A DNA stretch of 64,000 nt, taken from contig SUUK01000005.1 in NCBI GenBank assembly GCA_015062535.1, positions 998-64,997 of the forward strand, in the 5' to 3' direction. Source of the stretch: Alphaproteobacteria bacterium. GTDB taxonomy: Bacteria; Pseudomonadota; Alphaproteobacteria; RF32; CAG-239. The notes below the pieces were generated by a model, which did no database searches, was not told the DNA's origin, and worked only from the letters and a program-made list of their open reading frames with translations. Shown piece by piece: positions 1 to 64,000 of this stretch (positions are counted from its first letter, which is position 1; each line of letters begins with the position of its first letter). A program made the translations under genes and the position numbers.

Positions 1-8848: not shown

Positions 8849-9979
8849 CTATGGTTGCGGAGTTTCAAACAATGGCAAACCTTTTTCCATTTTAGTTTTT
8901 TGCTGTTCAAGTAGTGTTGCTATGCTTAGTTTTCCGCTTTTTAGCATTGTTCGAACAGCACATCCCCCATGAATGTTCGGATTTGCAAATAAAGCTTCTG
9001 CTCGTAAACGTTTAGGTGAGCCTACAAGATTTTGATGTATGCATGCAAGCAACCCGTTTGCCATTAATCCATATGCTAATTCTTCACTTATACCACTTGA
9101 TGCGGCATATTTAGCTAAGGCATTTACAGCATCTGCAACATTGTTTGCATGTATGGTTGAAAATACAAGGTGTCCTGATGTTGCGGCACGAAGTAGCTCT
9201 TCGGCGGCTTCAGGAGAGCGTATCTCCCCTAGATAAATATAGCGAGGCTTTGAGCGAAGTGCTGATTTGATGCCCTCTTCCCATTTACCATTTGGTGGTG
9301 TTGTTTGTTTGCAAAGTCCTAAATCACCATTTATGGTTTCGTATATACCATCTAGAGGCATTTCTATTGGATCTTCAATTGTGAAAGCGTATCCTCCTTC
9401 GGTTTGAAGATATTTTTTTAAGAGAGCTGAAATTGTTGTGCTTTTTCCTGTTCCAGTGGCTCCAGCAATTAGAATTAAGCCACTTTTATCTCCTAGGGTT
9501 AATAATTGACGATATATTCCACCTGGTAAGCCTAATTTTTCTAAATTTGGAATTGAGGTTGGCATTTTGCGAGCACAATATTGTTCACCTTTTAGCGCAA
9601 CGGTTCGCTCTATACGATAATCTCTTCCTTTGAACTGAAGAGAATAACTAGCATTATGACCATCATATTTTTCGATTACGGCATTGATAAACTCTTGCAA
9701 GTCAATGAATTTTGCGACTTTTAATCCACTATTAGATTTGCCACTCCATATGTAGCAAGTTTTATCTGGGGTTATGTAAAGATCTGAGAACTTTGCATCA
9801 TTGGTTGTTTTAGGAAGGCTGTCCTCTATTACTTTTTGAGGAATTGTTGCTTCTTTTTTTAATAGGGCAGCACTACTCATAACAGATGGTTTGGACTGTG
9901 CTTGAGTTTGAGCTGGTTGTTGTGTTTGTGGTTGTTCCTTTTGTTCTTCTTGCTCTTTATCTTTACCAAATATTGCCAT
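8849..9979 (-). CDS. PilT/DotB-family secretion/retraction ATPase (Walker A GATGTGKST, Asp box FTIEDPIE, His box STIHANN) with Q-rich N-terminus
   Basis: 376-aa ORF. The core aligns with PilT (GLVLVTGPTGSGKSTT...TIEDPIEF...GHLVFGTLHT). RBS gagg before the ATG. Confidence 0.75.
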   Translation of the reverse strand: MAIFGKDKEQEEQKEQPQTQQPAQTQAQSKPSVMSSAALLKKEATIPQKVIEDSLPKTTNDAKFSDLYITPDKTCYIWSGKSNSGLKVAKFIDLQEFINAVIEKYDGHNASYSLQFKGRDYRIERTVALKGEQYCARKMPTSIPNLEKLGLPGGIYRQLLTLGDKSGLILIAGATGTGKSTTISALLKKYLQTEGGYAFTIEDPIEMPLDGIYETINGDLGLCKQTTPPNGKWEEGIKSALRSKPRYIYLGEIRSPEAAEELLRAATSGHLVFSTIHANNVADAVNALAKYAASSGISEELAYGLMANGLLACIHQNLVGSPKRLRAEALFANPNIHGGCAVRTMLKSGKLSIATLLEQQKTKMEKGLPLFETPQP

Positions 9980-10060
9980 GATTAACCTCGTTATAGTTAT
10001 GTTATGTACATTGTTATACTATATAGTCTTGAAGATTTGGTTAATCTATGATTTAAAATA

Positions 10061-10097
10061 AAAAAACAGCCCTAAGACGGACTTAGAGCTGTTTTTT
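10061..10097. terminator. bidirectional Rho-independent terminator (10-bp stem cagccctaag/cttagagctg, flanking A/T runs)
   Basis: Hairpin plus T6, just downstream of the minus-strand gene 10100..10843. Confidence 0.6.
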
Positions 10098-10099
10098 GG

Positions 10100-10843
10100 T
10101 TAGCGGATTTTGTTGATGTAGTTTTGGATGTACTCCTTTCGAGGATTGCACGTTCCTCCGGTTATTGGAGATATTGCATCAGGTATTGCCATAACCCAAG
10201 AATTCAGCAAATCGTCTGGATTTGGGTTCTTTATGTCAATTTCTCTGCCATCTACATCAGAAAAAATTCCTTTTGCAAGGTGACGGGCAAAGTCTCCCTG
10301 ATTTAACGACATACCAAAGGTCTTAAGCTCTTTATGGGTACGAATATATTTGCCAATGTCGAATTTATCAACCTTTTGGCAAAACTCGTCATAACTCTGA
10401 GCTTTGCAGTTAAGGTAAACCTTGTAACCGAGGAAAACGGCGGTGAGCTCATACATCTCCCACTCGATGCGATAGTCAGGAACAAATGTCCTAAACATCT
10501 CGATACGATGCTGAAGAAGCTTTGGGAGAAGTGAAAAGAGCCTGTCTAGAGTTGGCTTGTTTTTCTCAAAACTTGCCTGTTTTCTCTTTTTTTCTTGCTC
10601 TATGAAAGCTTCGGCATCCTTTTCAAGGTCTTCATCTGTTTTGTAGTAGATTGGCTTAGAGTTTATATCCATTCCCCTAATACAGCTACCACCGTATGTG
10701 TGAAGGGTTACAATATCGCCGATCTTAGGGACAATGTCTCCGATAAGTTTCTTTGCCATGAAGAAGTGAATATCTTCCTCGGTTGAGATGTGAAATCCAT
10801 CCTCATCAACAACCACATTTGTGATTTTTACGTCTTGTTTCAT
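10100..10843 (-). CDS. hypothetical protein (247 aa), no recognisable motif
   Basis: Long ORF with a terminator downstream. It lies divergent from the palindrome-containing intergenic region. Confidence 0.55.
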   Translation of the reverse strand: MKQDVKITNVVVDEDGFHISTEEDIHFFMAKKLIGDIVPKIGDIVTLHTYGGSCIRGMDINSKPIYYKTDEDLEKDAEAFIEQEKKRKQASFEKNKPTLDRLFSLLPKLLQHRIEMFRTFVPDYRIEWEMYELTAVFLGYKVYLNCKAQSYDEFCQKVDKFDIGKYIRTHKELKTFGMSLNQGDFARHLAKGIFSDVDGREIDIKNPNPDDLLNSWVMAIPDAISPITGGTCNPRKEYIQNYINKIR

Positions 10844-10894
10844 AATGTATATCTATATAATTTGGTTTGTTTAATGATGTAACACACTTTGACC

Positions 10895-10926
10895 TTTTTG
10901 TCAATACTTTAAAATATTGACAAAAA
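10895..10926. promoter_or_regulatory. perfect 12-bp inverted repeat TTTTTGTCAATA-N8-TATTGACAAAAA (each arm contains TTGACA)
   Basis: Seen directly; sits in the divergent intergenic region between 10843 and the small ORF. Confidence 0.5.
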
Positions 10927-10976
10927 TAATCAAATGTAATATTATGGCATGCAGAAAAACCAATAATTATTATATT

Positions 10977-11243
10977 ATGATGAAAAAAGAAAAAATGCGT
11001 GATGCGTGGCATTACTCTAAGGAAAAGCTTGGTGATGTAGGTTATGTTGCTGCGGCTTTCTTGTTGGTATTTTTAGGCGCTTGGGGACTTGGAGAGTTGT
11101 TTCCTAATGTATTCTTTTTTTGGTTTACGATGTTCTCGGCGGCCTTTTTTATGCCATTTGTTGTTCTTTTCTTCTTGTGTAGATTTCTTTATTTTTACAT
11201 AAGAGGATATTTTAAGAACTCTGAAGTGAAAAAAGCGCCTTAA
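10977..11243 (+). CDS. small hydrophobic protein (about 2 TM helices), start uncertain
   Basis: The ORF 10917..11243 begins with TTG; internal ATGs lie at 10945, 10977 and 10995. No strong RBS. A hairpin and T9 terminator follows at 11225..11262. Confidence 0.35.
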   Translation: MMKKEKMRDAWHYSKEKLGDVGYVAAAFLLVFLGAWGLGELFPNVFFFWFTMFSAAFFMPFVVLFFLCRFLYFYIRGYFKNSEVKKAP

Positions 11244-11330
11244 ACGGGTGCTTTTTTTTTGGTTTTAAATGGCTTGACAGCGGACTATAGCTAGGTATAT
11301 CTATTGTTATAAGTAACTTTGGAGGACTAC

Positions 11331-12002
11331 ATGCATAAACATAATCATTGTCATAATCATCATATAGAAAATGAAAGAAAAACGCTTTTGATTATTTGGC
11401 TTACACTTTTGACTATGATTGTTGAGATTGCATATGGGTATATTACTAAATCTATGGCACTTTTGTCTGATGGTTATCATATGGCAACACATGTTTTGGC
11501 TCTTGGGCTTACTTATGCTACTTATGTTGTTATGAGAAAATTTAAGGAATCTAGCTTGTTTCCTAATGGAACAGATAAGATTGAGATGCTTGCTTCATAT
11601 ACTAGCTCTTTGCTTTTGGCTTTTACAGGTTGTCACATAATTATTGAAGCAATAAAGAGATTTTTTGTTCCGGTTGATATTAAATTTGATGATGCGATTT
11701 TAATTGCGGTAATTGGCCTTTTAGTAAATGGAGGGTGCATTTTTGTTATGCAAGGCTCTAAAGGTCATGAAAAGCATAAAGATTATAACTTTAAGGCGGC
11801 TTATTATCATATTTTAGCAGATCTTTTGACTTCTGTTTTAGCTATTTTTGCTTTAATTGTTGGAAAATATTATGGTTTGATGTTTTTGGACTATGTGATT
11901 GGGGCTTTGGGCGGTGTTTTAATATTGAGATGGGCCATTGATTTGATTAAAAATACTGTTGCTCAATTAATTGACATGAAAGTAACAGAAAAAAGAATAT
12001 AA
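11331..12002 (+). CDS. cation diffusion facilitator (CDF) family metal efflux protein, His-rich N-terminus; short (223 aa), apparently lacking the C-terminal cytoplasmic domain
   Basis: N-terminus MHKHNHCHNHH, six hydrophobic segments, RBS ggagga 5 nt before the ATG. The track start 11319 is a TTG. Confidence 0.7.
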   Translation: MHKHNHCHNHHIENERKTLLIIWLTLLTMIVEIAYGYITKSMALLSDGYHMATHVLALGLTYATYVVMRKFKESSLFPNGTDKIEMLASYTSSLLLAFTGCHIIIEAIKRFFVPVDIKFDDAILIAVIGLLVNGGCIFVMQGSKGHEKHKDYNFKAAYYHILADLLTSVLAIFALIVGKYYGLMFLDYVIGALGGVLILRWAIDLIKNTVAQLIDMKVTEKRI

Positions 12003-12042
12003 ATTCTTTTCGGGTTCAAATCCCACACCCTCTTTGCCAATG

Positions 12043-12070
12043 AAAAAAGCCACCTTTCGGTGGCCTTTTT
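12043..12070. terminator. bidirectional terminator aaaaaagccacc-tttc-ggtggccttttt
   Basis: Hairpin with flanking A and T runs, between the CDF gene (+) and tRNA-Gly (-). Confidence 0.7.
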
Positions 12071-12073
12071 AAT

Positions 12074-12148
12074 TGGAGCGGGTGAAGGGATTCGAACCCT
12101 CGACATCAACCTTGGCAAGGTTGCGCTCTACCCCTGAGCTACGCCCGC
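12074..12148 (-). tRNA. tRNA-Gly (anticodon GCC), CCA encoded
   Basis: Cloverleaf readable on the minus strand: acceptor gcgggcg, anticodon loop ttGCCaa, T-loop ttcgaat. One acceptor-stem mismatch. Confidence 0.85.
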
Positions 12149-12331
12149 ATCATTTAACAAGGGTGTTTTATAACATAGTTTTTTGTAATTGCAACAAAAA
12201 AAATTCGTTTTTTTGGGATTTTTTTTTAACATATTGTTTTTAATTTATAAAAAATATGTAAAATTATGCTTGCGTTCTTTAAAAGTTTGGGGTTTATATA
12301 TAGTCATTAAACTTATTTTAGGGGATATGTT

Positions 12332-12466
12332 ATGACGTGCACACAAAAAAAGCAAAAAGATATTCGCTTTGAAAAAGAAGCAAAAGCTTTGAAGAAAAAT
12401 CTCGAGAAAAGAAAAAAACAAGAAGCTGAATTAAAGCAAAAAAATAATTCAACACAATCTAAATAA
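12332..12466 (+). CDS. small lysine-rich basic protein (44 aa, MTCTQKKQKDIRFEKEAKALKKNLEKRKKQEAELKQKNNSTQSK), not in ORF track
   Basis: RBS agggga 8 nt upstream of the ATG. It lies directly upstream of murA. Confidence 0.4.
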   Translation: MTCTQKKQKDIRFEKEAKALKKNLEKRKKQEAELKQKNNSTQSK

Positions 12467-12491
12467 ACTTTTACTGAAGAAAGAGACTACT

Positions 12492-13784
12492 ATGGACAAG
12501 ATAAAAATTATTGGCGGAAACGTTTTAAATGGAAAAATTAACATTAGCGGAGCAAAAAATGCGGCTCTTCCTTTGGTTTGTGCTTCTTTATTAACAGACA
12601 AAGAAGTTGTTTTGCAAAATATTCCAAGTCTTTCTGACATTACTTTTCTTAACGGATTGCTTCAATTTATGGGACTTAAGGTTGAGAAAAGGGATGATAC
12701 ATACAATGGAATACCTTCTACAACTTATATTTATAAGGCTGATGAAATAAAGGAACTTATTGCTCCTTATGACTATGTTAGAAAGATGAGAGCTTCTTAT
12801 TATGTGCTAGGTCCTTTGCTTACTAGATTTAAACACGTTGAATTTTCGCTTCCTGGTGGTTGTGCTATTGGTGCAAGACCTATTGATATTCACTTAAATT
12901 CTCTTGAACAAATGGGTGCTAATATTGAAATCAAAAATGGTTATGTTATTGCTGATGCACCTAATGGATTAAGAGGAGCACATATTATTTTTAGTAAGGC
13001 TTCTGTTGGTGCTACTTGTAATATTCTTATGGCAGCAACTCTTGCTCATGGTACGACTAAAATAGAAAATGCGGCTAAAGAACCTGAGATTACAGATTTA
13101 ATTGATATGCTTAATTCTATGGGTGCTAAGATTCAAGGACGTGGTACATCTATTTTGACAATTGAGGGTATTGAAAAGCTTAATGGAACAACTCATGGTG
13201 TTGTTGCAGATAGAATCGAAGCTGGTTCTTATGCAATTGCAGCAGCTATTACAAAAGGCAGAATCGAACTTGTTAATGCTAATGCAGAACATCTTCAACA
13301 ACCTTTAAGAGTTTTAGAGAAGATGGGGGTTAGTATTGAATATCTTGAGAACTCTATTGTGGTTGATGCAAGAGGCAAAAACCTTATTGGTGAAGATATT
13401 TATACTGACTATTACCCAGGTTTTCCAACTGACTTGCAAGCTCAATATATGGCATTGATGACTGTTGCTGGAGGCGCATCTTTGGTTACTGAAAGTATTT
13501 GGGAGAATCGTTTTATGCACGTTCCTGAGCTTTGCAGAATGGGGGCGAATATAAATATTCACGGAAGAGCTTCTGCTATTGTTAGAGGCGTTGAAAAGCT
13601 TTCTGGCGCTCCTGTTATGGCAACTGATTTAAGAGCTTCATTTGCTCTTGTTTTGGCAGGACTTGTTGCTGAAGGCGAAACTATTGTTAATAGAGTTTAT
13701 CACCTTGATAGAGGTTATGAAAAATTGGAAGAAAAACTAAAGGCAGTTGGCGCTAATATTGAGCGTATTAAAGAGGCTGATTAG
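12492..13784 (+). CDS. murA: UDP-N-acetylglucosamine 1-carboxyvinyltransferase
   Basis: 430-aa ORF with the typical MurA N-terminus (KIKIIGGNVLNGKINISGAKNAALP) and the active-site Cys region PGGCAIGARPID. Confidence 0.9.
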   Translation: MDKIKIIGGNVLNGKINISGAKNAALPLVCASLLTDKEVVLQNIPSLSDITFLNGLLQFMGLKVEKRDDTYNGIPSTTYIYKADEIKELIAPYDYVRKMRASYYVLGPLLTRFKHVEFSLPGGCAIGARPIDIHLNSLEQMGANIEIKNGYVIADAPNGLRGAHIIFSKASVGATCNILMAATLAHGTTKIENAAKEPEITDLIDMLNSMGAKIQGRGTSILTIEGIEKLNGTTHGVVADRIEAGSYAIAAAITKGRIELVNANAEHLQQPLRVLEKMGVSIEYLENSIVVDARGKNLIGEDIYTDYYPGFPTDLQAQYMALMTVAGGASLVTESIWENRFMHVPELCRMGANINIHGRASAIVRGVEKLSGAPVMATDLRASFALVLAGLVAEGETIVNRVYHLDRGYEKLEEKLKAVGANIERIKEAD

Positions 13785-14835
13785 CATTATTGCCAAAAAG
13801 AAGGTAATGAAGTTTTTTTAAATTTCTTAAACTCTTTTTCTCAGTTGAATTATATTTTGAGAAACTATTGTAAGCCTCCATTATGGGGGCTTTTACTTCT
13901 CCTAGGTTGGGTTTATGTCTTAATATGTTTGTAATTCCTAATGTTGTTAAAAATAGGAAGCTATCGTCTATCAACATTTGAGTTTTTCGGTTTGCTGATT
14001 TGTATTCTTGTTTTTCTTTCATTTTTTGCGTGCTTTTTTGAGCCCAATTTATAATATTTTCGCTTTTGGAAACGCTATCTATTCTGTTATAGTAATTATA
14101 TATTGGAGATGTTGTAACTGATATAAGCGGATTATTTAGAAATGCTTGGAATATAAAAATTATATCCTCTGCGCAATTTATCCCCTCTGTAAAAGATAAA
14201 TTATGTTTATCTATAAAACTTTTTAAGAAAAATTTACCACGAATATCTGTTCCTGAGTAATATAAATCACTATATGTATCTTTGGCGTTAAAAGGGGAGA
14301 ACATCTGTAATTTATCTAAAGAACGGGTTGGATATTTTTTTATATCAGGAGCAAATTTTGCATCTTCCTCTCCTCTTACATTTTTTACCCACTCTTTATC
14401 ATAAACATCATAGAATCCTGTTAACAAAATGTCTGGAGAATCCTTTTTTATGAGTTTTATTGAATCTTTGAAAGCATTAGGCTCTAACCAGTCATCACTA
14501 TCAACAAAAGTTATGTATTTTGAAGTTGATGCTTTTAATCCTTTGTTTCTGGCTGATGATACACCTTCGTTTTTTTGAGTAATTAATTTTATATTAGAAT
14601 TATTTTTTTGATATTCTTTTAAGATTTGAGGAGTTGAATCTGTTGAGCCATCATCAACTATAACTATTTCAAAATTTCCTTTTTGCTTAAGGATACTGTC
14701 TAAGCAACGATTTATATATTTTTCTGAATTGTAAACAGGAACGATAACACTTATGGTTATTTTATTTGTTTGATAATACCATATGCTTAAAAATAATATA
14801 ATCGCTATACTTAATATGATTGATAGTTTTTTCAT
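13768..14835 (-). CDS. family 2 glycosyltransferase with N-terminal signal anchor
   Basis: Contains ISVIVPVYNSEKYI...DDGSTD...DSDD, the GT2 DXD signature. Confidence 0.8.
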   Translation of the reverse strand: MKKLSIILSIAIILFLSIWYYQTNKITISVIVPVYNSEKYINRCLDSILKQKGNFEIVIVDDGSTDSTPQILKEYQKNNSNIKLITQKNEGVSSARNKGLKASTSKYITFVDSDDWLEPNAFKDSIKLIKKDSPDILLTGFYDVYDKEWVKNVRGEEDAKFAPDIKKYPTRSLDKLQMFSPFNAKDTYSDLYYSGTDIRGKFFLKSFIDKHNLSFTEGINCAEDIIFIFQAFLNNPLISVTTSPIYNYYNRIDSVSKSENIINWAQKSTQKMKEKQEYKSANRKTQMLIDDSFLFLTTLGITNILRHKPNLGEVKAPIMEAYNSFSKYNSTEKKSLRNLKKLHYLLFGNNANQPL

Positions 14836-14885
14836 TTAATATACCTCTTGTTTATAAGGTATTGTAATGTGTGATGGTTAAAGAA

Positions 14886-15815
14886 TTATAAAATTTTTAA
14901 TTGTTTATGCAAAGGCTTGTCTGTTCTGATATTTATGTATTGGCAATTAAATTTTTTACAAAATCTTTCCATTGTTTGGCGTTTTTTTGCAAAATATTTA
15001 TAGTATGCATCTTTAAAATCTGATGACATAGTATTAAAAAATAATCTTTGACCATTATATTGAGCAACATATTCTCCATTTGCTGGAGGAACTTCCTCAA
15101 TATAATCGTATACATTTATGCAATATACTCGGCATTTTTTAGTTAAGGCAACTAGTGATTTTTGAGCTTCTTCTGATATGTTTTTAAAATCGCTTACAAC
15201 GAAAACCATTGCCCTTGATTTTATGCTATATTGCAAAAGTTCTAATGGCTCTTTTAGGTCTGATTTTAGGTATTGTTTGTTGTTTAGTATTTTTTTGCTT
15301 GTATTGGAGATGGCTTTTAAGATTGCCATTAGATTTTTTTGACTGCTTTGTGGCTTGTATAGTTTGGTTGTTTTACCATCATATAAAATTAAGCCAAAAC
15401 GGTCTTTATTTGACAAGCTTTGCCACCCAAGTAGAGCTGAAATTTTGGAAGCAGAAACAGATTTTAGCTCTTTTTTGGTACCAAAAATCATATATGGTGA
15501 TAAATCTAAAACAACATATACTTCTCGGTCTTTTTCTTCTGAAAATACTTTGGTGAAAGTATTTCCTAGTCTTGCTGTTACTCGCCAATCTATATCTCTT
15601 ACATCATCTCCAAAACTATATAAGCGGACTTCTTCAAATTCTATACCTCTACCTTTGAATGCTGAGCGAATGTTACCAACATTGTCTGATGTAACGTTAT
15701 TGTGGCGTTGTTTTATGTAGGGAAGATATTTTTTTTGCTCAAATAAATCATCTAGGCTTGCGTATAAGCCGTTAGATTTTTGCTTTTCTTTAATTTTCTT
15801 TTTAAAAAATATCAT
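14886..15815 (-). CDS. DUF58/vWA-like protein, partner of MoxR
   Basis: 309-aa ORF immediately downstream of the MoxR ATPase, the canonical MoxR-DUF58 pair. Confidence 0.65.
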   Translation of the reverse strand: MIFFKKKIKEKQKSNGLYASLDDLFEQKKYLPYIKQRHNNVTSDNVGNIRSAFKGRGIEFEEVRLYSFGDDVRDIDWRVTARLGNTFTKVFSEEKDREVYVVLDLSPYMIFGTKKELKSVSASKISALLGWQSLSNKDRFGLILYDGKTTKLYKPQSSQKNLMAILKAISNTSKKILNNKQYLKSDLKEPLELLQYSIKSRAMVFVVSDFKNISEEAQKSLVALTKKCRVYCINVYDYIEEVPPANGEYVAQYNGQRLFFNTMSSDFKDAYYKYFAKKRQTMERFCKKFNCQYINIRTDKPLHKQLKIL

Positions 15816-15832
15816 TCTTTTATGCCATTATG

Positions 15833-16822
15833 TTATGGTAATGGAACAGTTTTTAATAATGATGTTATTACATCATCTGTTGTTATTCCTTCGGCTTGAG
15901 CTTCAAAACTTAGGATTATTCTATGACGAAAAACATCATATATTACGGCATGAACATCATCTGGAGTTACAAAATCTCGTCCATCAAGCCATGCATGAAT
16001 TTTAGAACATTTATCTAGTGCAATTGTTGCACGAGGACTTGCTCCGAATAGAATACTATTTTTTAGTGAAGAATCGTATTTTTCTGGATTTCGTGTTGCA
16101 ACAACTAATTGAACAAGATATTCCTCTAGAGCCTCGCTCATATGAATAGATAAAACTTCTCTTCTAGCTTTTAAGATATCTTCTATTTCTAATTTACCAA
16201 CTGTTTTAGAGAATTCTTGCCAGCTTTGGTCTTGTTCTTTGGTGCCTAATTGTTCTGACCTTACTAGTTTTAGGATTTTATGTTCAGTTTCAGCATTGGG
16301 GTGGTCTATTTTGATATACATTAAAAATCTATCTAGTTGAGCTTCTGGAAGATTGTATGTACCTTCTTGCTCAATTGGGTTTTGAGTTGCTAAAACCATA
16401 AATGGTTCTTGAAGTTTATATTGCTTACCACCAACACTTACTTGACGCTCTGCCATTGCTTCTAACAATGCAGATTGAACTTTTGCGGGGGCACGGTTTA
16501 TTTCATCTGCTAAAACTAGATTTGCAAAGATTGGACCTTTTCTAAAATCAAAATCACAACGTTCTGCTATGTAGATTTCACTTCCGGTTATATCTGATGG
16601 AAGCAAGTCTGGGGTGAATTGAATACGATTAAAAGTTGCTTTGATGCATTCTGAAAGAGTTTTTATGGCTTTTGTTTTTGCAAGACCAGGAGCTCCTTCT
16701 AACAAAGCATGACCATCTGCTAATAATGTTATTATAAGCTTTTCTACCAAGTCTTTTTGACCTATGATTTTGCTATCTAAATACTTTTGCAAAGCTATGA
16801 TTTTTTCTTTTATGTCGCTCAT
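15833..16822 (-). CDS. MoxR-family AAA+ ATPase
   Basis: Walker A GAPGLAKT and Walker B VLLADEINRA. Start set at the MSDIK ATG, which has an SD ggggga; the track start is a TTG. Confidence 0.8.
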   Translation of the reverse strand: MSDIKEKIIALQKYLDSKIIGQKDLVEKLIITLLADGHALLEGAPGLAKTKAIKTLSECIKATFNRIQFTPDLLPSDITGSEIYIAERCDFDFRKGPIFANLVLADEINRAPAKVQSALLEAMAERQVSVGGKQYKLQEPFMVLATQNPIEQEGTYNLPEAQLDRFLMYIKIDHPNAETEHKILKLVRSEQLGTKEQDQSWQEFSKTVGKLEIEDILKARREVLSIHMSEALEEYLVQLVVATRNPEKYDSSLKNSILFGASPRATIALDKCSKIHAWLDGRDFVTPDDVHAVIYDVFRHRIILSFEAQAEGITTDDVITSLLKTVPLP

Positions 16823-16943
16823 AAAATCCCCCAATGTTTTATTTCTGTTCTAAATTAAAACAAAATACTTTTTATTTATGAAAAGATACTTTATAGAGAT
16901 ATATATAAGATTCATAGGATAAAAAAACAAGAAATATTATAAG

Positions 16944-19343
16944 ATGAGTAACATTTTTGATTTTGATGATAACGAGAACGAATTAGCACCTAGTATTTTT
17001 GATAATATTAGCGCTCTAAGACCGGAACCTAATTTTGTTGATGAACTTAATCCGGAACAAAAGCAAGCTGTTTTAAAAACAGAAGGACCTTTACTTGTTT
17101 TAGCAGGGGCTGGAACAGGAAAAACTAAGGTTTTGACAACTAGGCTTGCATATATTTTAAACAGCAATATTGCAAGACCGTGGAATTGCTTAGTGGTTAC
17201 TTTTACCAATAGAGCGGCTAATGAAATGAAAGAACGTGTTAGAGGATTTATTGGGGATACAGTAAATTCGGTTTGGCTTGGCACGTTTCATAGTATTTGC
17301 GTTAAAATATTGAGGAGATTTCCAGAAAAAGCAGGATTAAAAGATAACTTTACTATACTTGGTGAAGACGACCAAAAGAGAGTTATTAAAAAGGTTTTGC
17401 AAGATAATAATATTGATGAAAAGCAATTTACACCTCAGGCTGTATTAGAAAAAATTTCTCGTTTTAAAGACAAAGGGTTAACCGCTGAAAAAGTTGTAAA
17501 TGAATATAAAAACAACATGACAACTTTTATCTATAAAGAATATCAAAATCGATTGGTTGAGCTTAATTGCGTGGATTTTGGAGATATTTTGCTCTATGTT
17601 TTGGATATTTTATTAAAGAATCCGGAAATACTAAATGAATATCAAGAAAGATTTAAGTACATAATGGTTGATGAGTATCAAGATACAAATATCACTCAAT
17701 ATCTACTCTTAAGACTTCTTTCGCAAAAACATAGAAACATTTGTTGTGTTGGTGATGACGACCAATCTATTTATTCTTGGAGAGGCGCTGAAATTGAAAA
17801 TATTTTGAAATTTAATAGCGACTTTCCGGAAGCAGAAACAATTAGGCTAGAAAGAAATTATCGTTCTACCGAAAATATTTTAACGGCGGCGAGTGCTGTT
17901 ATTAAGCATAACGCCAAAAGACTTGGAAAGACTTTAAGAGTTGCTGAGCATAGTCCTGTTTCTAATTGTAAGAACGAAAAAATTAAAGTTGTTAGCACGT
18001 ATAGCGGTGATGACGAAGCAAAATATATTGCAGAAAAAGTTCAAAGCCTAAGATATGATGGCTATGATTATGAAGAAATGGCTATTTTAGTTAGAACAGC
18101 ATCTCAAACACGAAGTTTCGAAGAAGTGTTTATTAAAGAATCTATTCCCTATAAGGTTGTTGGTGGTCTAAAGTTCTATGAAAGAGCAGAAATTAGAGAT
18201 ATGCTTGCATATTTTAGACTAATCTTACAACCTAGTGATGATTTAGCCTTTGAGAGAATAATCAACAAACCCACAAGAGGAATTGGCGACAAAACCGTTG
18301 ATAAGATTAGAGATAGGGCAAAATTTGATAAAACACCATTATACCAAACTATGGTTAACATGGTTGATGAGGGAGTATTTAGTGGAAAAACAAAGAGCGC
18401 CCTTGATAATGTGATTAACCTTATGACTGAATGGCGCAAAGTTATGCAAGCGATTAGTCTTGGAGAATTTGCAGAACAGGTTGTAAACGAATCTGGCTAT
18501 ATGGAGATGCTTGAGAATGATAAATCCGTGGAAGCGCCGGGGAGAATCGAAAACATAAAAGAGCTTCTTAACGTGATGAGCGATAGTGAAACTTATCCAA
18601 ATTTAGGAACTTTTTTGGAGCACGTTAGTCTTGTTATTGATAATGAATATAGTAGCAATGAAAATAAGGTTATTATATCTACATTGCATGCAGCTAAAGG
18701 TTTGGAATTTGATGCGGTATTTTTACCAGGATGGGAAGAAGGTATTTTCCCTCACCAAAAGTGTTTAGATTGCAACGAAGATGATGGACTTGAAGAAGAA
18801 AGAAGACTTGCTTATGTTGCAATTACTAGAGCAAAGAAAATTTTGTATATTACCATGTCGTTTAATAGAAAACTTTATGGACAATGGCAAACTTACAACC
18901 CTTCAAGATTTTTAAATGAACTGCCACCTTCTTGCATTGAGCTTGTTAACAATACTGGATACGCAAAACCTAAAACAAATAACTATGGTAATAGTTATGG
19001 TGGAGGTAGAGATTATTATAGCAAAAATTCGTCTTATTCTAGTGGATATTCTAACTATGGCTCACAATATAAAAAGAAAGAAAAGAGCGGATATTTTGAC
19101 AGCTATGAAGATGCTAGTTATGATGAATACGATAGCTACAACTCTCAAGGATATTATGACAAGAAAAGTAGTGGCGATTATTTTTATCAAACAAAGAAGA
19201 CAAGTCCTCTTGTTGGGGTTAGAGTTTATCATCCTAGTTTTGGATATGGTAAAATTATTAATGTTGACGGAGAAAAATGCGAAGTATTTTTTGACAAAGT
19301 TGGTAAAAAGAAAATTATGGGGAGCTATTTACAAAAATGTTAA
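16944..19343 (+). CDS. uvrD: UvrD/PcrA/Rep-family DNA helicase with extended Tyr/Ser/Gly-rich low-complexity linker and C-terminal Tudor-like domain
   Basis: Helicase motifs GAGTGKT, DEYQDTN and others. It is 799 aa versus about 720 typical, because of an inserted Y/S/G/N-rich segment of about 90 aa. Confidence 0.85.
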   Translation: MSNIFDFDDNENELAPSIFDNISALRPEPNFVDELNPEQKQAVLKTEGPLLVLAGAGTGKTKVLTTRLAYILNSNIARPWNCLVVTFTNRAANEMKERVRGFIGDTVNSVWLGTFHSICVKILRRFPEKAGLKDNFTILGEDDQKRVIKKVLQDNNIDEKQFTPQAVLEKISRFKDKGLTAEKVVNEYKNNMTTFIYKEYQNRLVELNCVDFGDILLYVLDILLKNPEILNEYQERFKYIMVDEYQDTNITQYLLLRLLSQKHRNICCVGDDDQSIYSWRGAEIENILKFNSDFPEAETIRLERNYRSTENILTAASAVIKHNAKRLGKTLRVAEHSPVSNCKNEKIKVVSTYSGDDEAKYIAEKVQSLRYDGYDYEEMAILVRTASQTRSFEEVFIKESIPYKVVGGLKFYERAEIRDMLAYFRLILQPSDDLAFERIINKPTRGIGDKTVDKIRDRAKFDKTPLYQTMVNMVDEGVFSGKTKSALDNVINLMTEWRKVMQAISLGEFAEQVVNESGYMEMLENDKSVEAPGRIENIKELLNVMSDSETYPNLGTFLEHVSLVIDNEYSSNENKVIISTLHAAKGLEFDAVFLPGWEEGIFPHQKCLDCNEDDGLEEERRLAYVAITRAKKILYITMSFNRKLYGQWQTYNPSRFLNELPPSCIELVNNTGYAKPKTNNYGNSYGGGRDYYSKNSSYSSGYSNYGSQYKKKEKSGYFDSYEDASYDEYDSYNSQGYYDKKSSGDYFYQTKKTSPLVGVRVYHPSFGYGKIINVDGEKCEVFFDKVGKKKIMGSYLQKC

Positions 19344-19975
19344 AAATATATAATGAGCAAATGACTTCTATTGGTATGGAAGATAAAAAAATAGTACATA
19401 CCAAAGGATTATGGCATAAAGTTTTTGGTGGTGTTTTATATAACCCTAAAAAGAAAACTATATATTTTCAAACAATTTACCCAAAAGAGTCGTATACTTT
19501 TGAAAGAGAAGATTATATTGACTTTGCCGTTGGTGGACATATCGAAGATGATGAATGTGTTATTGAGGCGGGAAAAAGAGAAATTAAAGAAGAGTTAGGC
19601 TTTGATATTGATGAAAAAGATTGGAGCTTTTTGGGAATTAGAATCTGCAATGTAGACCCTTCTGAAACTTATAAAATTAGAGAATTTCAGCATTTTTATG
19701 CGCTAAAAATTGATAAAGAACTTAAAGATATGGATTTTAGTAAATCTGACGGCGAAGTAAAATCTATTATTGAAGTTGATATTGATGATTATTTGAAACT
19801 TCTTACTAAAGAAGTGCAGAGTATAAAAGCAAATGAGATGGTGCTTGATAAAGTATCAAGATGCGGAAAATATGCTCCTAATGTAACATTAACGGGTAGT
19901 AGAATCGTTCCTGATTATTATACAGACAAAAGCATTTTAGAAAAGTTTTTGGCTGTTAAGAGCTTAATTTTGTAA
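19337..19975 (+). CDS. Nudix hydrolase
   Basis: Nudix box GGHIEDDECVIEAGKREIKEELG. The ORF overlaps the uvrD stop. Confidence 0.75.
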   Translation: MLKIYNEQMTSIGMEDKKIVHTKGLWHKVFGGVLYNPKKKTIYFQTIYPKESYTFEREDYIDFAVGGHIEDDECVIEAGKREIKEELGFDIDEKDWSFLGIRICNVDPSETYKIREFQHFYALKIDKELKDMDFSKSDGEVKSIIEVDIDDYLKLLTKEVQSIKANEMVLDKVSRCGKYAPNVTLTGSRIVPDYYTDKSILEKFLAVKSLIL

Positions 19976-20443
19976 TTAACCTTCTTTTCTAAATGAAAAA
20001 TATTTATGAATAAAGAATGTCATTATAGTAATGATGACAACTGAGCAAATTTGCGCTAGTGCTTTATCTAAATTTGGGATTAACAAAAAGAAGCTATCTT
20101 TAGGAAGTGATTGCTCTATGTGGATTAGTCTTACAAATGTTGCAAGTAGCCCCATATTTATAAAATACAAAACGATATATGATGAAAAGGCTTTTGTATA
20201 TTCTTTTAAGAGCGGACCTGTTCCTTGAAAAACATAATAGCGCATAGTTAAAATTGAGATGTTTATATTGATTAAGTTCATTAGCAATAATGACAATTGC
20301 TCTTTACCAGACGTGAAATATAAAAAAGTATAGTATATCAAAAAAGAAAGAGTAGTATTGAAACCACCAACAAGAATAAATCTTATTTTTTGATCTATAC
20401 GAAACCATATTTTTTCTATATCTTTATATAACTTTACTATCAT
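19976..20443 (-). CDS. GtrA-family membrane protein (polysaccharide flippase-associated)
   Basis: 155 aa with 4 TM helices; N-terminal RFILVGGFNTTLSFLIYY is typical of GtrA. Confidence 0.65.
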   Translation of the reverse strand: MIVKLYKDIEKIWFRIDQKIRFILVGGFNTTLSFLIYYTFLYFTSGKEQLSLLLMNLININISILTMRYYVFQGTGPLLKEYTKAFSSYIVLYFINMGLLATFVRLIHIEQSLPKDSFFLLIPNLDKALAQICSVVIITIMTFFIHKYFSFRKEG

Positions 20444-20590
20444 TTTACACCTCTTGTTTAGTAGAATGACACAAAAAAAAATATTTGCAGTAAAAAAAGC
20501 ACTTCTATACTCTTTTGTTTTGTAAAATTTAAACTTGAAAAAAAGTGTAGTTGTGGTAGAAGTTTCTAGAATTTTAATAGGAGAATCGTA

Positions 20591-20878
20591 ATGGCTATTG
20601 ATAATGAGGCTGTAAAACAGATTGCATATTTAGCAAGACTTGGTGTTGACGAAGACAAGCTAGAAGAAACACAGCAAGAATTTAATAAAATTTTGGCATG
20701 GGTTGAAGAATTAGGTGAAGTAAATACTGACGGTGTTGAACCTTTGGTTTCTCCTCATGATGAACCTATATTTTTACGTGAAGATGAAGTTGTTGAAGGT
20801 TGCCAAAGCCAAAAAATATTAGCCAATGCACCTCAAAAAGAATTTGGATATTTTGCTGTACCTAAGGTTGTGGAGTAG
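20591..20878 (+). CDS. gatC: Asp/Glu-tRNA amidotransferase subunit C
   Basis: 95 aa, conserved GatC sequence, immediately upstream of gatA and gatB. Confidence 0.9.
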
Positions 20879-20882
20879 TGAT

Positions 20883-22337
20883 ATGACAGATTTAACAAGA
20901 TTAACTATTAGCGAATCTCTTGGTAAGCTAAGAGCAAAAGAAATTTCTCCTGTTGAACTTACTGAAGCTTATATTAAAAAACTAGAAGATAATAAAAAAT
21001 ATAATGCATATGTTACTATGTCTGAAGATGTGGCTTTAGCACAAGCAAAAGAATCTGAAAAAAGATATATGAATGGGACTAACAAGGCTTTAGACGGCAT
21101 ACCTCTTGGTATTAAAGATTTGTTCTGCACAAAGGATATTAGAACAACTGCATGTTCTAAAATTATTGATAATTTTGTACCACAATACGAATCTACTGTT
21201 ACACAAAACTTGCTTAATGATGGAGCTGTGTTTTTAGGCAAACTTAACTTAGATGAATTTGCTATGGGTGGTAGTAATGAAACAAGTTATTTTGGCCCTG
21301 TTGTTAACCCTTGGAGTAAAGATGTTAAATTAGTTGCTGGTGGTAGTTCTGGTGGTTCTGCTGCGGCTGTTAGCGCTAATATGTGTGCTGGCGCAACCGG
21401 TACTGATACCGGTGGTTCTATTCGTCAACCATCTGCATTTTGCGGTGTTACAGGTATTAAGCCTACATATGGTAGATGTTCTAGATATGGTGTGATTGCA
21501 TTTGCTTCATCTTTAGACCAAGCTGGACCTATTTGTAAGGACGTTAGGGACTGTGCTTTGATGCTAAATAGCATGGCAGGATTTGATGCAAAAGATGCAA
21601 CTTCTTCTAGTGTTAATGTACCTAACTTTGAAAGCTTTATCGGGCAAGATGTTAGGGGGTTAAAAATCGGTATTCCTAACGAATATAGACCAGATGGATT
21701 AAACGAAGAAATTGCCGGATATTGGGATAAAGCAATTAGTATATTAAAAGAAAAAGGCGCTGAGATTGTAAATATTAGCCTTTCTCATACAAAATATGCT
21801 TTACCTTGCTATTATGTAATTGCTCCTGCTGAAGCTTCTTCTAACTTGGCTAGATATGATGGTATTAGATATGGTAATCGTGTTAATGGCAGAAACATGG
21901 AAGAGCTCCATATCAATACTAGAACAAATGGATTTGGTAAAGAAGTTAAGAGAAGGATTTTAGTTGGTACATATGTGCTTTCTGCTGGTTTTTATGATGC
22001 ATATTATTTGAAGGCTCAAAAAGTTAGACGTCTTATTAAAAACGATTTTGATGAAGCCTTCAAAAAATGTGATGTTATTTTAACTCCAACTAGCCCTATT
22101 GAAGCGTTTGCTATTGGCGATAAAAAGATGAATGAAAGCCCTATTAATATGTATTTGAATGACGTATTTACAGTATCTGTTAATTTAGCTGGACTTCCTG
22201 CAATGAGCTTACCTATTGGGTTATCAAAAAATGACCTTCCTTTGGGTATGCAATTTATTGGTAAAGCATTTGATGAAGGTACAATATTTAAGGCTGCTTA
22301 TCAATTAGAGCAAAGCGTAAATTTTAAGAGGATATAA
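20883..22337 (+). CDS. gatA: Asp/Glu-tRNA amidotransferase subunit A
   Basis: Amidase signature [11 protein letters not shown]...[12 protein letters not shown]. Start set at MTDLTRL, 5 nt after the gatC stop; the track ORF has a 19-codon extension. Confidence 0.9.
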
Positions 22338-22340
22338 GAA

Positions 22341-23804
22341 ATGGCAGAGTATATTTTAGAATCATCTAATGGTGAAAAATGGGAAATAATTTGTGGCTTG
22401 GAAATCCACTGCCAAATTATATCTAAATCAAAAATTTTTAGTGGTGCTTCTACATCTTTTGGTGAAGATGCAAATGAGTGCGTTTCTTTTGTTGATGTGG
22501 CTATGCCTGGTATGCTTCCTGTTCTTAATAAAGAATGTGTTAAACAAGCTGTTAAAACAGGACTTGGGCTAAATGCTAAGATTAATAAATATTCTGAATT
22601 TTCACGCAAAAATTACTTTTATCCTGACCTTCCTCAAGGATATCAAATAACTCAAGAAAAACACCCTATTATTGGAGAGGGAAAAGTTTTTGTTGACTTA
22701 AGCGATGGTAGTGTAAAAGAGATTGGTATTGAAAGAATCCATATTGAACAAGATACTGGTAAATCTATCCATGATATTGACCCATCAAGAAGTTTTATTG
22801 ACTATAATCGTGCCGGCGTTGGTTTGATGGAGATTGTTACTAAACCTGATTTTAGAAGTCCTGAAGAAGCTGGTGGCTTTTTAAGAAAACTTCGCTCTAT
22901 TGTTAGATATCTTGGAACTTGTGATGGAAACATGGATGAAGGCTCTATGAGATGTGATGCCAGTGTTTCTATTAGAAAAATTGGTGAAGAAGGATTTAGA
23001 CCAAGATGTGAAATTAAAAACGTTAATAGCGTTAAGTTTGCTATGCAAGCAATAGAAGCTGAAGCTAAAAGACAATTAGAAATATATGAAAATGGCGGTA
23101 GTTTTGAACAAGAATCTCGTCAGTTTGACCCTAATACTTGTACTACAAAATTTATGCGCAAAAAAGAATATGCTCATGAGTATAGACAATTTCCTGAGCC
23201 TGATTTGCCACCGCTTATATTGTCTGATGAATATATTGAGCAAATTAGAAGCGAACTTATTGAGCTTCCTGATGCTAAGAAGAAGCGCTATGTTGAAAAC
23301 ATGGGGTTAACAGCATATGACGCTAGTGTTATTTGTGAAAACAAAGAAGTTGCTGAGTTTTTTGAAGAAGCATCTTTTGGACATGATGCTAAAAAGGTTG
23401 CTAACTGGCTTATGGGTGACTTTTTTGCTATGCTTAATAAGAAAAACGTTGATATTAAAAACTCACCTGTTTCTGCTAAAAATTTAGGTAAACTTGTTGA
23501 GCTTATATCTAAAGATGTTATTTCTGGCAAGATTGCAAAAGATGTTTTTGAGATTATGACAGAAACAGGTGGCGACCCTGAGGTTATTGTCGAAGAAAAA
23601 GGATTAAAACAAGTAACAGATACATCTCAAATTGAGGCGATTGTTGATGAGATTATTGCAAGCAATCCTCAAAATGTTGAAAACTATAAGGCTGGTAAAA
23701 ACAATTTGCTTGGTTGGTTTGTTGGACAAGTTATGAAACAAACTCAAGGGAAGGCTAACCCAGGTGTTGTTAATAAACTTTTGAAAGATAAGTTAGATAA
23801 CTAG
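22341..23804 (+). CDS. gatB: Asp/Glu-tRNA amidotransferase subunit B
   Basis: 487 aa with a conserved GatB N-terminus ([13 protein letters not shown]). Confidence 0.9.
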
Positions 23805-23955
23805 TTTATTTAAGAAAAAATTAAGTTATTATAAAACTTTAGTTGGGTGTCTAGTAAATAGACACCCTTATTAACATAGACATTGGTTTTATATCCTCTT
23901 TATATGAAAAGAACATTGGTTTATATTTTTTATGTTTGTATGAGAGGAGATGCTG

Positions 23956-24153
23956 ATGAATAGAGTAAATATTGCAAACTATGTTGTTTATGATTTATCT
24001 AATAAATTTAATGTTACTGAATGTAGTAATATGGATAGTGATATTGTGGGCTTAATTGCCGATAATTGGCACAAAAAACATTTTATGAATGGTGTTGATA
24101 AAAATATTAAACATAGAAAAGAAAGCAACATAAAACAAAACTTTTTGATTTAG
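23956..24153 (+). CDS. hypothetical small protein (65 aa)
   Basis: Strong SD gagaggag before the ATG, and an own terminator context. No homology is recognisable. Confidence 0.45.
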   Translation: MNRVNIANYVVYDLSNKFNVTECSNMDSDIVGLIADNWHKKHFMNGVDKNIKHRKESNIKQNFLI

Positions 24154-24258
24154 AATCGATAAAAAAATAATTGTCAATATAGCTTTATTTTGAGGTTTAA
24201 ATTTATCTGTTTAATCATATTTTTTATGCGTTGGCTCAATTGTTATGAGAGGTATGAT

Positions 24259-24510
24259 ATGAACAGAAGAGATTTAAATAGCTTAAAAGAAAATATGATT
24301 TTTGTTGGAACTATTTATGATAGTTTTGAAGCATTAGAAGAAACTCTTGGAAAACTGAAACTTGAACGACCTCTATTTATTACTCATGTTGCAAAATTAG
24401 CGTTTGCAGAGGAAGTATTTAAGCGAGCTGATGAAGATTTTATAGACTATAAATATGTACCTAATTGCAATAATAAAAACACTCAAGAGATAAGTAAAAC
24501 TTTTAACTAA
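24259..24510 (+). CDS. hypothetical small protein (83 aa, MNRRDLNSLKENMIFVGTIYD...)
   Basis: Start taken at the internal Met with SD gagagg. Followed by terminator 24511..24548. Confidence 0.45.
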   Translation: MNRRDLNSLKENMIFVGTIYDSFEALEETLGKLKLERPLFITHVAKLAFAEEVFKRADEDFIDYKYVPNCNNKNTQEISKTFN

Positions 24511-24548
24511 AAAAACACCCCATAGATGAAACTATGGGGTGTTTTGCT
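24511..24548. terminator. bidirectional terminator (10-bp stem caccccatag/ctatggggtg)
   Basis: Hairpin between the convergent small ORF (+) and secF (-), with A and T runs. Confidence 0.7.
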
Positions 24549-24558
24549 TTGCTAATTA

Positions 24559-25494
24559 TTAGCCTATTGTTGCAAAAACATTATCTTCGTCTTTATGATT
24601 TACTGCTCTTAAATCAAAAAGGTTTAAGAATGCTGTACAAACATAAATTGAAGAATATGTACCAATGATAAGTCCGGCAAAGATTGTAAATGAAAAACTT
24701 TCTAGAGCCTCTCCACCGCAAAGATATAAAGGAATTACAGCACATAGTGTTGTTACACCTGTTAAAATCGTACGTGAGAAAATATCATTGATACTTTTGT
24801 TTAATAACTCTAATTGTGGCATTTTGCGATATTTTTTCAAATTTTCACGAATACGGTCATATGTTACAACGGTATCGTTAATAGAATAACCTACTAGAGT
24901 TAAAATTGCGGCAACTGTTGTTAAGCTAAAATCAAAACTAAAGAATGATAATAAACCAATAGTTACAATTATATCATGGAACAAACCAACTAGTGCTCCA
25001 AGAGCAAATTGCCACTCAAAACGAACCCAAATGTATATTGCAATAGCAAGCATTGCTAATACTGATGCAACGATACCGGCTGTTTTTAGCTCATCACCAA
25101 CTTGTGGACCAACGTTTTCTACACGACGATATTCATAGCTAGAGCCTAAAATCTTTTTGATATCGATAACAGCCTTTCTTTGAGCTTCTTCGTTTGCATT
25201 ATCTGCTTGAGCACGTATCATTAGCTCATTTTTTTCTTCGCCCATTGTTTGTAAGTTTAGTTCATCTAATTTTAGAACACTTAACTTAGAGCGAATTTCT
25301 TCTACATTGATAGGTTTTTCGGATTTGATTTCCATAAGAACACCGCCTGAAAAATCAATACCAAAGTTAAAACCTTTGTAGTACATGCTAAGAAATGATA
25401 ACACCACTAAAACTATTGAAAGTGTATATGTGAAAAAACGTGCTTTCATAAAGTTTATATGTGTGTCTTTTGTAATCCATTTTAACATTGTCAT
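24559..25494 (-). CDS. secF: protein translocase subunit SecF
   Basis: 311-aa membrane protein downstream of secD in conserved yajC-secD-secF order. Confidence 0.9.
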   Translation of the reverse strand: MTMLKWITKDTHINFMKARFFTYTLSIVLVVLSFLSMYYKGFNFGIDFSGGVLMEIKSEKPINVEEIRSKLSVLKLDELNLQTMGEEKNELMIRAQADNANEEAQRKAVIDIKKILGSSYEYRRVENVGPQVGDELKTAGIVASVLAMLAIAIYIWVRFEWQFALGALVGLFHDIIVTIGLLSFFSFDFSLTTVAAILTLVGYSINDTVVTYDRIRENLKKYRKMPQLELLNKSINDIFSRTILTGVTTLCAVIPLYLCGGEALESFSFTIFAGLIIGTYSSIYVCTAFLNLFDLRAVNHKDEDNVFATIG

Positions 25495-25514
25495 TTTCTT
25501 TATTCCTTATCAAA

Positions 25515-27059
25515 TTATATTGGTAATGCTTTTGGTTTGTATTTATTAAACCAAGCGGTAATAAACAAACGAGTTACTGTTACAGATGTGAATAGTGATG
25601 TAACAATACCTACTACCAATGTTACAGCAAAGCCACGAACTGGACCACTACCAAAATAGAACAATACTGCGGCTGCGATTAGGGTTGTTAGGTTTGAGTC
25701 GATAATTGTACCCCATGCAATAGTAAAGCCTGATTCAATAGCATCTTTTATTGAACGTCCACCTTTTACTTCTTCACGCATACGTTCAAAAATTAAAACG
25801 TTTGCATCTACAGCCATACCAATAGTTAAGATGATACCTGCAATACCTGGAAGAGTTAATGTTGCACCCATGATGCTTAATATACCAAGCATTAGGAATA
25901 AGTTGAAGAACACAGTGATTGTTGTGAACAAACCAAACAACCCATATGCTACTAGCAAGAAGATAACAACACCTACAAAACCAACGATTGAGGCAAAGAT
26001 ACCTGCTTCAATTGAGTCTGCACCAAGACCTGCACCAACTGTTCTTTCTTCTAAGATGTTAAGTGGAGCAGGAAGAGCACCTGAACGGAGCAATAATGCT
26101 AATTCTTGAGCTGTTTCTGCAGTATAGTTACCTGTAATAACACCAGAACCACCTGTGATTGCTGATTGAATTGTTGGAGCTGAAATAACTTCGTTATCTA
26201 AAACGATAGCAAGTTGCTCGCCAATGTTGTTTTTGGTAACTTCACCAAACTTTTTAGCACCAAGATTATTAAACTTGAAACTTACTGCTGGAGCGCCATC
26301 TTGGAAAGATACAGATGCATCTGTTAAAGTTTCACCACCAACTGCAGGTTTTTTAACGATAACATATTGTTCACCTAATGAGCCACGAATTACACGTGAA
26401 GATGTTTTTAACTTTCCACGTTTTGCTTCAAGAGCTGTTGTAGAACTATCAACTAAATGGAATGTCATTTTAGCTGTTTTACCAAGTAATGCTTTTACCT
26501 CTTCTGGATTTTGAATACCTGGTAATTGAACTAAAATACGACCATATCCTTGACTTTGGATACTTGGCTCATTTGTACCATATTCGTCAATACGTTTACG
26601 AACGATTTCGATTGATTGATCAACAAGTTTAAGTTTGATATTGTTTAGAGCTTGTTCATCATACATAACAACTAGAGTATCGCCCTCTTCTGTTACTTTT
26701 AATCCTTCATCCATTCTTCTTAATGGAGTATGAGCCTTTGTACGAGTATTAGGATTTTCTATCTTTATTCTTAAGCCATTTTCATTAGAAGTGATTGACT
26801 GATAGCGAATCTTTGTTTCTCTTAAAGCTGCACGAGCAGAATCTTCAAGATTTTCCATTCTGTCTTTTAGAGCTGTATTTAAATCAACCTCTAATAACAA
26901 ACTTGAACCACCTTGTAGGTCTAAACCAAGATTTACTGGTTGCCACCATGAAGGAAGTGTTGTTTTGGCATCTTTTATGAAGTTTGGCACAGAATAGAAA
27001 ATACCTAGCGCACAAACTGCCAAAATCATAATTACTCTTTTTACTGATAGTTTATACAT
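25515..27059 (-). CDS. secD: protein translocase subunit SecD
   Basis: 514 aa with periplasmic domain and 6 TM helices, in conserved order. Confidence 0.9.
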   Translation of the reverse strand: MYKLSVKRVIMILAVCALGIFYSVPNFIKDAKTTLPSWWQPVNLGLDLQGGSSLLLEVDLNTALKDRMENLEDSARAALRETKIRYQSITSNENGLRIKIENPNTRTKAHTPLRRMDEGLKVTEEGDTLVVMYDEQALNNIKLKLVDQSIEIVRKRIDEYGTNEPSIQSQGYGRILVQLPGIQNPEEVKALLGKTAKMTFHLVDSSTTALEAKRGKLKTSSRVIRGSLGEQYVIVKKPAVGGETLTDASVSFQDGAPAVSFKFNNLGAKKFGEVTKNNIGEQLAIVLDNEVISAPTIQSAITGGSGVITGNYTAETAQELALLLRSGALPAPLNILEERTVGAGLGADSIEAGIFASIVGFVGVVIFLLVAYGLFGLFTTITVFFNLFLMLGILSIMGATLTLPGIAGIILTIGMAVDANVLIFERMREEVKGGRSIKDAIESGFTIAWGTIIDSNLTTLIAAAVLFYFGSGPVRGFAVTLVVGIVTSLFTSVTVTRLFITAWFNKYKPKALPI

Positions 27060-27079
27060 TTACTTCTCTCTTTTTTAAG

Positions 27080-27424
27080 TTATTTCTTTTCTAATGGTTT
27101 ATCTAAACCAGAAACTACTTCTCTTACGCTTGAACGTAAAACTTTAATTTCTACACCTTTGGAAATTTCAACAGTTAGGTTTTCTGGTTCTGCTTTTACA
27201 ACTTTACCATAAATACCACCACCGGTTATAATTTCATCTTTTGGTTTGATTGCATTTAACATATTTTCATGCTCTTTCATCTTTTTTTGTTGAGGACGAA
27301 TAAGCACGAAGTAAAAAATTGCAAATACAAGAACTAACTGCGTAAAGAAACCAGCCATTGGAGTTTGCGCAGCGGTTGCACCTGTTGCAGCCATAGCTTC
27401 TGATATAAACATATTTTTCTCCAT
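27080..27424 (-). CDS. yajC: preprotein translocase subunit YajC
   Basis: 114 aa with a single TM (FAIFYFVLIRPQQKK); yajC-secDF context. Confidence 0.85.
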   Translation of the reverse strand: MEKNMFISEAMAATGATAAQTPMAGFFTQLVLVFAIFYFVLIRPQQKKMKEHENMLNAIKPKDEIITGGGIYGKVVKAEPENLTVEISKGVEIKVLRSSVREVVSGLDKPLEKK

Positions 27425-27510
27425 TAAAAATTAATTTTGTGCGGTAATTCTAATCTATAAAAAATGGCTATACAACCTAAATAACAAAGATTTACAACGA
27501 AAATTTATAT

Positions 27511-28458
27511 TTATGGGAGGTATTTGCGTGGATTTACAGCTCTTTTTCCGGCACGAACCTCAAAATGAAGTTGCGGAGTGTTTACACTACCTGTTTTTCC
27601 AACAGTTGCTATTTTTTCTCCACGTAGTACTTTTTGGCCTTTTTTAACGTATATTTTATCGGCATGAGCATAGGCTGTGATGTAGCCATCTGAGTGTTTT
27701 ATAAGAACAAGATTTCCAAAACCTTTTAACTCATTTCCTGCATACGCAACAACACCTTTATCAGCGGCTTTTATGTTTGTTCCAAGTGAAGCTTTGATGT
27801 TTATGCCATCATTTTTACGACCTTTTCCAACAAAACCAAAGTTTGAAACAACAGAACCATTTACTGGCCATACGAATTTTGTTTTACGATATGTTGAAAC
27901 TTTTTTGCGAGGAGTTTTTTTAGCTACTTTGGTGCTGGATTTTGCTATATTTTTTGTATTAGCAACTTTAGTATTTTTAGCTGATTTTGGTGATGATTTT
28001 TTGAAAGAAAATCTTGATGAACCGCCTGATGTATCTTTAGTTGATGATGCGGATTTCACAATACTTCCAGGGAGCTCTAAAGCTTGCCCTACATTTAGGG
28101 AATATGGGGCTTCTAAATCATTTAGACGACTTAAAGAAGTGATATCTACATTATATTTTTTGGAGATTCCATATAGGGTTTCACCTCTTTGCACGATATG
28201 AGTTTTGCGATATGGTAATTTTAAGATTTGACCTTCGTTTAGAGCATAAGGAGCTGAAAGGTTATTTTCTTCAATTATACCTCGCAGAGGAACTTTATAT
28301 ATGCGAGAAATTTTGTAAAGTGTATCACCTTTTTGAACTTCTACACTTTGAGGGGTGAAAAAGTATCCATAATCATCATACAAAGGAATGCCGTTACTGA
28401 ATGCATAGCATCCAGTAAGTAGTGGCAATATTAAAAATATAAACCAGAACTTTTTCAT
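27511..28458 (-). CDS. LysM-domain M23 metallopeptidase (NlpD/EnvC-like) with signal peptide
   Basis: Two LysM motifs (GDTLYKISRIY, GETLYGISKKY) and a C-terminal M23 domain (HADKIYVKKGQKV...LHFEVR). Confidence 0.8.
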   Translation of the reverse strand: MKKFWFIFLILPLLTGCYAFSNGIPLYDDYGYFFTPQSVEVQKGDTLYKISRIYKVPLRGIIEENNLSAPYALNEGQILKLPYRKTHIVQRGETLYGISKKYNVDITSLSRLNDLEAPYSLNVGQALELPGSIVKSASSTKDTSGGSSRFSFKKSSPKSAKNTKVANTKNIAKSSTKVAKKTPRKKVSTYRKTKFVWPVNGSVVSNFGFVGKGRKNDGINIKASLGTNIKAADKGVVAYAGNELKGFGNLVLIKHSDGYITAYAHADKIYVKKGQKVLRGEKIATVGKTGSVNTPQLHFEVRAGKRAVNPRKYLP

Positions 28459-28598
28459 ATGTGTTCCTTTGTTTTTGTTATTAATTCTGTTTTACCTTTA
28501 AATACCTAAATAATCGTTAAAAAGCTTGATTTAGTTGCTTGATTTTTATATTTGATTACTCTATAAGTTAGCATTATTTAATTGAGGAATTTGCAATA

Positions 28599-30044
28599 AT
28601 GGGAAATAAACCTGAAATAATAGATGAAAGTGGCGACAATTACAAATTTGGTTTTGTAACTGATATTGACACTGAAATTGTACCTAAAGGGTTAAATGAA
28701 GATATTATTAGGCTTATTTCTCAAAAAAAAGAAGAGCCTCTATGGTTATTGGAATCGAGATTAAAAGCCTTTCGTAAATGGCAAACTATGGTTGAGCCGA
28801 CATGGGCTAAGGTTAGTTATGACAAGATAGACTACCAAGATTTGTACTATTACTCAGCACCCAAACAAAAAGTTGCTCCTCAAAGTTTAGATGAAGTTGA
28901 CCCTAAACTAATTGAAACATATAACAAGCTTGGCATTCCACTAAAAGAGCAAGAAGTTTTGGCGGGTGTTGTTGCGGTTGATGCGGTGTTTGATAGTGTA
29001 TCTGTTGCTACAACATACAAAGCACAACTTAAAAAACATGGAGTTATTTTTTGTTCTATTTCTGAAGCGGTTAAGGAATATCCTGACTTAGTTAAAAAGT
29101 ATTTAGGAAGTGTTGTACCTTATACTGATAATTTTTTTGCGGCGCTTAATTCTGCGGTGTTTACTGATGGGAGTTTTGTATATATTCCTAAAGGGGTTAA
29201 ATGCCCAATGGAATTATCTACTTATTTTAGAATTAATGCAAAAAATACGGGGCAATTTGAGAGAACGCTTATTGTGGCTGATGAGGGGAGTTATGTTTCT
29301 TATTTAGAGGGATGCACTGCTCCTCAAAGAGATGAAAATCAGCTCCATGCGGCGATTGTTGAGATTTTTGTTCATAAAGATGCGGAAGTTAAATATTCTA
29401 CGGTGCAAAACTGGTATCCAGGGGATAAAGATGGTAAAGGTGGTGTTTATAACTTTGTAACCAAAAGGGCACTTTGTGATGGTGAAAACTCAAAGGTTTC
29501 TTGGACACAGGTGGAAACAGGTTCGGCTGTTACTTGGAAGTACCCTTCTTGCGTATTAAAAGGTGATGGGGCTAAAGGGGAGTTTTATTCTGTTGCTCTT
29601 ACTAACAATCATCAACAAGCTGATACTGGTACAAAGATGATTCACTTAGGTAAAAATACGAGTTCTAGGATTATATCTAAAGGAATTTCAGCAGGATTTT
29701 CTGACCAAACATATAGAGGACTTGTTAAGGTTGCTAAAGGCGCAAGTAATGCAAGAAATTACTCACAATGTGATAGTTTGTTAATTGGAACTACATGTGG
29801 TTCGCACACCGTACCTTATATTGAAAATGGGTCTAAAAGTGCAATATTAGAACACGAGGCAACTACTTCTAAAATTAGTGATGAGCAATTATTTTATTGC
29901 AAGCAAAGAGGTATTGATGAAGAAGATGCCGTTGGCTTGATTGTTAATGGATTTTGCAAAGAGGTTATGCAAAAGTTACCTATGGAATTTGCTATTGAGG
30001 CAACAAAGCTAATTGAAATTTCGCTAGAAGGAAGTGTGGGGTAA
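28599..30044 (+). CDS. sufB: Fe-S cluster assembly scaffold SufB
   Basis: 481 aa with conserved SufB/SufD fold sequence. No sufC or sufD is adjacent. Confidence 0.85.
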
Positions 30045-30048
30045 AAAA

Positions 30049-30074
30049 ACGCCAGCTAAATACTGGCGTTTTTG
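30049..30074. terminator. terminator acgccag-ctaaata-ctggcgt + T-run (bidirectional)
   Basis: Hairpin with an A7 run on the left and T5 on the right, between convergent sufB and the small minus-strand gene. Confidence 0.7.
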
Positions 30075-30370
30075 TTATCTATATCTGTAATATTGGGGAT
30101 TTGTATTTTGATTTCTTCTCATTTGGTAATTAGCATTTTTGCATGTATAAACTAAATTTCTTGAAGCTGCCCATTCACTAGATATCCTATCTTTTACCTC
30201 AAAACCTGAAGGACAATCTTCTTTTGCTTTTTTATAGCAATCTCCGATAGTTAAAAGGGTACTACCACAAAACGCCTCATGAACACTTGCCCCATTCTCA
30301 TCTGTATATAATATTCTTGAGTATGCACATGCTGTGCATAATAAAACCATCAATATCAATTTTTTTTCAT
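30075..30370 (-). CDS. small secreted cysteine-rich protein (98 aa; signal peptide MKKLILMVLLCTACA|YS)
   Basis: Internal ATG has SD ggagagg 8 nt upstream. The 44-codon track extension (to 30503) is low-complexity and overlaps a terminator hairpin. Confidence 0.5.
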
Positions 30371-30395
30371 CTATAAATCCTCTCCGTATTAATAA

Positions 30396-30426
30396 TAAAA
30401 AAATCGCCTTTAAAGAGGCGATCGGA
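30396..30426 (-). terminator. minus-strand terminator (stem tcgcctct/agaggcga, then T7 on the minus strand)
   Basis: The hairpin plus T-run read on the minus strand would end a minus-strand transcript coming from 30426..30710. Confidence 0.45.
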
Positions 30427-30710
30427 GAGTTAGAAAAATCATGTTTACCGAGATGACCGTTCAAGCCTTTAAAACTCGCAAAGGAGTTTCTGGACATGCG
30501 CAAGAACCTCCCCGACCATTGTCGGGGATATATTTATTGTTACCTTGAAATTAAAGATAACAATATAACGGTGTTATATCCTACACCGCGGTAAACTAAA
30601 GAGCTTTCTACGACTCCGAACCAACCTCTTGGTTCTAGCATAAATAAATTTATGCGTAGGCTTAGTATATAAGAGGATTTATTAAAAACAAGTAAAACTT
30701 TTAGACACTA

Positions 30711-30737
30711 AAAAAGCACCAATTCCGGTGCTTTTTA
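30711..30737. terminator. topA terminator aaaaagcacc-aattcc-ggtgcttttt (bidirectional)
   Basis: Perfect 6-bp GC-containing stem with A5 and T5 flanks, immediately 3' of topA. Confidence 0.75.
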
Positions 30738-30739
30738 TA

Positions 30740-33193
30740 TTATTTTGAGCCATCTATGATTTTTACAGCCTCTTCAAAAGTTAGGTCTTTTGTGACAACT
30801 CCTTTGGGGATGCGATAGTTGTTTTTACCGCATTTTAAGTACTCACCATAGCGGCCTGTTGCAAGCAAAATATCAGCCTTTAATTTTGGATGTTGACCTA
30901 ATGATTTTGCCTCTGGTTTTTCGGCTACATTTTGAAGCAACTCTTCTGCACGCTCTACGGTGATATTAAAGATATTATCATTGCCTGTTAGGGAGCGAGA
31001 TTTACCGCCTTGTTTAATGTATGGTCCGAACTTTCCTACATTAACAGTTATGCCGTTTCCGATATCTTTTGGAAGACTAACAAGTGTATCTGCGTGTTCA
31101 AAAGTAACCTCTTCTGGTGCGAGGAATTTTGGAAGAGCTATGCGCTTTGGCTTTTCAGTTAGTGCTGTTGCATCTTCACCTAATTGGATATAAAAACCAT
31201 AAGGTCCTTTTTTGAGATATACATTTAGACCTTGATGCTCACCAAGTAATTTATCTTCTGGATTTGGTTTCTTTTCGGTTGCGCTTTCTTCTTCATCTTT
31301 TACGTCTGTTAGTGGCATTGTATATTTGCACTCTGGATAGTTTGAACAGCCAAGAAATGCACCAAATTTACCAAGCTTGATACTTAAGTGACCTTTGCCA
31401 CATTCTGGGCAAAGACGAGGGTCTGAACCATCTTCTTTTTCTGGGAAAAGATGGTATGCTAGAACTTCATCAATCTTATCTATCACTTCACTTACTTGAA
31501 GTGGTTGAACTGCTTGAATGTTGTTATTAAACCTGGTCCAAAAACCTGTTAGAAGTTTTTTCCACTCCATTGAACCTGCTGACACATCATCTAGGAATTC
31601 TTCCATTTGAGCGGTGAAATCATATTCAACATATTTTTTGAAATAGTTTTCTAGGAATATGGTTACGATACGGCCTCTATCTTCTGGAATGAAACGAAGT
31701 TTTTCTACCTTAACGTATTTACGCTCTTGAAGAACTGCGATAATTGACGCATAAGTTGAAGGACGACCAATGCCTAATTCTTCTAGTTTTTTAACTAAAC
31801 TTGCCTCGGTAAAACGTGGAGGTGGAGTTGTGAAGTGTTGTTCTGGTTTGATAGCTTTTTTAGATACAACATCCCCTACTTCTACGTTTGGAAGAAGTCT
31901 ATTTTCGTCATCATCATCAGCATCATCTTTGCCTTCTTGGTATAGTTTTAAGAAACCATCAAAGGCTATTACTTGACCGTTAGCACGTAGTAGAATCTGT
32001 TTGTCTTTTGAAATGGAATCGATAACAACTCTATCCATAACCGCTGGTTCCATTTGACAGGCAACAGTACGTTTCCAAATTAGTTCATAAAGCTTGTGAG
32101 AATCCGCATCTAATTTTTCTTCCATTTTCTTTGGAGTGTTCATTATATCTGCTGGACGAATTGCCTCGTGAGCCTCTTGAGCATTTTTGGATTTGGTTTT
32201 GTATTCTTTTGGTTGTTTTGGAAGATAGTCTTCACCAAAGTATTTTTTGATTGCTTCACGACATGATGCGATTGCTTCTGCTGATAAGTTTACGGCGTCA
32301 GTTCTCATGTAGGTGATGAAACCTGATTCATAAAGTTTTTGTGCAACTTGCATTGTCTTTTTGGCTGGGAATCGAAGTTTACGTGCGGCTTCTTGTTGCA
32401 ACGTTGATGTTGTAAATGGAGGAGCTGGATAGCGATTTGCTTTTTTGCGTTCTATTTTTGCTATCTCAAAATCTTCTGCTTTGATTTTAGCTTTTGCAAT
32501 CTCTGCTTTTTCTTTTGTATTTATATCAAACTTTTCTAATTTTTTACCATCTAAATTTATTAGATGCGATGGAATTAGAGCATCTGTTTTTGTATTTAAA
32601 TCAACATCTATTGTCCAGTATTCTTCTGGTTTGAATTTTTCTATTTCCATTTCTCTTTCGCAGATTAAACGAAGAGCAACAGATTGAACACGACCTGCTG
32701 ATTTTGAACCTGGAAGTTTGCGCCATAATACTGGAGATAAGGTGAAACCTACAAGGTAGTCTAATGCACGGCGAGCCATGTATGCTGATACTAAATTATC
32801 ATCTATTTGACGAGGATTTTTAATTGCATCTGTTACAGCATTTTTTGTGATTTCATGAAAGACTACACGTTCAATTTTTTTGTCTTTTAACTTCTTTTTT
32901 GAATGCAATTCTTCTAAGATGTGCCAAGCAATGGCTTCTCCTTCTCTATCCGGGTCGGATGCGAGGACTAACGTATCACAATCTTTAAGAGATGTCATTA
33001 TGTCGGTCAAACGTTTTTTACCGCCAGAACTTAACTCCCAAACCATTTTAAAATCTTCGTTTGGGTCAACTGAACCATCTTTACTTGGAAGGTCACGAAT
33101 ATGTCCGTAACTTGCTAAAACTTTATAATCTTTACCAAGGTATTTATTAATTGTTTTGGCTTTTGCTGGTGACTCTACTACAACTAATTTCAT
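30740..33193 (-). CDS. topA: DNA topoisomerase I
   Basis: 817 aa with Toprim N-terminus, an active-site Tyr region, and a C-terminal zinc ribbon CPECG...GCSNYPECKY. Confidence 0.9.
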   Translation of the reverse strand: MKLVVVESPAKAKTINKYLGKDYKVLASYGHIRDLPSKDGSVDPNEDFKMVWELSSGGKKRLTDIMTSLKDCDTLVLASDPDREGEAIAWHILEELHSKKKLKDKKIERVVFHEITKNAVTDAIKNPRQIDDNLVSAYMARRALDYLVGFTLSPVLWRKLPGSKSAGRVQSVALRLICEREMEIEKFKPEEYWTIDVDLNTKTDALIPSHLINLDGKKLEKFDINTKEKAEIAKAKIKAEDFEIAKIERKKANRYPAPPFTTSTLQQEAARKLRFPAKKTMQVAQKLYESGFITYMRTDAVNLSAEAIASCREAIKKYFGEDYLPKQPKEYKTKSKNAQEAHEAIRPADIMNTPKKMEEKLDADSHKLYELIWKRTVACQMEPAVMDRVVIDSISKDKQILLRANGQVIAFDGFLKLYQEGKDDADDDDENRLLPNVEVGDVVSKKAIKPEQHFTTPPPRFTEASLVKKLEELGIGRPSTYASIIAVLQERKYVKVEKLRFIPEDRGRIVTIFLENYFKKYVEYDFTAQMEEFLDDVSAGSMEWKKLLTGFWTRFNNNIQAVQPLQVSEVIDKIDEVLAYHLFPEKEDGSDPRLCPECGKGHLSIKLGKFGAFLGCSNYPECKYTMPLTDVKDEEESATEKKPNPEDKLLGEHQGLNVYLKKGPYGFYIQLGEDATALTEKPKRIALPKFLAPEEVTFEHADTLVSLPKDIGNGITVNVGKFGPYIKQGGKSRSLTGNDNIFNITVERAEELLQNVAEKPEAKSLGQHPKLKADILLATGRYGEYLKCGKNNYRIPKGVVTKDLTFEEAVKIIDGSK

Positions 33194-33206
33194 TTCTCAT
33201 AACCCT

Positions 33207-34313
33207 TTAAGCTTTAGCTATTTTATTGCCCGGAAGACGAACAACTTTTCCCTCTAGTTCTAATTCCATTATTTGCATCAAAACATCTTCTGCAGGAGCG
33301 GATATTTGGCGAATTAGCTCATCTATATCAACACCTGTTTCTGACAATAATGATAATAGTACAGAATCAGAATCAACATTGCTTGCACTATCTGAATTAA
33401 TTTTGTTATTGTCAAGCGAATATTCAAATAATTCTGTTGTTTCAATTTTTTTAGGTTTGGTTGAAACAAATTCTTTTGGTGTAAAACAAAAGTTATCTAA
33501 GATGTCTTTATAAGTTTCAACAAAGATTGCTCCATCTTTTAGTAATTTGTTACAACCGGAGGTTCTGCCATCAAATGGTGCTCCTGGAATAGCATAAACA
33601 TCTCTTCCTTGTTCTAGAGCAAGATTTGCGGTAATTAATGAACCAGATTTCACTCCTGCTTCTACAACTAAAACACCTTTGCTCAAACCGGAAACTATGC
33701 GATTGCGACGAGGAAAATTTGATGCTTGTGGTTTTGTTCCTAATGGATAATCTGATATGATTAAACCTTTTTGTGATATTTGTTTATATAAAGAATCATT
33801 TTCTTTTGGATAAACAACATCTACTCCTGTACCAAGTACGGCGATTGTATTTCCGCCTACACTTAATGCACCTTCATGCGAAAGAGCATCTATTCCTCTT
33901 GCTAGACCAGAAACGATTGTTATACCTGATTTTGAAAGCTCAGCTGAAATGTTTTTTGCCATTTTGGTTGCACCTAAAGATGCACTTCTTGAGCCAACAA
34001 CTGCCAGAGCATTATCATCCTTTAATAGCTTAATATTTCCTAGTGCATAGAGTACTGGTGGACAATCTTCTATTTGCTTTAAGTTGTATGGATAATACTC
34101 GTCTTCTAAGGTGATAATTTTAACACCTTTTATCTCAGCTTTCATAAGCTCTTCTTCTGCCTTTTTACGACTAAAGAGCTCTCTTTTTTGAGAGAGCTCT
34201 GATAGAGCTTTATCTACATCTTGATATTGGTTCATTAACTTTTTGAAACTTATGGGACCAATACCAGATGTATTTATTAGCTGAATATATGATATTATTT
34301 TTTCTTTATGCAC
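33207..34313 (-). CDS. dprA: DNA processing protein DprA (Smf)
   Basis: 368 aa with a Rossmann-like DprA core (LAVVGSRSASLGATKMAKNISAELSKSGITIVSGLARGID). Conserved dprA-topA adjacency. Confidence 0.85.
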   Translation of the reverse strand: MHKEKIISYIQLINTSGIGPISFKKLMNQYQDVDKALSELSQKRELFSRKKAEEELMKAEIKGVKIITLEDEYYPYNLKQIEDCPPVLYALGNIKLLKDDNALAVVGSRSASLGATKMAKNISAELSKSGITIVSGLARGIDALSHEGALSVGGNTIAVLGTGVDVVYPKENDSLYKQISQKGLIISDYPLGTKPQASNFPRRNRIVSGLSKGVLVVEAGVKSGSLITANLALEQGRDVYAIPGAPFDGRTSGCNKLLKDGAIFVETYKDILDNFCFTPKEFVSTKPKKIETTELFEYSLDNNKINSDSASNVDSDSVLLSLLSETGVDIDELIRQISAPAEDVLMQIMELELEGKVVRLPGNKIAKA

Positions 34314-34932
34314 TTTTTTCTTCTTTTTTTAGTTTAATTTTGCTTTCTTCACCTTTTAACAATCTTCTGATATTTGCATGGTGGCGAACTATTACCAAGA
34401 TAGCAATTGCTGTGTACACATATGTATACTCACAAGATGGAGCTATAAAATATGCTGCGAATGGAACTAGAGCTGCGGCAGTTAAAGCTGATAGTGAAGA
34501 GTATTTAAATGTGAACGCCATTGCTAACCATATAACTAAAGCAATTACGGCAAGAGGCCAACAAGTCATCAAAATAAAACCAAATGTTGAAGCAACGCCT
34601 TTACCACCTTTAAACTTTAACCACACAGGAAAGTTGTGACCAAGAACACCTGATGCACCAGCAATTAATGATGCAAGAACAGAATGATCACCTGAAAAAA
34701 CTTTACCTGCAACAAATGCTGCAATACCTGCCTTAAAAGCATCACACAAAACAGTTAATAGCGCTAATTTTTTGTTACCTGTTCTTAAAACATTGGTAGC
34801 ACCAATGTTACCGGAACCGATTTTTCTGATATCTCCATAACCTGCCATACGAGTTAATATAAGACCAAAAGGAATCGACCCAATCAAATAACCAAATAAA
34901 GCACTAATAATATAAATCTGTTCTGATGACAT
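34306..34932 (-). CDS. plsY: glycerol-3-phosphate acyltransferase PlsY
   Basis: Membrane protein with IGSGNIGATN and HNFPVWLKFKGGKGVA motifs. Start set at MSSEQ, which has SD AGGAGA. Confidence 0.85.
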   Translation of the reverse strand: MSSEQIYIISALFGYLIGSIPFGLILTRMAGYGDIRKIGSGNIGATNVLRTGNKKLALLTVLCDAFKAGIAAFVAGKVFSGDHSVLASLIAGASGVLGHNFPVWLKFKGGKGVASTFGFILMTCWPLAVIALVIWLAMAFTFKYSSLSALTAAALVPFAAYFIAPSCEYTYVYTAIAILVIVRHHANIRRLLKGEESKIKLKKEEKSA

Positions 34933-35109
34933 ATCTTTTCTCCTAAAGTTCATTTGGGGTCATAATATATAATTCATTCAAAAATTCAACTAGTTTTGTA
35001 ATTAATTGTATATTTATCCTTATTTACACATTTTTGATAAAAAAAATAATGACAAAATTAATTAATTGATTAATATGGTAGCGAATAGTTTTTAGGCAAA
35101 GGGATTGTT

Positions 35110-35820
35110 ATGAGCAAAACTTATAAGAGAATACTTTTAAAACTTTCTGGCGAAGGCTTAATGGGGAACCAAGCTTTTGGTATTGATGAAAATGTATTAT
35201 CTATGGTAACCGATAGCATTAAAAAAGTTCATAGTAAAAAAATTGAATTATGTATTGTTATTGGTGGTGGAAATTTTTATAGAGGGGTGAATAATAAAAA
35301 CAAATATGTAGACCGCTCTATTGCTGACCAAGCAGGAATGCTCGCAACTATTATTAATGCCCTATTCTTAAAAAGTGCACTTGTTGCAAAAGGAATTAAT
35401 TGCGAAATATTATCTGGTGTTGATGCTCCACAAATTGTTGAAAGATATTCATATAGAAGAGCACAAGAATTGCTCAGCAAAGGATATGTAATCATTTTTG
35501 CGGGCGGCACAGGTAATCCATATTTTACAACAGATACAGGAGCAACCCTTAGAGCTCTTGAAACAAATTGTGATGCACTATTTAAGGCAACTCAAGTTGA
35601 TGGGGTTTATGATAGCGACCCTAAAAAGAATCCTAATGCCAAAAGATATGAAACAGTATCTTATGATGAGGTTATAGAAAAAGAACTAAAAGTTATGGAT
35701 ATGACTGCTATATCTATGGCTAGAGAAAACAATTTGGAAATTGTTATATTCAAACAAGAATCTGTAGACTCTCTTTCTAATGCACTAAAGAAAAAGAGTA
35801 ACTTTACAACAATTAAGTGA
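35110..35820 (+). CDS. pyrH: UMP kinase
   Basis: RILLKLSGE...GGGNFYRG motifs. Confidence 0.9.
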   Translation: MSKTYKRILLKLSGEGLMGNQAFGIDENVLSMVTDSIKKVHSKKIELCIVIGGGNFYRGVNNKNKYVDRSIADQAGMLATIINALFLKSALVAKGINCEILSGVDAPQIVERYSYRRAQELLSKGYVIIFAGGTGNPYFTTDTGATLRALETNCDALFKATQVDGVYDSDPKKNPNAKRYETVSYDEVIEKELKVMDMTAISMARENNLEIVIFKQESVDSLSNALKKKSNFTTIK

Positions 35821-35826
35821 GGCAAC

Positions 35827-36390
35827 ATGACTGATTTTAATGAAATAAAAAAAGACACTATTGAACGCATGGAAAAAACTCTCGACACCTTAAGAAATGA
35901 TTTTGGTGGTTTAAGAGCTGGTCGTGCTCATGCAAGTTTATTAGATAATATTATGGTTGAGGCTTATGGTAGCCTAACCCCTATTGCTCAAGTTGGTACA
36001 ATTAGTGTACCTGATGCTAGAACATTATCTGTTAGTGTTTGGGATAAGGGACTTGCTAAATCTGTTGAGAAAGCTTTAAGAGAATCTGACTTAGGCTTAA
36101 ACCCTGTTTCTGATGGTCAATTAATCCGTATTCCAATTCCACCTCTTTCTGAAGAAAGAAGAAAAGAACTTGTGAAAATTGCTGGTAAATATGCTGAGCA
36201 AAACAAAATAGCAATTAGAAACATCAGAAGAGATGCTTTAGATGAAGTAAAAAAACTTAAAAAAGATAATCTAATTTCTGAAGATGACGAAAAGAAATAT
36301 GGTAACGAAATCCAAAAACTAACTGACGAATCCATCAAAAAAATTGATGATCAATTAGCACAGAAAGAAAAAGATATTTTACAAGTGTAG
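35827..36390 (+). CDS. frr: ribosome recycling factor
   Basis: 187 aa with conserved RRF sequence (LRNIRRDA). Confidence 0.9.
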   Translation: MTDFNEIKKDTIERMEKTLDTLRNDFGGLRAGRAHASLLDNIMVEAYGSLTPIAQVGTISVPDARTLSVSVWDKGLAKSVEKALRESDLGLNPVSDGQLIRIPIPPLSEERRKELVKIAGKYAEQNKIAIRNIRRDALDEVKKLKKDNLISEDDEKKYGNEIQKLTDESIKKIDDQLAQKEKDILQV

Positions 36391-36395
36391 TTATT

Positions 36396-37103
36396 ATGGT
36401 TAAGGATAATTCGTGTAAGCATATTGCCATTATTATGGATGGTAATGGTAGATGGGCAAAAAAAAGAGGAATGCCTAGAACCTTTGGTCACAAAAAAGGC
36501 GCAGAAAACGTTGTTAACATCACTAGAGCAATGAAAGAATCTGGTGTAAAATATTTGACACTTTATGCCTTTTCTACTGAAAATTGGCAACGGTCTGAAG
36601 ATGAAGTAAAAGCTTTAATGGATTTACTTAGAGAATATCTCGATAAAGAATTTAAAGAAATCATGGATAACAATGTTAAACTCGTGTTTATTGGCGAAAG
36701 ATATATGCTATCTGATGATATTAGAGAAAAGATAGAATACTTAGAAAAAACATCTAAAGATAACTCTGATTTAACATTGTGCATTGCTCTTTCTTATGGT
36801 TCTAGACACGAAATTGTGAATGCTACAAAAAATATCGCAAAAGCTTATGCTAACAGGGAAATAAGTTTAGATGATATTACGTTTGATTTGATTTCAAACA
36901 ATCTTTACACGAGAGATATTCCTGACCCTGATATTCTTATCAGAACTAGTGGCGAACAAAGAATTAGCAATTATCTTTTATGGCAACTTGCTTATACTGA
37001 ATTATTTTTTACTAACACATTATGGCCAGACTTTAACAAAGATGAATTGATGGCTATTATTGAACAATTTAACAATAGGGAGAGAAGATATGGAAAAAAC
37101 TAA
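36396..37103 (+). CDS. uppS: undecaprenyl diphosphate synthase
   Basis: Contains HIAIIMDGNGRWA and other UppS motifs. Confidence 0.9.
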   Translation: MVKDNSCKHIAIIMDGNGRWAKKRGMPRTFGHKKGAENVVNITRAMKESGVKYLTLYAFSTENWQRSEDEVKALMDLLREYLDKEFKEIMDNNVKLVFIGERYMLSDDIREKIEYLEKTSKDNSDLTLCIALSYGSRHEIVNATKNIAKAYANREISLDDITFDLISNNLYTRDIPDPDILIRTSGEQRISNYLLWQLAYTELFFTNTLWPDFNKDELMAIIEQFNNRERRYGKN

Positions 37104-37929
37104 CCTAACATCTTTGCAAAAAAGAGTTTTAACATCACTTATAATGATACCTATTGCAATTGGAGCCCTTCGCTCTGGTCATCCTTATGTTGACATTCTT
37201 GTATTTATTGTTGGTGCAATGTTATCTTGGGAATGGTCTACGATGGTTCCTAACAAAAGACAGACGACTTATGCTGTTAGCTATATTTTTGCACTTGGTT
37301 GTTCATTAATGGTTTTTGATAGAACAGTTTTGTTCTTTACTCTCCTTTTGACTACTTTATTTATCTTTTTGAAAACAAAAGATGAAGAGCATCGCTATCT
37401 ATTAACACTTGGCGTGCCATATATTTCTATTGGTGTTGGCGCTTTGTATTGGATGTACTTTTTGTTTGATGCGTTCGCTAGCATTCCTGGTGAAAAAGGT
37501 AGCTTTGTGATGACACTTTGGTTTATACTTATGGTATGGAGTGTTGATATTGGGGGGTATGTTGTTGGCTCTTCTTTAAAAGGTCCAAAACTTGCACCAA
37601 GAATTAGCCCAAACAAGACTTGGTCTGGTTTAATCGGAGGGGTTATTTTATCTGTTTCTGTTAGCTTAATTTATATGTATGCTACAAAGAACGTTTTTGA
37701 TATAATTCTTACTGGCAGTGACCAACTTAAATTTGCACTTCTCGGCGCTCTTATTGCTATTGTTGCTCAAGTTGGTGACCTTGTAGAATCGTCTATCAAA
37801 CGTTATTTAGGCGTTAAAGATAGCAGTTCATTAATTCCTGGTCATGGCGGTGTTTTTGATAGAATTGATGGCTTAATCTTTGCAGCACCTATTATTTATT
37901 GTTATTTTTCATTGGTTTCTTTCAAATAA
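37090..37929 (+). CDS. cdsA: phosphatidate cytidylyltransferase
   Basis: Multi-TM protein. The C-terminal SSIKRYLGVKDSSSLIPGHGGVFDRIDG is the CdsA signature. Start set at MEKTNL, which has an SD. Confidence 0.85.
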   Translation: MEKTNLTSLQKRVLTSLIMIPIAIGALRSGHPYVDILVFIVGAMLSWEWSTMVPNKRQTTYAVSYIFALGCSLMVFDRTVLFFTLLLTTLFIFLKTKDEEHRYLLTLGVPYISIGVGALYWMYFLFDAFASIPGEKGSFVMTLWFILMVWSVDIGGYVVGSSLKGPKLAPRISPNKTWSGLIGGVILSVSVSLIYMYATKNVFDIILTGSDQLKFALLGALIAIVAQVGDLVESSIKRYLGVKDSSSLIPGHGGVFDRIDGLIFAAPIIYCYFSLVSFK

Positions 37930-37952
37930 TTTTATAAAGGAAATAAGAGATT

Positions 37953-39089
37953 ATGGAGTGGTTATTAAACACAATTCATTATGTTGTACCTTTTATTGTT
38001 TTATTAGGGGTATTGGTTTTTGTTCATGAATTTGGTCACTTTATTGTGGCTAGAAAACTTGGCGTTAATGTTAGCGCTTTTTCCATTGGATTTGGAAAAG
38101 AACTATGGAGTGTAACAGATAAACAGGGAACTGTTTGGAAAATATCAGCTATTCCTCTTGGTGGATATTGTCAATTTTTGGGTGATGCTGACGAATCGTC
38201 TTCTACTAGTGAAGTTGATTTATCTAAGTATAGCGAGGAAGAGCAAAAGCATCTTTTTGCAACACAAAAACCTATCAAAAAACTAGCTATTGCTATTGCT
38301 GGACCTTTCTTTAACTATCTTTTTGCATTTGTAGTATTTTTTGGACTATTTTTCTTTATTGGAAGCTACGACATTCCTCCTGTTGTATCTGGCGTTATTG
38401 AAGGTTCTCCAGCTGAAAAAGCCGGCATTTTGGAAAAGGATGTAATTTTAGAGGTTAATGGAGTTGAGATAAAGGAATGGACTGACATATCAAGAGAAAT
38501 TAGCGTATCTAGCGACAACGTTAATTTATTGATTAAAAGAAATGATGAAAAAATAAGTGTTACTGTGCCTCTTGAAGATATGGATTATGCTTTTGATGAA
38601 CAAGAAAAACCAATAAAAAGAAGAATGATTGGTATTAAAGGAGAAGCAAAACGCTTTAGAGATGCAAAAAGTGATTTTAATTTCACATTATCTGTAAAAA
38701 AAGCTGCCTTAGAGGTGTATAATGTGACCGACATGACATTGCGCGGACTTGGACAAATCATAAGAGGAGAACGCTCCAGTGAAGATGTTGGCGGTATTAT
38801 AAGAATTGCAGAAATGTCTGGAGATATTTCTAGATCTAGAGGCATTTGGGACTTTATATCTTTTATGGCGCTACTTTCAATTAATTTGGGTTTAATAAAC
38901 TTATTCCCAATCCCATTACTTGATGGTGGACATGTTGTAATTTATTTGTTAGAAATAGTATCAAGACGTGAACTTAATGCAAAAATAAAAGATTGTTTGC
39001 TAAAGGTTGGGGTTGGTTTTATTTTGTTTTTAATGGTTTTTGCCACATGGAACGATATAAAACACCTTATTGAACGTTGGTTTGAATAA
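37953..39089 (+). CDS. rseP: RIP zinc metalloprotease RseP
   Basis: HEFGH motif in TM1, a PDZ domain, and C-terminal LLDGGH. Confidence 0.85.
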   Translation: MEWLLNTIHYVVPFIVLLGVLVFVHEFGHFIVARKLGVNVSAFSIGFGKELWSVTDKQGTVWKISAIPLGGYCQFLGDADESSSTSEVDLSKYSEEEQKHLFATQKPIKKLAIAIAGPFFNYLFAFVVFFGLFFFIGSYDIPPVVSGVIEGSPAEKAGILEKDVILEVNGVEIKEWTDISREISVSSDNVNLLIKRNDEKISVTVPLEDMDYAFDEQEKPIKRRMIGIKGEAKRFRDAKSDFNFTLSVKKAALEVYNVTDMTLRGLGQIIRGERSSEDVGGIIRIAEMSGDISRSRGIWDFISFMALLSINLGLINLFPIPLLDGGHVVIYLLEIVSRRELNAKIKDCLLKVGVGFILFLMVFATWNDIKHLIERWFE

Positions 39090-39106
39090 CTTTTGGGGAT
39101 TTAAAA

Positions 39107-41359
39107 ATGAAGTTAAAATTAACAGGGATTTCATTGCTAGCATTGTCTATTTGCTCTAATGCTATGGCTCAAGAAATAGTTAGCAATATTGATATATCAG
39201 GACTTCAAAGAGTGGAAAAAGAAACTGCTCTTTCTTATGCTGGTATTAAAACAGGAAGTGTTGTATCTTCTGAGGAATTAAACAATGCTTTACGTAGATT
39301 GTATGATACTGGATTGTTTAGTGATGTAAGTTTTGACACCAAAGGAAACACTCTTGTTATCAATGTTACTGAGAATCCAGTAATTGGAGTTAGAGCTTTT
39401 GATGGTAACAATAAAATTGATGATAAGATTTTAGAATCTGAAGTTCAATCTCAACCTCGTTCTGTTTTTAGCAAAGCCAAAGTTCAACAAGACGTTCAAC
39501 GTATTTTAGATGTTTATAAAAGAGCTGGACGTTATGGTGTAGAAGTTGAACCTAAAATCATTAAAAAATCTGACAACAGAGTTGATTTGATTTTTGAAAT
39601 TGAAGAAGGTCCTGAAGCTAAAATTGACACCATTAACTTTATTGGTAACAAACACTATACAGGTAAAGATTTACAAAATGAAATCATGAGTAAAGAAAGC
39701 CGTTGGTATAGACTATTTTCTAGCGCAGAATCTTTTGATAAAGAAAAAATGAATTATGACCAAGAGTTATTGAGACGTTTTTACAATAGCCATGGTTATG
39801 CAGATTTTGCAGTATTGTCTGCCATTGCTGAATTGTCTCGTGATAAAACATCTTTTGTTTTAACATTTACTATTGATGAAGGAAAACGCTATAAAGTTAG
39901 CAATATAAAAATTAACTCTAATGTGGCAGATATTGACCCTAACCAATGGTATGAGTTTGTTACTTTTAACAATGGCGATTGGTATAATTCTGATGAAGTT
40001 GAAAAAACAGTTAATGCTTTAACTGAAGAATTATCTCGTAAAGGTTTTGTGTTTGTTGAAGTATCCCCAACTATCAACAAAGACAGAGAAACTGGTAAAT
40101 TAAGTGTTGTTTTTGATATTAAAGAAAATGCAAAAGTATTTGTAAATAGAATTAATATCACTGGTAATACTAGAACTCTTGATGAAGTTATCCGTAGAGA
40201 ATTTAGAATTGCAGAAGGCAATGTATTTAATGCTTCTAAGATTAGAGAATCTAGACGTAATGTTGAAAGATTAAACTTCTTTAGCAAGGTTGATATTGAC
40301 TCTGAAAGAGTTGGTTATGATAAGGCAGATATTAACGTTAATGTTGAAGAGAAGTCTACTGGATATTTCAACGTTGGTGTAGGATATTCTACTGTTAATG
40401 GTGCACTTATTAGAGCTGGTATTACAGAAAATAACTTCTTAGGAAAAGGACAACAAGTAAGCTTGAATGCTGGCATGTCTCAACGTTCTAATGATTATAG
40501 CTTTAGCTTTACTGAACCTTATTTCTTAGATAGAAGATTAAGTGCTGGTACTGACTTATTCTACCAAACAGAAGATTACCAAGACGAAAGTAACTATGAC
40601 ATGGATACAATGGGTGCTAGAATTCGTTTTGGTTGGAACTACACAGACAACTTAAGTCAATATGTTCGTTATACACTTAAACAAGATGAAATTAAGAACG
40701 TAAATAGCGCTTCTAAGTATATTAAACAAGAAGAAGGCGAATCTATTGACTCAGTTATCGGTCAAACAATCGTTTATGATAAGAGAGATAATTTCTTGAA
40801 ACCACGTGAAGGTTACTACTTGTCATTTGGTAACGATATCTCTGGTCTTGGTGGTGATGATAAGTACTTAAAATTTGATGCTAAAGCATATAAATTCTAT
40901 ACATTATCTGACCATTATACATTTAAGTTCTTCATCAATGGTGGATATATCACAGGATATGGAAACGAAGATGCTAGACTTGCTCAAAGATATTTCTTAG
41001 GCGGTAATACTATGAGAGGTTTTGATACTGGTGGTATTAGTGCTAGAGATAAAGCAACCAAAGACGCTTTGGGCGGTAACTGGATGGTATGGGGAGGTGC
41101 TGAGCTTGCATTCCCACTTGGATTGGATGAGCTTGGTATTAGAGGTAGAACATTCGTTGATATTGGTACAACAGGTAAACCTGACAATATTGACAAAGCT
41201 GATGTTGACTACTCTTCTAGTCCTCGTGTTGCAGTTGGTTTCGGTTTCGAATGGACTTCTCCAATGGGTAAAATTGATATCGACTTCGGTTTCCCAATTG
41301 TTAAAGAAGACTACGATGAAACAGAAGTATTCCGTTTGAACTTTGGTACAAGTTTATAA
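39107..41359 (+). CDS. bamA: outer membrane protein assembly factor BamA
   Basis: 750 aa with a signal peptide, POTRA repeats and a C-terminal beta-barrel ending ...FRLNFGTSL. Confidence 0.9.
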
Positions 41360-41373
41360 TAAAGGAAATAACA

Positions 41374-42387
41374 ATGGCTGATAAAATTTTTTATGAATAC
41401 AGCGGACCAAAAAACTTAAAAGAAATTGCTGAAATTGCTGATGCAGTTTTGGTTGATGAAAGTAAGGCAAATGAGCAGATAGAAAATATCTGCTCTATTG
41501 AAAGTGCTGGTCGTGAAGATCTTTGTTTCTTTTATGATAAGAAAAACAAAGATAAAGCTAAAACAATTAAATCTAAAGCTTGTGCAACTACTGAAGAATT
41601 AAAACACTTAATTCCTGAAGATGTTGTAGTTCTTATTGTTAAAGACCCTAAGCTTTCTTTTATTAAACTACTTCATGCTTTTTATAGGGAACATGAACAT
41701 GAACCAAAAATTGAAGATAGCGCAAGAATTTCTCCTTTAGCAAAGATTGGTAGCGGGTGCTATATTGGTCATAATGTTGTGATTGAAGATGATGTTGTGA
41801 TTGGCGATAACTCAGTTATTGAAGCAAATGCTTTTATTGGCAGAGGTTGCCAAATTGGAAACAACTGCAAAATTGCAAACAATGCTAGCATATCTTATTG
41901 CTTAATGGGTAATGATTGTTATATCTATACCGGTGCTAGAATTGGGCAAGATGGTTTTGGTTTTTCTGTTGTTGAAGGAAAACATAAACGCATTCCTCAA
42001 ATTGGCAGAGTTATCATTGGTAATGATGTTGAAGTTGGTGCTAATGCTTGTATTGATAGAGGGGCTCTTGATGACACAATTATTGGTGATGGATGCAGAA
42101 TTGATAATTTAGTTCAAGTTGCACATAATGATAAAATTGGTAAATACTGCATTTTGGTTGCCCAAACAGGTATTGCAGGTAGTTGTACTTTTGGCGACTA
42201 TGTTGTTTGTGGTGGACAAACTGGATTTGCAGACCATTTAAATGTTGGCAGTGGAGCTCAAATAGGAGCACAATCTGGTGTTATGCGTGATATTGAACCG
42301 GGAGCTATTGTGATGGGAACTCCTACTGTTCCATTTAAGGACTTTATGCGCCAAGTTGCGTTCTTGCAAAAAAATAGTAAAAAGTAA
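41374..42387 (+). CDS. lpxD: UDP-3-O-acylglucosamine N-acyltransferase
   Basis: Left-handed beta-helix hexapeptide repeats, in bamA-lpxD-fabZ order (no skp between them). Confidence 0.85.
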
Positions 42388-42405
42388 TTAAGGAGACTTA
42401 AAAAA

Positions 42406-42858
42406 ATGTCTGAAGAAGTAAAAGTGTATAATATTGAAGAAATTATGAAAATGTTACCACATAGATACCCATTCTTGTTGGTTGACCGCTTGGAAATTGA
42501 AGTTCCTGGTGAAAAGGGTGTTGGCATTAAAAATGTAACAATGAATGAAGAATTTTTTCAAGGTCACTTTCCTAACAATCCTGTAATGCCTGGTGTATTA
42601 CAAATTGAAGCTATGGCGCAAACAGCTGGTGCTGTTACTATTGCTCAAGACGAAAACTATGCAAACACATCTCGAAGTGTTTTGTTTATGGGTGTTAATG
42701 ATGTTAAATTTAGAAAACAAGTTAAACCTGGCGACCAACTAAGAATGCATGTTGAAAAAATCAAAGCTCGTCGCAATATTTTCGTTTATAAAGCAGTGGC
42801 TATGGTGGATGGTCAAGTTGCATCTGAAGCAGAACTTACAGCTATGATTGTAGATTAA
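42406..42858 (+). CDS. fabZ: 3-hydroxyacyl-ACP dehydratase FabZ
   Basis: Contains LPHRYPFLLVDR...GHFP..PVMPGVL. Confidence 0.9.
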   Translation: MSEEVKVYNIEEIMKMLPHRYPFLLVDRLEIEVPGEKGVGIKNVTMNEEFFQGHFPNNPVMPGVLQIEAMAQTAGAVTIAQDENYANTSRSVLFMGVNDVKFRKQVKPGDQLRMHVEKIKARRNIFVYKAVAMVDGQVASEAELTAMIVD

Positions 42859-42893
42859 TTTTAAAAAAATACTATTATTTGCTATTGAAAAAA

Positions 42894-42927
42894 TTAGAGA
42901 TAGGATTTATCTTATCTCTAATTTTTT
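42894..42927 (+). terminator. fabZ terminator (9-bp stem ttagagata/tatctctaa + T6)
   Basis: Hairpin followed by tttttt between fabZ and sufS. Confidence 0.65.
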
Positions 42928-42939
42928 AAGGAATAAGAA

Positions 42940-44157
42940 ATGTTTGATGCGCAAAAAATAAGAAATGACTTTCCTATTCTTCAAGAAAAGATTGAAGGAA
43001 AGCCTAATACATATCTTGATACGGCTGCCTCTGCTCAAAAGCCTGAGGTTGTAGTTAATCGTATGGTTAAAGCATATTTGGAAGAATATGCAAACGTGCA
43101 TCGTGGTAGTTATTTTTTATCTGATAAATCTACCGAAAACTTTGAAGAAGCTCGAAAAATTGTACAAAAGTTTTTTAATGCTAAAAAAACAGAAGAGATA
43201 ATCTTTACTCGTAATGCAACAGAGGGTATTAACCTTGTTGCGGCAACATATGGTGCTAAAAATTTAAGGGAAGGTGATGAGGTTTTATTATCTAGAGCAG
43301 AACATCATGCCAACCTTGTTACTTGGCAACAATGGGCATTAAAAACAGGTGCTAAATTAAAGTACTTTGACCTTGGTGAAGATGGTAGTTTTGTTTTAGA
43401 AAACTTTTTAAAAGAGCTATCTAGCAAGACAAAGATTGTGGCTGTTACTGCTATGTCCAATGTATTGGGAACAATTTTTCCAATTAAAGAGATTTGTAAA
43501 AAAGCGCATGAAGTGGGGGCAGTTGTTTTAGTTGATGCTTGCCAATATGTTGTACATAAAAAAGTTGATGTAGCTGATTTTGATTGTGACTTTTTAGTGA
43601 TTTCTGGTCATAAAGTTTATGGTCCTACTGGTATTGGTGTTTTATATGGAAAATACGAGCTATTAAATGATATGCCTCCTTATCAGTATGGTGGTGATAT
43701 GATTGAAACTGTTTCTTTTGAAAAAACAAGTTTTGCTTTGCCTCCGGCTCGTTTTGAGGCTGGAACTCCTGCAATTGTTCAAGCAATTGGTCTTGGTGAA
43801 GCATTAAAGTATTTAATGAAGTTTGACTTTAATGAAATTGAAGAATATGAAAGTATGCTCACATCTTATATGACTGACAGATTGCTTGAAATTAAAGGAT
43901 TAAAAATACACGGAATGGCAAAACAAAAAGGTGGAGTTTGCTCTTTTAGTATAGATGGAATCCATCCTCAAGATTTAGCTTTTATTTTAGGTAAAGAAGG
44001 TATTGGCGTTAGAACTGGGCATTTTTGCGCAGAGCCTTTGGTTTTATCTCTTGGATATAAATCTTTAACAAGAGCATCTTTGGGAATTTATAGCAATAAA
44101 GAAGATATAGATATTTTTATTAAAACATTAGAGAAAGCAAAAACTTTTTTAGCATAG
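42940..44157 (+). CDS. sufS: cysteine desulfurase SufS
   Basis: Class V aminotransferase with PLP Lys in SGHKVYGPTGIG, and the SufS-type catalytic region containing the active-site Cys (RTGHFCAEP). Confidence 0.85.
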   Translation: MFDAQKIRNDFPILQEKIEGKPNTYLDTAASAQKPEVVVNRMVKAYLEEYANVHRGSYFLSDKSTENFEEARKIVQKFFNAKKTEEIIFTRNATEGINLVAATYGAKNLREGDEVLLSRAEHHANLVTWQQWALKTGAKLKYFDLGEDGSFVLENFLKELSSKTKIVAVTAMSNVLGTIFPIKEICKKAHEVGAVVLVDACQYVVHKKVDVADFDCDFLVISGHKVYGPTGIGVLYGKYELLNDMPPYQYGGDMIETVSFEKTSFALPPARFEAGTPAIVQAIGLGEALKYLMKFDFNEIEEYESMLTSYMTDRLLEIKGLKIHGMAKQKGGVCSFSIDGIHPQDLAFILGKEGIGVRTGHFCAEPLVLSLGYKSLTRASLGIYSNKEDIDIFIKTLEKAKTFLA

Positions 44158-44168
44158 TAGATTGAACG

Positions 44169-44600
44169 ATGACAGAAGAAAATAAAATAAATGAAATTGA
44201 TGAAAATGAAGCTCAATTATTGCAAGCAATGAGTGTTGATGATGAATTGCCGGTTTATAAGGCTTATGCCGGTGAAGAGCTCATCAACAAGTCTGATATT
44301 GCTAAGATGTTTGATATTGTAGAAGCTATAAAAACAGTTTATGACCCTGAGATTCCTATTAATGTGTATGATTTGGGACTTATTTATAAAATTAATCAAG
44401 AAGATGGGGGAAATTTGCATATTGATATGTCTTTAACTGCTCCTGGTTGCCCTGTTGCAGGAGTTCTTCCTCAACAAGTAGCTGATGCTGTTGCAACATT
44501 AGATGGTGTTGGAAAAGTTGAAGTAGAAGTTGTTTGGGAACCTGCTTGGACTCTTGAAAGACTTAGTGAAGATGCTAGAGTAATGCTTGAGATGATTTAA
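44169..44600 (+). CDS. sufT: DUF59/MIP18-family Fe-S assembly protein (SufT-like)
   Basis: DUF59 core (VYDPEIPINVYDLGLIY...LTAPGCP). Confidence 0.7.
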   Translation: MTEENKINEIDENEAQLLQAMSVDDELPVYKAYAGEELINKSDIAKMFDIVEAIKTVYDPEIPINVYDLGLIYKINQEDGGNLHIDMSLTAPGCPVAGVLPQQVADAVATLDGVGKVEVEVVWEPAWTLERLSEDARVMLEMI

Positions 44601-44612
44601 AAGAGGTAAAAA

Positions 44613-45020
44613 ATGAGTATTGAAACATTGATTGATGACTTTTCTTTTTTAGAATCGTGGGAAGATAGGTATAAATATCTTATTGAACTTGGCAATAAAT
44701 TACCTCATTTTAGTGATGATAAAAAGCTTGATGAGTGGAAAATTGTTGGTTGCCAATCTCAAGTGTGGATTATTCCTCATTTAGAGGCTAATCCGATATA
44801 TTTTGAAGGCGATAGCGATGCTATTATTGTTAGAGGAATTATTGCTGTTGTTTTTGAAATTTTTAAAGATAAATCTGCACAAGAGATTTTAGATATTGAT
44901 GTTGAAGAAATTTTTGATAAGATAGGTTTAAGAGAACATATAACCCCTAATAGACGAAGTGGAATGCAGTCTATGGTTGATAAGATTAGATACTATGCTG
45001 CACAAACTCTGAAGGATTGA
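44613..45020 (+). CDS. sufE: sulfur acceptor SufE
   Basis: 135 aa with the active-site Cys in VGCQSQVWI. Confidence 0.8.
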   Translation: MSIETLIDDFSFLESWEDRYKYLIELGNKLPHFSDDKKLDEWKIVGCQSQVWIIPHLEANPIYFEGDSDAIIVRGIIAVVFEIFKDKSAQEILDIDVEEIFDKIGLREHITPNRRSGMQSMVDKIRYYAAQTLKD

Positions 45021-45021
45021 G

Positions 45022-46227
45022 ATGAATATTCACGAGTATCAAGCAAAAAGCATTTTTAGTAAATTTGGAATTAATGTGCCTAATGGTTTTATTGCTTATA
45101 CTCCCAAAGAAGCCAAAGAAGCGGCATATAAGATTAGTGAAATTGGACCTTGGGTTGTAAAAGCACAAATTCAAGCTGGCGCTCGTGATGAAGGAAAATT
45201 CTCTGATAAAAGAGCGGGAAAAAAGGGCGGAATTAGGCTTTCTAAATCCATTGAAGATGTATATTCTAATGCAAATGAAATGCTTGAGAATATGTTGATT
45301 ACAAACCAAACAGGAGCTAAGGGGCGTTTGGTTAGTAGAGTGTATGTTGAAGAATATATAAAATCTGTAAATAAATTTTATGTTGGTCTTACGATAGATA
45401 AAGAAACTGCATCTGTTGTTTTGATTGTATCTTCTGACTATGACAAAGATAATGAAGATATTATCAATGCTATGGAAACACCGAATAAACTTTTTAAGGT
45501 TAATCTTGGTTTGCAAAGAAAAATTGATAAAAAACAAGCCTCTGAGGTTTGTGATTTTATGCAAGCAAAGGTTTTGGTTGGCGACATGAAAAACTTTATT
45601 GATAGCCTTTTGAATGTCTTTTATACATATGATGCCACCGCTGTTGAAATTAACCCTATTGGTGTTACAAAAAACGGGCAAATTTGGGCTTTAGATGCTA
45701 AAATTTGTTTTGATTCTAATGCTCTTTATAGACACAAAGATATTACTTCTATGGTTGACGAAGCAGAGATTGAAGAAAGAGAATTAAAAGCCTTAAAATT
45801 TGGTTTCCAGTACAAGGAATTGGATAGCGGTATTGGTATTATTGTAAATGGTGATGGATTGGCTCTTAATACAATAAATGAAGCGAAAAACATTAATCTT
45901 GATACAGCATGCTTTTTGAACCTAAAAGGTGGTGTTGATAGAGATAAAATTGCGGAAAGCATAAAACTTATTATGACGAATCCAAAAGTTGATGGTATTT
46001 TTATTAATATTTTGGGTGGTTTCTTGCGTTGTAATTTGATTGCAGATGGAATATTGAATGTTGCAAATGATTTAGGGCTAAATATACCTTTAATTGTTCG
46101 CTTCGAGGGAACTAATAAAGATGAAGCAACCGAGATACTTAATAAATCAAATTTATCTTTTTTGATTGCTGAGGACACAGCATCTGGTTTGAATATGCTA
46201 AAAAGAGCAATTGAGGAGGATTTCTAA
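45022..46227 (+). CDS. sucC: succinyl-CoA synthetase beta-subunit homolog with degenerate ATP-grasp glycine-rich motif
   Basis: N-terminus MNIHEYQAKSIF matches SucC; the canonical QxHAGGRGKAGGVK is replaced by QIQAGARDEGKFSDKRAGKKGGIRL. Confidence 0.7.
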   Translation: MNIHEYQAKSIFSKFGINVPNGFIAYTPKEAKEAAYKISEIGPWVVKAQIQAGARDEGKFSDKRAGKKGGIRLSKSIEDVYSNANEMLENMLITNQTGAKGRLVSRVYVEEYIKSVNKFYVGLTIDKETASVVLIVSSDYDKDNEDIINAMETPNKLFKVNLGLQRKIDKKQASEVCDFMQAKVLVGDMKNFIDSLLNVFYTYDATAVEINPIGVTKNGQIWALDAKICFDSNALYRHKDITSMVDEAEIEERELKALKFGFQYKELDSGIGIIVNGDGLALNTINEAKNINLDTACFLNLKGGVDRDKIAESIKLIMTNPKVDGIFINILGGFLRCNLIADGILNVANDLGLNIPLIVRFEGTNKDEATEILNKSNLSFLIAEDTASGLNMLKRAIEEDF

Positions 46228-47093
46228 TGTCTATTTTAATAAACAAAAAAACTAAAGTTTTGGTGCAAGGTATTACAGGTACTCAAGCGTCTTTCCACGT
46301 ACAAAGAGCATTAAAATATGGCACTAAAATTGTTGCAGGTGTTGTGCCAAGTAAAAAAGAAGATTTTCATTTGGGAATTCCTGTTTTTGAAACAGTAAAA
46401 GAAGCAAAAGAAAAAACAGATGCTACTGCTTCTATTGTTTTTGTTCCTGCAAAGTTTGCAAAATCTGCAATTTTGGAAGCAATTGATGCCAAATTAGAAC
46501 TTGTTGTAGTTATTACTTCGGGTATTCCTGTTGGTGATATGATGGAAATAAAACATAGGCTCCAAAACTCAAAAACAATACTTATTGGCCCGAATACTCC
46601 AGGTGTTATTACTCCAAATGAAGCTTATATGGGAATTTTTCCTGATAATATTCATAACTCAGGTAATATTGGCATTGTTTCATCGTCTTCTACTTTGACT
46701 TATGAAATAGTTTTGGAGATGAATAAGATTGGTCTTGGTCAATCTACTGTTGTTGGTTTGGGTGATGACTTTATTGTTGGTTCTTCTGTGGGGAGTATTA
46801 TTGAAAAATTCAACAAAGATGCAAAAACTAAAGCTAGCGTTATCATAACTGGAATTTATGGAAATGATGAAACTGAGATTATTGAAAAATACTCTAAATT
46901 AAAGAACAAAAAACCGGTTATTGCATTGATTATTGATGACAACACTGCTCTTTCTGAAGCAAATAGTATTGCAGAATTAATTTGTAAAAATAGTTTTGAT
47001 GTAAGTGACAGAAAAAACAAATTAAGAGATGCTGGCATTATTGTTGTTGACAACATTACAGATTTGAAAAAAGAACTGCTTAAAGTATGTTAA
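46227..47093 (+). CDS. sucD: succinyl-CoA synthetase alpha-subunit homolog lacking the phosphohistidine loop
   Basis: N-terminal CoA-binding fold is conserved (KVLVQGITGTQASFH). The MGHAGAII catalytic-His segment is absent and the C-terminus is divergent. Confidence 0.7.
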   Translation: MSILINKKTKVLVQGITGTQASFHVQRALKYGTKIVAGVVPSKKEDFHLGIPVFETVKEAKEKTDATASIVFVPAKFAKSAILEAIDAKLELVVVITSGIPVGDMMEIKHRLQNSKTILIGPNTPGVITPNEAYMGIFPDNIHNSGNIGIVSSSSTLTYEIVLEMNKIGLGQSTVVGLGDDFIVGSSVGSIIEKFNKDAKTKASVIITGIYGNDETEIIEKYSKLKNKKPVIALIIDDNTALSEANSIAELICKNSFDVSDRKNKLRDAGIIVVDNITDLKKELLKVC

Positions 47094-47809
47094 AAAGAAT
47101 AAAGAAAATTATTGATGCAATACTTCCACCAAGATGCTTGATGTGTGGTGGAATTGTTAATTCGGATAATAGTTTATGTAATGAATGTTTTTCTAAGGTA
47201 AATTTTGTTAGTAGACCATATTGCAAACATTGTGGTGTTCCTTTTGCTAAATCTGTTAGTGATGGCGAGGCTCTTTGTATTCACTGCCTTAACCCTAAAA
47301 ATAATGATAAATTTAGACTTTTACGTTTTGCGGTGGAATATGATGAATTTTCTAAAAAAGCTATTTTAGATTTTAAGTTTTTAGACCATGTTGAAAACAG
47401 AAAACTGCTTACAAATTGGCTTAATATGGCAGGTAATGATATTTTTGATAGTGGTGTTGACTTGATTATTCCTGTTCCCTTGCATTTTACAAGACTTGTA
47501 AAAAGAAAATACAATCAATCGGCAATATTGGCAAAAGAGCTTTCTAAAATTCGCAATATCAGTGTTGATTATAAAAGTCTAAAAAGAAAAAGAATGACCA
47601 TTCCTCAGGTTTTATGCTCTGGTAAAGAACGATTAAAGAATGTAAAAAATGCATTTGAAGTTGTCAATGCTGAAAATATTAAAGGAAAGAGAATCGTTTT
47701 GATTGATGATGTTTACACAACTGGTGCAACATTGAGAGAATGCGCGCTTGTTTTACTTAAAAGTGGAGCTAAGTCTGTTGATGCACTAACGATTGCTAGA
47801 GTTTGCTAG
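47087..47809 (+). CDS. comF: ComF/GntX-family phosphoribosyltransferase-domain protein
   Basis: N-terminal 4-Cys zinc finger (CLMCGG...CNEC...CKHCG...CIHC) plus a C-terminal PRTase motif (VLIDDVYTTGATL). Confidence 0.8.
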   Translation: MLKRIKKIIDAILPPRCLMCGGIVNSDNSLCNECFSKVNFVSRPYCKHCGVPFAKSVSDGEALCIHCLNPKNNDKFRLLRFAVEYDEFSKKAILDFKFLDHVENRKLLTNWLNMAGNDIFDSGVDLIIPVPLHFTRLVKRKYNQSAILAKELSKIRNISVDYKSLKRKRMTIPQVLCSGKERLKNVKNAFEVVNAENIKGKRIVLIDDVYTTGATLRECALVLLKSGAKSVDALTIARVC

Positions 47810-47813
47810 TAAT

Positions 47814-47842
47814 AAAAAAAGCAGGCAAGTCCTGCTTTTTTT
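47814..47842. terminator. bidirectional terminator aaaaaaagcagg-caagt-cctgcttttttt
   Basis: Perfect 6-bp stem with A7 and T7 flanks, between comF (+) and the small minus-strand ORF. Confidence 0.75.
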
Positions 47843-48080
47843 ATTTAACACTTAAGAGCTTTTCGTATTTTCTTAAAATGCATTCAGCAATTCCAGCTAA
47901 ATCATTTTTATCACTGCTCTCAAAAGAACGCTCTTTAACTAGCATTTCTGACGTTAGCTCAAAAACATATCCTGTATAATCTCTTAGACAGTTTTTTTCT
48001 TTTTGTTTTTTAGCTTTTGTTTCAAAAGCGCTGTTGCGAATAACTTCGGTAAGTTCTTCTGTTTTCTTTTTTTTGAACAT
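47841..48080 (-). CDS. hypothetical small protein (79 aa), downstream of tolC on the same strand
   Basis: ORF starts 22 bp after tolC and has a terminator at its 3' end. Confidence 0.45.
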   Translation of the reverse strand: MFKKKKTEELTEVIRNSAFETKAKKQKEKNCLRDYTGYVFELTSEMLVKERSFESSDKNDLAGIAECILRKYEKLLSVK

Positions 48081-48102
48081 TCTTTTTGCCTTTTATTTTA
48101 AT

Positions 48103-49473
48103 TTAATCAATTGATGTTGATAACCATTTTCCAGATGTTTCTTTATATTTATCATCTGCATCATATAAATCAACATTTAAATTCAAATCTTTAGCGGTTA
48201 ATTTACCCATTGCTTGAAGAAGTGCTAAACCTGAAACATAGTAATCATGACGAGTTGTTACTTCTTCTACTTCTGAATTGAGTAAATATTGATATTGGTT
48301 TAATACATCAAGCACTGTTCTGTTTCCAAGAGCCTGTTCCTCTCTTACACCATCTAAAGCAACTTGGTATGCTTTGATTTGTGATTTAACAGATTTGATT
48401 TTTGCTTTGTTTGCACTTAAATATTCCCAATAACTTGTGATATCTGAAAGAAGTTTATCTTCTGCATTTAGCAAATCTTCAGAGGCTTGTTTTTGGTAAT
48501 ACTTACTTTGACGAAGTTTTGCACGGCTTGCACCAGCATTGTATATTGGCATTGAGAAGTTTACACCAAATTCTACAGAATTGTTGGTTGGATTTTTATC
48601 ATATGCATAGTTTTCGTTTTTTAATCTACCAGCTGATGCATATGCATTAATTGATGGCAATAGGTCACCTCTTGATGTTTTTACATCATAATTTTTGGCT
48701 TTCAATGCGTGTTTTGCGGCAGATACAGAATAGTTGTGTGCTTTTGCATATTCCATAGCCTCTTGCATGCTATTTGGGAACATTTTTTCGATATCTTTTG
48801 GATCTATTATATCTTTTGGAGCAATTCCTATTACTTGAAGATATATTGCTTTTGATGCTTCTAGGTTGCCTTCTGCAGATATTCTTTGTGATTGAGCTGA
48901 TGCGTAACTTGCTTCGGCTTGTGATACGTCGGTTGTTGTAACCTCTCCTACTTTGAAACGTTCACGAGTTTCATCTAGTTCTTTTTTTAGTAATTTTTCA
49001 TTATTTTTTTGGAGTTTTACAATAGCTTCGTCACGTAAAACATCTAGGTATGCGATTGAGGCATTGAGCAAAACATTTTGTTCTGTTGCCATAAGGTTTG
49101 CCTTTGATGCTTTTACATAGCTTTTTGCTGAACTAACAGAATTTACTGTTTTTAAACCTGAAAACAAAGGTTGTGAAATTGTTGCAGATAGTGTTCTTGT
49201 GTAGCCATCTACTGGTTTTTGGTGAACACCATTTACTCTTGAGTTTGTGTTTACCTTGTTTTCTACATATGCGCCATCTATTGATAATGTTGGACGATAT
49301 CCTGATTTTGCAAGCGCTACATTTTCATCTACGGCACGAGATGCGGCTCTTGCTGATTTTAATACTGGATTGTTTTCGTATGCTTTGGCAAGTGCTGTTT
49401 CTAAAGTATCGGCATATGCAGGCATACTTGCTGTTAAAGCAACCAAAAGCGCTAATATACTGTTTTTTCTCAT
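48103..49473 (-). CDS. tolC: TolC-family outer membrane efflux protein
   Basis: Signal peptide (ILALLVALTASMPAYA) and two TolC repeat halves. Start set at MRKNS with SD agaggg; the track has a 9-codon extension. Confidence 0.8.
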   Translation of the reverse strand: MRKNSILALLVALTASMPAYADTLETALAKAYENNPVLKSARAASRAVDENVALAKSGYRPTLSIDGAYVENKVNTNSRVNGVHQKPVDGYTRTLSATISQPLFSGLKTVNSVSSAKSYVKASKANLMATEQNVLLNASIAYLDVLRDEAIVKLQKNNEKLLKKELDETRERFKVGEVTTTDVSQAEASYASAQSQRISAEGNLEASKAIYLQVIGIAPKDIIDPKDIEKMFPNSMQEAMEYAKAHNYSVSAAKHALKAKNYDVKTSRGDLLPSINAYASAGRLKNENYAYDKNPTNNSVEFGVNFSMPIYNAGASRAKLRQSKYYQKQASEDLLNAEDKLLSDITSYWEYLSANKAKIKSVKSQIKAYQVALDGVREEQALGNRTVLDVLNQYQYLLNSEVEEVTTRHDYYVSGLALLQAMGKLTAKDLNLNVDLYDADDKYKETSGKWLSTSID

Positions 49474-49657
49474 TTTTATACCCTCTATTTTGTGTAACAT
49501 GAAAAATATTTTTGCTTATTATATAGCTGATAATTGTTAAAAAAATATCAATCATTGTTTTTATTTTTTAAAATAATCTTATATTATTAACGAAAATTCA
49601 AACAATTTTGCTATAGTTTTGTGAATAGTAAAGTATGTTAATTTAAGGAGATGTATT

Positions 49658-52165
49658 TTGAAAAAAAGCAACTTAGAAATTACTGATGAAATTAAAAAGG
49701 CGCGTTTGAAGTTATCTATCGAACATTATATTAAATATTTTATTGGAAAAAGAACTTGCGAATTAACTAAGGAAGAAGCTTTATATGCTATTTCTTTGGC
49801 TGTTAGAGAATTTGCAATGGATGAAATGTATAAAACCATTGCTAGATACAATGAGCATTCTGCAAAAAGAGTTTACTATCTTTCTATTGAATATTTAATT
49901 GGTAGATCTCTTGAAAATAATCTTCATAACTTAGGGTTATTTGATTTATTAAAAGATATTAAACTTGATGATTTTCCTGATTTATCTTTAGAAGAGATTT
50001 TTGATACTGAATACGACCCTGCTCTTGGTAATGGTGGTCTTGGAAGATTGGCTGCTTGCTATCTTGACTCTATGGCTTCTTTAGGATTGCCTGGTTTTGG
50101 ATATGGTATTAACTACCAATTTGGTTTATTTAAACAAAAGTTTGAAAATGGATGGCAAGTTGAACAAGCTGATAACTGGTTTTCAGACTTCTCTCCTTGG
50201 GAATTAGCAAGACCTGAAAGACAAGTTACTATTCCATTATTTGGACATGTTGAAACATATAAAGATGCAACAGGTAGAGATACTTATGTTTGGGCAGGAA
50301 CTCATACTCTTTATGGTATTCCTTACGATTTTCCAATTGTTGGATATGATGGTAAATCTGTAAACTATTTAAGATTATTTTCTGCAAAAACTGACGAAGA
50401 ATTTGATTTGGATATCTTTAATAATGGTGGATACATTGAAGCGGTTGAAGATAAAATTAAAACAGAATCTATTTCTAAAGTGCTTTATCCTTCTGATGCA
50501 ATAGAATCTGGTAAAGCTTTACGCCTTTCTCAACAATACTTCTTCGTTTCTTGTGCTATTCAAGATATCTTTAGAAGATTTTTGGAAAAGAGTAATGACT
50601 TTGATAAATTGCCAGAATCTGTTTGTATTCAATTAAACGATACTCACCCTGCTCTTGCTATTGTTGAGATGATGAGATTGTTGCTTGATGTTTATGGTCA
50701 AGAATGGGATGATGCTTGGAGCATTGTTACAAAAGTATTTGCATACACTAACCACACTCTTCTTCCTGAAGCATTGGAAACATGGCCTGCAAAATACTTT
50801 GCTCATATGCTTCCTCGTCACCTTCAAATTATTTATGAAATCAACAGAAGATTTATGGAATTTGCTCGTGAAAAATTTGGTGAAAACAGCGAAAAACTTG
50901 CAACAGTTTCTATTGTTTCTGGCGAAGGCGATAACCAAATTATTCGTATGGCAAACCTATCTATCGTTGGTTCTTTCTCAGTTAATGGTGTGGCAAAAAT
51001 TCACTCTGAACTTATTAAGACATCTCTTGTTCCAGAGTTTTATGAATTATGGCCAGAGAAGTTTACAAATATTACAAATGGTATTACTCCTCGCCGTTGG
51101 TTGCTTCACGCAAATACAAACCTTGCGACACTTATTTCTGATAAAATTGGTAAAGATTGGATTGCAGATCTTGATTTGCTTCAAAACATTGAAAACTATG
51201 TTAATGATGCAGACTTTATCAAGAAATTTATCAAGATTAAGAAAGGTAATAAGGAAGTTTTGCGTCACGAAATATTTAAACGCACAAATGTAGCAATTAC
51301 TACTAATAGTATGTTTGTGGTTCAAGCTAAACGTATTCACGAGTATAAACGTCAATTGATGGCTATTTTACAAGTTATTGGTGAATATCTTGCTATTGTT
51401 CGTGATAATGTTAGACCAATTTGCCCTAAAACTTATATTTTTGCAGGTAAGGCTGCTCCTTCTTATACTTTTGCAAAACTAGTTATTAAACTTATTAATA
51501 ACGTTGCAAATGTAGTTAATAACGACTCTAGAGTTGGTGATGCATTGAAGGTTGTGTTTATTCCTGACTATAAGGTTTCTGTGGCTGAAGTATTAATCCC
51601 TGCTGCTGATGTTAGTTTACAAATATCTACCGCTGGTTTTGAAGCTTCTGGTACAGGTAACATGAAGTTTGCATTAAATGGTGCTATGACTGTTGGTACA
51701 TATGATGGTGCAAATATTGAAATTCGTGAAGCTGTTGGTGAAGATAACTTCTTCTTATTTGGATTAAAAGAAGACGAAATTCAAGCAATGCGTCCTACAT
51801 ATAATCCTAGGAAGATTTATGAAGAATCTGAGTATATTAAGCGTATTTTGAATGCGATTAACTCTAACATCTTCTGCGAAAAAGATATGCCTTCTTTGTT
51901 TAAGCCAATTTTTGATGAATTATTAAACAGAGATTACTTCTTTGTTTTAGCTGATTTAGAAGCATTTAATAAAGCTATGAAAGAGGCTGAAAAAGCTTAT
52001 TTGGATAAAGAAGAATGGGCTAAGAAGACTATCTATAATGTTGCTAGAATCGGATATTTCTCTAGTGATAGATCAGTTGATGAATATGCTAAGAAAATTT
52101 GGCATGTTTCTGGCACTTTTTCTAAGGCAGAGAAAATACCTTTTAAGCGTAAAAAATCTGCTTAA
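49658..52165 (+). CDS. glgP: glycogen/maltodextrin phosphorylase
   Basis: 835 aa with the PLP-Lys motif EASGTGNMKFALNGA and other GT35 motifs. Confidence 0.9.
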   Translation: MKKSNLEITDEIKKARLKLSIEHYIKYFIGKRTCELTKEEALYAISLAVREFAMDEMYKTIARYNEHSAKRVYYLSIEYLIGRSLENNLHNLGLFDLLKDIKLDDFPDLSLEEIFDTEYDPALGNGGLGRLAACYLDSMASLGLPGFGYGINYQFGLFKQKFENGWQVEQADNWFSDFSPWELARPERQVTIPLFGHVETYKDATGRDTYVWAGTHTLYGIPYDFPIVGYDGKSVNYLRLFSAKTDEEFDLDIFNNGGYIEAVEDKIKTESISKVLYPSDAIESGKALRLSQQYFFVSCAIQDIFRRFLEKSNDFDKLPESVCIQLNDTHPALAIVEMMRLLLDVYGQEWDDAWSIVTKVFAYTNHTLLPEALETWPAKYFAHMLPRHLQIIYEINRRFMEFAREKFGENSEKLATVSIVSGEGDNQIIRMANLSIVGSFSVNGVAKIHSELIKTSLVPEFYELWPEKFTNITNGITPRRWLLHANTNLATLISDKIGKDWIADLDLLQNIENYVNDADFIKKFIKIKKGNKEVLRHEIFKRTNVAITTNSMFVVQAKRIHEYKRQLMAILQVIGEYLAIVRDNVRPICPKTYIFAGKAAPSYTFAKLVIKLINNVANVVNNDSRVGDALKVVFIPDYKVSVAEVLIPAADVSLQISTAGFEASGTGNMKFALNGAMTVGTYDGANIEIREAVGEDNFFLFGLKEDEIQAMRPTYNPRKIYEESEYIKRILNAINSNIFCEKDMPSLFKPIFDELLNRDYFFVLADLEAFNKAMKEAEKAYLDKEEWAKKTIYNVARIGYFSSDRSVDEYAKKIWHVSGTFSKAEKIPFKRKKSA

Positions 52166-52178
52166 AATAACATACAAT

Positions 52179-52209
52179 AAAAAAGCTCTGAGAAATCAGA
52201 GCTTTTTTT
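52179..52209. terminator. bidirectional terminator aaaaaagctctga-gaaa-tcagagcttttttt
   Basis: Perfect 9-bp stem with A6 and T7 flanks, between glgP (+) and the convergent 52211 gene (-). Confidence 0.8.
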
Positions 52210-52210
52210 A

Positions 52211-53086
52211 TTAACGAAAAATCCAATCGTCTTTATCTCGCTGAGCTCTCGCACTTCGCCCTTTTTCAGAATCTTGCATTTCGAGGTGTTTTCTTGCATT
52301 ATATATTGCTTTTTCAAATTTTTCGAGTTCTTGCTCGGCTTCTCCTTTTTTTGTTAAATAAGCATCACCCATTCTTGCGCAAGAGTTTGCTATAGCCCTA
52401 TTTAGCTTGTATTTCATTCTATATTTGTTAGACCTTGAGTATTTCTTTTCTGACAAACAATCAACGATTGTTATGCTGTTTGAGAGTAACTCTAATTTTT
52501 CATCAGAATCGGGAAGGTTTCTTATTATATCTTCATTTTCCTTAAGCTTTTTGAAAAAATCTACTGCTGAATTAGAACAGCCTTCTTTTTTATCTTCTCT
52601 TAATCTTTTGTCTTTTGTTTTTGAGGCTTCTTTTTTTAGATAACATACAAGAGAAGCTTCTTCATTTAGTTCTCTTAACAATATTTCACCTTGATATTCT
52701 GGGAAACGTCTTTTTATATTTTTTTCAAGAACTCTAAATGTTGACTGATGTTCTTCTAGTATGTATGGACGATATTTATCTAAGCCTTTTAATATATCTC
52801 TGCATGATGACGCTCTTATTTCTTCTGGCTCTTTAGCATAGACATCAACAGAACGTCTATATTCATCTAGAAGCTCACAAAAATCCACTGCTTCTCTTAC
52901 TTCTCTAGCTGATGGAATTTCTTCATCTAAGAAGCTTAGTTGAGGTGAAGTTTTTACGTATTCCCAGTGTTTTTTTGAGAAAGCCTTAATATTTACACTT
53001 ACGTCCATATCTTTAAAATTATGGCTTTCTGAGATAGCTTCGCTTATTAGCGTATACATTTGTTTTGAGCTTATGTTTTCAGTCAT
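52211..53086 (-). CDS. hypothetical protein (291 aa), charged, Cys-containing, no motif recognised
   Basis: Long ORF with a bidirectional terminator at its 3' end. Confidence 0.55.
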   Translation of the reverse strand: MTENISSKQMYTLISEAISESHNFKDMDVSVNIKAFSKKHWEYVKTSPQLSFLDEEIPSAREVREAVDFCELLDEYRRSVDVYAKEPEEIRASSCRDILKGLDKYRPYILEEHQSTFRVLEKNIKRRFPEYQGEILLRELNEEASLVCYLKKEASKTKDKRLREDKKEGCSNSAVDFFKKLKENEDIIRNLPDSDEKLELLSNSITIVDCLSEKKYSRSNKYRMKYKLNRAIANSCARMGDAYLTKKGEAEQELEKFEKAIYNARKHLEMQDSEKGRSARAQRDKDDWIFR

Positions 53087-53179
53087 AAATAAACTCCTTA
53101 AATTAGTCTATAAGGAGATTATATCATAATTATTAACATAAAACAATAAAAAAATCCCCTCAAAATGAGGGGGTAATTT

Positions 53180-53611
53180 TTATTCTGCTTCTAAAATGAT
53201 ATTTCCGGTTTTTAGTAGAACTATTTTATCTAAAACCCATTTATTTATTTGTTTAATTTTATCACTTTCTACGTTCATTCTTTCTGCTATATCTATGATA
53301 AAATCGATTTCATCATCTTCTAGACCTGTGTCTGAGTTTGCCAAGAAGCATAATTCTTTTACTAAGTGTAATGCTTTTTTACGGTCTGTTATTGAGCCAG
53401 CTTTATCCATAATGGTTGCTTTATTTAGGTTTTGCAGAATACTTACAATTTCTTTTTCTTCAATACCATACATTTTACCAATGCTCTTTAAGAAATCGAT
53501 TTCTTCTTTTACAACTTTTTTATCGCTGTAAACCATGCAACAAAAACATTCTACAAAGATACGTTTTTCTTCTGAGGTTAAACCCTTAATATAATCATAT
53601 TCTTTATCCAT
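53180..53611 (-). CDS. small TerB-like/co-chaperone-like protein (143 aa)
   Basis: The resemblance to the TerB fold is loose (FVECFCCMVYSDKKVVKEEIDFL, acidic repeats). It has its own terminator hairpin, cccctcaaaatgaggggg, at 53152..53175. Confidence 0.4.
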   Translation of the reverse strand: MDKEYDYIKGLTSEEKRIFVECFCCMVYSDKKVVKEEIDFLKSIGKMYGIEEKEIVSILQNLNKATIMDKAGSITDRKKALHLVKELCFLANSDTGLEDDEIDFIIDIAERMNVESDKIKQINKWVLDKIVLLKTGNIILEAE

Positions 53612-53700
53612 TTGTTATCTCCTTTAATTACATATCTTGAATTATTGCTCTATTTATTTAAAATGAAGTTAAAATATTTGCATAAAAATGAACAAACAAT

Positions 53701-53745
53701 AAAAAAATAGTTGACGAGCAAAAAAACTTAATGTAAATAGTTTTG
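53701..53745 (+). promoter_or_regulatory. tRNA-Ser promoter TTGACG-17-TAAATA
   Basis: Hexamers with 17-nt spacing, about 10 nt upstream of the tRNA 5' end. Confidence 0.5.
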
Positions 53746-53751
53746 AGTTAC

Positions 53752-53839
53752 GGAGCGTTGGCAGAGTGGTAATGCAGCGGATTGCTAATCCGTCATCCTG
53801 AATAGGGATGCATAGGTTCGAGTCCTATACGCTCCGCCA
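53752..53839 (+). tRNA. tRNA-Ser (anticodon GCT), long variable arm, CCA encoded
   Basis: Acceptor ggagcgt/acgctcc, anticodon loop ttGCTaa, 18-nt variable arm, T-loop ttcgagt. Confidence 0.9.
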
Positions 53840-53841
53840 TT

Positions 53842-53872
53842 AAAAAGCAGTCTAAATTGACTGCTTTTTTTG
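53842..53872 (+). terminator. tRNA-Ser terminator aaaagcagtc-taaatt-gactgctttttt
   Basis: Perfect 8-bp stem plus T7. Confidence 0.8.
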
Positions 53873-54045
53873 TTTGTGAGCAGAATAATGTAAATAACTT
53901 AGACAAAAATGTTTACTTTAATTTAAGATTTTATATCGTATATTTGTGTTAGGAATTTTATTTTACATTCTTTTAAAATAAATATTGACAAAAAAGATTT
54001 TTAATGTCATCTATTATGTCAATAATAAGAAAGGAAAAAATAAGT

Positions 54046-54267
54046 ATGATTAAGACTACAATTAAGAACGAAACAAAGCGTAATGCTTTTGCAAAACTTG
54101 ATGCAAAAAAGATTGCGGGTGGGGTATGTACTACTAACAAAGTAGTAAATAATTTAGTTTTAGAAGGATATACATTATTGGCTAGCGGAGTTTGCTCTGA
54201 TATAAAAATTAAAAATAATGAGCTTGATAATGTTATCGTTTTTACAAAACATAGAGAAGTTGCTTAA
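54046..54267 (+). CDS. small Cys-containing hypothetical peptide (73 aa, MIKTTIKNETKRNAFAKLDAKKIAGGVCTTNK...)
   Basis: SD aaggaa before the ATG, a TTGACA promoter-like box upstream, and its own terminator at 54277..54306. Confidence 0.45.
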   Translation: MIKTTIKNETKRNAFAKLDAKKIAGGVCTTNKVVNNLVLEGYTLLASGVCSDIKIKNNELDNVIVFTKHREVA

Positions 54268-54276
54268 AAGTTTTAT

Positions 54277-54306
54277 AAAAAAACCCACTTAGTTGGGTTT
54301 TTATTT
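54277..54306 (+). terminator. terminator aaaaaaacccac-ttag-ttgggttttt
   Basis: Perfect stem plus T-run after the small ORF. Confidence 0.75.
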
Positions 54307-54393
54307 TATTATATTTATCAAAAATTGCTTGCAAAAATACATTGTTTATATAAACTCTTGGCAGAATTAAACTTAAAATTATAAAAGGAGAAT

Positions 54394-55434
54394 ATGATGC
54401 CTTTAGTTTCTATGCGTCAGATTTTAGACCATGCTGCTGAGAACAATTATGGTGTTCCAGCATTTAATATTAACGATATGGAGCAAATTATTGCTGTGTG
54501 TGAAGCGGCAAGAGAAGTTAATGCTCCTGTTATCATCCAAACATCAACTGGAGCTAGAAAGTTTGCTGGCGACCCAATGATTCGTCATATGATTCAAGCT
54601 GTTTTAGAAATGTATCCTGAACTTCCTATCTGTTTACACCAAGACCATGGCTCTTCTGTTGATGTTTGCCAATCTGCTTTGGTTAATGGATATTCTTCTG
54701 TAATGATGGATGGTTCTTTGGAAGCTGATGGTAAGACTCCTTCTTCTTTTGAATATAATGTTAAAGTTACTAAAGAAGTTGTTGCAAGAGCTCATGCTGT
54801 TGGCGCTTCTGTTGAAGGTGAATTAGGTGTTATTGGTAGCCTTGAAACAGGTAAAGGCGATAAAGAAGATGGTCACGGTGCTGAAGGCGTGATTGATAAA
54901 AAACGTTTAGTAACAGACCCTGATGAAGCAGAGCGTTTTGTTGCTGAAACAAATATTGATGCTTTAGCTGTTGCTGTTGGTACTTCTCATGGTGCTTATA
55001 AATTTACTCGTAAGCCTACTGGTGATATTTTGGCTATTGATGTAATTGAAAAAATTCATGCTAAACTTCCTAATACTCATATGGTTATGCATGGTTCTTC
55101 TTCAGTTCCTCAAGAATTGCAAGATATTATCAATGCTTATGGTGGTGCTATCCCTCAAACATTTGGTGTGCCAGTTGAAGAAATCGTTAGAGGTATTAAG
55201 TCTGGTGTTAGAAAAGTTAACGTTGATACAGACTGCAGAATGGCTATTACTGGCGCTATCAGAAAAGTATTTATGGAGAATCCAAAAGAATTTGACCCTC
55301 GTAAATATTTGAAGCCTGCTATTGAAGAAATGAAGAAGGTTTGTATTGACCGCTATGTAGCTTTTGGTGCGGCTGGTCAAGCTGATAAAATTAAGCCTGT
55401 TCCATTGTCAGTTATGGCTAAAAGATACGCTTAA
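54394..55434 (+). CDS. fba: class II fructose-bisphosphate aldolase
   Basis: 346 aa with class II FBA motifs ([12 protein letters not shown], Zn ligands). Confidence 0.9.
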
Positions 55435-55487
55435 TTTTAAATAATTGTATAAAGAAAGAAGGCTCTAGGAAACTAGAGCCTTTGATT

Positions 55488-57443
55488 TTAAGCTATTTTT
55501 GAAAATAGTTTTTGTTTACTAATAATATCTTGTTTGGTTAGGCTTGATTTTAAGAATGGAGATGTTTCTATTAAATCAAGCGGAGTGCCGTCGCTTTCTA
55601 TTTGGCCATCTTTTATTACTATCACCCTATCTGCAAGAGCTATTTCTGTTGGATTGTGTGTTACAAGTAACACTGTTTTATTTTTTGCTTTTTCTTTTAG
55701 GGTTTTCATAATCTTAAAGCTTAACACTTGATCTAAACCAGTGGTTGGCTCATCTAATATCATTATTGGTCTATTGATTAAGAATATACGAGCAAGAGCT
55801 AAACGTTGACGTTGACCTCCTGATAGTGCGCGTCCGTCTTGTCCTATCCTATGGAATAAACCTTCTTTGAAGTTAGAAATATCTTCTGTAAGACCTGCAG
55901 AATCGAGAGCTTTATTTAATTCCTCAATACTTGCATTTTCTTTGAAATACTTTAAGTTATAGAGCAATGTTTGGTCAAAGAAGTGAACGTTTTGGTCAAC
56001 AAAGGCTATTTGTTTATTAATTTCTTCATCTTTTAAGGTTGTTAAATCCTTATTGCCTAATTTTATTAGACCTGATGTTAGCTCGTAGTCGTGACGAATT
56101 AAGCTCATCAAAGTTGTTTTACCCTCGCCTGATGTGCCGGCAATAACAGTTATTTTGCCAGAGTTAATTGTGGTTGAAATGCCTTTTATTACATCATTTC
56201 CACGTTCAACATCTTCTTTTTCTGCACCAAAGGTTGTTATATCTTTGATTTTTGGATAGGAAAAACGAACATCTTTTAAGGTTATAGTATTATCTTTTGT
56301 GGTTAGTTTTTGAGGACCTGTTTTTCGCTCTAGTGCAAGTGGGGTGTGCAATAATTTACTTGCATCTAAATAATTATTGCGTGCCTCTAATATATTTATA
56401 TATGTATAAGCATAACTTCTAAACCTCATCCTTATACTATTTGTTGCTGTGGCAATTAAAGAAAAACGACCGATATCTCCTGTTTCTATTATATCACGTA
56501 TTGCGAAAACACAAACTATTGAAGAAAACAACAAATCTGAAATTATTCTTAAAGTAGATTCATTCATTATTTTTAGATTAAATTCTTTTATTAGCACTTT
56601 AAATACTTTGTTATTACGACTTAAAATATTTTTATATTCTTTATTTTGCGATAAAGCGTCTTGAATAAGAGGAGAATTTTGCAATGTATCTCTATTTTGT
56701 TTATCGGTATGTGATTTTATTATTTGATTTTTTTGCATCACTACTCTTTTTATTTTTTGCATATATGATGATATTTCTATGTATAATATAGAAATAAAGG
56801 TAAATAGAACAACAAATTTTGCTGAAATAAAAAACAAACTAAACAATGCCATAAATGCAATAATAAATTCTCTAGTCACAGCTATTATATCTCTTAATAT
56901 GTTAGATATAGCTGTATTTAATCGTGATGAGATAGATGATAGTGTCGCAGGATTGTTTATTGTAAAAAATGCTCTGGGTTTATTTACAATGTTTATGTAA
57001 TTTGAAGCAAGATTGGTAGAAAGCACTGCTTCATTTAATTTTTGTTGATTATAAAATAATTTGGCTAAAAGAAATTCACCTAAAAAATCTCTTAACTTGC
57101 GTATAGAATAACATAATATAAAAATTAGTATTGCGCTTTTGCTACCTGTGGCAACGGCAGGTAACGCATTATATACAAGCATAGACGCTACGGGAATCAA
57201 TCCTTCTGCAACTCCTGACAAAAAACTTGTTAAAATATATTTATGAAAAATTGATTTGCATTGTGGTGATATTTCTTTATATGATTTTATAACTAATGAA
57301 AAAGATGATATTTCTTTGTCATCATCTTTTACATTTATTCTTTTTAAAAAGTTATAAAGTTTTATAATTCTCTCTTTCTCAAACTTTAAAAAACCTATAA
57401 AATTGTTTTTAGAGTTTAATTTTGATGATTTTGTGTGTGGCAT
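55488..57443 (-). CDS. ABC exporter, fused TMD-NBD (paralog A)
   Basis: N-terminal half has about 6 TM helices. The C-terminal NBD carries GTSGEGKTT, LSGGQRQR, ILDEPT and the H-loop. Its 3' ~850 bp is about 95% identical to paralog B. Confidence 0.85.
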   Translation of the reverse strand: MPHTKSSKLNSKNNFIGFLKFEKERIIKLYNFLKRINVKDDDKEISSFSLVIKSYKEISPQCKSIFHKYILTSFLSGVAEGLIPVASMLVYNALPAVATGSKSAILIFILCYSIRKLRDFLGEFLLAKLFYNQQKLNEAVLSTNLASNYINIVNKPRAFFTINNPATLSSISSRLNTAISNILRDIIAVTREFIIAFMALFSLFFISAKFVVLFTFISILYIEISSYMQKIKRVVMQKNQIIKSHTDKQNRDTLQNSPLIQDALSQNKEYKNILSRNNKVFKVLIKEFNLKIMNESTLRIISDLLFSSIVCVFAIRDIIETGDIGRFSLIATATNSIRMRFRSYAYTYINILEARNNYLDASKLLHTPLALERKTGPQKLTTKDNTITLKDVRFSYPKIKDITTFGAEKEDVERGNDVIKGISTTINSGKITVIAGTSGEGKTTLMSLIRHDYELTSGLIKLGNKDLTTLKDEEINKQIAFVDQNVHFFDQTLLYNLKYFKENASIEELNKALDSAGLTEDISNFKEGLFHRIGQDGRALSGGQRQRLALARIFLINRPIMILDEPTTGLDQVLSFKIMKTLKEKAKNKTVLLVTHNPTEIALADRVIVIKDGQIESDGTPLDLIETSPFLKSSLTKQDIISKQKLFSKIA

Positions 57444-57564
57444 AAAAATCCTTCCGTGAATTAGGGGTTAGCTAGCTAACAAAAACATAAGGCTTATTTT
57501 ATATAATATTTGGGATTATAAATTTATGTGTAGTCACTTTTTAATCTATCTATCTGATATTATA

Positions 57565-57670
57565 CAATAATTATTTTTGCATTTTTGTCTAATTGTTTGC
57601 TTGACTTTTTAATTGAACACTATATAATAAGTGTATCAAGAGGAGATAACTTCTCTTTTTTTTATTTTAA
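57565..57670. promoter_or_regulatory. conserved ~105-bp element, copy 1 (plus-strand TTGACT-16-TATAAT at 57601..57628, then hairpin caagaggag/cttctctt + T7)
   Basis: About 85% identical to 59822..59928. The consensus promoter faces opposite to the ABC genes and is followed within 10 nt by a terminator-like hairpin. Confidence 0.6.
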
Positions 57671-57700
57671 AAGGCCCAAGAAACATCTTGAGCCTTTTTT
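57669..57700 (-). terminator. terminator of ABC paralog B (ggcccaag/cttgagcc stem with A/T flanks)
   Basis: Hairpin immediately 3' of the stop at 57702. Confidence 0.6.
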
Positions 57701-57701
57701 G

Positions 57702-64000: not shown

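Follow-up and report, generated by a model that had tools for sequence, protein, structure and literature searches.

The closest described relative of the gene pair studied here is succinyl-CoA synthetase (SCS), known from the E. coli enzyme (1SCU/2SCU) and encoded by sucC (beta subunit) and sucD (alpha subunit). In the nearest canonical relative among those we examined (locus L026), the two genes lie in the order mdh-sucC-sucD-sucA-sucB-lpdA, and the alpha-subunit His is present. Established structures place the two active sites of SCS ~35 Å apart. The wider superfamily of NDP-forming acyl-CoA synthetases (MtkAB malate-CoA ligase, citryl-CoA synthetase, ATP-citrate lyase, ADP-forming acetyl-CoA synthetase and FdrA) shares the same domains and fold; to our knowledge, its characterised members also use a phosphohistidine, and therefore none accounts for a form that lacks the His. 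Two further precedents are relevant. Pseudoenzymes, which are a concept rather than a family, are homologues of enzymes that are conserved although catalytically dead. The mitochondrial NFS1-ISD11-ACP complex ties a cysteine desulfurase to a protein with a CoA-derived (4′-phosphopantetheine) acyl group, an association that has been shown experimentally in mitochondria.

Here, we describe a pair of SCS-derived genes, sucC′ and sucD′, that directly follow three suf genes in a 64-kb window (the whole stretch of DNA analysed) from an uncultured alphaproteobacterium. The literature that we searched contains no description of a His-less SCS, an SCS pseudoenzyme or this gene cassette, and nothing on the pair interacting with SufS, SufE, SufT or SufBCD.

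Results

The six genes of the region are all on the + strand. The first, sufS (42940–44157), encodes a SufS-family cysteine desulfurase that scores 546 bits against TIGR01979 (cut-off 475; PF00266, 3e-137), and its translation contains both the SGHK motif with the PLP lysine and the GHFCA motif with the catalytic cysteine. It is followed by a sufT-like gene (DUF59/FeS_assembly_P; 44169–44600; PF01883, 8e-21) that scores slightly below the TIGR02945 cut-off (136.6 versus 143.4 bits), and by sufE (44613–45020; PF02657, 2e-43), the SufS sulfur acceptor, with a GCQS cysteine motif. Next come sucC′ (45022–46227; 401 aa), an SCS beta derivative with ATP-grasp and CoA-ligase domains (PF08442, 7e-46; PF00549, 7e-14), and sucD′ (46227–47093; 288 aa), an SCS alpha derivative with a CoA-binding domain but no phosphohistidine (PF02629, 9e-27; PF00549/PF13607). 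The last gene is comF (47087–47809), which encodes a ComFC/GntX-type double zinc ribbon and a phosphoribosyltransferase domain (PF18912, 2e-16; PF00156; TIGR00201, 3e-37). These coordinates and profile matches agree with the initial annotation, made from the sequence alone, which had read the pair as intact ORFs matching SCS beta and alpha and had placed them among suf genes and comF.

Overlapping start and stop codons had been described at three junctions, and two of these are as described: the sucC′ stop and the sucD′ start overlap in TAATG, with GAGGAGGA upstream of the sucD′ start, and sucD′ and comF overlap by 7 nt (ATGTTAA). At the third, a single base lies between the TGA stop of sufE and the ATG of sucC′, and GAAGGA is found upstream of the sucC′ start. 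Its genes overlap or lie close together and Shine-Dalgarno-like sequences are present, so that the region from sufS to comF looks like an expressed operon, as the initial annotation had proposed. A promoter and terminator scan of positions 41300–48200 gave counts that were not above those for shuffled sequence. The remaining suf genes are scattered: a lone SufB/D-family gene is found elsewhere in the window (28599–30044). The genome has a high A+T content, and its tandem ankyrin-repeat genes are a hint of a host-associated life.

Relatives with 65–70% identity (L001–L006) are collinear with the window over 20 kb and are therefore uninformative on linkage, so we used deeper relatives. The block sufS-sufT-sufE-sucC′-sucD′ is found in the clade of the window and at loci L020, L021, L027, L028 and L029, with differing flanks. 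The cassette begins with sufS in L021, L027, L028 and L029, the position of the sufT-like gene is unchanged in every related locus, and the junctions within the cassette are about 10 nt or less, or overlapping, throughout. Four upstream contexts are represented: bamA-lpxD-fabZ, type IV pilus genes, rpsD, and hda with an unknown gene. There are two downstream arrangements. In the window clade, L028, L029 and apparently L020, covering three of the four contexts, the gene after sucD′ is comF; L021 and L027 lack comF, and its place is taken by a gene for an ADP-dependent kinase (ADP-PFK) on the opposite strand. Genes further out differ too. Between cassette loci, SufS is 58–60% identical and SucD′ 46–48% identical. 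The five cassette genes travel as a unit while both flanks change, and the pair is co-located with suf genes across divergent genomes. Moreover, all members seen combine relocation with loss of catalytic residues.

Adjacency to suf genes could still be inherited gene order and nothing else, with the pair acting as a pseudoenzyme in an unrelated moonlighting role, for example a protein-protein interaction that uses the SCS scaffold. The suf genes are dispersed in the genome, operons often mix functions, and SucD of other bacteria has protein partners unconnected with the TCA cycle, as in the integrative model of GatB with SucD (PDB 9a6e). We nevertheless regard this explanation as unlikely, given that both flanks of the five-gene block have been rearranged independently at least four times while the block itself has persisted, at 46–60% protein identity and with its junctions still tight, and that relocation and catalytic loss coincide without exception among the members seen.

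SucC′ and SucD′ share with E. coli SucCD and L026-type operons the beta-then-alpha gene order, the protein lengths, the domain composition (ATP-grasp_2 and Ligase_CoA in beta; CoA_binding and Ligase_CoA in alpha) and the predicted folds. In structural alignments, SucD′ is 43–44% identical to E. coli SucD, and SucC′ is ~34% identical to SucC. Matches of the pair to the other NDP-forming acyl-CoA synthetases are weaker in both sequence and structure, and these proteins are far more distant than SucCD. AlphaFold models of the two subunits are confident: the SucD′ model has a pLDDT of 85.1 and a pTM of 0.83, with TM-scores of 0.83–0.88 against solved SCS alpha chains, and the SucC′ model has a pLDDT of 84.8 (~70–74 in the glycine loop), with TM-scores of 0.83–0.92 against SCS beta chains. 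In contrast to canonical SCS, the pair adjoins sufS-sufT-sufE rather than mdh and sucAB, and both proteins score below NCBIfam cut-offs (SucC′, 355.8 versus 370 for NF001913 and 332 versus 375.55 for TIGR01016; SucD′, 302.1 versus 336 for NF004230 and 304.3 versus 353.2 for TIGR01019). The motif PANFLDVGGGA of canonical SCS corresponds to TACFLNLKGGV.

The phosphohistidine segment of the alpha subunit had been reported as missing. There is indeed no His, but the segment itself is present: it has kept the E. coli length, and its residues are substituted. This ex-phosphohistidine loop (residues 236–258, 46932–47000, + strand) reads IDDNTALSEANSIAELICKNSFD. His246-alpha of E. coli SucD aligns to Ile248 of SucD′ (HMMER and MAFFT) or to Ala249, depending on the aligner, and there is no His beyond SucD′ residue 143; the catalytic His is absent. 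Likewise, Glu208-alpha aligns to Gly209 (codon at 46851–46853, + strand), where the canonical GEIGG has become TGIYG. Among 240 clade members, the Glu208-alpha position is Gly in 129, Lys in 89, Ala in 13 and Glu in one. The His246-alpha position is His in none of the 240 relatives; 121 have Tyr, and the others have Leu, Ile, Val, Phe or other residues. The Tyr is strictly conserved in the 121 clusters of the sister subclades, as MGYA(A/S)DI, but in the subclade to which the window belongs this position is Leu, Ile or Val and never Tyr.

Changes elsewhere in SucD′ are concentrated in the same machinery. At the positions that are ≥90% conserved in canonical SucD (n = 48), SucD′ keeps 35, has two fixed changes and is variable at 11, and 12 of the 13 changed positions fall in the phosphohistidine machinery. 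The fixed changes, G154 to Ser and G179 to Asp, are found in 100% of members; in motif terms, GIGGD has become GLGDD, and SRSG has become S(R/S)SS. The replacement of alpha A249 by Asp or Glu is likewise among the fixed ones. Over residues 1–153, by contrast with the changed machinery, all of the ≥90% conserved positions except G44 are kept. The CoA-binding Rossmann domain is retained, which accords with the initial annotation. Residues 239–256, within the ex-His loop, have a pLDDT below 50 and form the sole low-confidence segment of the alpha model. The loop is also the fastest-evolving part of sucD′ (regional dN/dS 0.37, versus 0.07–0.11 elsewhere in the gene). One further sequence, P0123 at locus L030 (56% G+C, on a 2-kb contig), seems to be chimeric past SucD′ residue 206 and therefore contributes neither a His position nor a gene context.

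The initial annotation had also called the glycine-rich loop of the SucC′ ATP-grasp domain degenerate. The loop (residues 51–73, 45172–45240, + strand) reads QAGARDEGKFSDKRAGKKGGIRL, as had been stated, and the GGRGKG motif is altered. Its 10 extra residues, however, are not a sign of degeneracy because the loop of canonical alphaproteobacterial SucC, such as that at L026, is equally long; this part of the argument was largely off because E. coli, and not the alphaproteobacteria, had served as the reference. Nor is the apparent insertion a novelty, since SCS of Blastocystis has a shorter, 7-residue version of the extra residues. The change proper is from GGRGKG to G(A/S)R(D/A/H)xG (GARDEG in the window), with G53 replaced by Ala or Ser, G55 replaced by Asp, Ala or His, and K56 variable; the canonical beta reference set comprised only eight sequences. 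In addition, E107 is lost and the EGG motif is altered. In the beta subunit, canonical NGAG has become NG(D/E)G; of the 120 clade members, 105 have Asp or Glu in the place of A266.

Alongside these changes, much of SucC′ is strictly conserved. K46, R54, E99, E197, D213, N264, G265, G320, G321, R324 and C325 are invariant in the 120 clade members, and N199 is retained in 113 of them. SucC′ shares K46, E99, E197, N199 and D213 with canonical SucC as well as the alphaproteobacterial length of the glycine loop, just as SucD′ shares the conserved CoA-domain residues of canonical SucD. The predicted Mg-nucleotide ligands of the ATP-grasp domain and Glu197-beta are kept in the same protein in which G53, G55, E107 and EGG are altered.

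The distribution of the changes over the two proteins indicates that the losses were targeted. The elements of the phosphoryl shuttle, namely the His loop, GEIGG and both phosphate-binding helix starts, have been dismantled, and Ser, Asp or Glu residues have become fixed at these helix N-termini. The conserved residues of the CoA domain and the predicted Mg-nucleotide ligands of the ATP-grasp domain are invariant in the alignments. The loss of the phosphohistidine and Glu208-alpha and the alteration of both helix N-termini make it unlikely that the pair acts as a canonical succinyl-CoA synthetase, a conclusion that the initial annotation had anticipated.

The pair might still be an acyl-CoA synthetase or ligase that works by another mechanism, either through direct phosphorylation of a carboxylate by the ATP-grasp domain, which is how classical ATP-grasp ligases work, or by carrying the phosphate on another residue such as Tyr. 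In favour of such a mechanism, the Mg-nucleotide ligands and Glu197-beta, the GG-x-x-RC motif and N264/G265 of the succinate site, and the conserved CoA-domain residues have all been kept, and a Tyr occupies the His position in 121 of the 240 relatives. We consider it quite improbable. With the two SCS sites so far apart, a shuttle is needed; the ex-His loop is poorly conserved in the window's subclade and modelled with low confidence, and acidic residues have been fixed at the former phosphate-binding places. The lack of Tyr in the window's own subclade means that a Tyr phospho-acceptor cannot explain the window locus. Another candidate for a new role, in catalysis or as a persulfide carrier, was the semi-conserved Cys of the EIIC motif; we rejected it, as Ser, Arg, Tyr, Phe or Thr takes its place in several members and in sister subclades.

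The His is lacking throughout the 240 related clusters, the most distant of which have 46% identity. At identities of 46–100%, the 240 alpha-type clusters and the 120 beta-type ones have intact ORFs of constant length, and in a crude neighbour-joining tree all sampled members of this group form one clade. The carriers are one lineage of uncultured Alphaproteobacteria, mostly of low G+C content, in which hundreds of members have the conserved pair. A scan of genome contigs recovered one close relative (L007), together with canonical loci from Pelagibacter and others. Between the window and L007, dN/dS is 0.046 for sucC′ and 0.108 for sucD′, as compared with 0.03–0.07 for neighbouring housekeeping genes; between L021 and L027, an independent lineage, the values for the pair are 0.077 and 0.049. 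We conclude that sucC′ and sucD′ are under strong purifying selection outside the lost elements. Relaxed selection, with a high dN/dS, had been named beforehand, together with a second canonical sucCD, as grounds for refutation; the values are low, at 0.05–0.11. Judged by the loss of essential catalytic residues, this purifying selection and the partial preservation of ligand-binding features, the pair would qualify as a pseudoenzyme.

These values also bear on a further possibility, that the TCA step is carried out by a canonical sucCD at another place in the genome. The present pair would then be a redundant paralogue that either has drifted into an accessory or otherwise new role or is simply tolerated. 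Neither TCA genes nor a second canonical sucCD are found within the 64-kb window, and divergent copies are not rare, as public data hold several independent His-less SucD-like lineages. A dN/dS as low as that of housekeeping neighbours argues against a merely tolerated copy, and sequence features, among them the alphaproteobacterial loop length and the motifs VVKAQI and LDAKI, show that the pair descends from the alphaproteobacterial gene. Moreover, related gut MAGs that bear the names Acetobacter or Azospirillum sp. CAG are described as strictly anaerobic, with PFO and an [FeFe]-hydrogenase, and at least one of them is reported to lack any terminal oxidase (PMC4967309, PMC6431628); a full TCA cycle is therefore less expected, although the link from these MAGs to the window's organism is indirect. 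We therefore give the redundant-paralogue explanation little weight. Reductive decay in progress, which the initial annotation had offered as one option and which would make the genes pseudogenes with ORFs still open, is refuted. Key catalytic residues are gone and the AT-rich genome with its ankyrin-repeat genes hints at host association, but the ORFs are intact and constant in length across the clade, the His-less state is universal in it, dN/dS is low in two lineages, the models are confident and many positions are invariant.

Discussion

The data agree with the second option in the initial annotation, in which the ATP-grasp/CoA-binding pair has been neofunctionalised within an operon of Fe-S assembly genes, and the conservation of sufS-sufT-sufE-sucC′-sucD′ between variable flanks strengthens it. 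We consider it likely that sucC′ and sucD′ encode a conserved, phosphohistidine-independent, suf-linked derivative of SCS. The His has been lost, yet the genes are strictly conserved and always lie behind three Suf genes; hence, the pair now probably does a different job from SCS. As an overall explanation we lean, with moderate confidence, towards a repurposed SCS-derived heterodimer that is co-expressed with SufS, SufT and SufE and does not use a phosphohistidine. Against this explanation, operons can group unrelated genes, the suf genes are dispersed in the genome, and features of the ATP site (G53, G55, E107 and EGG) are altered.

The heterodimer could have arisen and could work as follows. 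The two genes would descend from alphaproteobacterial succinyl-CoA synthetase genes that moved behind sufS-sufT-sufE in one uncultured alphaproteobacterial lineage, and the phosphoryl-shuttle chemistry would have been lost in the pair of that lineage. From the conserved residues, SucC′ and SucD′ are predicted still to associate as an alpha-beta complex with a binding site for CoA or an acyl-CoA and probably another for a nucleotide. There would be no swinging phosphohistidine to couple the two sites, and thus no net interconversion of succinyl-CoA and ATP. The complex would then be a repurposed module, probably non-catalytic or differently catalytic, whose selected function is exerted jointly with the co-translated sulfur-mobilisation proteins SufS, SufT and SufE. 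For instance, SucC′D′ may make cysteine desulfuration or the supply of Fe-S dependent on acyl-CoA or on energy status.

How directly the pair serves the Suf proteins is a separate matter, and here our proposals are tentative. A specific Suf-accessory role is a possibility that we view with considerable doubt. More speculative still is the detailed form of that role, in which SucC′D′ would be a new accessory subunit of the SufS-SufT-SufE module in anaerobic Alphaproteobacteria, a sensor, adaptor or scaffold that gates desulfuration or Fe-S delivery by acyl-CoA or energy status. The former TCA enzyme would have been converted to this use with its pockets for CoA or acyl-CoA and for a nucleotide still in place. 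In its logic, such a subunit may be the bacterial counterpart of ACP-ISD11-NFS1, a precedent for Fe-S biogenesis that depends on acyl-CoA status; the mitochondrial proteins are unrelated to SucC′D′ in sequence and structure, and the coupling is hypothetical here. In a bolder variant, the pair may catalyse a new ATP-grasp reaction that uses sulfur delivered by SufE.

Public annotation lists these proteins as 'succinate--CoA ligase subunit alpha/beta', and metabolic reconstructions would consequently credit a widespread group of uncultured Alphaproteobacteria with substrate-level phosphorylation and a TCA step that this pair almost certainly cannot perform canonically. Some cassette-carrying MAGs are named Acetobacter sp.; gut MAGs so named have come up in discussions of an anaerobic ancestry for mitochondria (PMC4967309), with an indirect tie to the window's organism. 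For enzyme evolution, the pair would represent a two-site enzyme from which the phosphoryl shuttle has been excised while both predicted ligand-binding modules remain under selection with a new operon partner. If the link to Suf is functional, SucC′D′ would be a new component of Fe-S and sulfur trafficking.

A SucC- and SucD-like gene pair in a suf operon

In the AT-rich window (~33% G+C), a run of genes on one strand (39107–47809) comprises bamA, lpxD, fabZ and, after an 81-nt gap, six forward-strand genes: sufS (42940–44157), a DUF59/SufT-like gene (44169–44600), sufE (44613–45020), a SucC-like gene encoding 401 aa (sucC′; 45022–46227), a SucD-like gene encoding 288 aa (sucD′; 46227–47093) and comF (47087–47809). 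The first three open what we call the cassette. At the sufE/sucC′ junction, a single base separates the TGA from the sucC′ ATG, which has GAAGGA upstream; sucC′ and sucD′ have TAATG in common, with GAGGAGGA upstream; and sucD′ and comF overlap by 7 nt. The overlapping start and stop codons proposed in the initial annotation are thus present at the last two junctions, the first being a near-overlap. Between comF and a TolC-like gene lies a small reverse-strand ORF (47841–48080) without a Pfam match, which is kept at 76–79 aa in the window's subclade (L001, 11610–11840; L003, 11618–11848; L005, 11609–11848).

The pair belongs to the succinyl-CoA synthetase family by descent and fold

The sucC′ product matches PF08442 (7e-46) and the sucD′ product PF02629 (9e-27), and phmmer comparison with the E. 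coli succinyl-CoA synthetase (SCS) chains gave 3.6e-72 for the beta-type and 5.4e-70 for the alpha-type protein; judged by sequence, both are clearly SCS subunits. AlphaFold models, for which clade alignments were the input, have a pLDDT of 85 for each protein, with TM scores of 0.83–0.88 for SucD′ against solved SCS alpha chains and 0.83–0.92 for SucC′ against solved beta chains. We conclude that the pair belongs to the SCS family by descent and fold. MtkAB, citryl-CoA synthetase, ACLY, ACD and FdrA, of the same superfamily, are far more distant from it. Each protein scores under every curated NCBIfam cut-off for the SCS family.

A first SucD′ search recovered 120 protein clusters (63–100% identity), and a second, for which a profile was built from two remoter representatives, recovered 118 further clusters (46–52% identity to the window protein). 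In a neighbour-joining tree, 22 of 22 sampled members formed one clade, apart from His-containing SucD. Public records name the proteins 'MAG: succinate--CoA ligase subunit alpha/beta [Alphaproteobacteria bacterium]', in one case with '[Acetobacter sp.]' instead; two beta-type clusters are annotated 'acetate--CoA ligase family protein'.

The top fold-search matches include PDB 9a6e (GatB-SucD) and 9a7l (SucD-SucC), both integrative models based on cross-linking mass spectrometry; at least one partner of SucD beyond the TCA cycle has thus been reported. Both gatA and gatB are inside the window (20826–23804), not adjoining the cassette.

The phosphohistidine machinery is altered in SucD′

The residue roles used here follow published SCS structures (E. 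coli and pig): His246-alpha is the phosphoryl carrier, swinging between two sites ~35 Å apart where its partners are Glu208-alpha and Glu197-beta; two helix dipoles hold the phosphate, and Asn199-beta and Asp213-beta are the Mg ligands. SucD′ GKRMGHAGAIIAGG aligns with E. coli SucD SEANSIAELICKNS, placing Ile248 (HMMER and one MAFFT run) or Ala249 (another MAFFT run) at the His246-alpha position, and SucD′ has no His beyond residue 143. Hence the phosphohistidine segment, which had been described as missing, does lack His, but by substitution rather than deletion. Glu208-alpha of GEIGG corresponds to Gly209, within TGIYG.

None of 240 clade sequences has His at the catalytic position. A strictly conserved Tyr occupies it in 121 of the 240 (MGYA(A/S)DIITHG), and in the subclade of the window the residue is Leu, Ile or Val (consensus GLAPEIICRG). 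Across the same 240, Glu208 is replaced by G, K or A with a single exception. We compared the clade with sites at least 90% conserved among 30 diverse His-containing SucD proteins: 35 of 48 are kept, 2 have changed to another fixed residue (Ser for G154 of SRSG, Asp for G179 of GIGGD) and 11 are variable. The CoA-binding domain keeps every such site except G44, and 12 of the 13 altered sites are phosphohistidine machinery (the SRSG helix start, GIGGD, GEIGG, the AG-TAP stretch, His246, G248 and A249); at A249, ~98% of the clade has Asp or Glu. The former His loop (residues 239–256) is the sole low-confidence part of the alpha model, with pLDDT below 50, and the fastest-evolving segment of sucD′ (dN/dS 0.37, versus 0.07–0.11 elsewhere in the gene).

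Eight SucD-like representatives outside the clade are also His-less (P0189, P0206, P0212, P0221, P0224, P0237, P0248 and P0267; loci L023–L025), three of them with Tyr at the His position. They are scattered in the tree and have no suf neighbours where context is visible; SCS alpha-like proteins thus seem to have lost the phosphohistidine on several occasions.

Kept and altered residues in SucC′

The initial annotation gave the SucC′ loop correctly as QAGARDEGKFSDKRAGKKGGIRL. Its comparison with the E. coli loop is misleading: in one canonical alphaproteobacterial SucC that we examined, from an mdh-sucC-sucD-sucA-sucB-lpdA operon whose alpha subunit retains MGHAGAI, the loop is exactly equal in length, and Blastocystis SCS has a 7-residue version. 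What truly differs in the loop is G53 (now A/S), G55 (now D/A/H) and K56, which varies. All 120 SucC′ sequences keep K46, R54, E99, E197, D213, N264, G265, G320, G321, R324 and C325, and N199 is retained in 113. At A266, where the second phosphate-binding helix has its N-terminus, 105 of the 120 have Asp or Glu; E107 and the EGG motif are lost, and canonical PANFLDVGGGA is replaced by a fixed TACFLNLKGGV.

Three features that define the enzyme are lacking from the pair: the His, Glu208 with the phosphate-site residues, and scores above the curated HMM thresholds. We therefore do not file it as succinyl-CoA synthetase.

Selection maintains sucC′ and sucD′

Between the window and a close relative (L007; 91–96% identical), dN/dS was 0.046 for sucC′ and 0.108 for sucD′, compared with 0.03–0.07 for nine neighbouring genes; an independent pair (L021 and L027) gave 0.077 and 0.049, respectively. 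We conclude that both genes are maintained by selection. Reductive decay in progress, one of two readings in the initial annotation, is refuted by the clade-wide absence of His, by dN/dS values that are low in both pairs, and by confident models retaining SCS folds.

A 1982-bp contig of 56% G+C (L030; ENA ERZ28611088) carries the clade hallmarks SRSS and GLGDD (SucD′) and NGEG and ACWLNVKGG (SucC′), which shows that the clade extends beyond genomes of low G+C. Past residue 206 its SucD′ frame is broken and the sequence is unrelated, and the contig is probably chimeric or misassembled.

A five-gene unit with variable flanks

Relatives at 65–70% identity share the window's gene order over 20 kb and are thus uninformative on linkage. 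Deeper loci, where SufS is 58–60% and SucD′ 46–48% identical to the window, are informative. In the window's own clade the block lies between bamA-lpxD-fabZ and comF, the latter followed by an opposite-strand tolC-like gene. L027 and L021 have type IV pilus/T2SS genes upstream (the end visible in L027 only) and, with no comF, an opposite-strand ADP-dependent kinase gene downstream. L028 has rpsD upstream, and comF then an opposite-strand SIS-domain gene downstream; L029 has hda and an unknown gene upstream, and comF then dsbD downstream. On the short contig L020, an uncharacterised ORF precedes sufE-sucC′-sucD′ and a partial ORF follows. Junctions within the block are all ≤10 nt or overlapping. 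Because the block is constant while its flanks differ, the conserved unit is sufS-sufT-sufE-sucC′-sucD′; comF is a frequent sixth member, and neither flank is fixed.

Of the canonical SucD proteins examined, the nearest has the classical mdh-sucCDAB-lpdA context; thus, every member seen combines the move next to suf with the catalytic loss, although sampling may have missed intermediates. A lone SufB/D-family gene (28599–30044, forward strand; 481 aa) is flanked by an M23 peptidase gene and an unknown ORF and has neither sufC nor sufD beside it, so suf genes are dispersed in this genome. The genes of the pair have a fixed place in one operon with those for SufS, SufT and SufE; co-transcription is no proof of shared function, and a rival reading is that the adjacency has no functional meaning.

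Other genes in the window

A MoxR-type AAA ATPase, DUF58 and UvrD-helicase neighbourhood (14886–19343) recurs in L027 (17994–20870), ~7 kb from the cassette there. Eight tandem forward-strand genes (148–8712) encode ankyrin-repeat proteins of 252–459 aa with 55–76% mutual identity and a near-identical N-terminus of ~40 aa, MSE(D/V)xLExQLxEIIKDxEMAExIKLAKIDMLxRLGVDVNA; GC skew in this region is unusually high (0.44–0.48). Such arrays are typical of host-associated bacteria. On the reverse strand are adjacent paralogues of ~650 aa with a C-terminal ABC ATPase domain (55488–57443 and 57702–59654; 57% identical) and a zeta-toxin domain gene (61582–62478; PF06414, 4e-46), upstream of which is a 460-aa ORF without a Pfam match (59963–61345).

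Discussion

The canonical SCS mechanism is structurally impossible for a pair that lacks the His, Glu208-alpha and the phosphate pockets. Taken together, the results show selective removal of one functional element, the phosphoryl shuttle, with both ligand-binding modules apparently still constrained; the former phosphate-binding positions now hold fixed acidic side chains. We infer that the alpha-beta complex is retained, that alpha would bind CoA or acyl-CoA and beta probably a nucleotide, and that the two sites are uncoupled. Such a complex would be a repurposed module acting with Suf proteins, most likely non-catalytic, and could sense metabolic state, or act as an adaptor, in cysteine desulfuration or Fe-S supply.

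Alternatively, catalysis might proceed by another mechanism, either direct ATP-grasp ligation or a different phospho-acceptor, or the pair might be a paralogue beside a canonical sucCD elsewhere in the genome. We consider it quite likely that SucC′D′ is a conserved, phosphohistidine-independent, suf-linked SCS derivative; the specific Suf-accessory role is a tentative proposal, and rather unlikely to be correct as it stands.

Gut MAGs named Acetobacter or Azospirillum sp. CAG have been described as anaerobic, carrying pyruvate:ferredoxin oxidoreductase and [FeFe]-hydrogenases, and one is reported to lack a terminal oxidase (PMC4967309, PMC6431628). If the window's organism belongs to that group, an indirect link, a full TCA cycle would be less expected and Fe-S demand would be high. 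In a literature search of incomplete coverage, neither His-less SCS, SCS pseudoenzymes nor suf-sucCD cassettes came up. SucC′D′ is a real, conserved variant of a very well known enzyme, apparently undescribed, and has in suf a suggestive new operon partner. Systematic mis-annotation of these proteins is likely, and the finding corrects it.
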